Assembly: GCA_040285825.1 (NCBI GenBank)
Contig: JAUPSS010000002.1
Location: 3,596,001-3,660,000, forward strand
Source of the DNA: Eukaryota sp. TZLM1-RC
Taxonomy: Eukaryota > Protista > Metamonada: BaSk clade
DNA: 64,000 nucleotides
Direction: 5' to 3'
Shown: positions 1 to 64,000 of the stretch, in pieces
Numbering within the stretch: position 1 is the stretch's first letter
How the letters are laid out: the number at the start of each line of letters is the position of its first letter
Notes under the pieces: generated by a model
Told to the model about the DNA's origin: nothing
Seen by the model: the letters and a program-made list of their open reading frames with translations, nothing else
The model's database searches: none
Translations under genes and position numbers: made by a program

Positions 1-457
1 AGAAATAGCCTTGCTGGTAGGCAAAGATAACGTGGTCGTGATCAATTACTGCACAAACAGGGAGTGGAAGATTTTTAATGGTGATGGTTACGTTTTCCAC
101 TACCTTTGGCTTGTTTTTGTTTTGTGCATCAACATGGGTCAAACGAAAGAGTTGGATTCCTCCCTCAACCAGAGTTACTGCGATAGATTGATTGGAATCA
201 CGAGAGACGACATCGGCGATGATGGATGTGGTGGTAACCAAAAGTCGTTTCGCTTCGCACGATGCCACTTGTACGCGAAGGGATGATGCTTGAGAGGACA
301 AAAAGAGCGAATCAGAACTGACAATCTTGACTGGACGTTCCTGTTTCATACTGTACTTAGGAGTCTCCGCAGGAACGACATCTTCTATGTTTTGGAAACG
401 AGCTTGTGCACAGTGCTCAAACGGCCTTGAGAGTATGTTTGGTGGATGAACATTCAT
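1..457 (-). CDS. 5' part of a hypothetical protein (runs off the left edge)
   Basis: ATG at 457 opens an uninterrupted frame of 152 codons to the window edge (MNVHPPNILSRPFEHC...HVIFAYQQGYF), with higher GC than the flanks. It is missing from the ORF track only because no stop falls in the window. Confidence 0.6.
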   Translation of the reverse strand, partial: MNVHPPNILSRPFEHCAQARFQNIEDVVPAETPKYSMKQERPVKIVSSDSLFLSSQASSLRVQVASCEAKRLLVTTTSIIADVVSRDSNQSIAVTLVEGGIQLFRLTHVDAQNKNKPKVVENVTITIKNLPLPVCAVIDHDHVIFAYQQGYF

Positions 458-559
458 GTGTACTTGAAGAGAAGAAATTTTCCAAATATTTTGCACTTTT
501 GACTGTTTCAAATTTCTTGGTTGCCGGATAAAAAGTGTACCTCAAATTACGATTGAATT

Positions 560-1332
560 ACAAATTAAGTGGGAAAAAGAGAGAATTGAACTTTCTTCGA
601 TTCCTTCCTTAGATTTAGAAAAACATATTAAGTTATTTATGCTTAAAATTTGCTACACTGGGTGAATAACCCACATTTGGGGATCTTGTGCTCCCTTACA
701 GCAATGATTTTTTGTCGATCCTTCAATTCATTGGATATAAAATCGTTTGTTGATATATTCAATGTAGATCCAGGAATGTTGAAAAATCACTTATTTTCGA
801 CAGCAATTTGTAGAGGTGTAGGATTTACTAAATTCTCTATTTTGTGCGAAACGGTTTTTTTGGATGGATGCAAAAAATTTCAAGTGTCCAAGTCTTTTCC
901 CCAATCATTTGAGGAAATTCTGGACCGATCTCTTTTCAATTTGCAGTTTTGCTGTAAAAAGCTTAAGCAAAAAGTCTGGATTTTGATTGGCCAAGAAAAA
1001 GATCCCGCTTTTGCAAATCTTTTACAAGATTAGGGTGATATTGCCTCTTCTGCGCTAGTAACATCCATTCCTCAAGTTAATGGCACTTTCTGAACGGATT
1101 TTCCCTGGACTTAGAATACGAGAGTTCGTTCCTTTATCGGGCGTGATAATTTTCCTCATTATTCAATTTGTAAGTGTAATCGACAAATTACAAATACTCA
1201 TTTGTTAATTTGTAAACATTTTATTACTGTTAGAAGCAAGATTCGTGATGCTGTAAGATACCAATTATATTGCATGTGCAAGTCTTCTAGAATTGAATCT
1301 TTTTTGGAACCTCTGTTGTCAAATCGGTTCTG
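560..1332 (+). mobile_element. Degenerate RLE non-LTR retrotransposon fragment (family A: RT thumb to CCHC)
   Basis: Homologous, with deletions and stops, to about 8570-9470 (EKHIK..MLKICYTG, DPGMLKNHLFS, NCKHFIT.RSK..DAVR). Confidence 0.8.
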
Positions 1333-2125
1333 ATTTAAAATCTGTTTTGACACTATATAAGGTATTTGCAGACAAAAAACATGACACGATACTGAACTGC
1401 TCTGCCAAACAATAGTACCCTTTTTCCACATGCTCTAAATATATTCTTCTTTATTGCGTTTCTGTTTTCCTGGAAGTTCAACTAATTGTTTTTGTGGTTT
1501 CAATTGCTGATTGTTTCGTAATGTTTAGCGTTTTTGCTCAACTGCTGTGTAAAGAACAAAAATTATTCAAATAATCTTGTCAGAGATTCCAAGCTGAACT
1601 ATTTTAATCAAAAAAGCTTGACGCGTGGCAGCTCTACCGTTTTGACATTATAATCTAAACTTTCAGCCTTTGAGGATGTTGGATCATGACTCAAACTGCC
1701 GGTAGAGAAACATAAGAATTAGAACAGGAAGGTTACCCCACATATAACATAAGATTTTTTATTACATCGACCAACATATTAATAGGATTATCCCTTCTCA
1801 AATACAAATGACAATATCAGGATCAGCATTCAATAAGCAATTTAAACAGGTCTGACAAGCTTAGTGTTTTTGGAATTAAAAATGCATGAGACGGCCGTCA
1901 TAGAAGCATATGTAAAATTGACATTGTAATACGATTGAGATAGATGGTTTTACCTGCAAAGTGCCAAAACTCATAAATGTGCAAAGATAAACTTATTTTT
2001 TCCAACAAAAAACTGAACAAAGCTTTATTGGCCGAGCCAAAATGAACATTAAAATCCAAACCTTCACAAATTACTGTTAATTTTTGTTGCAATTTATAAC
2101 ACAATACCTTAAATTAACTAGTGTT

Positions 2126-4250
2126 CTAGGTGATATTTCCTGCACATGATCGGAAAAAGCATTTACTCCAGATTTTAGGAGGCAAACCATCACGAGCATT
2201 TTCAAGGTCTCTTAGATAATTATTGCTTGTAAAATTCAATAATTTAGCATCATTTGGAAAACGATTGCAAAATTCAAAAACAAAATTTTTCCCTCGACCA
2301 AGGAAAGCAGCTTGACAGAGAACAGACATTTTAGTGAAATTAATGTCACCAAAATTAGATGATGAAAATACATGACTTCGAATAAGTTCAGGATTGACAT
2401 CAATCAAAGATGCAAAAAATATTGTTCTTAAGTACTTAAAAGAGCGGAAAAACTCACGTGAAATATTAGAAGATGTTGTTCTTAAAAAATGAGTACCTTT
2501 ACCGGAGTAACAGATTTTTAAAATAAACACTTAAAATGTTTCTCTATTTCAAATAAAGAAATTGTATCAAGTTCAGAACCCAATTTCATTAAAAGATTAC
2601 TTCAATTCGTCAGTTATCTTCGGCATATTTCCAAGCCAACAAGCAAGGAAACGAAATGCATCTGAGGAATAATTTACAAAAGAAATTTCAACATCATCAA
2701 TGGTTCAACTATCTTTTATAGTTCCTATGAGGAAAGATTTGTTGGGGTTGAGCAAAACACCAATGTTTTTGTAAAAAATGAGCTTCAGTGGCAATTTCAT
2801 TCAAAACATTCAACGCACCAATAATTAAAGTATCATCCATATTTCCTACTATTTTCCACATAGGACAACTTTTACTGAAATTGTTGTTGTTATTAATAAA
2901 CTAAATTGGTAGACAGATGAGAAATTCACATGATGGCGTGGCAGCTGTTTAACAACAAGTATTTTTATTAATAAAGTTCTCTTTTCTTTCTTTACTTTTT
3001 TGGTATTTCTGCCTAACGACATCAATAATTATTGGCCCTCATTGCAGATGATATCTACACGCGTACTACATCCGTCCCTTGCTTCTATGAAAGTGGATGA
3101 TGTTTTGCTGTTCCTACAACAGTGGAAGGTGTACTCTTCTGTTACACCGAAGAAGGACCTTGTTCGAGCAAGGCTCCTCGTTGACCCCTACTTGTTAGAA
3201 TCATTGGTTTTTACAAGACCTGGGGTTGATTCATCCGATGAGGTGTTTCTGGATCATTTAAAATCCTCCACCTCGTTTTCCTCGTACGAGGAATTCAACT
3301 TGGTGATGGCTGAGTTGAAGGTTGATGTCCGGAAGGGGCGACGTCCGTGAACGTGTGGCTGCTACCTGAGAATTTTACTCCAGGCGAAGAGCAGGGATTA
3401 CGGACTGAAATTGCCTGACTCAGCCTTCAAAATTAAATTCGCCAAGGGTATACTTCCATTAGGATTGCAGAAATTTCTGATTTCTCGAATTCGGGACGAG
3501 GTCTTCCCCAATTTTCCCACATTGGTAAATACCACAGAGGATGAACTACTTGATTGCGAGAAACTTCTTGGAACAGGTCTTTAAAGACTGTTCCTGAAAA
3601 TACTGACTCTGTGCGTCAAGCTGGTATGACGTCTCGTTCATCCCATAGGTCTCGCAATCTGACTGACGGGACATGTTTCAAATGTCATCAGAAAGGTCAT
3701 CTAGTTCGTAATTGTTCCTCAAAAGTTAAACACGGAGTAAATGATCTACACCACGTGCCTCAGTATCTCACAAAATTCCTATCTTCATTTAGCTGAATGG
3801 TTTACGAAACTGTTGAAAGAAAATGGGAAGAAGTAGTGTTTTTGTTACTGATAAACTAACCTGATGGAGAGATGAGCAATTCACATGATGACGTGGGACT
3901 TGTTCAGCAACAAGTATTTTTATTAATATAGCTCTCTTTTCTCTCTTTACTTCTTTGGTATTTCTGGCTAACGGCATCAACATGAATCAAAAACTTGTGA
4001 ATTGCTAAACAGAACAGTAATGGCCCAAGTAGATCACCTTGCTTAACTCCAGTAGATGAGAATAGAGTATAAGAATCATAAATTAGTTCACTGGCTTTGC
4101 CATCAGATAAATAAAACTGGTTAATAAATTGTGGAAATTCTTTTTGAACAACATCATCAATTGCACACGGATGTACAGAATTAAAAAAATTTTCAAACTC
4201 TAAATTAAAAAAAATAATTCTCATTATTAGAATTGAAAAATAAATCAGAA
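2126..4250 (-). mobile_element. Degenerate non-LTR RT, split by an inserted LTR element
   Basis: GVKQGDLLGPLLFCLAIHK lies at about 3990-4050. The continuation KIVGNMDD..FRFLACWLGN..LKICYSGK lies on the other side of the 2882-3979 insertion. Confidence 0.8.
2882..3979 (+). mobile_element. Non-autonomous gag-only LTR retroelement (1098 bp)
   Basis: 143-bp direct repeats at 2882-3024 and 3837-3979, both TG...CA. ATAATTATTGGCC follows the 5' LTR; PPT GAAAGAAAATGGGAAGAAGTAG precedes the 3' LTR. The interior is a frameshifted gag with CCHC knuckle CFKCHQKGHLVRNC and no pol. Flanks are AAAT/ACAT (TSD with one mismatch). Confidence 0.85.
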
Positions 4251-4382
4251 GTTAGGGCAGCAACTGATCATATCAGTTGTTTCTACTACAGTGAATCTGT
4301 AGCATTTTTGGATTTTTCCATGAAGATTTTCTTCCATCTTCCACAAGTGTTTCTTTCACTTTTATAGAAAACATCTGTAAGA

Positions 4383-4589
4383 ATGAGGATCCCACCACCC
4401 AAAAAATTGCTTGTTGTGTCTATCATCTTGATCGTGGTTTTCGCTGCTTGGTATCTCTTCTTTACAAAGTTTATAGCCACTCCAAGTCAACCAGAACAGG
4501 AACCTGAACCTTCTCAACCTTCCACATCAACTCCTGCTCAACCTGTCGTTTATCATTATGAACCAACTGCACCTCCGTTAACAGCGTAG
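4383..4589 (+). CDS. Small single-pass membrane protein with Pro/Ser/Thr-rich tail ending EPTAPP (may lack a 5' exon)
   Basis: Hydrophobic stretch LLVVSIILIVVFAAWYLFF, coding-like composition, AATAAA downstream. Confidence 0.4.
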   Translation: MRIPPPKKLLVVSIILIVVFAAWYLFFTKFIATPSQPEQEPEPSQPSTSTPAQPVVYHYEPTAPPLTA

Positions 4590-4827
4590 CTCACGATCGG
4601 TTTTGAACTTGTGCTAGCTTCACTTTTAAAAATAAATAAAATCAAACTGTACAGCATACAGAGCACATCCTTCATAATTACACCATCGCCACTAGTCTAA
4701 TTGTGTCATTAGTTGCATAAATAGTTGTTTTCATCTAGTTGAAAGATGTTACATACCATAATACACCCTTCATGTTTGTTGTTACATCACTTTCTCAGTT
4801 GGTTGCATCAAATACTGAATAAATTTA

Positions 4828-5118
4828 CTGATGCTTTGATGGTGTATAGCATTGTCAGTGATTGTTACATGCAGACAACCATTTTCGAAGCATTGGTAGC
4901 CAACCACTACAAACTTGGCCATCGCTCCTATGATGTGATTTACACCAATAACTTTGACAAATTACCCCTGTCTGAGTACAAACACGTAAATCTCTATATT
5001 AATGGTAACAGCCACTCTACCTCAACTTTCAAGGTCCTCTATGATGCTGTTGACAAAGGTCTGAAGCTTACAGTTTTTGGTGGGTCCGTACTATTGGACC
5101 CGTAAATCGGCCGACATA
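4828..5118 (+). pseudogene. Rearranged partial duplicate of the GAT1-like repeat gene
   Basis: 4828-5086 is near-identical to 25348-25606. 5095-5118 matches 26301-26324. Confidence 0.85.
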
Positions 5119-6509
5119 TTCATATTTGTTGATTACAGAAAACATGACCATGCACAGAAAGGGGTTTTGATCAACTCTTAATATAACGTCTTCTTATATA
5201 GATATGATCCTGATAAGGCAAGGTATGAGAGCTTTACCATTAGTTTGTAATTAGCTCATCTGTAATGTTGAGAATTCCTACCACTCATTTGTGTAGTAGC
5301 ATCCACCTTTGGACCCATTTTCCTTTTGAGCTTATCACGTGTATTTTGATTGAAGGGTGTCGCTTTCCTGAGTTGTTTGCTAACTCATTAGTTTGCTTTG
5401 AATGGATGAAGTGTATGCTAATTTTTCATAAATAAATAAATAGTTTGTCGTCAGGTTGATCAAATCAACCAATAGCAGTAACTACCTTAAATTATCATTG
5501 TTATCTAATCCATTAACCATTATTATCTCCATTGAGATTTGAGAAGATGTTGTTGGTGACAAGATTTCGAGTAAAAAGATTATTGAAACAATATGATGAA
5601 AGAAATATTGTGTTAGCTTTTTGTTTGATCTGCTGCACCACATCTGCTGCAACTTTCACAAATGAGCCTTGAGAGTAACATCTTTACTCATTTTTCCCAC
5701 TTTTCAATTTATCTACATTGACAGATTCAATGTCTATTTTTTCAGTAAAAGGAAGGCAGAGGAGAGAAGGAGGGAGAAGTGAGTCATTTAGAATGTTCAC
5801 AGATTGACGTGTTAGCCTTAGCTAAAGTGATTTTCCCGGTCAGGAAGGTGATGACGTAATCTCTAAGAACGTTGAGCAGAATCAAGATTTACAATGTGAG
5901 AAATGAATAATTATATTTGAATGATGGACATAATTAAGAGGATTCTGGAAGTTTGTAGTAATTTTACATTATTAACAAATCAAAGATAATTAATGATCGT
6001 AACTGAGCTTGGTGCACTTAGAAGTCTCCACCCATGATTTTCCAAATCATTCTACTTCATTAAACAACCAAATGCGAGATTCTTTGAACGGTATAGATGT
6101 GTTACATGGATCAGAATATAATTTTTGTTTTTTTAAAGGTGTTGTTCCCTCATCAGCTTCTGCTTTGTTATATCTTACACGGTTTTATGAAAGAACAAAG
6201 TCTCAGTCATTGTTTGTGGAGATATAGAAATATGAAAGGACAGAAAAGATATTGGGAATATATAGATATTAAGTTTAATCTTTTCTTGCAGTGGAATCAA
6301 TAAAAATACCAGCAGTGTAATGGATGATATGCTCAATTTTGTGAATTTATTTCATTATGGAGTTTGAAATGAGTCGTATTTTTCTATAAAATGTAGCTAC
6401 AAGCAACTCTCTACTCGAACTTCAAGTGGAAATGATACAAAAATTGTATTTGTGAAAATGAAAACTACAATTAAAAAACTTAAATCAGAACTGATTCCCA
6501 TAGACCACA

Positions 6510-7600
6510 ATTTCCTCTACAAAATCTTGATCTGCTTGTTTTCACGATATTGCTTCTCTTATAACTTGAATAAACCGAGCTAGTCCAATAAATATATCGA
6601 ATAGAATTCGTGGCCGCCACAAAAAGACATCAAATCTTTTCACCTTATTTTTGAACCAATTTCTGAAAATCATTCAAATCTTTTTCTTCTTCTACTCATG
6701 GTCTTCTGTTATTAGAAAAAGGAAAAGCAATAAATCAAGTTGGCTGTTTCTATCAGTATTAGTTTCCTCAATATATTTTTCACATTTTCTATGTTATTCT
6801 ATCGTTTTGTATTTACGAGCATCTATAGGATTATTTGTTTCATTCAACCAAAGCGTCATATGCAACATCGGAGGAGATAAAATATAACACAGCTTCAAAG
6901 TTATCAATCCAATCGCAGTAAATAAAACTTCTGTCATCGGAACCAAACTTGCTCAATGACAATGTTTCCTTCAGCAAAGTCTCTTTAATATATGTGAATT
7001 GTTGCATTTCCTGCCATATTAAAAATAGTGTTTTCGACAGCATCATGTGATGAAGAACGATGAGTTATCAAGTCGGAACAATTTGAAGTATTACGTAGGG
7101 TAGAATGTGGTCATTTGGAACAATTACATTTTCTTTTTATAGAAGTCGGTCAATGGGGTTATTCAGATATGATCTCATTTATGTTACAAAAGCGTCACTA
7201 TAACCTCATAACCCTACCATTCGTGGCACAATTGATACCGTTAGGCAGAAAAACCAAAGATGAAAAGAAGAAAAAAGAGGCTTTATTAATAAAGATACTT
7301 ATTCTTGAACAAATGCCACGTCATCACGTGAATTCCTTATTCGTCTTCCAGCCTAGTTTATCAGCAACAACAACACAATGGTGACAAATAATGATGACTC
7401 TGATGACTTGTTCTCAGCACACATTTTTGTTATAAGTGATGATCAAGATCTTGATCTGAAGCAGCTGAGCTGCATAAATGTTCAAACAGATCATTTTCTC
7501 TCATTTTGGTCATTCAATTTTGTAATGTTCAAGGAGTGTATTTTAAATTCAAATAATTTTTGTATGGAACACCGCCATTGGGTGATTAAGGAGAACCTTG
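6510..7600 (-). mobile_element. Degenerate RLE non-LTR copy (family B), interrupted by a solo LTR
   Basis: KETLSL.KFGSDDR..YCDWIDN and the QDFVEE-type C-terminus are homologous to 56969-57874. Confidence 0.8.
7233..7375 (-). mobile_element. Solo LTR (143 bp) of the gag-only family
   Basis: Reverse-complement match to 2882-3024. TG..CA ends. Exact 4-bp TSD CAAT (7229-7232, 7376-7379). Confidence 0.9.
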
Positions 7601-7779
7601 ATTCCATTTTTTTCACAAAAACTAAAAGTTATTTTCCAATGCAAGCAAAACAATAAAACAAACAGGAACTCAATTTTCTCAATACTTGCATCAACATCAT
7701 CAAATCTCTTCAGTGTGCGATCTTCCTACTCTATTCCTAATTGTAACAGTGCTTTGGTTATCATTTTTGTACTTGCTTG

Positions 7780-10700
7780 GATAATACTAAAAGCAATTCT
7801 GTTGTGCCAGGAATTGAAGTTTGCCCTTTTCCTGCTCTATTTTCATTAAACATTTGAAACCTTGGAGAAGTTTAATCCCATATAGTCCAATGGTACCAAA
7901 AAGAGAAACAACAAATGGAACCAGCTCATACGTCACACGCTCAACAGGCCCAAGTTGAGATAAGGGCTTCTTGTAATTTTTGATTTGCCCTTTACAGCAA
8001 AGCAAAGTGGAGTTTCATCCTTTTTAGTAAAATCAATTGCTGATTCTTTACAAACATCAACAATGACGACAACATTTTAATTCTGTAAAGCGAGAAGCAA
8101 TTTTTGAAGTTATTAAATCTGATTTTCCTGAGCTATCGAGTTTTTTCTACCATTTTTATGGGAAACAATCAGATTTAATTTTTAATTCATTTGGTCTTAA
8201 ATCATCTTCTGGAGTGAAGCAGGGAGATCCTTTAGGCCCATTATTGTTTTGTTTAGCTATTCACAAAACTTTAAATATCATTAAGCAAAAATACCCTTCT
8301 ATAAAATTAGTTGCTTATATGGATGATATATCCTTGATTGGTTCATTTGATTTACTAGAATTGGTTGCTCAAGAAATTGCCGATTCATATGAAAATATTG
8401 GGCTTCATCTTAATGCCAGCAAATGTCTTCTGATTGGCTCTTCTGCTCAAGACCTCGTGATGAACGATTCTATTGTCCCTTTTACTAATTATAGTAGTGA
8501 TGCTTTTAAGTTCCTTGGTTGTTGGTTAGGAAACGTGTCTCAAATTCAGAATGAATTGCAAGTTATTTTGGAAAAAATGAAAATTGAACTTGATTCAATT
8601 TCTTCTTTAGATATAGAAAAGCATATTAAATTTTTCATGCTTAAAATTTGCTACACTGGGAGAATAACCCACATTTTGAGCTCTTGTGCTCCTTCCACAG
8701 CATTAGATTTTTGTCGTTCATTTAATTCATTGAGAACAGAATTTTTTGCTGATTTATTGGATGTTGAACCAGGAATGTTGAAAAACCATTTATTTTCTTC
8801 AGCAAATTTGGGTGGTATTGGATTTACTAAATCTTCAATTTTGTGTCAATCAGCATTCTTAGGTGGTGGCAAAAATTTTATTTATGAATTTTCTCGTAGA
8901 TTTCCTGATGATTCTCATCTGTTAGTTCCCAATTGCAGTCCCTATTTGTATGAGTTATCTTGTGAACTTGAAAAATTGCCGCCACAAATTTGGACCAAAT
9001 GTTTTCCTCAATCAATTCAAGAAATTCCAAACCGATCTCTTTTTAATTAACAGTTTTGCTGTAAAAAGCTTCAACAAAAATTGTCAAAGATTTTTGAAAG
9101 CTTGGATTTTGATGTTAGACTTGGCTGGGTCAAGAAGAAGAATCCCGCTTTTGCAAATCTTTTACAAGATATGTGTGACAGTACTTCTTCTGCCTTAGTA
9201 ACAACAATTCCACAAGTTTATGGTACTCTCTTATCCGTTTCTGCTTGGACTCTGAATATGAGATTTCATTTCTTTATCTGGCCTGATAATTTACCTCATA
9301 ATTTAATTTGTAAATGTTCTCGAGAAATTACAACTACTCATTTGTTAAATTGTAAACATTTTATTACTTTTAGAAGCAAGGTTCATGATGCTGTAAGAGA
9401 CCAGTTATATTGTATGTGTAAATCTCATAGAATTGAATCCTTCTTGGAACCTCTGTTGTCAAATCTGTTTGATGCTGAAGATGATTTTCATAAGAATAAT
9501 AGAGGTGATGTTATATTACCTGGATTAGATGGAAGTTTCATTTTATTGGATGTAATGTCTGTTGATCCTTGTAATGCCTCAAATAAAAGGCTTGTTAATT
9601 CTGAAATTCATAATCCTCTTTCAAATGCTGAAAATTTTAAATTCAAAAAATACAATGAACCTTTGTCTAAATTGGCCAGTCTACAGCATGCAAAATACAA
9701 TTTGTATCCATTTGTATTTTCTCTTTTTGGTTCACTTGCACCAACTGCTTTACGTTTTTTGGATGATTTTGAAATGATTGTAAAGAGAAGAACTGGCAGA
9801 AATTTCAACAGATTGTTTTGGCAAAATAGAATTGTGTTTTCTATTTTTAAGGGGATGTTGAAGATGGTTTCTGATGCTTTGCGTTCTCTTGGTTCTTACT
9901 ATGAGAGAGTTGCATCTAGTGTTTTTGTTCTGGGAGAGATGGATTTTTTAGATGTTGATTTATAGGTTTTGAATAAAATTAAAATTAAATAAAAAAAATG
10001 ACGACAACAACAAAAACTTTGATCACACATCTGACCCAGGAGTAATTAAATTAGCACGGCGTCTCCAAATGTATTTTCATCTTCCAGTTCAGGTGACAAT
10101 TTACACACAAGTGGTTCAACAAAAACTTCCTTGTGGTGGCTTTTGCACATGGCATACAGTTGGTTTCTAACAGTGTCATAGACAACTGGGCGATATGTAA
10201 TATTAAATTTACAATTGAGTAAATGATTTAAAATAGTAGGCTGACCACAACGACAAATTAAATCATTTGGCATTCTGCACGGCTATAGAAAACACCTCAT
10301 TCTTGAGGCAGTAGTCCATTGATGATCATTCAACAATAAACCGTAAACATTTGGAATCTGGGAAATGAGACAACTTGAGCTACTTTCCTTAAGTTCAATT
10401 GAAAAGTTGGCAAAAACAACCTTCTTTTCCTTGGGCAAGCTAAGACGAACAGCAAAATCCACGTTTGCAAGACTTTTGATAACTTTTTCTGCAATTGGGC
10501 GCAAGCCAATCTTAAGGAAAATAAACTTCTAGGTATAATTTCTGGAATATCAGCAGCAAAGCATTTAGACCAGATGTGAGAAAAGAGGCATTCATTTTTA
10601 TTCTGCAAAGACACTAAGTCACTAAAACACTGTTCCATTAAATGTTGGCACAAATGTTATTTTTGAATTTTTGCCTCCATCAATGGAACCACATGGAACA

Positions 10701-11090
10701 GCACAAACATTTAGATTTATGAAAATTTAGGCCTCCTTATTCTGCGCTCCAAAAAATATTACTATGTAAAAAAGAAGAATCAATGTCAAGCAAATTGGCC
10801 AAATAAATTTGTTCTTAATTCATAAAAAGATCTGCAAAAATCGAGAGATATTGATGGTGTGGTTGATCGCGAGAGATATCGTATGATTTGAGTAGATTTT
10901 CCTGAATAACAAATTCCAAGAAAAAAGAATTTGAGATGTTGTAATGACAGAAGAATAAGTTCATATTTCAATTTTGCTAAAAGAGAGAAAGTTGATTTCG
11001 AATTTAATCAAAATTCCCTAAATGACATCCTAAAAATCCAAACCTGATACCAATTTTCATTATCAATTTCTAAAATTTCTACATTTAATG
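7780..11090 (-). mobile_element. Degenerate RLE non-LTR element (family C), hosting the family A insertion
   Basis: ICYSGK, CRCG..LNHLLNCK..YR...DTVRNQLYAMCK and PFVVSLFG motifs. The sequence is continuous across the 8075-9996 insertion. Confidence 0.75.
8075..9996 (+). mobile_element. 5'-truncated CRE-like RLE non-LTR retrotransposon (family A) with 13-bp TSD
   Basis: RT motifs GVKQGDPLGPLLF, AYMDD, FKFLG. CCHC CKC..H...C, then RSKVHDAVRD, RGD..D..K.KKY restriction-like endonuclease. One in-frame TAA at 9048-9050. AATAAA plus A-tail. TSD AATGACGACAACA at 8062-8074 and 9997-10009. Confidence 0.92.
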
Positions 11091-11600
11091 CACAAATGAT
11101 TGAACTTGAGGTTGTCACTACTAAATCTTTTCAAACTGCCAGTCTTGACGAAGACTCAACTATGGCATTTGTACATCCACCAGTAAAAGCACACGAGAAT
11201 AACGTAAGACTAGAGGCTGTAGTCCAGCCTACACCACCCTGTTGTGAACTGAGATAAGCGTGATTGGGATAATGAAACATTTGATACTTGATTCCTTGAG
11301 ACAAATGTTGAGCAGATACTTCAATAAAGTTTTGGGTCACGGGGTTAGAAATATGAAGATTAATAGATCGAAACATCAATAATTGAAATTTGAAGTGACA
11401 CAGAGTCTTATAATGGTAAACTTGATATGTTTCTGTACATCTAGTTTCACCATTTGGTCAATTTTTTTCAGAAATAAGAGTTCGATTATTCAAATAAATG
11501 TTTAAAGATTTCATCATTATTGCCTAAAACCGCACCCAGATGACGAATAATATCAGTTGAATATCAGTGGACCTGAATTTTAGTTCTATCAACTATTGTT
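11090..11600 (-). mobile_element. Family B RT fragment
   Basis: PNHAYLS...GG.GWT.AS matches the N-terminal part of ORF 20382-21563. Confidence 0.7.
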
Positions 11601-12249
11601 GAAATTGAAAAATTTGAAGGTAAAACACTTTTAAATCAATCAAAGACCGATTTGGTTGAATAAAATTTTGAAACATAAAGGAGCTTTGCACAATCTTTAA
11701 GTCACCCATTAAAACCAAATCGGTTATTCAAACAATCATCTTTCATACAACAATCAACATTGTTTGAATTAATAATAATATTGGATGAATTACCAAAAAG
11801 AATAAAAGAAGTTATTTTAAAGAATAAAAAAATTATTTAGTTTCTTATGTGTTTTAGTTTGATTTGTTTTTATTTGATTCTTCGTAAAAAATTATTTCAC
11901 AATAGAATCAGCTAAAAACAGATATGAAAATGGAACAGTAAGTCGTTCAAAAATAATATAACAATTAAGGCAAGAAATTCAATAAAGAGATATGAATACT
12001 ACCCCTTTGAATTGAATTGAAAGCATTGCAAAAATCTAACTACATACAACCAGTTGATTGATTGTGATAAAATAACACATCTGTAGCAAATATTGCTGAC
12101 GCAAAAGTCCAGTAGTAGTATTCATTCTATATTGGAAATGAAACAAAGTTGTTTTTCCTTGTTCTTGAATCCATTCACACAAAAGGCTGAAATGATATTA
12201 TGTAAACATTCAGAGACTGCAATTGGACGAGCATTCATTTTTTAATTTT

Positions 12250-12745
12250 TCACTGATGCAGTTTAATCGCGTAGATTTTATTTCTTCAGGGCATTTAAGG
12301 AAACCTGTTGAGACTCTTTTGAAAATTTATGTTGGTGAAGTTGAACAATCATCTAAAGATACTACTGCATTCTTAACTTGATCCATAGAAAGACAACAAA
12401 GTCCAGAAAATTTTTAAGATGTGATGAAAATATTAGCTCGAACTGAGTTAATGAAGCACAAACATTATGATCCTCTGGTACTCAAAATGAACAAGTTTTT
12501 TAAATCTAAACGAAGAACAACTGTTAGATTAAATGGTTTTGCAATTTCTTGGAATGGACGGTTAGGACCTGAGGCAAGCTTTCTGTTGGATGTAATTTAT
12601 GATTTCATGTTTAAAAAACCCCCTTCATTTAGGTTAAGTTTTTGGACCAATCGAATTGTGTTCAGCTTGTATAAAGGTCTTGGTACAAAGGTTGAGGCTG
12701 ATAAACTTGCTTTTGCTCAAAGAGTGTTTCGCAATGTAGTCTGAG
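12250..12745 (+). mobile_element. RLE endonuclease 3' fragment of a non-LTR element
   Basis: E..K..HY...FAISWNGRLG.EA..FWTNRIVFS motifs shared with the other copies. Confidence 0.65.
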
Positions 12746-12850
12746 ACTTCTTTCCTTGATGAAGAGATTAGTTGATATTCCAAACAAACAATTGATAAAA
12801 ACAATAAAAAAGTTTTTTGCGTGGTTTTTAACAGAAAAAGCTTCCCATGT

Positions 12851-13090
12851 CATCAAAGGATTATTTTTTCAATAAGTTCCATAAAAATTGTGATCAGAAA
12901 GTGGTGTTTCAAATGGATGTAGGTTCTTCAGTTTCACTACTGTATCTTGATTATTGGGAGCTTGAATTCAGTAGTTTAAGCTCCCAATAATCAAGATACA
13001 GTAGTGAAACTGAAGAACCTACATCCATTTGAAACACCACTTTCTGATCACAATTTTTATGGAACTTATTGAAAAAATAATCCTTTGATG
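12851..13090. repeat. Perfect 113-bp inverted repeat with 14-nt spacer
   Basis: 12851-12963 is the exact reverse complement of 12978-13090. The spacer is GAATTCAGTAGTTT. Confidence 0.95.
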
Positions 13091-13541
13091 TAGACACAGC
13101 AGCAAACCAAACCTGTCTTTCAAACCTCATGTGAAACCGCTGTTAACCTTTATGGTTCTTCTAAACAAAAGACAGTTGGCAAAATATATTAACCTTCACC
13201 ATGGTTGCGTCATGCCTAAATTTAATGAAAACGTTGGATGAGTTCCGTGGTAGTTGGGACTTATATTATAATCAATTTGATTATAATTAATCTTAATCAT
13301 GTTGTATTTCACTTATTATTATATTGTAATACACTGTGCCTTTTTAAATCCAACTCCAAAATTATCATTCTTATGATATCCAGCTTTAGTGTGGTTTGTT
13401 TATAACAAAATAAAGATCTGTTCTTATGTTAAATATGTAAAATATGTGGATGGATGTATATAATTGATATTTTTAATTTGTAGAAACACTGTTTGAAATA
13501 ATAAATAAACAAAAATTATGAATAATTTGTAACTTCTGTAT

Positions 13542-14156
13542 TCACATTGCAGCACCCATTTCTTCACGAGGTTTAAAAAACTCTCGACACATAAATCTGT
13601 TAAGTGTGTCATAAGACCCGTGATGGATCTTATCCTTAACCCTACATCTTGATTCATATTTTGCTACCAATACAAGATTCATTAATGAACATCCAAAAGA
13701 TAGGGATAACTTCTCAAGGAACTTTAAACCTGGAAGGAGGAAGCAGATAACATGCATGGGACTAAAGAAAATGAACAATACCTTGCATCCTACAGATGGT
13801 TCCCATAAGTGCAGCTCTTGACCTGGTACCTGCACACTTCTACGCATGAAGGAAAAGAAACCCTGCTTGGGAGCAACACGGTGCAAAGAGGTTTCTTCCT
13901 CGGCATTTTCGGATGGTATCAGATACTTGCGATGTCGAAAAGTAAACATAATAAAGTTAACAAAAGATATAAGTACAAGATATGGCTTGAGAACTTCTGG
14001 ACCTAGACACGACATGTATAATAAGTAATTGAGGATAGCCGCTATAGCCAGAGCCCTAGTGAATCTTAACAAATCAGAGCTATCAAGATTGAGCATCTTG
14101 AACAGAAACCAGGCTTCTGTATTTGAGGGGGCGTCTGCAGGAAATTTAGAACTCAT
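13542..14156 (-). CDS. Nur1/Mug154-like (DUF2418) inner nuclear membrane protein
   Basis: 204 aa with two pairs of TM segments and the motifs LWEPS..KVLFIFFSPMH and KDKIHH..YD..NRFM. Confidence 0.6.
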   Translation of the reverse strand: MSSKFPADAPSNTEAWFLFKMLNLDSSDLLRFTRALAIAAILNYLLYMSCLGPEVLKPYLVLISFVNFIMFTFRHRKYLIPSENAEEETSLHRVAPKQGFFSFMRRSVQVPGQELHLWEPSVGCKVLFIFFSPMHVICFLLPGLKFLEKLSLSFGCSLMNLVLVAKYESRCRVKDKIHHGSYDTLNRFMCREFFKPREEMGAAM

Positions 14157-14229
14157 GAGAGTTTAAACAATTGAATAGTCAATTCGCAAATCAAAAAATT
14201 GAGTTTCCCGGCATTTCTATCTACAACAG

Positions 14230-15318
14230 ATGAGCTGGCGTAAATACGTAAGTGCGTCTCAAACTGCTTCACAACGAACTCCATTTACGTCCTCACAAAT
14301 TGGAAGTTTCAATTCATCTCAAGTTGGTCCATATTCATCATCTCAGAATGCTTTTTCCAACTCCCAAACAAGTCTATTCACGACACATTCTCAACCAGAT
14401 AATGCCAGTTCATTTTCGCAAAGATCATCTAATGGTGTGAATAAGTTTTCAACATCACAATTCTCACTTCGTAAAACAAGCCCATCTCAACCTGTTTCTG
14501 ATCTTATCCACATAACTAACCAAAATCAAAGAGATAGAGAAAATCAACAACGATTACTAGCCCAATTACCATCAAAGGATGACTTTTCCAACCTTGAGAA
14601 TATTTGTGAAAAACGATTTGTCAAGATTGAAAACAAAATAGAAGAGAGTCATAAGGAGACGATTTTAAGGGTAAATAAGTTGGAGGCAATGATGGAACAC
14701 TTGCAAAATCAATTGAATGGAACCATGTCTGTGTTATCAGAAAACAGTCATGTGGATTATTCCAAACAGTCAATTGACGTTCAAAATGTTGGTAATCAAA
14801 TTTTTGATAAATTGGACCTAATTGGAAGGGAAATTTACAAAGTTAGATCTAATGTTGCTTTGTCTGTGCAAGAATCAAATCAAAAAGCTTTAATTTTGCA
14901 AGAAGGGATGTTTAAGGAATTTTACAATGAACAGATGAAAATGAATACGAATATGGAGAAGATGCAGCATGAATTTACGCAAAAAATGTCTGAAAATGCA
15001 AACATTTATTTGATGAAAGAAGAGGAAAAGAACAACGAAAAAACCAACATTATCCAAGAAACACCAAAACTAGAACACCTACCAGTTCGTTGTGCATCAG
15101 ACACGAGTGACAACAGCCAAGATCAACGGGCTTCAGCAATGGTGAATCAACTGAAGAAACAAATTGAGAAGAAGTGTGAAGTTCAAGAAAATGATGACAT
15201 GTTTGATATGTTTGAAGATGTGTTTGCATTTGAACAAAACACTCCAGATACTCATGTGAGGAATCACAGAGCTACACGTACAGTGGCTCCTCCAAGGAAA
15301 AGACGGAGACGACGTTGA
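14230..15318 (+). CDS. SQ-cluster coiled-coil nuclear protein
   Basis: 362-aa intact ORF: N-terminal SQ repeats, central heptads, C-terminal PPRKRRRRR NLS. It is head-to-head with the Nur1-like gene (73 bp apart). Confidence 0.75.
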   Translation: MSWRKYVSASQTASQRTPFTSSQIGSFNSSQVGPYSSSQNAFSNSQTSLFTTHSQPDNASSFSQRSSNGVNKFSTSQFSLRKTSPSQPVSDLIHITNQNQRDRENQQRLLAQLPSKDDFSNLENICEKRFVKIENKIEESHKETILRVNKLEAMMEHLQNQLNGTMSVLSENSHVDYSKQSIDVQNVGNQIFDKLDLIGREIYKVRSNVALSVQESNQKALILQEGMFKEFYNEQMKMNTNMEKMQHEFTQKMSENANIYLMKEEEKNNEKTNIIQETPKLEHLPVRCASDTSDNSQDQRASAMVNQLKKQIEKKCEVQENDDMFDMFEDVFAFEQNTPDTHVRNHRATRTVAPPRKRRRRR

Positions 15319-15635
15319 GCATTCAACGAACAGTAAATAAAAGATATAAAATAAACGATATATTTAGTATTTTTCAAGGTAGGCAAGTTGATAAAGAAAT
15401 CACTAGTAGCAGATACACAGGACTTGTTGGTGGTAACACGATTGGAGGAAATTGAAATTCAACAGGTTGCTTGCTTTCAATAAACCCAGAGGATAATACT
15501 ATACAAAAAACCTTGGACAACCATCAGCACTGGTAACATTAGTTCAAAACAGTCTAGATAAGTGGAAGATTTGAGAATGAGCAAAATGATTAATTTGCCG
15601 AAACAACCCTTTTTCCTTTCCTCTTTACTTACAAC

Positions 15636-16407
15636 ATGGCTATCGGAAAGAATAAACGTACCGGTGGAAAGAAGGGTGGACGTAAAAAGGTGTATGTTCA
15701 CTTATGCGTCTTATCCCAGTGTTGATGCCTTCGCCAAGAAAGAATGGTATGATATCAGAGCACCTGCTATGTTTGTCAACCGTGATGTTGGTAAAACTGT
15801 CGTATCTAAAACCGCTGGTTTGAAGCTCGCCTCAGATGGTCTCAAAGGCCGCACCATCGAATCACATGTTGCTGATCTTAACAACAATGATGATCAATAC
15901 AGAAAGATTAAGCTCCGCATTGAAGACGTCTCAGGAAAAACCTGCCTCACCAACTTCCACGGAATGTCCTTCACCAGTGACCGTTTAAAGTCTCTTATCA
16001 AGAAGTGGCACTCTTTGATTGAAGCACACATTGACGTCAAGACCACTGACGGTTATATTCTCCGTCTCTTCTGTATCGGTTTCACTGCCACTGTCAGGGG
16101 ACAAGTACGCAAGACTAGTTATGCCCAGAGTTCTCAAATCAGAAAGATCCGTGCCAAGATGTTCTCTATCATGAAGAAGGAATCATCAACTGACCTCAAG
16201 ACCTTCGTTGCCAAACTATCAGGTGATAAGATTGGTAATGAAATCACCAAAGCTTGCCAAGGCATCTACCCCCTTCAGAACGTTCACATCAGAAAGGTCA
16301 AGGTTGTTCGTGCCCCCAAATTTGATGCCGCTCGTTTAATGGAGCTCCATACTAAGCCAGTTGAAACTGGTGAAGTTGTCGCTCCCGCCCCAGAAGTGAC
16401 TGCTTAA
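15636..16407 (+). CDS. RPS3A: 40S ribosomal protein S3a (eS1); exons 15636-15691 and 15720-16407
   Basis: [17 protein letters not shown] spliced through a 28-nt GTATGT..CCCAG intron to [16 protein letters not shown]...[14 protein letters not shown]; 247 aa. Confidence 0.97.
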
Positions 16408-17024
16408 TTTGATTTTTGTTATTTCGTTTAGTTTTGTGAGAGGTTGGTCTTAACAAAACACAGTTATCATTAGGTTTTAATAAACATCTATCTGTGTTGT
16501 TTCAGTTTCACAACACATATAATTCTTCAAACGTATTTACTTCTTATTCGTATTTACTTATTTTTCAAACGAAATAATTATACAAATGATTAATTTGCGG
16601 GTTTTCCACCATTACGTAATTTGTTCAATGCCATTCTCACATGGACAGATTGCATCCTTCTAATTGTTGTTCCAATGAAGAATTAAATAGTGCTGCTTAA
16701 CCTAAGTCCATGTTTTGTACAACAACATTATTTTAAAACAAGTGTATAAACAATTCTCTGATGTGAAATTATTTGACATTATTTTGTAGCCCAAGGAATC
16801 AACACAAGAAAATCACAGACTATGTGGTCAAAATTTGCTGCGCTTCAATCAGATTTTCAGAGGTACGGAATTTATCCTTCTCTCAGGTCATTGCCCCAAT
16901 TACTCCCAGTCGTTTCTTTCTGATTCATTTGGGATAGAAGATAAACAATTTGTACTGTATTCTGTTCTTTTAAATTATCTCCCTGAATTTTTTTAATATA
17001 TTTAATTTATTCTAAAAGATACAG

Positions 17025-17910
17025 TCTAAAAATCAAAATCTTCAAAACAAGCTTCCACACCATAAAACTGTACAACTGCAATGTTTTCGTAATGTGCACT
17101 GACAGACATCAAAGCTTTCGAAATCATTTTAGGAATTGTTTTGAAAATAGTAAAAACAATACGATTTAGCCAGAAACGACAATCAAAACACTTCTTCAGT
17201 TTTCTTTTTAAAAATCTTCAAAATCATCAATAAAATTCATAGCAGTTTTTCCAAGACGACCATACAAAGAAATAGCAAATGGCCAAATATGGTAATCTAC
17301 ATGGCGAACATGTTTCAATTCTTTCAAAGGATTTGTATGTTTTTTTCGTTTGTACAATTCTAAGTCATCAAGGAGAGATACTTCGGATTGTGCATTTCTC
17401 AAAGCATTTTTCATGCAAACGTCCACTGTAACGACATCAACAACATTCAAGACATCATTAAACGACGGCACAACAACATCAGCACGTCGTTTTATATATT
17501 TTGAATATCTTACGTTTTCATTTATATCAAGAGACTTCATCAATGATTCTACAAATGATTCAATATAATGGGAATTACACATTGCATGAATTTCATCTCT
17601 GACAGCATTATGCAAAGTGAACCGATAAGAAATTAATCTTTTGCAATTGAATAAATGTGTAAATGTCAAACCAGCTCCACATTTGCAAAACAAATCATTG
17701 AGCAAAATACAAGGCCATAAATAACAACGCATTCTCATAGCGGTGGTCTATTGACCGTCATTCAAAAATAGCCATTAAACTGGGGAATTTGATGCAACAA
17801 AACTGTAGATGAACTCTCCTTCAAATCAATCAAAAAATTTGCAAAAACAGGATCTTTTTGCTTAGCCGTGCTAAGTCGAACAATAAAATCCTTACTTTCA
17901 AAATTGTTCT
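17025..17910 (-). mobile_element. 3' fragment of RLE non-LTR element (family C)
   Basis: MRMRCYLWP, CKCG..H..NC, HNAVRD, RADV, K.KKH, PFAISLYG; ends FEDFDF*. Confidence 0.85.
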
Positions 17911-17929
17911 CTTAAATACAAATAGAATC

Positions 17930-18905
17930 CATTTATCAATATCCTTTAGATGATACCACATTTTCTTGTACAATGTGTTTTCGATGTTTTATTTGTCAAT
18001 ATAAGGTTCATCATAATTTGGTTTCAAATGTGGTTCAAAAATTTCTCCAAATCATTTGTTTTACTGTATACATTTCATTACTTTTCGATCAAAAGTCTAT
18101 GATGCAATTAGACGTCAGCTCTATTGTATCTCTAAGTCTCACCGAATTGTCTCCTATTTGGGACCAATACTTTCACGTTTGGTTGATGAGAACATTTTGA
18201 ATTCTTTTGGTCGTAACAGAGGCGATTTAGTGCTTGAAGGACTTGATGGACCACTATCATTACTGATGTGTGTAATAATTCTTTCATACCATTAGCTCAG
18301 TCAAAACACAAGACTCCGCTCTCTGTTGCCGAAAATTCTAAAATTGATAAATATAAAGCAAAGTTGGTTTCCTTGAATACTGAATCTCACACTCATTATG
18401 TCCTTTGTCCATTTGCTTTTTCCTTACATGGTACGCTTGAATCACTTGCTTTATCTTTTATGGATGATTTTGTTGAAATAGTAAAACAACGTACAGGAAG
18501 AATTTTTGAAAAAACGTTTTGGCAGAACAGAGATGTATTTTCAATTTTCAAAGCTGTTGTATCGTTATTGTCTTCTGCTTTATTATCTCTTGGTCGCTTT
18601 TATGAAGGAAAAACTTCCAGTCAATTTTTGTTGGCTGATTTGGGATATCAAGATCTAACCCTTTGAATGACTTCCAAAAAATGGTGCAAGAAAAAACAAT
18701 GAGAAGATTTGATATATTTTTATGGCGTTCACGGATTCAATTTGCCATTATTAATAGATTACCACGGTTTTTCAATCGAATAAGAGAAGCTTTAGCTAGA
18801 CAGCAAGCAGATCGAGATTTTGTAGAGGAAATCTTGGTTCAATGATAGTCGTCCCATTAGTATTGAGTTAATTTAATTAAGTGTGCAAATTCAATAAATA
18901 AAAAA
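17930..18905 (+). mobile_element. RLE non-LTR 3' fragment (family D) directly fused to a family B 3' end (from about 18664)
   Basis: RGDLVLEG..ENSKIDKY..PFAFSLHG, followed by DFQKMV..DFVEEILV and the family B 3' UTR. Confidence 0.8.
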
Positions 18906-19020
18906 GATATCAAGATTTAGAATTTTCATTTTTGTGTTTAGTTTTATGAAAGTAATAAATTGAAAATTATTGAAAAAAATTTATCAACATTTTATCAAGT
19001 TCATCAATCTCTACTTCAAT

Positions 19021-19495
19021 ATGGAATCACAAAACGTTGACCTTTCCACATTACCTCCAGAAGCCCTTGAAAGCATCGTCAAGCAAACTGAACAAGAAAT
19101 ATCTATTCTACGATCCTCTATAGTTCAACTTCGATCTGCCCAAAGCAGATTTAGACAATCAAAGGACTCTCTTGATCAACTCAACACTACAGAACCAGAT
19201 TCTGAAATGTTGGTTCCACTTACTGATTCGGTTTGCCTAATCTCCGTTTTAACCTCAGCTTTATGTACCCGGTAGATCGAGGGACACATCTAAAGTCCTA
19301 GTTGAAATTGGTACAGGTTATTATGCCGAACGTAAGGTTGATCAAGCCAAAGGTTACTTTTCTAGAAAGGTTAAGTACCTTGATGGTCGTATCAAAGAGT
19401 TATCTGAAGCACATGATCAGAAGAATCAATTGCTCAATGTTTCTTCACAGTTGCTAAGACAACACCAACAGGCTGCATCACAAAAAAGCCAATAA
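19021..19495 (+). CDS. PFDN5: Prefoldin subunit 5 (alpha); exons 19021-19230 and 19259-19495
   Basis: EMLVPLTDS|LYVPG...VLVEIGTGYYAE...AKGYFSRK after removing a 28-nt GT-AG intron; 148 aa. Confidence 0.93.
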
Positions 19496-19598
19496 AATAT
19501 TAACTCAATATGTAATAATCTAACAAGTTTTTTTATTAATAGCAACAATAAAACAACCTACTGAATTTTTGATTAAAAATAAACAACACACGCAAATC

Positions 19599-19933
19599 TT
19601 ACGATGAAGTAGCAGTCTTTTGCAGTTGTTGTAACTGATTGTAGGCAGATTTCAGTTCTTCAGACATTTTCTCAATCGTGGCTTGAAGAATGTCTCTATT
19701 TTGCTTAACAGCAGGATCGACTTCACCAACAGTACGTTCTACAAGTACTGATCCGACCATTCGGTAGCACTTCCTCCCAGAATCGAGTTTGCTCAAAGAA
19801 TCAAGAACAACGCTAATGTGAAAAGAAGGGCTGTTGCATACTTGTGTTCATGACGACTACTTTCAAGTTCAGAAAGTTTTTCTTGCATTGCGGAAATGTG
19901 TTGTTTTAGCTTTTGGATGTTTTCAGATGCCAT
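19599..19933 (-). CDS. PFDN2: Prefoldin subunit 2 (beta); exons 19933-19842 and 19812-19599
   Basis: ELE...HEH.VV.D.L..LD..RKCYRMVGSVLVERTVGEV after removing a 29-nt GT-AG intron; 101 aa. Confidence 0.92.
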
Positions 19934-20324
19934 TGGTTGTGAGAGTATATGGGTTAAGTAAAGGAGATGTTTGTGAGAATCAAAATCGCTAAAATGGTTT
20001 ATTCAAATTCTTGAATTCGGTATCAATATTAATCAACTATTTTCGATGTTCGACATTGAAACAAAATTATGTATTTGAGATCAGGGAAAGAGCTGAGCAA
20101 GATTAAATGCGATTGAAATAGGAATAGGAGACCACCATGTAAGTTCTAACCAAACCGATGTGCTTTTCAAAGTCCAGGTTCATGTTGCTTAAAACTCGCA
20201 AAATGCTTGTACAATTGCTTAGCCATTTATTTATTTTGATTAAAAACGGTTGAGATCGTTGACAATTGAGCTCAATGATTGATGATACATCAAGTTTGGA
20301 CGATAACAAATTCTATATAATATA

Positions 20325-21770
20325 ATTTATTGAGTTTGCACACTTGATTAGATTAAATCATAACTAATGGGACGACTATCATTAAACCAAGATTTCCTCT
20401 ACAAAATCTTGATTTGCTTGCTGTCTAGCTTCTCTAATTCGATTGAAAAACCGCAGTAATCTATTAATAATGGCAAATTGAATCCGTGAACGCCATAAAA
20501 AAATATCAAATCTTTTCATTGTTTTTTCTTTCACCATTTTTTGGAAGTCATCCAAAAAAGTTTCTATTTCAACTGATAATCTTCCATTAATCGAAAATGG
20601 GAAAGCAATAAAAACGAGCTGTGTATTTCTATCGACATTTGCCTCTTCAATGTCTTTATCATATTTTCTATGTTTCTCTCTTGCTTTAAAATCCAGAGCA
20701 GCCACCGGATTAAGTTTTCTTCTGTGAACCAAAGTATCAATTGCAACATTACATGAGACAAAGTCAACAATAGCTTCAGAATTATCAATCCAATCACAGT
20801 ATACATCACCTCTATCATCAGAACCAAAATTATTCAGAGAAAGTGTTTCCTTCAGCAGGGGCTCTTTGATACACGATATCATTGCAGTTTGCGCCATATT
20901 GAAAACAGTGTCTCTAACAGCATCATGTAATGAAGAACGATAAGTTATCAATTTAGAGCAATTTAGAGCATGGCGTAAAGTGAGTTGAGGTGAATTCGAA
21001 CAAATACATTTTTCTTTTGATAATAATTGGTTAATGGGGATGTTCAAATATAATCTCATTTTTGTTACAAATGCTTCATTAGTGGCACACAATCCAAATC
21101 TTCGTGGTACAATGGTTACAAAAAGTGAAGAATCTGACGCCTTGTTTTCACAAACACCCTTTTCCAATAACAATGAGTGAAGATCTTGATTTAAAACAGC
21201 CGAGCTGCAAATATTATTATAAAGATCTTTTTCATACATTCCAGTCAATCTTTTCTGTAATGTTCGAAGAGTGTACTTCAAATTTAAAACATTTTTTTCT
21301 GGAATATTGCCATTGAATGATTGGGGAAAACATCGACCCCATTTTTCTACATCAATTCTTGAAATTTCTTCATTTAATGCAAAAACAGTGGAACTTTGCG
21401 TTGTCATCAATAAATCTTCCCAATCTGCAAATCTTTCGGAAAACTCAAAGATTGCATTTCTGCATCCACCAACAAAAGCACACGAGGTAATAATAGAAGC
21501 CTTCGTCCACCCTAAACCGCCATAATGTGGACTAAGGTAAGCATGATTTGGAATTTGAAACATTTTACATCCCAGTAATTGAGACAGAACCTTTGCCGTA
21601 ACTCATTAAACTTTTGAGCCAAAGGTCTAGTGACGAGAGGATTTGTAGATCGAAATATATGATTAAAATTGGAACTAAAACACAGTCTTATAATGGTAAA
21701 TTTGATGTGTTGTTTTATATCTAAATTCATCATTCGGTCAATTTTATATAATTGAATTAACATTTATGAG
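20325..21770 (-). mobile_element. 5'-truncated RLE non-LTR element (family B)
   Basis: CICS..H..NC, HDAVRD, RGD..D, K.RKY. Near-identical to 56851-57934, including the 3' UTR. Confidence 0.9.
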
Positions 21771-22577
21771 TTTTAAATATAAAGATCATGAATCAAGACG
21801 TTCTTGTTTTTCATCATACAATTCAATCATAGCAAGAAACAAAGCAAACTTCACTAGTGAAGTGGCTAATTGTTCTTTTGAACATTCAACGTGAAATATT
21901 GAGCTTGCAACAATGTGAGGTCTCCACCCATAATGTTTTTGTATCGTTTTACCATCATTGGACAAAGTTTTACTATCAGCTATATCATCTTTTGATTATA
22001 CACAGGTTTTGACTTGATCTGCGATAGAAGAATAAAGCTTGTCAACGTAAAATCACGAAATTATTTCATAAAATAATTCAATTGATAAATAAAACAGATT
22101 TTACTTTTCACAATAAAAAAATGTGAAAAAGGTTTAAATTTCAAAAATTCATCTACTATAAAAATAATTGTTAGAGTAAACTTTTCACCTAGTTTCAAAT
22201 TGTGACAAACAATCATCTTGTTTTATAAAGGTGATGTCAATCACACAAAACATCACTTTCTCAGTTGGTTGCTCCAAATACTGAATTGATTTAATTTAGT
22301 TTCGTGGGGAACAAATTGGGATGTATCCTTTGCGTGGTTATGGAGACCTAGGTATTGATAATTCAGTTTAATGAAGAAAAGTTCTCAAGAATGGTTACCG
22401 AAAGTCATGATGAAGTAATTAAATTTATCAATGAATTCAACAATTTTGAACCGGGGATTGAAAATAAAATAAAAAAGTAGAACAATATAATATAAATAAA
22501 AAACAATACAATGAATAAAGTGAATAAAAGTGTGAATTCTGACAGTTTGACAACCTCAACGAAAATTGCTTCTGATG

Positions 22578-22925
22578 TTACCATAGTTGGAGGGTATGGC
22601 ACCAAATCGAATGCCTTTTATAAGACTTATTCAACTTTAATAGAATCACATTTATTAAACGAATTTGTTCTTTTAGGTTTTAGCGTTTATGTGGGTTTTC
22701 ACATAAAGTAATTTCTGTATAATTTGGATGGAATGAGTAGCAGGCGAAATACTGTTGTGTCATTTTTGAAGAATAGCTTTAAGTACCACAATGCTTTTAA
22801 TGAAATTATTCAAAAACCAAAAGAAAAGCGTCACTGTTGGTTGGTATGGTTGGTAGTGTTATTATCATTGAAACAGATGATGTCTATAACAATGAAATCA
22901 GTGTCTTTTTTACACCGATGTAGAG
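22578..22925 (-). ncRNA. Candidate Fanzor omegaRNA scaffold
   Basis: Four hairpins directly 3' of the Fanzor ORF: 22898-22918, 22865-22895, 22686-22707, 22598-22615. The boundaries are a guess. Confidence 0.4.
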
Positions 22926-24640
22926 GGACTTAGTATTTGAGAGGTGGAAGATTTTCTTTTTGATAGCTTTTTCTTTGAACCTATGTCAACCTTGGCTCTC
23001 TGCAGGTATTCCGGTCTATCTCCACCATTTACATGTGCTTCCATCACTGCCAACATATTCAGCGAAGCATTTCGATCTCTATTCCACAAACTTTCGCATG
23101 ATTTACACATGGTAAGCCCGTGACGAATAGACATCTCATGCCTTTTCCATGGCCTAGGATTTCTGCACCATCGGAATGTTTCAACTGTTTTCTCCGCTTT
23201 CTTTCAGTTGAAACAACGGCAACATTTGGTTCGAATCTCATCAATCAAAAAGACCTTATAACCAGCCGTTTTAAATAGAATTCTCAACCCTTTTCCTTTG
23301 ATTGGTTCTTTGAATTTCATGTGTTTTCGTTGTTCCCAGTCTCCGATTCCAATAACTACTTGACTTGGATCACCAATTACTGATTTGAATCTCTGAATCA
23401 TCTTCGCCTCAGATCTTGTGCGATTAATCTCAGCCCACCATCTTAGTTTCCTAAATATTGTTTGATGATAAATTTCACCAACAATACTATTCACAAAATT
23501 CTTTTGTTTAATATACTCCATAAATCTATCAAACCTGCAGCTTTTGCAATTGAATTGGGATAAAGTTGCTTCCCAATCTACTACAGATTTATTCGTGTGA
23601 TCATTATTTGTCAAATTGAATGAGTAATCAATTTCGTGGGGAATATTCATTTCTTGAGGCACTTTTCCTCTTAATAAACTAATTGTTCTTTCAGTCATTT
23701 GATTAATTATACTGCTGTTTAAATCCATCCTTTGTTGTTGCTCTTCAGATGGTTCATAATTGGATAGATCAGTCACTCTACCAGTAGAGTTACTTATTGT
23801 GATAAGAGTGTCATTACGTATGCTGTCTCTTATTCTTTTGAATTTGGAACTTCTCGACTCAAATCTTCGTTGATTTTGAGTGTACCTGAAATGAACATAT
23901 TTATCTCTCTCAGGTTTTTTTTGAATGAGTCATTCCAGTAGCTAAATTGACAGAAAAATAGAGTAGATCAGATTTAACCGGATCAGCAGCAGCAAGGGTC
24001 ATATCTTGGAATTCAGAAGGATTGATGCTGGGGTCATCAATATATTTTTCTTTATCTTTTAATTTTTTTGCAGTTACTTTGTACTTTTTCAAGTCAATTC
24101 TAGATTGAGTGAAACTTACTGCTATTCCATCAGTCTCGATACTAGACATGATGTATTTTGAACTTTCTGAATAATGTTTAGTGTTTTTAGTCTCGTCCAT
24201 TTTACAAAAGGTATTCCATAAAACCAAATCACCAGCTTGGTCATTGCATTGGTAGGACGACCTTGGACCAAGAATGTCCTTGAATTGGACAAAGAACAAG
24301 TCCAATAAACTTGTTTTGTCAATTCTGATATACGAGGGAATACAAGAATTCTTCAAAGGCAGAGCATGAAAGAGTTTGATCTCCTCATTTTCTGGAAAAT
24401 TATTAATATAAAACAATGCTCTCAAATACAAATTTGATTTTGACGAAAAACAAACTTTGAATGCTTTTCCTTTTTGGAATTACTGGAAAGTAAATGAGGG
24501 ATCTGGTCATTAATGAAAAGCGAAGTAATTGATGAGACTTTGTTTCTCACTGCAGAAGTTTCGCCATCAATATCTCTACATCCTTCTAGAAGGAGGGATT
24601 TAATTTTGTTGATGAATGATGAGAAGTTTATCATTATCAT
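22910..24640 (-). pseudogene. Fanzor1 (eukaryotic TnpB-derived RNA-guided nuclease), 5'-truncated and disrupted
   Basis: In order: LFHALPL..IPSYIRID, IETDGIAVS, RuvC-I AADPVKSDLLY, RYTQNQRR, FRKLRW, IGDWEQ..KEP.KGKG, RuvC-II LIDEIRT.CCRC, NPRPW..HGL..CKSC, RuvC-III WNRDRNASLNM, RPEYLQR. Two frameshifts (about 24425, and an A8 run near 23915) and one in-frame TGA (23204-23206). Confidence 0.88.
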
Positions 24641-24692
24641 TGAAAGCAGAAATCAATAATCATTATCAGATTATTCTTGATTGGATTTGCAA

Positions 24693-27600
24693 ATGTGGCA
24701 TTTGCTGGTCTTCTGCTCACTGTTGCTTCTGTCCTCGGTACACTGCAATACACTTTTGCTTTCAACTGGTGTTGAGGATGTTTCTCACATCAAATCTGCT
24801 CTCAGTGTTGTCGATCATGTTGAAGCTGAGCATTATGTAGATGTTGATTTGTTCGCATATACAGATGTCATTGTTGCTCTTAACTCAGGTTCTCTGAATT
24901 CTAAGGATGCCCAAGTTCTCAAAATCTTTGTGGAAAATGGAGGGCGCCTTGTCTTCTTCGGAGGAAGTACCAGTAGCTCGTTCCACGACACTCTCTCTGA
25001 AGTTATCATGTTTGAAGAAAGATCTTGGAGACAGCCTGGAACAACAGTTTCTATCTGGGATGATGCGTGCCAATTGACGACATTCCTCCAAGATTCGGTG
25101 GTCATCACAGATGAGTCTTCATTCCGTACCTTTGGAGTTGTTGCTGATCCACTTGCCCGAGTTTGCCTCCGTGACGAAACTGGTGTTCCTGCAGTATTCG
25201 CCAAGCCCTTTGGTCAGGGTGTCCTCTCCTACATCAATCTCTCTCCCGATGCAAAGTTTTACCAATCATCGTCCACTCAGACCTTCCTCCGTCATCTTCT
25301 CTCCAATGCTTTGCTCCTCTCTGCTGGTCAAGCTAAATGGGATAGACCTGATGCTTTGATGGTGTATAGCATTGTCAGTGATCGTTACATGCAGACAACC
25401 ATTTTCGAAACATTGGTAGCCAACCACTACAAACATGGCTATCGCTCCTATGACGTGATTTACACCAATAACTTTGACAAATTACCCCTGTCTGAGTACA
25501 AACACGTAAATCTCTATATTAATGGTAACAGCCACTCTACCTCGACTTTCAAGGCCCTCTATGATGCTGTTGACAAAGGCCTGAAGCTTACAGTTTTTGG
25601 TGGGTCAACCGGGCTGTCCTCTGCATTGTCCAATAGTAATTTGCTGAAAACCAATACGATGTCTTCATCATGGTTTTCATCCAAGGGTGTTTATCTTTCA
25701 GATTTGCCTAATCATCCATTAACAGAAGGTTTGAATGTGGATTTGTCGTTTATAGATACTTCTATCGGTAAGTATTCTGTAAAAGTCACGGATCCAAATG
25801 CCACTGTTGCTCTTCGTAATGCTGATGGATGGCCGTTTCTACTAACCAAGCAGATTGGTAAAGGTTTCATAACCTTTTCCACTTTTACAACAGTAAACGA
25901 GCTCAAACCACTTGATAAACATTCCTTGTTGAAGATTGTAGACAATTGTTTCTCATTGAGATACCGAGAAGCTGAGTATATCACTCATGAGGTTCTTTTA
26001 ATTCAAACTTTTTCTGCTGAAAGTCCTGTGGATTTACTACCTACTGAATGGTTTTTGAGAGAAGAAGGTATTAAATATAATGTTGTTGCTACCAATGAAT
26101 ATGATGATGTCAATCCTTCTCCTTATGAAACAATCATTATTGTTTTTAATGGTGGTAGTTTTCCTTCCCAACAAATGAACATTATAAATTCTTGGTTGGA
26201 AAAAGGTAAAAGAGTCGTCTTTTATGGTGGTAGTTCCGCTTCTTCTTACCTTTCACTTATGGACTCAATGTTTATCAAGCTCCGTACTACCAGAACTCAA
26301 TGGACCCGTAGGTCGGCCGACATAGATTTGATGGTGGTAGACCCCAGTGATCCCCTGACATTTAACTTGCCAAAAGAACATTCATTCAAGAAATCCTCTT
26401 GTAGATCTTCTGCTGTTGATATTGCTGATCCCAGTGCCAGGGTCTCCATTCGACGTGAAAACGGCCTTGGCTTTCCCTTAGCTGCTACCAAGGTCGTTAG
26501 TGGTGGTGTGGTGGTCTTGATTGATTTTGCACCAGGAACAAGCTGTGATGCTGATGAGGACCGTGATTATTTCAATCAATTGTTATTGAACTCTTTGAAA
26601 ATTAAAGCCAAGGACACGGAATGGACCAGAAACAAGGTTTTGCTATCCATTACTGCCAGTAATTCTGATGATTCTCCCTTGGAAATGAAGGGGTTACACT
26701 ATGCTTTAATTGATGCTGGAATTGATTATGATTTTATTATGCCCAACTCATTTAATATTAATGATTTAGAATCTTATAGCACCTATTTCATTGCTTACAA
26801 TGGTGGCTCTTTTGCTTCAGATCAGGTTAAGGATATTGAATATCTAATGGCCAATAACAAGAGAGTCTATTTCTGGGGGGGTAGCAGATCCCAAAGTTTT
26901 AATGCTAACTTTAGAGATGTTTTCCATATCACCACCAATTACGATTGGATCTCAACTGGACTTCCTCATCTAGAATCATTTGAAACTGGCAGATTCAACA
27001 CCAAACTTCCATTCAACGCTACCTTTGACAAGACTTTGAAGTATTGCATTCGTCCAAGTGGTCGTGACGGAGTGATCTACCAACGTAATGGTGATGGTTA
27101 TGGCGCTGTTGCTTGTAAATCTACTCAGGATTGGGGTAATTCTATCTTTGCTTTAACAACTTTTGTTCCTGATTTTGATAGAAATTCTTCACTCTTTTCC
27201 TATGTTCGTCAATTGGTGCTCAATTTCTTCCAATTGGCACCATCTGATTGTAAATCTCGTAAAAGAAACCATGCAATTCAACTAAGTCATTCTGAATCAA
27301 TGGTTCCTTCCCAATTCAAGACTGCTATTGATTCTGCTCAAGCTGCTTTGGGAGGAAAACCTTTCAATCTTGGCGGCAACCCTGAATTTGATTTTTATTT
27401 TGGTGATAAGGATCTCTTTAATCCTGCTGATTATCACAGTATTTTCATAATGTTAAATGGTTACGACTTTGATACTTCATTTTACGAAAGACTCAATAAC
27501 ACCATGTTGAGCTCTAGAATCAAGGTATTCTTCAGCGGAGGTAGCGGTACTTCTTCTTTTGCAGGCAATTTGAACAAGTATTTGTTACGAAACAGCTATC

Positions 27601-27896
27601 CTGGAAGATGGCAAACATCCACTCAACCAACTTATAGACTGACCTCTTCTCACGATCTCACAAGAAGTTTACCTCAGCAACATGAAGGAGATCGAAGTTC
27701 CAGAAGTTATGTTGTCAAGGTTGATGATGGTAGTGCACGAACACTAGCGGTCAATGGTGATGGAATGCCTTTCTTGGTTCAAAAGAGAGTAGGCTCGTCT
27801 GGTTTTGCTTACGTTGTTTGTCCTTTTTCGGATTGGGAAGTTCAAGATTTGTTCGTCCAAAATGTATTGATTCATAATTTTTACCTTTATTTCTAG
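24693..27896 (+). CDS. Secreted protein with about 5 tandem class-I glutamine-amidotransferase-like (ThuA/DUF4350-like) repeats
   Basis: Signal peptide MWHLLVFCSLLLLSSVHC from ATG 24693. A roughly 200-aa unit with Y..I...NG/NSG...G.R.VF.GGS and H.LT..L...NGDG.P occurs five times. Intronless. Confidence 0.8.
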   Translation: MWHLLVFCSLLLLSSVHCNTLLLSTGVEDVSHIKSALSVVDHVEAEHYVDVDLFAYTDVIVALNSGSLNSKDAQVLKIFVENGGRLVFFGGSTSSSFHDTLSEVIMFEERSWRQPGTTVSIWDDACQLTTFLQDSVVITDESSFRTFGVVADPLARVCLRDETGVPAVFAKPFGQGVLSYINLSPDAKFYQSSSTQTFLRHLLSNALLLSAGQAKWDRPDALMVYSIVSDRYMQTTIFETLVANHYKHGYRSYDVIYTNNFDKLPLSEYKHVNLYINGNSHSTSTFKALYDAVDKGLKLTVFGGSTGLSSALSNSNLLKTNTMSSSWFSSKGVYLSDLPNHPLTEGLNVDLSFIDTSIGKYSVKVTDPNATVALRNADGWPFLLTKQIGKGFITFSTFTTVNELKPLDKHSLLKIVDNCFSLRYREAEYITHEVLLIQTFSAESPVDLLPTEWFLREEGIKYNVVATNEYDDVNPSPYETIIIVFNGGSFPSQQMNIINSWLEKGKRVVFYGGSSASSYLSLMDSMFIKLRTTRTQWTRRSADIDLMVVDPSDPLTFNLPKEHSFKKSSCRSSAVDIADPSARVSIRRENGLGFPLAATKVVSGGVVVLIDFAPGTSCDADEDRDYFNQLLLNSLKIKAKDTEWTRNKVLLSITASNSDDSPLEMKGLHYALIDAGIDYDFIMPNSFNINDLESYSTYFIAYNGGSFASDQVKDIEYLMANNKRVYFWGGSRSQSFNANFRDVFHITTNYDWISTGLPHLESFETGRFNTKLPFNATFDKTLKYCIRPSGRDGVIYQRNGDGYGAVACKSTQDWGNSIFALTTFVPDFDRNSSLFSYVRQLVLNFFQLAPSDCKSRKRNHAIQLSHSESMVPSQFKTAIDSAQAALGGKPFNLGGNPEFDFYFGDKDLFNPADYHSIFIMLNGYDFDTSFYERLNNTMLSSRIKVFFSGGSGTSSFAGNLNKYLLRNSYPGRWQTSTQPTYRLTSSHDLTRSLPQQHEGDRSSRSYVVKVDDGSARTLAVNGDGMPFLVQKRVGSSGFAYVVCPFSDWEVQDLFVQNVLIHNFYLYF

Positions 27897-30165
27897 AGTT
27901 TTTGTCATAAATTTTGTTTTGTATACAGCTATTTTGTAATTTTTGATTGTGGTATTTTTCAAATAATGCTATAATTGTTGTACAGCTCAGTAAAGGAAAT
28001 GGGAGATCATTGAACCTCAAAATTATTTGATTTTTATAGCCGTAAAAACAATCAACAATTCTCCAACCTTTGTCAGGTCTACTAATGAGGATTAATAAGG
28101 AGATTTTATATTTGAATTAAAAATCTACTAATAAGGAATTAGGAATAGATTAATTCTAAATTTTTCTAAAAGCACTACGTTGTTGTTTCAGTTGATAATT
28201 TGTAATTCTTGGTATAATTTTCTACAACAATTTGAATGATAACTTAGTGTATGTTGTGTAAAATTTGACAGCATTCTTAGAAAAATTAATTTTTTCAACT
28301 TGTACACTTAACAAAATACTCTTTTCTAAATGGACGAAATTCATTCACAGTATTCTTGAGTTATTGCTCGTTCAGTTCTTACGTTACAGTGGTTTTTTTG
28401 CTTTTGTGAATTAGTTTGTATATTCCAAATTTAATGGTGTTTTTTTGAAGACTTAATATATTTGAATTAGAACTAATGGGGCTAAATTCAAAGAACAGAA
28501 ATTCCTCTACAAAATTCTGATCTGCTGATTTTCTCGCCATTGCTGCTGTATTTCGATGAAAGAAACAATGTAATGTAATAATTATATTATTAGAATTTGT
28601 GAGTGGCCTAAATAGATATCAAATATTTTCATTGTTGTTTCTTGAACCAAATTTTGGAAATCATTCAAAAGAACATTTTTTTATCAGTCTGCTGTTAAGA
28701 CAAAATTGAAAAAGAATAGAAACAAGCGGCGTTTGAAATTTCAACAACCGGGTGCCACCGACTGCACCTGGTGCACTGAGTGTTTTATCGGGTGAAAAAA
28801 TGAACCCCCTGCGTGACACCAAGTTGACAATTCTTGATACACACATCGAATTTGTATGTTGGTACTAGTAGTTTAATAAATCATCTTTATTAATCCAACT
28901 ATTTTGTAATACATGTCGTGCTATTGTCTGCCAACACCCATAGCCATTTACAGGTTTTGTCTGTTTATTAGGTTGTTAGTTTATTTAGGAAGAGTGGAAA
29001 GATGGGTCAGAATTTCATTAAAACCGCCTGGGTGATTTCAAACTGCTAGAAATTTATTACGAAGACAAAAGATTTTCTTTCGACTTAAGCGCTAGAGCGC
29101 AATTGTATATTAAAGTAGAATAACCTTTAATAATATAAACTAATCTAAAACTAATAAAGCTAGTCAACGCTAAATCTAGAGATTCAATAATGATGAAGAA
29201 CATCATAGAAATATGGGGTGGTTGCTTGTTATACTGTGAAACGAGAGTTCTAAAGAAACATGAAGACTCATGGTGGAACAAGATTGATATTTTATTGAAC
29301 AATTTGAATAATTGAAATTGAACCACAAGGAGTGATTGGAGTTTGTTTTTGCGTATTCATTTCTATTATTAGTTAATTTTGTAAAAATTAGAAAATAAAA
29401 CAATTACAAAATTCATTATTTGTCAGGACGTAATCTTCAACTATGTTCAATTGTAATAATAGTGGAGCTATGGTTTGCTCTTATCAAAGCTTTCCAATTT
29501 GAAAATCTTTCAAAACTAAAATTTTTTTAGAACTCTCAAATATGTCTCTGTATCCACCGATAAAAGCACACGAAGTAAAAAAATCAATTAATTCAATGAT
29601 TTACTTTCTTTCTTTGGTTAAATATTTAATTTATTTTGAAAATTGAAAACTAGAAATCAATATCTTCTTCAAAACAAGCTTCCACACCATCAAACCGGGA
29701 AGATTGACCACAGGAGGGAGAAAAAAAAATAGAGTTAGATTAACTCACTAAATGAAGATCAGCTGTTAGTTGAGGCCTGACCAGACCTTTCTGTTCTGGA
29801 AAGTATGTCGTTTCCCATCACGTGATCTTTAGTTTAAATTCTAGTTTGTATTTTTATTATCTGATTTTCTTAACTCTGTCCATAAACATCCGTTCTATTT
29901 TAGCTTATAGAATATTGTTCACGAAAGCCAACACAGCTTCACCCTCACCCGTCACGATGAATGGTGAATGGTTAACCAATCCAAACCATTGATGTAAGGC
30001 TGGGACGGGTCCATGTGCGACCCATAGAAGCGCGTCATGTCAAATGGTAACTATACTCTTAATAACAGCACAATTGAAACCTTGGGTCAAAAAGACAAAT
30101 CATTTTTGATCCAACGACATTTTTCAAAACAATCCAAACATCGAAACATTCTTTGATCACACCCA

Positions 30166-30886
30166 ATGCGTAGGTCCTTGACTGTTATCTGCCTAGTTGG
30201 CTTATTGTTCTTAACTGTGTCCAGTACTAAAACCAGTAGTGGACTTGTTCAACATGCTAGGATGGTTTGTAATTTTGCTTTCTCTTACCGTATGCCCTTG
30301 GTGAATCATGGGGGTTTGTTACTCCAACGAAATTCTGATCATTAGCTATGTCTGGGGAACGATTGGCCAGGTATTAACCGAATCAATCCTGCAACAGAAA
30401 ATCCGTCAGTACCCCGATCTCAAACCAGTTTGTTTTACCTCTGCGATTTACTCCAGAAAGAGGCAGAAATTCGAAATAAGTATCTCGGTAAGCGCACTGC
30501 CGATTGGTTTGTATTTTGTTGTTCTTTCTGATTGCAGTGTTGGACTCATCAAATCTTACTTGTGGTGGAATGGTGGAAATATTGTATGTCTACAAGATGA
30601 AGTCTAATTGCATGCTTACGATAAATCACAGGATAAAACAGCCGAGCAAATGTTTAAACTCGCCCCCAAATCAGGTCCTATCAGTTCTCTTCCCAATGTT
30701 CCTGGCCTCTGTCTTTATCTCAAAGGACACATTGGCGTCTATATTGGAGATGGATGGGCTATTGAATCCAAAGGATTCGATTACGGTGTAGTACAAGTAT
30801 GTTCAGCAATAGTTACTTATCATTAGACACGTGTCCAAGGTCGAGGTTGGACAAACTGGATGCAATGTCCTTTTATCCGATATTAG
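30166..30886 (+). CDS. Secreted NlpC/P60 (endolysin-like) peptidoglycan hydrolase, 7 exons, 179 aa
   Basis: Exons 30166-30264, 30294-30313, 30346-30427, 30457-30506, 30538-30583, 30614-30796, 30827-30886. They give a signal peptide plus KTSSGLVQHARMALGESWGYVWGTIGQ..RTADCVGLIKSYLWW..GHIGVYIGDGWAIESKG..GVVQT..WTNWMQCPFIRY, with Cys-His-Glu in NlpC/P60 spacing. Confidence 0.85.
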
Positions 30887-32444
30887 ATCGTGTTAACACA
30901 TTGGCTATTTAACTATAAATTTATGTAAATAAGCGCATGTACAGTGAATTCTATAGTTTAAAGTTCAAGTCATTGTTATGAATTAAAAGAGGAGGTATTT
31001 ACGATGAGCCTACATCAGCTACCAATTGGGAGACATAACTTGTCTTGGATTATCTTCTAAGCCTTCACTGTTGAAGTAAAGGAGAACATCACATGTTATA
31101 GTTGAAATAGATTCATAAAAGTGGAAATTTTGCTTTTTGATTTAGTTGCATGATACAGAATGACACCAGACACCACAAACAGACTCAATTATTTTAATTA
31201 TTATTCTTCTGTTTCTTCCTAATCTGCATCAAAATTGAGTAAAGTGAATCTCCTCAATTGTTTAAATAAAGAACATGATTTTTTTACCAGACCATCTTGA
31301 AACAGTTCATAACCAATGTCCAAGATGTCGATTATCGATATTGATGATCTATGTTAAATGCAGCTGTTTTAGTTGGGTTTATTTTATTCAGTTCAAAGTT
31401 CAATTCACTGCATTATTTGATTCGAAATGGAAAAATGATGAATTATTTGGTGAAAATTGATGACCAATTGATAAATTGCAGAAAATATTCAGAACCACAC
31501 AACAATCTTTTTTGAAAAAAAAAGTGTTCTCTTCTATGTTGATGTAGACCTCAGTTGCTGGACTCTTACAGTGACTGCATATGAGTCAGTGGGTTTTGAA
31601 TGGTGATATTGAGGTATTGCATAGTTGTTCAATGGCAATGACAAGGGCTACTTGTCAACTTGTGTTTTTGACTTGAATCACATGTCTTAATGAAACAATT
31701 GTCATGTTACTGGAATTGCTCTTATCTAAAATTTCCTTGTCAGACAGAAGTCCCAAAAGAACCAGTGTTCGGACACCACCATGTGGACCACGTGGTGCCA
31801 CCATGTCCATTGACCATTGTCAATATACTAGCGAACTTTTCTTTAATTCATTCAAATTCAGGTGACAATAATCCACTTATTGCTTCAAACAAATACAAAA
31901 TTGTTAAATACGCCAAACCTATTTCTTCTGTCAATGAAAACTGTTATGTCCAATAGAATTTATGTCCTTTTGTGTTCCTTACTTGTATCTTTAGGTATGG
32001 CTGCTATGACGTTTTTTAAGGTTATGATGTAGTTGTGAAGGAAAAAACTGGAAGAATTTTCAATCATGTTTACTGGCCAAACAGGATTGTATATTCTATT
32101 TTTGGGGCAATGATGAAATAAATTTCTTATTCACTCTCTTCTTTTTGGAAATTTTCTGAATCCTTAGTAATTAATTATTTTGATGTAGGGGAGGTAGATT
32201 TTGAGGATTTGGAGCTTTGGTTGTGTATTTGATGATTTTTTATTCGATTAATTAATCTGTATTAACAAAGCAAAGATGAACTGTTAGTCTTTACACTATT
32301 CTAGAGTGTAGATAGACTTATCTATTTGTTCTTGTTTATTAGCTTAATGTTCATTGTTTATTCATGGAGACCTCACTAGTGATGGTATTGAAATTCACTA
32401 TAGCTCATTTCTCGTCGTAATAAAATTACTATCTGTTCACATAT

Positions 32445-34688
32445 ATGTCTGACTCTAGCCCACAGGCAACAATAATTATTGGCCGTTCTTCGGCTAACGA
32501 ACAACAGGCTCCTCTGGATGCAGCCTCACCTCCGGGTGGAACCAATCTCGGCCGTAGGGATTCCGACTCCCATCTCGCCAACAATCCTCAGGATTCAGAG
32601 GGGGACCCTCCTACTCCTGCCAAGGATTCTTCTTCTCCCGAAGAAGCCAACGCAGACACCTCGAAAGAGGAGTCTACCTCTACGGCTTCCAAGGAGTCGA
32701 AAGATTCTACTGGTCAGGTTCGTCCCTCCTCTCCTTCTCCCAAGGTATCTACTCCCACTAAATCTAAGTGGCAGTATACCTTGGAGAAATTCCGTAGAGA
32801 TTTAGAACTATGGGACTTCCTGGATCTGGTCGCCTTAAAGGCAGAACTTGCTACTCGTGCTCCTAAGGACCACTTTGAGCAGTTCATGATCCAGATGTTC
32901 CTAAACGAGTCTCCTCCTCGGATTCCTTCGGTTGAAGAGGACGGGGACAACTTTAAGTTCTTGCTGATGCCCCAACCCTATGATCCATTGACTCATCCAG
33001 ACCCGGATTGTCTTATGGATTTCTATCCATTCCGTCTGGACAGGGAATCAGCAGTTGAACCCAACCCAGGCCAAGTTTTCGCCGCTCGTAGTGCTTACGG
33101 TCAGGAGCTCTCAAGAGTATGGAACTCGTTGGATAACCCTCCTACTCTCAGAAGTCTCCCAGCTAATCCCGAAACCACTCCCACACCTTCTCGTCAAGAG
33201 AAAGTGGCTGTTCACGGTGAGGATGAAGACGGTAACCCATGCGTTTTCTGGGTACCTAGGAGTCAAGTTCTCTCTCCTGATCCCTCCATCCCTAAGCCCC
33301 TCTCTGGAGATTTGTCCGTTTCGGATCTCGACACTTCTCCTCCCATCCTTCTCCCATCTAACGCGGTGGATTTCGACTCTCTTAGTATTCCTAAAACATC
33401 ACAGTCCACCACCAAAATCAGGGACAGCCCCTCTCGCTGTTTCCCTAAAATCACTAGAGATGGACAAGAAGTTGATCCTACTTTTGATGGTGTTCCAGGT
33501 CACACTGGATATGATAAACCCATGGAACAAGTAGACAGGATGCGTCAGACTAAAGCATCAGACTGCGGAAAAACAGTCTATGGTGCTAGTCTCCCTCCTC
33601 AAAACGCCACTACTACCACTAACGCTGTTCTTGCGGCCATGTCCAAAGCGTCTCGTAGTTTATATGACGACCGAGCCAAGAAACTTCAATCAGATCGTAA
33701 TCGCCCTCGTCTCAAGAAGGACATGATTACCAGTACTGGCAAGGTCATTGCATTCATTAATGACTTCATCTCTTGGGCGTACAATGATAGAATCTCTCAA
33801 GATTTCAAATGTGACCCCAACAACCCTCGCGAAGTCGCTCTAACTAATGAAATTGCACGTCTCACACAACTTACAGAAGCTCATAGAGCCTGTACTCTCC
33901 GTGCTACTCATCATCCCAACTACATTCCGTTAAATCAACGATACGATGAGCCAGCCCACGAGTGGGACATTTTCAGAGCTGGCGCTAAAATCAATCCAGC
34001 TGGCATCAGCTCTTGCGTTGACACCGATGTCATATCTACCCTTGCCATGGCTGCAGGTGGTACAAGGCCCGGTCTCCAACTCCATCAAATCAATGAAGAA
34101 CTGTGGGAGAACATTCTCTTCGCTTCCCAGTTTCCAAATCTGGCCACTGCCAAACTCACATTATCCCAAGTCAAAATGGACTGGAATATCTCCAATTACC
34201 AGAGTAGATGGATTAAATATATATCGCAGGTCGGCTTTGTCGTCAATCAATCAATGGGGATGAGAGATACACTAGCTATCGATCGCTTCCAACCCCATCA
34301 AGAGGTAATCAAGCTCGAAGAATGGGACATTGCGTTCTCTATTCTCGACAACCTCGGAATTGACCCTCTCTTCAACGAACTCTTCAATCCTTGGACGTAC
34401 TCTTCTGTTTACGTTAAACGCCGTCTAAGTGATTTCATCGATGTTCTCTCTAAGTTTTATAACAACTGGTGTAATACCAGAACTTTCGAGGAACAAAAAG
34501 CGAGCTCGGAAATCCGTCAGAAACTTCACTGGTCCAGGAGCTCAAGGTCCTATGTTCGGTGGGAGACCCCATCCCAAAGACCAAAAGCTTATCGACACTT
34601 ACGATTATGTCGAACAAGTATCGACCAACAAGGAGCAGCTCAGACGCAGAGTCAAAAATCTAAAGAAACGCTCTGCCAAAGACGATAA
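32445..34688 (+). CDS. gag: Gag-like ORF1 of the gypsy element
   Basis: 747-aa ORF starting inside the 5' LTR, with a long Pro/Ser-rich N-terminus. Confidence 0.75.
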   Translation: MSDSSPQATIIIGRSSANEQQAPLDAASPPGGTNLGRRDSDSHLANNPQDSEGDPPTPAKDSSSPEEANADTSKEESTSTASKESKDSTGQVRPSSPSPKVSTPTKSKWQYTLEKFRRDLELWDFLDLVALKAELATRAPKDHFEQFMIQMFLNESPPRIPSVEEDGDNFKFLLMPQPYDPLTHPDPDCLMDFYPFRLDRESAVEPNPGQVFAARSAYGQELSRVWNSLDNPPTLRSLPANPETTPTPSRQEKVAVHGEDEDGNPCVFWVPRSQVLSPDPSIPKPLSGDLSVSDLDTSPPILLPSNAVDFDSLSIPKTSQSTTKIRDSPSRCFPKITRDGQEVDPTFDGVPGHTGYDKPMEQVDRMRQTKASDCGKTVYGASLPPQNATTTTNAVLAAMSKASRSLYDDRAKKLQSDRNRPRLKKDMITSTGKVIAFINDFISWAYNDRISQDFKCDPNNPREVALTNEIARLTQLTEAHRACTLRATHHPNYIPLNQRYDEPAHEWDIFRAGAKINPAGISSCVDTDVISTLAMAAGGTRPGLQLHQINEELWENILFASQFPNLATAKLTLSQVKMDWNISNYQSRWIKYISQVGFVVNQSMGMRDTLAIDRFQPHQEVIKLEEWDIAFSILDNLGIDPLFNELFNPWTYSSVYVKRRLSDFIDVLSKFYNNWCNTRTFEEQKASSEIRQKLHWSRSSRSYVRWETPSQRPKAYRHLRLCRTSIDQQGAAQTQSQKSKETLCQRR

Positions 34689-37600
34689 ATCTGCTGCGTC
34701 CCCTTCTGACATCTGTGGATTTTGCAAAGAGCCAGGTCATTCAGTCAAGGAATGCCTACATCCACATTGCAAGAGATCTGCAATTCCTAAGAATAAGCGC
34801 CGTAGTTTGGATAGTTACAGTAGTAGTGATAATAAACGTTCTCGTAGTTACAGGATCAATACAATTAACACCAAGAATCCACAATCTACCAACGTCAATC
34901 CATCTTCAGATCATACTACTGACTCCCTCAAACAATCGTTTATGACATCATCACATTCTCCTCCCAAACGCCTCTTAAATCCTTTGAGCACATGTGACCC
35001 TGAATCTTCGCATACCAATAGAATTTTTAGTTTGTCTTCTGTTTGTGCCAATAAATCTATTAATTGTCCCAAGTTTATTGAACTCTGGTTGCAGATTAAT
35101 AACATAGAGGTATCTGGTCTTATTGACAGCGGAGCATCCATATCCGTCATCTCGAAAGACCTATCTACAAAATGCAAGATGGAACACTGCACTGAATCTG
35201 TCAAATTCATTGGTGTTAACGGAGAACCATCAAACTCTGACGGCAATGCCAAAGGAATCCTATCCTTCAACGTCGGCAGCATTGCCAAAGTTGTGCATCT
35301 TACCAAATCGTTACCAATCGTTCCAGGCAACAACATTCTAATTATAGGAATAGACATCCTATATGAACTCGGCCTCATGAACAACGACAGGGTATACATT
35401 CATCTCGATGAGCTTCACAGAACACTAATGTTACCTGAATCTGAGTTTGACCACAGAATTTCACAGATATCTGACCTCAAGGTGTCAAAAACATTCGAAG
35501 ATCACGTCAACTCGTCAGGTTGTCAAATAAAGCTCAACAATCAATCAGAAAATCAACAGCTCCTCGCAACTCTTGAAGAGTTCAAAGATGTTTTCACGTT
35601 GAAACCCCATGAAGACGGCATCGACTGTAACCCCATGGACATCGATTTCTACGATGAAGACACTGTTGTTTATCGTCCACCTCGCAGGTTAAACCCTGAA
35701 CGACTCAAAATCGCCAACCAAATCTTCGATGAGTTAATCGAATCTGGTTTCGCCACAGAATCCAACGGTAGATTCAGCTCCCCAGTCGTTCTTGTAGTTT
35801 ATCCGGATCATCGGAAACCACGTCTTACAGGCGACTTCAGTGGCCCGAACGGAGTCAATGCAAACACTATCCCCATTGCTCCAAACCTTCCAAAGATCTC
35901 TGATGTATTAGAGTTCTTATCTCAAGCCAATTACATTGGAACACTTGATCTTCCAAAAGCATTTTGGCAACTCAAGATCAACGAAAGAGACATCGAGAAA
36001 ACCACCCTCAGCATTCCTGGTCGCAGTATCAGCTTCAACAGGGCATGTTTCGGTCTCAAGAACGTCCCCGCAGTGTTTCAAAATGTAATGTCCAACATCT
36101 TTAGCATCGAAGGCGTGTTTATCTACATCGACGATATCATTATCATAGGTAATACCCTTCCTCAATTCATCGACAGGCTCAAAGCCGTCCTCTTCCGCGC
36201 TAAAGAGAAGCGGGTCAGCCTTGGCCTACCAAAATGCCATTTCAAGTCTAAAGATCATGAAATCAAGATTCTTGGTAGTATCTTCGTCAACGGTACACGC
36301 CAAATCGATCCCTCACGACTAACTGGACTAGTCGAGCTTCCAGCTCCCAAGACAGTGAAAGACGTCAGAAGCTTTGTAGGATCCATCAACTACATTAGAG
36401 ACTGGCTGCCTTCGGTATCCGAAATCATATCACCTATCATCGAGCTTACCAGAGGAAACCCTCGCCGTATCGAGTGGACCTCAGATCATGAACTCCGCTT
36501 CAACAAGATCAAGCAGCTCGTAAAGGAGAATATGCCATTGAGTTTACCCCCAGCAGATAACCGTGTCCTTATCAGTTGTGACGTATCAGACATTGCTATT
36601 GGCGGCGTCATTTGGGAAGAATATGATCCTTGTGAACACAATGGCACTCCTCTCATTGACCGTAAGGTCAGACCTATCAGTTTCTTCAGCAGGATTCTCT
36701 CCAATTCCCAAAAGAATTGGTCAACGATGCAGAAAGAGCTTTACGCTATACTTTTCATCCTAACAGAATCATGCATCGAGAGTTACCTTAAAAGCAGGAA
36801 GCTCACGATATTCACAGATCACAAGAACCTCTCATATCTGGTAACAGCCCCTGATAAGAATCGAATTGTCACACGTTGGTTACCAATACTCAGTGAGTTC
36901 GACTTCGAGTTGGTACACACCTCGGGGGAAGACAACTACTGGGCAGACATGCTATCCAGACAGGTCCCAACGACCAATCCTGTACGCATAAACACAATCA
37001 ACACAGGCAACACTCGTTCATCAGCGAGCGAGACCACCTATGAACCGTTTCACCCAATCTATTATATCAGAAACTATGATCCATCAGACGACTCCGCTCT
37101 TCCAGATCCAGACGACCTTCGGGATACCCACAAAATCCTCATTCTAAAAGAGAAATGTGCATCTGCAATCCCCATGTTCGATCCTTGGTTGAGTAGAATC
37201 CGTTCAGAGCAAAGACAAGCTGTTGCAGCTCACGAACGTTCATTTAATAACTGTTCCGTCAATCATCTTGACCTCTACGTTAACGAATCAGGCAAGATCA
37301 TCATCCCGTCATCACTCATCAACGACACGCTCTTGATTATACATGGTTATGTATCAGGCGGTCATCCTAGTATGTCTGAGAGTTTACGCAGGCTATCCTC
37401 TAGCGACTACTACTGGCCCAATATGACTGATGATATGAAGAACCACGTGCGTTCTTGTCCATCATGTCAGAAAACGGCACCTGTCCCCAAATCTATCACT
37501 CCTTCCACCGGATCTCTCTGGGCTGACAAACCCTTCGCGAGATTGAACGTAGATACCATTGGTCCTCTTCCTCCAGATCAAGAGGCCAATAAGTACATCT

Positions 37601-38634
37601 TAGTTTTCGTGGACAGTTTCACTCGGTATACCATCCTCGTGCCCCTCAAAGAATTAAACGCAAGGCTGACAGCCGACGCTTTGATTTGGAGTGTGTGCGC
37701 AATCTTTGGTATACCTTACAGCATTCACAGTGACAACGGCCCAGAATTCGCCAACAACGTGTTTAAATCACTGTGCGAATTCCTGTCTATCGACATGACG
37801 AACAGTATTCCAAATTTCAGTCAATCAAATGGCCTAGTTGCACGACGTCATAGAGTTATTTTACAAAATCTTAGGAAGCTCCTAATCGATTTTAACGCCT
37901 ATGACAACTGGTCAGAATACATACCTTACGTACAACTCTTAACGAATTCGTCTAAGAGCTCTGTCACAGGTTTCAGTCCATTCGAGCTTATGTTTGGGTC
38001 AGACGTCAGTCCCAGAGCTGACCCTTTATCAATTTTCTCCACCATCGAAAAGGCTACCACTGAGGTTCCTTTCATTCTGGATATCCAATCTAAATTTAAT
38101 CGATTGAAAGAAAAACGAGAAAAAGCAGAAACCACCCAAACATCGAAATCGCCGGAGGAAAAGCCAAGCACGAGTAACCTGCTATTCGAAGTTGGATGTT
38201 TAATCCTCAAATCATCTAGTAACTCCAAATTACATGGGAATTATCTGGGCCCATATTTGGTCATCGACAAACCTAGTAAATCAACTTTATTATTAAAGAA
38301 TTTAATCACAGGTGTCGAATCTAAGGCTAGCATTTCACAATGCAAATTGTACCATTCTGACAAACCCACTGATGATGAGTTTCATCGTATCGTGGCCTCA
38401 GGTGATACTGAGGAACATCTTCTATTAGAAGTTCTCAGCCAGGATGGTGACGTGTGTCAAGTCGTATACGCTGGAGATGTACGAGGCACCGAGCCTGTCG
38501 ACCGCATTAAGAACACCAAGGCCTACCAAGCCTTCCTCCAGACTAATAAGTCACGACCCCCCACTAGTCAACCTACTCGCAAACAACCTCGTAGAAGAGC
38601 TAGAAAAGACCGTCGAAAGGAGGGGAAGAAGTAG
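34429..38634 (+). CDS. pol: Gag C-terminus (CCHC) plus Pol polyprotein
   Basis: CGFCKEPGHSVKEC; protease LIDSGAS; RT LDLPKAF, FGLKN, YIDD; RNase H CDVS, KEL, TDH, WADMLSR; integrase H..H..CPSC, VDT, SDNG. The third acidic residue is Ala. Confidence 0.95.
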   Translation: MISSMFSLSFITTGVIPELSRNKKRARKSVRNFTGPGAQGPMFGGRPHPKDQKLIDTYDYVEQVSTNKEQLRRRVKNLKKRSAKDDKSAASPSDICGFCKEPGHSVKECLHPHCKRSAIPKNKRRSLDSYSSSDNKRSRSYRINTINTKNPQSTNVNPSSDHTTDSLKQSFMTSSHSPPKRLLNPLSTCDPESSHTNRIFSLSSVCANKSINCPKFIELWLQINNIEVSGLIDSGASISVISKDLSTKCKMEHCTESVKFIGVNGEPSNSDGNAKGILSFNVGSIAKVVHLTKSLPIVPGNNILIIGIDILYELGLMNNDRVYIHLDELHRTLMLPESEFDHRISQISDLKVSKTFEDHVNSSGCQIKLNNQSENQQLLATLEEFKDVFTLKPHEDGIDCNPMDIDFYDEDTVVYRPPRRLNPERLKIANQIFDELIESGFATESNGRFSSPVVLVVYPDHRKPRLTGDFSGPNGVNANTIPIAPNLPKISDVLEFLSQANYIGTLDLPKAFWQLKINERDIEKTTLSIPGRSISFNRACFGLKNVPAVFQNVMSNIFSIEGVFIYIDDIIIIGNTLPQFIDRLKAVLFRAKEKRVSLGLPKCHFKSKDHEIKILGSIFVNGTRQIDPSRLTGLVELPAPKTVKDVRSFVGSINYIRDWLPSVSEIISPIIELTRGNPRRIEWTSDHELRFNKIKQLVKENMPLSLPPADNRVLISCDVSDIAIGGVIWEEYDPCEHNGTPLIDRKVRPISFFSRILSNSQKNWSTMQKELYAILFILTESCIESYLKSRKLTIFTDHKNLSYLVTAPDKNRIVTRWLPILSEFDFELVHTSGEDNYWADMLSRQVPTTNPVRINTINTGNTRSSASETTYEPFHPIYYIRNYDPSDDSALPDPDDLRDTHKILILKEKCASAIPMFDPWLSRIRSEQRQAVAAHERSFNNCSVNHLDLYVNESGKIIIPSSLINDTLLIIHGYVSGGHPSMSESLRRLSSSDYYWPNMTDDMKNHVRSCPSCQKTAPVPKSITPSTGSLWADKPFARLNVDTIGPLPPDQEANKYILVFVDSFTRYTILVPLKELNARLTADALIWSVCAIFGIPYSIHSDNGPEFANNVFKSLCEFLSIDMTNSIPNFSQSNGLVARRHRVILQNLRKLLIDFNAYDNWSEYIPYVQLLTNSSKSSVTGFSPFELMFGSDVSPRADPLSIFSTIEKATTEVPFILDIQSKFNRLKEKREKAETTQTSKSPEEKPSTSNLLFEVGCLILKSSSNSKLHGNYLGPYLVIDKPSKSTLLLKNLITGVESKASISQCKLYHSDKPTDDEFHRIVASGDTEEHLLLEVLSQDGDVCQVVYAGDVRGTEPVDRIKNTKAYQAFLQTNKSRPPTSQPTRKQPRRRARKDRRKEGKK

Positions 38635-38829
38635 TGTTAGTCTTTACACTATTCTAGAGTGTAGATAGACTTATCTATTTGTTCTTGTTTATTAGCTTAA
38701 TGTTCATTGTTTATTCATGGAGACCTCACTAGTGATGGTATTGAAATTCACTATAGCTCACTTCTCGTCGTAATAAAATTACTATCTGTTCACATATATG
38801 TCTGACTCTAGCCCACAGGCAACAGAACA

Positions 38830-40140
38830 GTGAAATCCAAGTTTTCAGTAACTTTGAATATGTTTGCTCCAATTTGGTGTACACTTATATTTGTTAAAAT
38901 CTAGGCAGCTTAATTGTATGCTACAAACAATATGACTAAGAAAGAAGAATCAACGTCGAGCAAATTAGCCAAAAAATTTGTTCCTAATTCGTTGAAAATT
39001 CTGGTATGGTTGATCGCAGGCTATGAGTAAATTTTTCTGAATAACTAATTTTGAGAAAGAATTTAAAATGTTTTTCCTGGTCTAAACCAGAAAGAATAAT
39101 AAGTGTTGTTCTAAATTTGCTGAAAGTTGATCTCGATTTTCATCAACATAACCTAAATAACAACCCAAGAAATTGCAATACGATTTCAAAATAAATGATG
39201 AAAGGAACACTTAGTTCATCAATAGTTAGTTCAACAGGCTGTCGACCGATCAACAAACATTTGGAAATGTTTAATGAAAGTGCTGTTGATCAACTTTAGC
39301 TATATTTCTCAATGAATCAATTGAAACAAATATTGAAATGTCAACCAAATAGGCAGTAATTTCAATTTCTTTTTATTGTCTTTTTAATTCACACATAAAA
39401 CAATCAATATCAAGGTAGAGGAAGAAAGGACCTAAAATAGCTCCTTGTTTAACACCAGAAAGTTGATCAAAATGTTGATAAACAAGTGCTGATGACATGT
39501 TATAAACAGAATAGAAAAAAGATTCAACATCACAAAAATGTTTTTGCAACAGAGAAAAAACAGAAGATCGGGATGCTAAATTAAGCATTTTTAAAATCTA
39601 AATTAAATGTGTAATTGAAGTACTTAAATAGAAGAAAACAAAGAGCAAAGAGCAACAGCAGAAGCACCATCATTTGTCTTGATGAGGACTCACACATCCT
39701 TTCGAAGTTTTCCCCAATTCTATCGAAAACCGAAGATGCAACAATTTTGGCAAAAGATTCTCCAATCGCAATTGGATAAATTGTTTGAATGTTTTATTGA
39801 AGGCAATTAATCCAAAACTTAATTATCTCAAAAGGAATTTTAATTTCAATGTCAATCATTTGTTGAAAAATAGACGAAATCATCAACAATTCCATCACAG
39901 TGTCGAACAGCTGACTTAATCATATCATTCAAATCATTCATATCATTCATTCATTCAAAATTCCACATTGATTCACCTGGAGCTTTTCCAGAAGGCATAT
40001 AATGAATCAGTTTTGAGACCTCTGGAACATTTACAGGATTTTCCAACAAATAATCAACTAAATATGGTTTGGGACAATGAAAACGTCCTTCTGGATGAAG
40101 ATTAATTAATTGTAACAATGTGTTCTCATTGAGGTTATGG
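38830..40140 (-). mobile_element. Degenerate non-LTR RT region
   Basis: LINLHP, PSGKAPG, PIAIGES and GVKQGAILGP remnants. Confidence 0.7.
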
Positions 40141-40165
40141 AGTTATATTTTTACACAGGTAAACT

Positions 40166-40315
40166 AACTCCGATACTTTCATCATGAAAGTTGATCTCCA
40201 TTGGAGGACAGTCAATCCCGTCAGCGTGCGGCTTGGGGGTGAATGACTCTTCGAACTCTTTCAAGGTTACACAGACATCTGAGACTTGGGAGATTCGATG
40301 GTCGAATTCAGAGGC
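40166..40315 (-). mobile_element. Fragment of a related gypsy pol
   Basis: Translates ASEFDHRISQVSD..TLKEFEESFTPKPHADGIDCPPMEINFHDE, homologous with an internal deletion to about 35440-35660. Confidence 0.75.
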
Positions 40316-40640
40316 CTTGCTTTACTGAGTTCTAGTTTTACCTACGTAATGGATTATGGAATGTAACTCCATTTTGGAAATTCCTTGTCAAAAAGGATAA
40401 ATGATATTTATCAAAACAATCAAATTTTAAAAGAATTTTATCTAAAGAAGAATTGGTAAAATAACTGGCTTTTAAAGAACGTTTTGGTTCTGCAAATCAA
40501 TACCTGCATTAGCCGAAAAATTCCAGGAAAAATAAAACAAATACAATTTGTCAACTTACAAAATTGAGCTTCCAAAGCTCAATCCATCCACATCGATCTC
40601 AAGGACACTTATTACCTCCTTATAGGCTTTATCTGTAAGA

Positions 40641-43544
40641 ATGGGTGATAAATCCACACCTGAATGCCACCAGAGTCCTAGTCAGTCCTTTCGTAGCCCA
40701 ACACAGTCTCCTAACAATGATCCCATACTATGTATTCCTTGTATGTCTCCACTGAAGCAACTTCCTCTATTTACATCACCCAAATTCTCACCACGGCAAA
40801 GCTTTGCTATTCACAAGCGTAGAAGCTCAGAGTCTGGACTACCTCGACCTCTTCCCCTTTCACCACCTCATAAAAGAGTTTCCAAAATTTCTTCGACCGC
40901 TACCCTCCGTCAACGTCTCTTTTTTGACTCTTCTAAGCAAGAAGAAACGGAGCAGGAGCCACTCATTCCAACACCTCCTTCTTCTAGTGAATTACCTTCT
41001 CCAACGTCTTTACTACGTGAATCACCTACTCTCCTAGTCACTGCTCCTACGTCTTGTGACCTTTCACTAGCTGCTTCTGAACCTCCCACTACACTCGAAC
41101 TACCTGATTATCAGTGTGAAACCTCTCTTGAATCATTAGATCAGTTCTGTATCTTCCACAATGATTCCTTCTACCAATTCTCTTATTCATCAAACCCTGA
41201 CTCTAACCTTTCGCTCTCAATCACTACCACAGATCCTCACTCAATCCTCTCCTCAATATGGTCTTTTTCTTCATTTAGATCACCTCAATGGGAAACGATT
41301 GAATCTGTTCTTTACACCAAATCCTCTCTACTTCTACTCCCCACAGGTTATGGCAAGACTCTACCCCTCCAATTCTTTGCCCTGTGTAACCGCCTCAACG
41401 GCCCAGTTATCGTCATCTCCCCTCTCAATGCACTCATAAACGACCAGCTTCTCTCCCTCCCTCCCCCACTGCGAGGTTATGGTGTCAAGTCTTCAGACCT
41501 TGGTGGGATCACAGAGAAGGTCGTCAGTAATCTTGTTTGTGCAGATGTTATATGGATAAGTCCAGAGAAAGCAGCTTCACCCAGTTTTAGAAAGATCTGG
41601 GTGGAAGTCTCCAAAAGAAAGGCCAGAATTATCAAGACATTACGCGACTCGGTCAAGAATTTGATTGACTTTGAGTTGCCCAAACTCAATTCTTTTCAGA
41701 TGGCTTCTCTTTTAGTAGTAGATGAAGCTCATTGTGTCACCACTTGGTCTCATAATTTCCGCTCTGATTTCTTGAGAATTCCTGATTTTTGCGCCTTTTT
41801 GGGAAATCCTCACGTTTTGGCACTTTCCGCAACCTGTTCCTTCTACACGAAACAAGAATTAATTAAGAATTTTAATATTAGTTCAGACTGTATTTTCCAA
41901 ATTTCTCTCCCATCAAATTTAGTAATTTCAGCTTCCTACAATGATAATGATTCAAATAACAGTCTCATTAAGCTCTTGACTTCTCAAGACTTCAAGGGGC
42001 CGACTCTTATCTTTGTCTCATTTCATCAACACGCCCTGTCTCTGAAAGAAGACCTTGTTGGTGCCACCAATCTCTCTGTTGCCGCTTACCATTCTGGGTT
42101 CACCCACAAAGACAAGGCGAGGATAGAGGTTTTATTCAAAGCAGGGAAGATTGACGTTTTAGTAGCAACTTCAGCCTTTGGAATGGGCATTGACACATCG
42201 CATGTTCTTCACGTCATCCATTACACCATCCCCAGATCCCCAGAAGATTTACTACAACAAATAGGTAGGGCTGGGAGATCTCGTGATGATGTGATAGTCA
42301 ACAGAAGTCATGTGTTTTTGAGCGATGATGACGTGAGACAGTTAGTTTCGTTGGTATTTTCTGATATGGTTGGGGTTAATTGTATTGGAAGGGTATTGAG
42401 TTTTCTTGAAGATTCTGGTGTGGTTAAGGACAGTCAATCAAATTTGATTGAAGTAATGATTGATTTAAAAATGTTTGAAAAGTTTTGTTTTGTACCAAAC
42501 GAGGTAGCTTCTACTATTGTAGTCTTTTTGGAACAAATGGGTTTTCTTACACCTCTAGGTCTTTGTGCTCATACTGTCATTATCACAACATCAGGTCAAA
42601 ATGACACGTCATCAAGTGTTGAAAAAACCAGAGAAGAACTCACTGAGGATGAGGTTAAAATTTTGGACAATATACCAAAATTTGGGGAATTAATTAAACC
42701 AAATAAAAGAAAAATTAAAGTTATTGATCTCTGTAAGGGTACTAATACTTTTATTACTCAATGTTTGAATTCCCTTTCGTCTTTACATCAAAAATCTCTA
42801 ATTTCTGTCCACAAAAGAAGTTCTGAAAAACTTTATTTGTTTAGTTTAAATGGTGTTGCGAGGGAATCAGTAATTTCTGATGTTTGTAATGAGCTCAATT
42901 TGTCACGATTACGAAATATTCGGGGTTTGACACGGGTTTACCAAATTTTAAAGATTTTTTCCTTCTCATCAGCAGAAAAGATCAGTGAAGCTCAATTTTC
43001 ACGGATATCTGAGCTGTCAGTCAAAATTCATGAAAATTTGTCAAATTATTTAGAAGAAGAACCTTTGATTGAAGAAGATTTGTCCATTTTCAGCTCTATT
43101 TTGCCACTGCGGCCTGTAAATGCCAATATTAAAGAAGCTATAAAAAACTTTGTTATTAAATCCAATATATTTAATTTTAAAAACAAGTACGATTATTTCC
43201 AAAAACAAAAATTAAATCCTTTTTTACCACCAGAGAAGGGGGCCATCTCTATTGCCAAGATTATGCATGGTTTAAGTTCGGGCCTCGTCAGCAAGCACTT
43301 ACATTCAAAGAGTACCCAGTCTAATTTGTGGGGAAAGTACATTGATTATCCCTTTTCAGAACTTCTTAGATTGGCGAGGGAAGTGCTTGATGAGGGTGTG
43401 ACGTCAAGAATGAGTGAGCTTGAGCATGAAGCAAGAGTGAGGATGCAAAAAATCCAAATGGAGGAAGAAAAAACAAAGAAAAATCAAAATAAAGGTAATG
43501 CAAAAGCTATCGACCCTTTCAGATTTAATCAAGAAATTGATTGA
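40641..43544 (+). CDS. RECQL4: RecQ4-like DNA helicase
   Basis: LPTGYGKT, VISPLNALI.DQ, VVDEAHCV..WSHNFR, SAT, YHSG, VATSAFGMGID, QQIGRAGR, plus the RecQ4-type C-terminus IAKIMHG..S...WGKY..YPF. Confidence 0.85.
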   Translation: MGDKSTPECHQSPSQSFRSPTQSPNNDPILCIPCMSPLKQLPLFTSPKFSPRQSFAIHKRRSSESGLPRPLPLSPPHKRVSKISSTATLRQRLFFDSSKQEETEQEPLIPTPPSSSELPSPTSLLRESPTLLVTAPTSCDLSLAASEPPTTLELPDYQCETSLESLDQFCIFHNDSFYQFSYSSNPDSNLSLSITTTDPHSILSSIWSFSSFRSPQWETIESVLYTKSSLLLLPTGYGKTLPLQFFALCNRLNGPVIVISPLNALINDQLLSLPPPLRGYGVKSSDLGGITEKVVSNLVCADVIWISPEKAASPSFRKIWVEVSKRKARIIKTLRDSVKNLIDFELPKLNSFQMASLLVVDEAHCVTTWSHNFRSDFLRIPDFCAFLGNPHVLALSATCSFYTKQELIKNFNISSDCIFQISLPSNLVISASYNDNDSNNSLIKLLTSQDFKGPTLIFVSFHQHALSLKEDLVGATNLSVAAYHSGFTHKDKARIEVLFKAGKIDVLVATSAFGMGIDTSHVLHVIHYTIPRSPEDLLQQIGRAGRSRDDVIVNRSHVFLSDDDVRQLVSLVFSDMVGVNCIGRVLSFLEDSGVVKDSQSNLIEVMIDLKMFEKFCFVPNEVASTIVVFLEQMGFLTPLGLCAHTVIITTSGQNDTSSSVEKTREELTEDEVKILDNIPKFGELIKPNKRKIKVIDLCKGTNTFITQCLNSLSSLHQKSLISVHKRSSEKLYLFSLNGVARESVISDVCNELNLSRLRNIRGLTRVYQILKIFSFSSAEKISEAQFSRISELSVKIHENLSNYLEEEPLIEEDLSIFSSILPLRPVNANIKEAIKNFVIKSNIFNFKNKYDYFQKQKLNPFLPPEKGAISIAKIMHGLSSGLVSKHLHSKSTQSNLWGKYIDYPFSELLRLAREVLDEGVTSRMSELEHEARVRMQKIQMEEEKTKKNQNKGNAKAIDPFRFNQEID

Positions 43545-44689
43545 GAAATTGATTGAAATTGATTGATTGGATTTTTTCATAAATTTCGTTGAATTATCGA
43601 TGGATTTATAATGGATTGTTATTTATTTTTCATAACTACCCTTTAAATTTTTCATTTTTTTTCAACATTACCAATATTGAATTTTGAAAGATTAATAAAG
43701 TTTTTTTGATATTGACATTTTCTTTATACAAATTGTTGAATAGAACAAAAGCCCCAAGACTTCACTACCCACACCTTGTGTAATAATTACAGCAATGTCT
43801 AGTGGTTGAACCAATTAGTTTTAATAAAGTTGCTATGTATTTCTCTAATCTAACATTTTTCGATGGAAAATGTGTGGGAATTTGCCTAATGAATCAAAAC
43901 TATTGTCTCCAGTGTGCTCATTATGTTAATCAGGACCTTCTACGTTGTGTCACATTTTATGCAGTTCTCCAAGTTCTCAAATCCCTAAAATGTACAATAG
44001 ACCTAATTGAAACATGATTTAATTTTAAATAGTTTTGTTAACCTCTTACTCTCTTTCCTAGATCATTATGATGTTAACTGCATTTACCTTATCACACCAA
44101 TCAGTATGTAAATTTTTCTTTGGTTGTGACTGAGTTAAGACCTCATGTAAATCTTATCTCAAAAAATATGGATGAATCAAGCAGGAAGACAGTGTTGATT
44201 TGTGAGTTAACATCACCTATGAAGCAATATTTAGTTATTAGACATACATTAAAAAGTACGAAATAACAGAGTCTTCGATTGTTATTATCAAATTTAGTTT
44301 TTTGGTTGAAACATTTCCTTTTGAAGTTTCAGCAAGAGAAAGAGTTGTTACTAGCTGCATTTCATTGATCAAAAGATTACTCATTCCAAACTCCAAAATG
44401 AAAACCATCTCTAAAGAATTAGCATTTCAAGCTCCCAACTGCTCATACCCATCTTTCCGCTGGCGAATCTTGTATTCGGTTGTCTGATGCAATAAAATGA
44501 TAGAAACACACCATGGGCGGTGGCTCAAAAGTGTTGCAAGCTCAGTATTTCACGTTTATTGTTATAGGAAAAATTGTTTTCTTTATTATTAAAACGTATT
44601 TGCTATTACAAAATGATGAAAAATGTGATGTATATATTACGATGTAATAATTAAATAAATATTGTATTTATATTATTTTATGCACCAAG

Positions 44690-45545
44690 AAAACTGTCAT
44701 CTGAGAAGTTAAGTAAAATTTTTGAAGATAAGTGCTTTGATAACAAGTGGCCTAGTGCTCTGTCTACTCTAAATCCAGGAGTCAAAGCTCAAAATAATCA
44801 ACAGACTGTAAATAAACTCAAGATCCTTCATCCATACGAAAACCCAATAATGGATCAAAATTAGTATGGAGATTATTGGTAAATCCAACCATTGATGACA
44901 TGAGAAGTATTTTCAGTGATCAAAAAACGACCACGCAAAAAGTCTGCAGGTCTTTCTGGGCTTTCGATTGATCATATCAAAGCTACGGTTATTTCTTCAG
45001 AAAATTGTCTTATTTTAGTAACCAATTTTTTAATAGAATTTTGACTGGTCAACTTGAAAATCCTGAAGAATTAAGATGTTCTCGTATGACTACACTTGTA
45101 AAAAACTCAAAAATGGATGTTCGTCCAATTGCGGTCACTGAAAGTTTTCACAATATTTTTTCTGCATGCTGCTTAAATAGATTCAATGAAAAAGCAAAAA
45201 CAAATTTATTGCCCTTTCAGTATGGAATTTATACCACTGATGGAGTTTTTTCAGCAGTATTGGCTACAGATGTTTTATTTCATCAAAATGAATCCAGTGT
45301 TTGAATTTCGTTGGATTTTAGCAATGCATTCAATTCAATTAGTCGTTGCAATATTCATGGTGCTTTGTGACAATATTTGCCAGAATTAATGCTCTATTTT
45401 CAAACATCATGTAGCACAAATTGTGATTTGCATTTTGGTGATTCCATATTGAAATCATCAAGTGGTGTAAAGCAAAGAGATCCTTTACGACCTCGTTTGT
45501 TTCGTCTAGCCATTCATCCTATTTTATTGCAAATTCAAAGTGTTA
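44690..45545 (+). mobile_element. Degenerate non-LTR N-terminal/RT fragment
   Basis: KLKILHP, VRPIAVTES, PFQYG, LDFSNAFNS and SSGVKQRDPL remnants. Confidence 0.8.
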
Positions 45546-46334
45546 ATCAAATTCATATTTCGAAACCAAAAATAATTTCAATAAATTCTTTTCCCATTCC
45601 AGCTTGGAAAAACAAAATTTATGTCATTTGGGTGAAAACATTTATTTTGCACTTGAAGTTTGTATTACTGTTTTCAGATATTCAATTTTTCCCAATGATT
45701 TATTATATTATTATGATGTTTTTTTCATCATTTGTTATTCCTCTAATCATTTTTAAAACATGTAAAAAGCATTTGCAGCCCTAAGTCACAATTGCGCTCG
45801 TTCTGCTAGTACAATTAGAAGGTCAATGTTTTCATAACAAGTGATGTATTGTTCCAGGAAAATTGTGGTTGAATTGATCATTGGTACGGAAATGGTGCAG
45901 TTTTGAATTGATAAGAAATTTACAAAGAAAATCGTTCTATAATTGGATATGTGTTAAGTGTATAGAATACAATGCTGAGCGTAATAATGCGGCCAAGAAA
46001 AGAGAATGTGCAGCAACAATAAACAACTGAAGAAAGGAGGAAAACTTTGAAACTTTATACAAAGTCACAGAATCTACAAACACCATAGATTAAACAAACA
46101 ACTGCTTTGACTTACGACAACTTCATCAAATTTCACATCAGGTCACTATTTTTAGAAAAGAAAATGTTTAAAACAGGTCCAGTATCCATTATTAATGTGT
46201 CCATTCATCAGTTTGTCCATATCTTATTGTTTTGTGGATGTAAGAAGTTGAAAATAAACCAATTTTAAGAAGTTTCTATCATTTTGTAAACTTCCACACT
46301 GAACAAAACAAACTCCCAAATTATGGGACGGAAT

Positions 46335-46945
46335 TCCTTGAACCAAGATTTCCTCTACAAAATCTTGATCTACTTGATGTCTAGCTAAGCTTCTCTAATT
46401 CGATTGAAAAACCGAGGCAATCTATTAATTATGGTAAATTGAGTTCCAGAACGCCATAAAAAGAAATCAAATCTTTTCATTAATTTTCCCTGAACCATTT
46501 TTTGAAATTATTCAAAAAGGTTCCTGCTTCAACTGATAGTCTTCCGTTTATCGAAAATGGGAAAGCATTAAAAAACAAGTGTTCTATTTCTATTAGCATT
46601 AGCTTCTTCAATGTCTTTGTAATATTTTCTATGTTTTTCTTGAACTTTAAATTCAAGGGCATCTACAGCATTAAGTTTTCTTCTTTAAATCAAAGTGTCA
46701 TTTGCAACAATGCAGGATACAAAGTCAACAACAGCTTCAGAGTTCTCAATCCAATCACAGTATATATCACCTCTGTCATCAGAACCAAAATTAGTCAATG
46801 ACAGTGTTTGTTTCAGGTGAGGCTCTTTAATACACGAGATTATTGCAGTTCTTGCCATAGTAAAAACAGTGTCCCTGGTAGCATCATGTAATGAAGCACG
46901 AAAAGTTATCAATTCGAACAATTGAGAGCATGATGCAAAGTAAGC
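46335..46945 (-). mobile_element. Family B RLE 3' fragment
   Basis: HDATRD..FGSDDRGDIYCDW..FPFSINGRLS. Confidence 0.85.
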
Positions 46946-47029
46946 TACTGTTGTATCAAACAGCTCAAATGAAAAACTGTCACAATATTATAATTCAACT
47001 TTACGTTAAGCTGAAAAAGCGAAAATTAT

Positions 47030-49830
47030 CAAGTGCACAGAAAAAATCAATTACTTGAATTCCAACTCACATACTCAATACCTTCTTTGTCCTTTTGTTT
47101 TTTCTTTATTTGGGACCTTGGGAAAAACTGCGTTATCTTTTTGGACGATTTCTCTTCTACTGTCAAAAATAGAACCGAAAGAATATTTGCCCGAACGTTT
47201 TGGCAAAACAGAATTGTATTTTCTATTTTTAAGGGAATGTATAGCCTTGTTCCTAACTCGTTGTTATTACTAGGAAAATTTTATAAAGAAAAAGCTGTAG
47301 GTAGGTTTTCTATAGTAGATGTGGAGTATGAGGAGATTGATTTTTAGTTTTTAACATTTTTGTTTGAATAAAATATGTATCAAAAAAACGGTGAATTCAA
47401 ACAAACATTATTGTTTTGTTTAGCTATTCACAAAACTTTAAATATCATTAAGCAAAAATGCCCTTCTATAAAAATAGTTGCTTATATGGATGATATATCC
47501 CTGATTCGTTCATTTGATTTAAGATCTTGTGAAAAACGATTCTATTGTCCCTTTTACTAATTATAGTAGTGATGCTTTTAAGTTCCTTGGTTGTTGGTTA
47601 GAAAACGTGCCTCAAATTCAGAAGGAATTACAAGTTATTTTGGAGAAAATGAAAATTGAACTTGATTCAATTTCTTCTTCTGATCTAGAAAAACATATTA
47701 AATTTTTCATGCTTAAAATTTGCTACACTGTGAGAATAACCCACATTTTGAGACCTTGTGCTCCTTCCATAGCATTAGATTTTTGTCGTTCCTTTAATTC
47801 ATTGAGAACAGAATTTTTTGCTGATTTATTGGATGTGGAACCAGGAATGTTGAAAAGTCACTTATTTTTTCAGCAAATTTGGGTGGTATTGGATTTACTA
47901 AATCTTCAATTTTGTGTCAATCAGCATTTTTTGGTGGAGAAAAGAATTTTATTTATGAATTTTCTGAAGATTCTCATCTGTTAGTTCCCGTTTGCAGTCC
48001 ATATTTGTATGAGTTATCTTGTGAACTTGAAAAATTGCCACCACAAATTTGGACCAAATGTTTTCCTCAATGAATTCAAGAAATTCCAAACCGATCTCTT
48101 TTTAATTTACATTTTTGCTGTAAAAAGCTTCAACAAAAATTGTCAAAGATTTTTGAAAGCTTGGATTTTGATGTTAAACTTGGCTTGGCCAAGAAAAAGA
48201 ATCCCGCTTTTGCAAATCTTTTACAAGATATGTGTGACAGTACTTCTTCTGCCTTAGTAACAACAATTCTTCAAGTTTATGGTACTCTCTTAACTGCTTC
48301 TGCTTGGACTTTGGATATGAGAATTCGTTCCTTTATCTGGCCTGATAATTTACCTCATAATTTAATTTGTAAATGTTCTCGAGAAATTACAATTACTCAT
48401 TTGTGCAATTGTTAACATTTTATTACTTTTAGAAGCAAGGTTCATGATGCTGTAGGAGACCAGTTATATTGTATGTGTAAGTCTCATAGAATTTAATCCT
48501 TTTTGGAACCTCTGTTGTCAAATCTGTTTGATGCTGAAGATGATTTTCATAAGAATGATAGAGGTGATGTTATATTACCTGGATGAGATGGAAGTTTCAT
48601 TTTATTGAATGTAATGTCTGTTGATCCTTGTAATGTCTCAAATGAAAGGCTAGATAATTCTGAAATTCATAATCCTCTTTCAAACGCTGAAAACAAATTA
48701 CAAATTCAAAAAATACAATGAACCTTTGTCTAAATTGTTCAGTCTGCAGCATGCAAAATTCAATTTGTATCCATTTGTATTTTCTCTTTTTGGATCACTT
48801 GCACCAACGGCTTTACGTTTTTTGGAAGATTTTGAAATGATTGTAAAGTGGAGAACTAACAGAAATCTCAACAGATTGTTTTGGCAAAATAAAATTGTGT
48901 TTTATGTTTGCAAGTGGATGTTGAAGATGGTTTCTGATGCTTTGCTTTCTCTTGGATCTCACTATAAGGGAGTTGCATCTAGTGTTTTTGTTTTGGGAGA
49001 GATGGATTATTTAGATGTTGATTTATGGGTTTATAAAATTAATAATACAAAAAAATTCAAACAAATACATTTTTCTTTTACTTTTATATGTTTTTCCATT
49101 CAATTTTGATTACTTGAAAATGTTCTTGCTTGTTTTTTTATTGTTTCGATATTTGGAATAAATGTTTCCCTAACAATGAACAAGAAATGCCACCTAGAAC
49201 GCTAATAAGCATGCGGTATTTTGTTGCAAAAATTGCAAAAAAAAATAACACCAATTTTTGAAGGCTTGGATTTTAATGTTCGTCTTGGCTTGGCCAAAAA
49301 TGATAATCTCGCTTTCGCAAATGTTTTGCTAGTTGCCTAAAATAGGTCTTCTTGTTTAAATTCTGAAATTCGTCAAATTTATGGTCTTCTTTTAGATGAT
49401 ACCGAATTTTCTTGTACGATGCGCCTTAGATGTTTCATTTGGCCCAATAACGTTCCTCAAAATTTGATTCGCAAATGTGTATCAAAAATTTCTTCAAATC
49501 AACTTTTTAATTGTAAACACTTTATTACTTTCCGACCAAGGACGATGATGCAGTAAGGGATCAACTCTATTGTATGTCAAAGTCACACAGAATTGTTTCC
49601 TATTTAGAACCTTTACTCTCTTGTTTGGTTGATGAAGATACTTTACATTCTCTTGGTCGAAATAGAGGTGATCTAATGCTTGAAGGTCTTGCAGGAATGA
49701 CCATCTTTAATCATGTGAGTTTCACTGATGTTGATAATGACACTTTCTCACCATTAGTTCAAGCAAAAACACTAGAATCCGTTGTTTGTTGCTGAAAAAT
49801 CTAAAATTGATAATGGAGCAAAGTTGCTTT
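47030..49830 (+). mobile_element. Tandem cluster of RLE non-LTR fragments (3' end at 47030-47375; family A copy at about 47405-49060; family D fragment at about 49230-49830)
   Basis: 47405-49060 aligns to about 8240-9980 with many stops and indels. The other pieces carry PFVFSLFG..FWQNRIVFS and RNRGDL motifs. Confidence 0.85.
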
Positions 49831-51194
49831 TGTTGGCATCCTAAGGCTTATATCATATGAATGAAAAATCAATCAGACTTTTTTTATCACTTTAGACTAA
49901 CGGCTACAATAATTATTAGCCTTTTACGTCCAGATATTCCGTAATAATTTCAGCAACTATACAATAACAGTTAACCAGTTATCTATTTAGTATGGCAGAC
50001 ATCTCAAGGAAAGATATCTCTGACTTCACACATTCACCTAACATGAAACAGGGTACACATCATCACGTACGGAAAATTGACGAGGAAACGGACCCGAATC
50101 CCACCTCCCCCTTCAAGAAAAAAGTATATGAAAGAGAAGATAAGGTTGATCCTTTTGCAAAAGTGGTTACAAAAGGAACAGGCGCGGATCTAAATTTCAT
50201 TTCTCCTTCCAAAATAAATAAAAGGGTTACGAGAACGGAGCCTGCTCCATTTTCCCTCAGTAAAGAAGTTTTGTCGACGGGGGTAACGGAAACGGATCCG
50301 GCTCCGTTTCCTTTCCCAAAAACAGCATCCAAGGTTAAGGAGACGGATGAAATTCGCATCTTCAACACGTCGACCCTCTTAGGAGCGTATGATGAGTTTC
50401 ATGCTCAACTAGATGACAAGGGGAAGATGACTTTAGTGATGGATTCTACAAACTGCTAACAAGGACGCAAAGCCTTACCTCGAGTCAATGGACTTTTGTC
50501 TATTTGAGCAGCTGCTTCCCTTATGGAGCCAAACACAAAAAAGTCGACTACAGACGAGGTTTCGAGTAGAAACACGTTCACCACTAATGTACCAGGAGGG
50601 CAAGGATACGAATGTTGTTACTCTTACAAATTTAGTTGTAAAGGCAGAACTTTAACAACACAAGACGCCGCCTTCAGAGTTCTAAAGTTTGTCACTTTGT
50701 CTACTGTTGTTGTTAATCCAACATAGAGAACTGTATAATCATTAGCAAACCCACTATTCGATTCCATGATCCCTTCACTAAACGACACTACCACGTTACT
50801 CGTTTACGAAAAAAAAGAAGGAGCAGAGCGTCTTTATGTGGCGATTACAACACACCCAACAAAGTAATCAAACACACAGATCTTGAAACGAGGCCCTTTA
50901 AGTTATTGTTAACTATTATATTCTACATAATTTGTACATCAATTGTCGATCTTGAAAATGTAAAACCACTGTTTGTATGAATCCCAATCAGCTCAGAGTT
51001 ATCAGTAGACAATAGTACACATTAGTATTTAGTAATTTAGTTATTTAGTTATTTGTTCATAATTTCTGTTTCATATTCATATAAGCTAATTTATTTTGAA
51101 AAGGGAAGAGGCAATGTTGGCGCCCTATGGCTTATATCATATGAATAAAAAATAAATCAGGCTTTTCTTTAATCACTTTAGACTTATAACTACA
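49831..51194 (+). mobile_element. Short-LTR (TRIM-like) non-autonomous element with non-retroviral cargo (1364 bp)
   Basis: Diverged direct repeats at 49831-49908 and 51115-51194 (TGTTGG...CTACA). ATAATTATTAGCC follows the 5' repeat; purine tract GAAAAGGGAAGAGGCAA precedes the 3' repeat. Exact TSD CTTT. Confidence 0.82.
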
Positions 51195-51504
51195 CTTTTT
51201 TGAATGTCAAATCTCATAGTCATTTCATTATCCATTTGCATTCTCCTTACCTAACTCCCTTAGGGCCATTGTTTTGTCATTCTTAAATGATTTTGGCCAG
51301 TTTTATGAAAAAAAACATCCAGTCAATTCTTTTTGGCTAATTTGGGGCAAAAATATACAGATTTGTTGTATAGATTTTGCTATCGCTACTGAGGAACTTA
51401 ATAAAACATGATTTTCCCAAACGGAAAATCTTTAAAGTAGAAGATATACACAATTTATAAACATTAACCAATTAAAAACGATAAACAGAGAAATATACAT
51501 GAAA

Positions 51505-52588
51505 TCAAATAGATTCAATAGGAATTGTAGGAATCTCATGACCCTCAATCATAGAGTCAAAAGCAGGTCCCAAATACTCCTTGGCGATTTCGCGTTCCTT
51601 GAGAAGCTCAGCGGTGGTTTGCTCAAAGCAGGATTGTTCAAACTGAGACAACTTGATGCCAGATACGACCTTGAATTCCCCATCAGGAGAGATAATTACA
51701 GGCATGGAAAAGAACACGCCTTTAGGAACTCCATAAACCTTGCCATCAGAAAGAACTCCCATGGAGGTGATGTGCTCAACTCCATTAGCCCAGTTGAAAA
51801 GATGACACAAGGTGGCTCTTGCAGCACTTGGAGCACTAGATGAACCCTTCGTTTTAATGATTTGGGCACCTGGTGTTAGTAAAATGTAAACAAGACAAAC
51901 CTCTTTTGCGGGTAAACTCGGTCAGTTCAGGGGAGTAATTAGGAATGTTCGCCAAAAGATCATTGAGTGGAGTCTTTGTGGCACCATCATCAATGTAGGC
52001 GGCACCAGTACTTACAGTCATCGTGGCTGAATGATTACCAAAAATGCAGACATTCTTAATATCCGTTGGACCATACTTGTAGCTTAAGAAATCAGAAATT
52101 TTGGATAAAGCTCTGTTATGATCTAGACGAGAAAGAGAAGCCCAATTGTAGTGAGGAATACTGGGTGCATGAGACCGAGCAATAAGAGCATTGGTATTTG
52201 CGGGGTTGCCAACAACAGAAACTTTGACAGTCCTAGGGGCAAACTTCTCAATAGCTTGCCCTTGTTCACGAAAGATAGCACCATTGAGTTTGAGTAGATC
52301 GGAACGCTCCATACCAGGACCACGGGGCCTTGCACCAGCAAGAATGATGAAGTCGGCATCAGTGAATGCTTCCTCTAGCGAATCAGCAATGGTAACACTT
52401 TTCAGGTGCTCAAAAGCACAGTCGCGAAGTTCCATAACAGTTCCTTCCAGTTTCTCCCGCATCGCAGGAATATCAAAGAGACATAAATCGACTAATTCAC
52501 TACCGAGCATTTGACCTTGCCCGATACCAAACAAGAGATTAGAGCCTACTTGCCCTTGAGCACCAGTAACAACGACTTTGTATACCAT
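51505..52588 (-). CDS. MDH: Malate dehydrogenase (cytosolic type); exons 52588-51901 and 51869-51505
   Basis: VTGAQGQVG, PRGPGMERSDLL, VVGNPANTN, RLDHNRA, FGNHS and RG|AQII joined across a 31-nt GT-AG intron; 350 aa. Confidence 0.95.
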
Positions 52589-53322
52589 GTCTATTCAGCA
52601 GAAGTGCGAAGAAAATCACGATTTTTTCTGAGGATTTCAGAAAAACGGTCATCAATTCAATTCTTTTCTGTTATCGTTTCAATTTGTTCCAAGCGCACCT
52701 ACTGTTGACCGATATGGCAGTCACGCTATTGTTTCTTCCACTTTAATAATGTTGCATCATCTGTATAATGTACTTCTGTAGTTCCAATTTTGTCCCGAAA
52801 TACAAACTAAAAAGTGTCAGTAAACGAATATTACGTGACAATAACATGATTTTTATCATCTTTAGAATACACAGATTACTGTAATTTTATGAGTTGTGCA
52901 TAAAACACTAATTACTTAGTATTCGTTTTCTGAAGTTTGTTCATTACTTGTTTTGTGTAATCTGTTCAAATATGAAAGGATTGGTTATCTTGATGCTATG
53001 GCCGGAACATCTATCAAACTACCAAAGTCTTCAAAGTAGTCAGTTTTAAGTTTCGTTCTGGTCTTCTATCATTGTTACAGTTATTGTTATACTTCCATTG
53101 AATCTGCCCTTAAGGTTGCTCCTGAATTACACACATTAAATTATGTCAATTTCATCATTGTTAAAGTCAATAATGATAGATTTAATTCAACAAATGAAAA
53201 TCTATTGGGAATGTTTGTGATGGAGAGTATTTCAGACTAAAACAAATACAATTTTTACTAGAACAAAAGTTCCTATATCAAAAAAATTAAATAAAGATGA
53301 CTAAAACTAAAGAAAAAACTAA

Positions 53323-55512
53323 TCAAAAATTAAACTTAATACCATTCTTCTGATGAATTGAGATTGATCCAGTGTAAGATCCTTTTTTGAGCTTGGTTTT
53401 TTGAGCTTTGAACCCCTTGCCTCGAGTTGGAGCAAGACGTTGGTGTGCCCGTTGTCCAAAATGTTCTTTTTTTGTATAAAATTCATTAGACTTTAATCTA
53501 TCGTCCATGAATTCCACATTGGCAAACTTGGCTTGCCTACTTTCATGTACCATGTTGTTGGCTGTACGACGCTTACGGTTTTCAGGGACACGTGGAGAAG
53601 CTTCAGATTGTTTACTTTTCAAAGGTGGTTCCTCTGCTGGAGCTTTTGAGCGACGCTTCTGTCCAGCTCGGGGATAACGAGATTGAGAAGTGACATGGGC
53701 GGATTCTTCTGAGATGGAAAGATTTGAAAATGGATGGTTGTCTGATAATTTTGCCATTTGAGCTTCACTTACAGAACTAGAAGATTTGGCGGCAATGACA
53801 GGAGCAGGTGCTTCTGCTTCTGAATCACTGTCAGAGTCGGAAGAGTCATCATCTGAAGAATCTTCAGTATTCATCGGAGCAGCCTTAGTTTCTACTTCGC
53901 TTTCAGAGCTAGATGAATCATCTGAAGAGTCAGAAGATTTTGCGGCAATGGCAGGAGCAGGTGCTTCTCCTTCGGATTCGCTGTCAGAGTCGGAAGAGTC
54001 ATCCTCTGAAGAATCTTCAGCATTCATCGGAGCAGCCTTAGTTTCTACTTCGCTTTCAGAGCTAGATGAATCATCTGAAGAGTCAGAAGATTTTGCGACA
54101 ATGGCAGGAGCAGGTGCTTCTTCTTCGGATTCGCTGTCAGAGTCGGAAGAGTCATCATCTGAAGAATCTTCAGTATTCATCGGAGCAGCCTTAGTTTCTA
54201 CTTCGCTTTCAGAGCTAGATGAATCATCTGAAGAGTCAGAAGATTTTGCGGCAATGGCAGGAGCAGGTGCTTCTCCTTCGGATTCGCTGTCAGAGTCGGA
54301 AGAGTCATCCTCTGAAGAATCTTCAGCATTCATCGGAGCAGCCTTAGTTTCTACTTCGCTTTCAGAGCTAGATGAATCATCTGAAGAGTCAGAAGATTTT
54401 GCGACAATGGCAGGAGCAGGTGCTTCTTCTTCGGATTCGCTGTCAGAGTCGGAAGAGTCATCATCTGAAGAATCTTCAGTATTCATCGGAGCAGCCTTAG
54501 TTTCTACTTCGCTTTCAGAGCTAGATGAATCATCTGAAGGGTCAGAAGAGTCTGCAACATTTCTAAAAACTGGTGTTTCTGCTTCAGATTCGCTGTCAGA
54601 CTCTGATGAGTCATCTGAAGAATCTTCAGCATTCATGGGAACAGATTGAGTTTGAGTTTCATCCTCAGAATCAGAATCATCCGAAGAGTCAGAAGAGTCT
54701 GCAACATTTGTAGAAACTGGTGCTTCTGCTTCGGATTCGCTATCAGACTCTGATGAATCATCTGAAGAATCTTCAGCATTCATGGGAACAGACTTAGTTT
54801 GAGTTTCATCCACGGAATCAGAATCATCCGAAGAATCAGAAGAGTCTGCAACATTTGTAGACACTGATGCTTCTGCTTCGGATTCGCTGTCAGACTCTGA
54901 TGAATCATCTGAAGAATCTTCAGCATTCATGGGAACAGACTTAGTTTCTGCTTCGCTGTCAGAGTCAGAGGAATCATCTGAAGAGTCAGAAGACTTTGCG
55001 GCAATCGCAAGAGCAGGTGCTTCAGCCTCGGATTCGCTGTCAGAGTCGGAAGAGTCATCATCTGAAGAATCTTCAGCATGCATCGGAACGGACTTAGTTT
55101 CTGCTTCGCTTTCAGAGTCAGATGAATCATCTGAAGAGTCAGAAGATTTTGCAGCAACGGCAGGAGCAGGTGCTTCTGCTTCGGATTCGGATTCGCTGTC
55201 AGAGTCGTCTGAAGAATCTTCAGCATTCATGGGAACAGACTTAGTTTGAGTTTCGTCCTCGGAATCAGAATCGTCTGAGGAATCAGATGAGACTGCAACA
55301 TTTGTAGAAACTGGTTCTGTTTGAGAATCGCTGTCAGAGTCAGAAGAATCATCTAAGGAAGCATCATTTTTGGATAGTGACTTAACATCTGCCTCAATCC
55401 CAGAGTCTGTAGATGAATCTGCTGAAGAACAGTTTTGCTGTAATATTTGCTGTGTAACAACATCTTCCTGTGAAGACAAACTAGAATCACTGAGTGATGA
55501 CGAAGAGCTCAT
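53323..55512 (-). CDS. SRP40: Srp40/Nopp140 (NOLC1)-like nucleolar phosphoprotein
   Basis: Acidic Ser-rich repeats plus the SRP40_C domain FGQRAH..L..TRGKGF...KTK.KKGSY.G.I......IKF. Confidence 0.9.
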   Translation of the reverse strand: MSSSSSLSDSSLSSQEDVVTQQILQQNCSSADSSTDSGIEADVKSLSKNDASLDDSSDSDSDSQTEPVSTNVAVSSDSSDDSDSEDETQTKSVPMNAEDSSDDSDSESESEAEAPAPAVAAKSSDSSDDSSDSESEAETKSVPMHAEDSSDDDSSDSDSESEAEAPALAIAAKSSDSSDDSSDSDSEAETKSVPMNAEDSSDDSSESDSESEAEASVSTNVADSSDSSDDSDSVDETQTKSVPMNAEDSSDDSSESDSESEAEAPVSTNVADSSDSSDDSDSEDETQTQSVPMNAEDSSDDSSESDSESEAETPVFRNVADSSDPSDDSSSSESEVETKAAPMNTEDSSDDDSSDSDSESEEEAPAPAIVAKSSDSSDDSSSSESEVETKAAPMNAEDSSEDDSSDSDSESEGEAPAPAIAAKSSDSSDDSSSSESEVETKAAPMNTEDSSDDDSSDSDSESEEEAPAPAIVAKSSDSSDDSSSSESEVETKAAPMNAEDSSEDDSSDSDSESEGEAPAPAIAAKSSDSSDDSSSSESEVETKAAPMNTEDSSDDDSSDSDSDSEAEAPAPVIAAKSSSSVSEAQMAKLSDNHPFSNLSISEESAHVTSQSRYPRAGQKRRSKAPAEEPPLKSKQSEASPRVPENRKRRTANNMVHESRQAKFANVEFMDDRLKSNEFYTKKEHFGQRAHQRLAPTRGKGFKAQKTKLKKGSYTGSISIHQKNGIKFNF
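53780..55330 (-). repeat. Coding tandem repeat, about 147-153-bp units
   Basis: CGGAGCAGCCTTAG recurs at 53875, 54028, 54181, 54334 and 54487 (period 153). Older, diverged units extend to about 55330. Confidence 0.9.
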
Positions 55513-56218
55513 TGGGGCTCAACGAAGATAGAATCTGTTGAGGGTGGAGAAACCTCAATTCAATTCAATTGATTAAATGAAATCAAATTAGTGTTAAATA
55601 GTGTTAGAGACCCCACCTGTCAGAAAATCAGTGACCCACTGGCTGACAGGTCGCCCGACATAAGTCGAGATTTCTAACATTGTTCACCCTTAAAGCCCAG
55701 CTTTATCACAAACCCATGGGGGATTGAGGATATACAATGGTCTTTGTTCCAAGGAAAAACCTCATGTATTGTGAGTCCCAAGAACAATTTTATTTTTCGT
55801 TATTCAATTGTATCTGTTTTGGGACACTTCTAGTTTTACAAAATTTAATTGCACGATGAGAATAACTATGTATTTTGATTTTATTAATGAATGACTTCTT
55901 CAGCAGAACTTTTGTATTCTCTCTGCTCAAAATGGAATAATTAGACAGATTTCGATTATTGCTTTCAACCCATCGTTCTTGGCGAAAAAATTCGTGGGTT
56001 GTAGACGTAATTCAGACAGATTTCATTTTGCAAAGGATGGCTTGACTGTTAAATGATGCAATGGTTGCCCATCAAACACCTTTGTCATTCAAAATACACT
56101 GTAATTAAAGTTTAATTATATTTATTTCCTGACTTATAAAACCAGTAGAAAGATTTCCCAAATAATTCTTTCCTATACAGCATCCACAAAATAAAGCATC
56201 AAAGTCTATAAACAAGGA

Positions 56219-56800
56219 TCAAGAACTGTGTGCCCTTCGTTTCCTATTTGGATATTGTTTATGTTTTTGGACTGAACGAACATCTAAAAAAGTTCCATCC
56301 TCCTTACGTATGGTGTGAATAAATGTGGAATTCTTTTCCTCATTAATGGACGAAATGAATAATTCTGGTAGTAGTACCTTCATGTCCTCTATGATAGTGT
56401 CATCCACACGAAGATAGAATTTTATCAATTTTAACACTCGTGTAAGTGAAACTTTGAGAGTTATAGGTTTAGTGGATTCAATTTGTTTAGGAACACAACC
56501 AACGTACACTTGGCAAAACTTACAAACATTTTGGATTATAGCTGTTCTTTCGGGAGAGGGGGGATGGACTAAATGTCCACCATGTATTCCTTGGTGCACA
56601 GGAGTGCTTATTATCATGTCAGAAGCTAGCTCCTTCTTTATATTAGCTGATGTGTCTTTTCTGGTTTGAAGATGCGGTCTTGATGAGGAATTTACAGTTT
56701 GAATTTGTTGTTCATAATGAGAACCATGAACAGGTGGACGTCCTGCAGCAATAGAAATTGCATCCTGCATAGCTTCAATTATAGGCAATTGGATATACAT
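56219..56800 (-). pseudogene. Hypothetical ORF remnant whose 5' region is hit by a non-LTR insertion
   Basis: 193-aa ORF with no recognisable motif. The insertion sits about 35 bp upstream of the ATG. Confidence 0.35.
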
Positions 56801-56850
56801 TTAGAGGAATTCAAATCAGTTTTGATTTTTCCCTATTCATATGCTTAATA

Positions 56851-57934
56851 TCAAAGTTCCACTGTTTTTGCATTAAATGAAGAAATTTCAAGAATTGATG
56901 TAGAAAAATGGGGTCGATGTTTTCCCCAATCATTCAATGGCAATATTCCAGAAAAAAATGTTTTAAATTTGAAGTACACTCTTCGAACATTACAGAAAAG
57001 ATTGACTGGAATGTATGAAAAAGATCTTTATAATAATATTTGCAGCTCGGCTGTTTTAAATCAAGATCTTCACTCATTGTTATTGGAAAAGGGTGTTTGT
57101 GAAAACAAGGTGTCAGATTCTTCACTTTTTGTAACCATTGTACCACGAAGATTTGGATTGTGTGCTACTAATGAAGCATTTGTAACAAAAATGAGATTAT
57201 ATTTGAACATCCCCATTAACCAATTATTATCAAAAGAAAAATGTATTTGTTCGAATTCACCTCAACTCACTTTGCGCCATGCTCTAAATTGCTCTAAATT
57301 GATAACTTATCGTTCTTCATTACATGATGCTGTTAGAGACACTGTTTTCAATATGGCACAAACTGCAAGGATATCGTGTATCAAAGAGCCCCTGCTGAAA
57401 GAAACACTTTCTCTGAATAATTTTGGTTCTGATGATAGAGGTGATGTATACTGTGATTGGATTGATAATTCTGAAGCTATTGTTGACTTTGTCTCATGTA
57501 ATGTTGCAAACGATACTTTGGTTCACAGAAGAAAACTTAATCCTGTGGCTGCTCTGGATTTTAAAGCAAAAGAAAAACATAGAAAATATGATAAAGAAAT
57601 TGAAGATGCAAATATCGATAGAAATACACAGCTGGTTTTTATTGCTTTTCCATTTTCGATAAATGGAAGATTATCAGTTGAAGCAGAAACTTTTTTGGAT
57701 GACTTCCAAAAAATGGTGAAAGAAAAAACAATGAAAAGATTTGATATTTTTTTATGGCGTTCACGGATTCAATTTGCCATTATTAATAGATTACCGCGGT
57801 TTTTCAATCGAATTAGAGAAGCTTTAGCTAGACAGCAAGCAAATCAAGATTTTGTAGAGGAAATCTTGGTTTAATGATAGTCGTCCCATTAGTTATGATT
57901 TAATTTAATCAAGTGTGCAAATTCAATAAATTAA
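56851..57934 (+). mobile_element. Recent 5'-truncated family B non-LTR insertion with 17-bp TSD
   Basis: Open CCHC+RLE ORF. TATTCATATGCTTAATA at 56834-56850 and 57935-57951. Confidence 0.93.
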
Positions 57935-59196
57935 TATTCATATGCTTAATAGTTTCCTATTAGAAATGTTTGAGGATGTGCAACAAATGTCTTCTTATGC
58001 AGTTGAAGCAGATCCTTCTACCTCAGTATTCTCAAGGGCAACAATTTTTTAAATTATTTTGTTGAAAAGTGATACACCTTATTTATTTATATTCTTAAAG
58101 GCCATCACTGGTGAAGTATATATGATGATAAATGTACTAGACTAATGCACAGTACAGCAAATTTTACCTAGAAAATTACATCACTTTTACGCCAAAATTC
58201 TTATTCTATTATTTGAAGGACTTATAATGACAATTGAGTCAGAATTCGCCGGTTCTTCAACCTGCTTTCATAACGTTTAATAAGTACATTTGAATTAACT
58301 AAATGATTTTGACATTAGCTAGCCCAAACTCAATGAAGAGCATGACGTTTTGATAAAGAAAAACGATAATCTGTGAATTGTTGCCACACAGTGAGAACAA
58401 CACCTTAGGAGAGATCAGAACTAGATGAAATGAAATGGACAAATAAGTTGCTTACGAATGCTTCAATAGAAGTAGTGAAGAGCTTTTGTTTAGTTTATAC
58501 TGCTGAAAATTAATTTTTTATGATGTAGGATGAGAAGATTGCTATAAAATAATCTTATTAGTTTTATTAGATGATGTTATTCTATATAAAGGTGCCGACT
58601 AATGAGAAACATACAATTTTAGAGAGTTATTCCACCCACTATTATAATATGCATATGATAGCAATCACTGTTTTGATAATCTATGGATACCTAAAAGTTA
58701 AATAAACAGTCAAGTATAAATTATTCATAAAAGTACAAATGTTAATCTACCAAAGAAATATCAAAAAGTTTTGCAACATGATTGCCTTTGTGCCTTTTCC
58801 CAGGTAACCGTAGAGTAATGAGATAGTCATCTACGCAAGAGAACATGTGAATATCAAAGTGTAATAAAGATGTCGTCACCACAGATATTTATTGGTATGT
58901 GTTGGGTGCGAGCTCGCACCCGGACTGCCCAGGGGTGCTTTAACACTGATAATACGAATGCTTCGATGAGTTGAAAATTTTCTTATTAGTGCAAAAAGGC
59001 CATGTAAAAGTGGTGAGACACTGACAATTATTGACAAAAAATAACAATACATAAGTTTTATCTTTTGAACTGACACTGATATAAATAATTAAAAACCAAT
59101 AAAGAAAAAAAGAAAATAAAGAAATCCTTTTCAGTAAACTTTACAGTATTGCCTCATCTTTGCGCAAAAACTTCACTATTAGACTGATATCTATCG

Positions 59197-60180
59197 ATGA
59201 CAAGAACGATTTTCGTATCAGGAGCTACTGGACATCAAGGACGTAATGTGCTCAATCACCTGCTGAAAAGTAATCAAAATCAAAACCTTCACATCAAGGC
59301 CTTCGCTAGAAAAGAGGAAGAACTCCGCACACTGCGCAACATGACTGATAGCTCAAAGAGTGGCAACCGACATAGAGTTGAACATATTGTTGGTGATTTG
59401 AGAGACTCTGAGCAAACATTCCCTGCAATTTCCGGATGCGATTGTGTCATCTTGATCACAAATTATGCTGCTTTTTCAGACGACATCAATGAGGGATGCC
59501 GTGTAGAAACCTCCGTAGGTAGACGCATCATGTCTGAGGCCATCAATGCTGGTGTTAAGGATTTTGTCTATTCCAGTGTCGCTGGTGCTGGTGTTGACCG
59601 CAATGTTCCCCACTTTTGGTCCAAGAAGCTCATTGAGGATGAACTAGAACGAAATCGTGACAAATTTAGATCCCTCCAGATAGTCAGGTTATGTTCATTT
59701 ATGGAAAACATAGAGCAAAATGAACACATCAAAAGACGTCTCTCGCAAGAGCGAAAACTAGCATTACCTCTTCCCAAGGAAACAAAAATGAATGTGGTTT
59801 GTCTTGCTGATGTTGGACGTGCTCTAGCAGATTGTGCATTAAACCCACACCTACTTGATCACCATAACGGAATCATAGAACTGGCAGCAGAAATAATTAG
59901 CATCGAAGAGATATGCCGAGAACTTAACGTGGAATTTGAAGAAGCAGATCCCTTTTCCATTCCAGAAGCCTATCGCAACATGTATACACTCTTCAAGGAA
60001 GGTAAGATCCAGCCCTCAGTTGTGGACTCAAATAAGTACTGGCCCACTATGACTAGCTTCCGTGAATGGGCAAGAAGATCATTTGGTGCTCAAACAGGAT
60101 CAAGGATTGACTTGCGCAAAGAGATTGATCTTCCAATGAAAGAACCTTTGGCTGGTGGAATTTCTTTCAAGGAAGGTTAA
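59197..60180 (+). CDS. NmrA-like NAD(P)-binding atypical SDR protein
   Basis: IFVSGATGHQG, GDL.D, AGVKDFVYSSV, VPHFWSKKLIE, FMEN, DVG. Confidence 0.9.
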   Translation: MTRTIFVSGATGHQGRNVLNHLLKSNQNQNLHIKAFARKEEELRTLRNMTDSSKSGNRHRVEHIVGDLRDSEQTFPAISGCDCVILITNYAAFSDDINEGCRVETSVGRRIMSEAINAGVKDFVYSSVAGAGVDRNVPHFWSKKLIEDELERNRDKFRSLQIVRLCSFMENIEQNEHIKRRLSQERKLALPLPKETKMNVVCLADVGRALADCALNPHLLDHHNGIIELAAEIISIEEICRELNVEFEEADPFSIPEAYRNMYTLFKEGKIQPSVVDSNKYWPTMTSFREWARRSFGAQTGSRIDLRKEIDLPMKEPLAGGISFKEG

Positions 60181-60750
60181 GAAGGATGGGATTCCAATCA
60201 GTGATTATAAATCAATTCCGTTCAGATTATGTTTATTTTGAATCCAAATGAACCAATGCACACTACGGTTAAAGGATGATCACAGAAAGCTTTTTTCGTC
60301 ATCTTTATTCAATCAAATCAAATTGTTCAAAAAACAGTAAATCTACAATTTCACAAAACTACAATCTTCAGTCCTGCAAAAGCTGTTCTTTCATCCAAGA
60401 ACATAGACAAGCAAAAGACAATACTAAATCATCACCCAGAGCAAGAAGTTTCTGATGAAGTAATCTGTCTAGTAAGCGAAAACAGACAAACAACTGTCCA
60501 ACAGTTATGGCCATAATAGAACATTTCATAAATAGAAAAATTGAAGTGTTGAAACACAATTATTCAGTAGCTTAAATTACACAGCAACAGTTAGTTGACA
60601 CTATTTTCATCTATAGAGTACCAAAAAATATCATCAAATTTTTTGATAAAACTTATGTTGTTGCTTCAATCCTAATGAAGAACGAAGTGAATTCATAAGC
60701 TACCTAGTCAGTTGTTTTGCTTGACAATTAGTTGTATCTTTTGAGTTGTA

Positions 60751-60817
60751 TTGGTTTAATGATAGTCGTCCCATTAGTTATGATTTAATTTAATCAAGTG
60801 TGCAAATTCAATAAATA
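60751..60817 (+). mobile_element. About 65-bp extreme 3' stub of family B
   Basis: Identical to the 3' UTR at about 57866-57931. Confidence 0.85.
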
Positions 60818-61102
60818 GAATGATTTAAGAATAAAATGAATTTTTTATCAAAAAAATGATCCTCAAAACAGAAATGTAAAGATGAGAAGTGTTTAATTTA
60901 ATTTATTTTATTTTACTGGATTAATCTGTAAGGTTGAATAGTATTATTGCTGAGAATTGTCCTGGCTGTCCTTCAGCTTGTGTTATCTAATCGTAGTCTT
61001 ATCGTCCTCATCAACCTAGGCCGCCTTCCATCCATTAACTATTGATAATATCTACTTGTTGCCGGCTCATGGCAGATCCGTATTTGTACTGAGTGTCAAA
61101 TA

Positions 61103-62045
61103 CTCTGAACTGTTGTTGTTACTGATAAACTAACCTGGTAGACAGATGAGGAATTCACATGATGACGTGCCACTTGTTCAAAAACAAGTACTATTATTAA
61201 TAAATCCCTTTTTTCTTCTTTTCATCTTTGGTATTTCTGCCTAACGGCATCAGAACCACCTTAAATAAGCCCCCCTTCAAATTGCAGGAAATCTATATAG
61301 AAGCCCATTAGGGTTAACTCTAAAATTAACAGTCTATCACAACATTAAATTGACACATGCAAGAATAAATTACTAATTTCAAAATCTTTATTACAATGCC
61401 ACGAACATTTTACACCGTTGGCAACAAGCTTCGTCCCGTCAAAAAACTTGAAAAAAGACCACTCAAACAGGTATCTCGCATACATGGAGTTTCCCCAAAG
61501 TCTCTCCATCTTTGGAGATATCAAAAAGATAAAGTTGTCCTGTCTCACCGACTGCAGACAAAAGCTGGTTATTAAACAGAGCTCTGAAAAACAATATTTA
61601 TGACTGGTGAACCAAAAAACCAGAAGAATTATCTCGTACTGGAAGAAGAAAACAGCCTGACGTTGAAGTGAAGTGATGATTGAATGGTTAAAGTCTTCGT
61701 GGAACTTAATTGAAGAAAGGAGAATAAGAAAATCTTTTCGATCTGCATTCATTAAACCATACAATGAAATTTTTGTTGCCAAAAGCTCACTGATTGGACC
61801 GCTGCTTATGGAAAAAGATGGAAATAAACAAATCTTAAGCGATCAAGAAACTGAGGTAGAAGAAGAGTTGGTTGATATGGAAATGTAGTTTTATTATTAT
61901 TATCATTAGTTTGTATTTTAAAACATTATTAATAAATTGACATATTTGAATTGACTGGCAGACACCCACCTAATAGAAGCCCCCTCATGATAAAATCAGG
62001 GGGGCTTCAGAGATAGCCCTGGGGATTTTATTAGGTGGACAGAGA
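61103..62045 (+). mobile_element. Internally deleted pogo-type DNA transposon
   Basis: N-terminal Brinker/psq-like HTH MPRTFYTVGNKL..V...QVSRIHGVSPKSLHLWRYQ from 61396, and DDE_1-type tail IEWLKSSWNLI....IRKSF. Imperfect TIRs TA-CTCTG..CACCT..ATAAGCCCCC / GGGGATTTTATTAGGTGGACAGAG-ATA, with subterminal AAGCCCCC repeats. Confidence 0.7.
61111..61252 (+). mobile_element. Solo LTR of the gag-only family, inserted in the pogo left TIR
   Basis: Matches 2882-3024. TG..CA ends. Exact TSD GAAC (61107-61110, 61253-61256). Confidence 0.9.
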
Positions 62046-62581
62046 TATTTCCGCTGCAAAAAATATTCAAATTAAGAAGAAAGCGGAATTGTGGCCCGAA
62101 AGATACATTTGCCCAGATGCTCTGTTGAGGAGATGATTGAGGAACCTGAGCATACAGAAACTAAAACTTTTGAGACCGATCTACAGATATTTTAGTAGTA
62201 TTTGGTAGATCCACTTAGATACACCAAGTCGCGAGGCTTTGTTCTGTGAAAGCAGTAGGTGTATTTAAGTGAGGTAGCCCAGTGATGAAGATCATGATTG
62301 TCTTTGTCGAATGACGCTACATGTCTCTTACAGCCTGGGAGTAGACATTGAGAAAGTTGAAAACGGGAGTGAATTTCACAGGAATGCATGATAAGAGAAA
62401 TTCACAGTAGTTTGAGAGAAAATCGTATACTAAAGGATATTCTATCAATTAACAATTTAATTAACAATTTATAGCAGAAACAGACACATTTTAAAACCCA
62501 AGAACAAACCCTAAATAAATATAAATAGGTGAATCTAAACCGCTTTCCAAATGATGTTGTTGCTGACTATCAGTAGCAGCA

Positions 62582-63003
62582 GGAAATTTTTTGAAGTGTA
62601 AAAGAATTTTGAAGAGATTCAGCCATTTTGTCCAGAAAATCAAAAATATGGCTGAAATTCGTGAAGTGATTATTTGGTTTGGGAAAAGAGGTGAAGGGCC
62701 ATCCCGTCGAAGAGTGAAACACCAAGAAAGCGTTTTCTGAAGTATTTAAAGGCTGGATTTCCAACCGTGAAGGAAGGCGACGAATACTATACAACAACCA
62801 AAGTGAACTGTTGCAAAGTTTTCCATGAAGACCTTTAGTTAATACAGAATGGAGAAAGGGAAAAGTCTAAAGCCTATTTTGCATGTCCAGAATGTGGGAT
62901 GGTTTGGTCAAGAGATATCTCTGCATCGAGAAACCAGTGGGAGATTGCAGTAAGCGAGTACTTTTTGAACACAAGACCCCCAGCTTTTAGAAGGCCTCAA
63001 TAA
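62582..63003 (+). pseudogene. C-terminal fragment of a second, divergent Fanzor1
   Basis: VIIWFG..G.GP, then a frameshift, then PRKRFLKYL....V...DEYYTT.K..CC, an in-frame TAG, and FACPECGMVWSRDISASRN.......RPPAFRR*: RuvC-II E, Zn ribbon, RuvC-III D. It is not in the ORF track. Confidence 0.78.
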
Positions 63004-63149
63004 GAGTCTTCAAATCCAACGTATTTTGATCTAAGCCAAGTTTAGACATGTGGATGTGGTTGAATTGGAAATTGAAATTTGAGATAAAGTATTTCCAGTG
63101 AAAACCACAGATATTATTAAAGGAATCAATTCTATCAATTATATATAAT

Positions 63150-64000
63150 ATTGCCAAAGGGGAAAGAAGCAGGCCCATCTGGAATTTCTTTTGATCTCTT
63201 AAAAATAGCATGTTCCAGTGCTCCCGAAATTTCTGATGATCTAGCCCACTATTTTCAACAATTGATTGTTTTGAAAATTAATCCTCCATTTGAATTACTC
63301 GCAACACGTCTGATTGCTTTAGTAAAGCCTGGAAACGGAATCAAACCTGATGGAATACGCCCAATTGCTGTTGGTGAATCTCTTTCTCGTTTGCCAGCAT
63401 CAATTGTCTTCGATCGTGTCAAAGACAAAGCTTATACATTTTTGAATCCTCATCAATTTGGAATCAAAACAATTGATGGTGCTTCTGTTGCTGCTATTGC
63501 CTCTGATATCTTTTTTAATGCAGAGGAAAATAATTTTATTTTTAATCTCGACTTTAAAAATGCTTTTAATTCTGTAAAGCGAGAAGCAATTTTTTGAAGT
63601 TATTAAATCTGATTTTCCTGAGCTATCGAGTTTTTTCTACCATTTTTCTGGGAAAGAATCAGATTTAATTTTTAATTCATTTGGTCTTAAATCATCTTCT
63701 GGAGTGAAGCAGGGAGATCCTTTAGGCCCATTATTGTTTTGTTTAGCTATTCACAAAACTTTAAATATCATTAAGCAAAAATACCCTTCTATAAAAATAG
63801 TTGCTTATATGGATGATATATCCTTGATTGGTTCATTTGATTTACTAGAATTGGTTGCTCAAGAAATTGCCGATTCATATGAAAATATTGGGCTTCATCT
63901 TAATGCCAGCAAATGCCTTCTGATTGGCTCTTCTGCTCAAGATCTTGTGAAAAACGATTCTATTGTCCCTTTTACTAATTATAGTAGTGATGCTTTTAAG
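63150..64000 (+). mobile_element. Family A non-LTR RT region (runs off the right edge)
   Basis: PKGK.AGPSG, GIRPIAVGE, HQFG, LDFKNAFNS, QGDPLGP, AYMDD. Near-identical to 8075-8510, with a +1 T at about 63590. Confidence 0.92.

Follow-up and report, generated by a model that had tools for sequence, protein, structure and literature searches.

The AG dinucleotide with which introns end is among the most invariant signals of eukaryotic genes, and a G(−1)·G(+1) pair secures it within the active site of the spliceosome. A gene of Skoliomonas litria, a free-living, bacterivorous flagellate among the metamonads of soda lakes, raises the question of whether AT may serve as an intron end as well and, if so, how such an end would be selected. 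The DNA analysed here (the window) is a stretch of 64 kb from contig JAUPSS010000002.1 of assembly GCA_040285825.1. It is eukaryotic, with a G+C content of approximately 35% and many retroelements, and it is matched at all 20,721 bases by the locus of the deposited protein KAL0224458.1 (P9112_003848). A sequence-only reading had proposed that two introns of the gene for this protein are spliced at AT acceptors chosen by their distance from the branch point.

As for the surroundings of the gene, an apparently intact LTR retrotransposon of the Ty3/Gypsy type (32283–38680) lies 1.4 kb downstream of it, with gag at 32445–34688 and pol, in a different frame, at 34429–38634; the sequence at 32283 is repeated identically at 38636, which points to LTRs. 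An intronless gene at 24681–27896 encodes a secreted-looking repeat protein of 1067 aa, for which a faint DUF4350 match was the only one obtained, and a partial copy of its sequence is present on the minus strand (approximately 4900–5100).

The host gene and its splice junctions

The gene (30166–30886, + strand) has seven exons, and its frame of 179 aa is open once six introns of 29–32 nt are removed. The resulting protein aligns end to end with NlpC/P60-like endolysins of Firmicutes and phages, is 55–59% identical to prokaryotic NlpC/P60 proteins and has a phage endolysin as its closest annotated relative. Its DCxG and GHIG motifs, which supply the Cys and His residues, align with those of the homologues, and the Pfam family PF00877 (NLPC_P60) is matched with 23.6 bits at a cut-off of 23. 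The N-terminus is hydrophobic, as is typical for a signal peptide. A search for a solved relative of KAL0224458.1 returned none. The product is best described as a predicted peptidoglycan hydrolase. The gene is of the bacterial or phage type with a gained signal-peptide-like start; the loci compared were 30166–30886, L011 (10001–10734) and L012 (10001–10617).

Introns 2 (30314–30345, 32 nt), 3 (30428–30456, 29 nt), 4 (30507–30537, 31 nt) and 6 (30797–30826, 30 nt) are of the GT-AG kind, with the branch A at −8, −7, −7 and −8, respectively; intron 4 falls within the codon for Cys84, presumably the catalytic residue. Intron 1 (30265–30293, 29 nt) lies in phase 0 between Met33 and Ala34, has the donor GTTTGT and the branch motif CTTAC, with its A at 30287 (−7), and ends TAT|GC. 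It is followed by exon 2 (30294–30313), of only 20 nt (ALGESW+G). Intron 5 (30584–30613, 30 nt) is also in phase 0 (Ile99|Ala100), with the donor GTATGT, the branch motif CTAAT (A at 30607, −7) and the end CAT|GC. Re-reading of the sequence bore out the coordinates, lengths, donors, branch motifs and YAT|GC ends that had been given for the two introns, as well as the statement that intron 1 contains no AG.

The junctions were then searched for without regard to splice motifs, as sets of introns whose removal from the genomic range yields the deposited protein of 179 aa. Exactly six introns are required, and every solution at introns 1 and 5 that starts with GT ends with AT; the remaining solutions at these introns are slides of 1 nt that lack a donor. 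The sequence-only observation is confirmed. The deposited KAL0224458.1 is identical to the 179-aa model, both AT junctions included.

All in-frame models restricted to GT/GC-AG introns were also enumerated, 411 for the intron-1 region and 178 for the intron-5 region, and were scored against a profile built from 116 homologues, all of them prokaryotic. The AT model scored 239.9 bits, and the canonical-only models reached at most 221 bits in the intron-1 region and 231.9 bits in the intron-5 region. The best canonical alternatives for intron 1 (approximately 221 bits) employ a poorly matched donor in a GC-AG intron of 52 nt, at the cost of Ala34, Leu35, Glu37 and Trp39; among the homologues, Ala34 is conserved in 112/116 and Trp39 in 113/116. 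For intron 5, the sequence-only reading was correct in noting an in-frame TAA (30605–30607), which would be read if the intron were retained, and an internal AG, at 30602, that is out of frame, but it missed two in-frame AG options ending at 30631. The first of these, 30602–30631 (30 nt, 231.9 bits), leaves the length of the protein unchanged and lacks both a branch motif and G+5; the second, 30584–30631 (48 nt, 220.2 bits), likewise has no branch motif. Both were rejected, and both lose Tyr101, at the start of exon 6, which is invariant in all 116 homologues.

The deposited model takes the AT site at intron 5 despite the canonical 30 nt option of equal length. The deposited gene models of S. 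litria derive from an RNA-seq/PASA pipeline, and neither AUGUSTUS nor GeneMark, as far as we know, predicts AT acceptors unaided. The intron-5 junction of the deposited model, known through its protein and gene range, therefore suggests indirectly that transcript evidence underlies it. A search of read assemblies (Logan) gave no cluster members for ten Skoliomonas proteins, eight of them from S. litria. It is highly probable that introns 1 and 5 are spliced at AT.

A paralogue, a sister-species homologue and a cyclophilin gene

A paralogue, KAL0206549.1 (P0142), is encoded on contig JAUPSS010000010.1; the two proteins are 65% identical, and the paralogous gene has introns at all six of the KAL0224458.1 positions. 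Its intron 1 is again 29 nt long, ends TAT|GC and has the branch A at −7, although the interior of that intron has diverged (5/13 bases identical). Its intron 5, of 30 nt at the same position, ends TAG. Between the paralogues, dS is approximately 1.18 and dN approximately 0.27 (dN/dS 0.23), with 30/61 four-fold sites identical. In both, the frames are open and 12/12 donors and branch motifs are intact. Most simply, the AT of intron 1 would predate the duplication and would have been kept over approximately one substitution per neutral site. An AT shared at such a dS by genes under purifying selection is not explained by a splice-killing mutation or by an assembly error, and the paralogue argues strongly against both. 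At the intron-5 position, comparison of the two sequences shows an interchange of AG and AT. The sequence-only reading had named AG in paralogues, with a silent copy in the window, as evidence against itself; this failed to materialize at intron 1, where the paralogue has AT, and AG was found at intron 5. Downstream of the paralogue, tandem repeats of approximately 1.85 kb consist of reverse-transcriptase fragments (L019, approximately 14000–21000).

The homologue of the sister species GEM-RC1, GEMRC1_004473, is 51% identical and aligns straight through both AT junctions, with no intron at either. It has two GT-AG introns, at positions other than those of the six in S. litria. Most of the genes around the host gene are intronless. 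This pattern implies either fast, lineage-specific gain of introns after lateral transfer or separate transfers; the three eukaryotic sequences were not resolved in a protein tree.

Some 11 kb upstream of the window, a cyclophilin gene (L015, 1514–2177; deposited length 172 aa) yielded two further AT introns. This gene was searched by dynamic programming in which branch motifs alone were scored and acceptors were ignored. The conserved AQGGDF and PGLLSMAN segments were recovered in a model of five introns, of which two are GT-AT, and both of the latter are needed. One (L015 1752–1783, 32 nt) ends CAT|G, and the other, intron 3 (L015 1881–1910), ends TAT|T. The YAT|GC context to which attention had been drawn is thus common to the two window introns without being a rule. 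A G as obligatory first exon base after AT was considered and rejected, as intron 3 of the cyclophilin gene shows that it is not required, though G is found at this base in 4/5 AT introns. The same gene has a micro-exon of 7 nt between a GT-AG intron of 27 nt and the GT-AT intron of 32 nt (L015 1718–1783, approximately 11.2 kb before the start of the window), and its intron 4 has two donors, 4 nt apart (L015 1937 and 1941), with one common AG.

Signals and class of the AT introns

Splicing signals were compared in 22 introns of S. litria, 27–32 nt in length, a sample that is biased towards AT as both AT-bearing genes were chosen for their AT ends. In this sample 17 introns end in YAG and five in YAT, and all 22 have G+5. 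In 19 introns the branch A is at −7, and in three it is at −8. The claim that the AT introns have it at −7 holds for all five, but its extension to the AG introns requires correction: 14 of these have the A at −7 and three at −8, among them two of the four in the host gene. The AT introns have the donors GTTTGT, GTATGT and GTAAGT and, in 5/5 cases, T at −9, and positions −5 and −4 of the spacer vary freely in the introns examined. It is apparent that only the last base departs from the canonical pattern: T alone substitutes for G(−1), never A or C, with A(−2) and Y(−3) retained.

Five single-intron genes that were not selected for their intron ends have AG in all cases. Control introns in the genes for RPS3A, two prefoldins and malate dehydrogenase (15692–15719, 19231–19258, 19813–19841 on the minus strand and 51870–51900 on the minus strand) are single GT-AG introns of 28–31 nt with the branch A at −7. 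Two copies of non-LTR retroelements (L011 4057–5416 and L017 14613–15649) have deposited 'introns' that lack a donor and branch consensus; these look like annotation patches over frameshifts, and are to be left out of intron statistics.

In 118 kb, the bare motif of donor, YTNAY, two bases and YAT was found 15 times against 10.8 expected, which is not above chance, and the same motif with an AG end 16 times against 5.5 expected. With the bare AT motif so near to chance, an AT intron should be accepted only if its junction is fixed by homology or by RNA. Those described above owe their credibility to protein homology, which fixes their junctions, and not to the motif.

With regard to class, introns 1 and 5 have the GT donor with G+5 and the YTNAY branch motif of U2-type introns, and lack the YAG acceptor. 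The U12-type 5′ splice site, RTATCCTT, occurs in 0/5 AT introns, and a CCTTAAC-type branch motif 9–20 nt from the acceptor is absent, the motif with A at −7 being degenerate. Rfam gave no matches in the 64 kb window. With the fused branch point–acceptor introns of diplomonads and parabasalids they share the near-invariant distance between the two sites, but they lack the long CTRACACRCAG-like motif. On these signals, introns 1 and 5 are a non-canonical variant of the U2-type (major) intron.

Selection of the acceptor and comparison with known systems

We consider it likely, with good confidence, that these are functional GT-AT introns of the major (U2-type) spliceosome, in which a ruler measured from the branch point is combined with tolerance of U(−1). 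The donor, GT(T/A)(T/A)GT, and the YTNAY branch motif would be recognized as they are in AG introns, in keeping with the signals seen in the sequences. The site of exon ligation may then be fixed by distance, 6 nt past the branch A and sometimes 7, with no scanning for AG; the spacing is seen in the introns, and a causal role is suggested by it. With A(−2) and Y(−3) kept, a U as last base could pair non-canonically with G(+1), as in a yeast model (PMC10711555). Finally, proof-reading by Prp18, Slu7 or Prp22, or recognition of AG by U2AF1, is presumed to be weak, bypassed or lost at the short distance between branch and acceptor. Where the acceptor is set by distance and U is tolerated, a change of G to T at −1 would be nearly neutral and could persist, and AG and AT would be interchangeable at one position.

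That the acceptor is set by distance from the branch point, as had been proposed, is inferred and fits the data: all 22 introns have the A at −7 or −8, with the AT introns confined to the former, and a scan from the branch to the first AG damages the protein. At intron 1 such a scan skips exon 2 (to 30345) and shifts the frame, and at intron 5 it deletes six residues, including the invariant Tyr. The spread from −7 to −8 among AG introns indicates that the ruler is not absolute.

In yeast, proof-reading by Prp18, Slu7 and Prp22 rejects YAU. In Saccharomyces cerevisiae lacking Prp18, CAU and UAU are the best-used acceptors without G, and branch distances of 7 nt are usable (PMC10711555), preferences that match the TAT and CAT ends and the −7 spacing in S. 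litria. A precise spacing of branch and acceptor is known in Giardia, Spironucleus and Trichomonas (PMC6679479). It is very likely, on the evidence of these genes, that S. litria takes AT as a normal intron end. The chances are about even that YAU forms a regular second class of acceptors, used constitutively in many genes under a 6 nt ruler and with a second-step check (Prp18/Slu7/U2AF1) lost or altered, which would make S. litria a wild counterpart of the prp18Δ mutant.

Among the alternatives, it is improbable that the AT ends are real and are spliced by way of a dedicated AU-recognizing factor, such as a divergent U2AF1 like that of the tunicate Fritillaria borealis, rather than by a ruler with relaxed proof-reading. 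Divergent U2AF heterodimers of F. borealis bound a 3′-AU probe and activated non-GT/AG splicing (PMC13326754), and a factor of this kind would suit the occurrence of T alone at −1. That preference is already explained by the geometry of the G(+1)·U(−1) pair, however, and a pyrimidine tract would scarcely fit into the few bases that separate the branch from the acceptor. The AT and AG introns, moreover, do not differ in donor, branch motif, Y(−3) or length, and replace each other at an orthologous position.

Decay of the acceptors, in a dead gene or in one that is poorly spliced (through retention, or through the AG at 30631), is less probable still. An in-frame AG does lie 18 nt downstream of intron 5, but the start of exon 6 that would be lost by its use encodes the invariant Tyr. 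Loss of splicing at intron 1 would have killed both paralogues before the duplication, yet selection, open frames and intact signals persist in both. Of the six single changes possible, AT is the one found at each of four independent non-AG ends, and the cyclophilin gene has the same pattern. The preference of the sequence-only reading for real AT acceptors over decay is accordingly strengthened by the paralogue, the deposited protein and the two cyclophilin introns.

It is very improbable that the introns are minor (U12-type) introns, or that they are displaced by 1 nt, with TT/TA...TG ends and the same mRNA. GT-AT does occur as a non-canonical U12 pair in human, mouse and Physarum, but the donors here have G+5 and do not resemble RTATCCTT, and the distance from branch A to acceptor places the A at −7, not at 9–12 nt. 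A slide of +1 leaves the mRNA unchanged at both window introns, but it forfeits the GT donor and offers no TG at intron 3 of the cyclophilin gene, so that a TG reading is not general. An error of assembly or base-calling, with G as the true base, is the least probable alternative: although the assembly is nanopore-based it was Illumina-polished at approximately 206×, and one and the same change of G to T would be needed at the corresponding intron end of both paralogues, whose contigs and flanks differ, and again in two cyclophilin introns.

AT acceptors of this kind would have a bearing beyond this gene. If YAU is used routinely, and AG and AT are swapped between paralogues, S. litria would offer a test, in a wild cell, of a prediction from structure, that U alone can replace G(−1), and of whether proof-reading by Prp18, Slu7 or U2AF1 is dispensable when branch and acceptor are 7 nt apart. 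Gene finders limited to GT-AG will mis-model genes of this group. The AT junctions are already encoded in the deposited annotation, and recurrent use of GT-AT in the lineage was not found in papers: the genome paper of S. litria mentions introns once, in its methods, and a literature search of incomplete coverage found no paper on GT-AT introns as a class in Skoliomonas or other metamonads.

Introns with such ends are known elsewhere as rarities. The DGCR2 genes of human and mouse share a conserved GT-AT intron of the U2 type (PMC1557818), and in Giardia one 30 nt GT-AT candidate is spliced in 1.3% of reads (PMC10711314). These have in common with the S. litria introns a donor of the major type and an AT end, but they are isolated exceptions, whereas in S. 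litria AT recurs, twice in one gene, is required by the one reading frame that is intact and has in one case been kept across a duplication. GT-AT is also known as a rare pair among introns of the U12 type (PMC1557818), accounting for 17% of the non-canonical U12 introns in Physarum (10.1101/2020.10.12.336362). Like those of S. litria, these introns have GT-AT ends and an acceptor limited in position by its distance from the branch point; they differ in having the RTATCCTT donor and a branch point 9–12 nt upstream, as against donors of the major type and a branch at −7.

The fused introns of Giardia, Spironucleus and Trichomonas (PMC6679479) are closer by descent, belonging to related metamonads, and are likewise short, with a near-fixed branch distance that has been shown to matter in Trichomonas. 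They end in AG, one Giardia intron aside, and carry a long conserved motif, whereas the introns of Skoliomonas have a degenerate spacer and may close with T. In Fritillaria borealis (PMC13326754) the major spliceosome also takes non-AG 3′ ends, AU included. There, however, introns without GT/AG make up 95% of the total and are spliced through a duplicated U2AF, whereas in S. litria the donors are canonical, the last base alone varies and a minority of introns is affected. The prp18Δ strain of S. cerevisiae (PMC10711555) accepts HAU ends with the same preference for CAU and UAU among acceptors without G, at sites down to 7 nt from the branch point, and a U(−1)·G(+1) pair has been proposed for it. 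In the yeast mutant these are low-level errors; in S. litria, a wild organism, they apparently serve as the normal junctions and are annotated as such.
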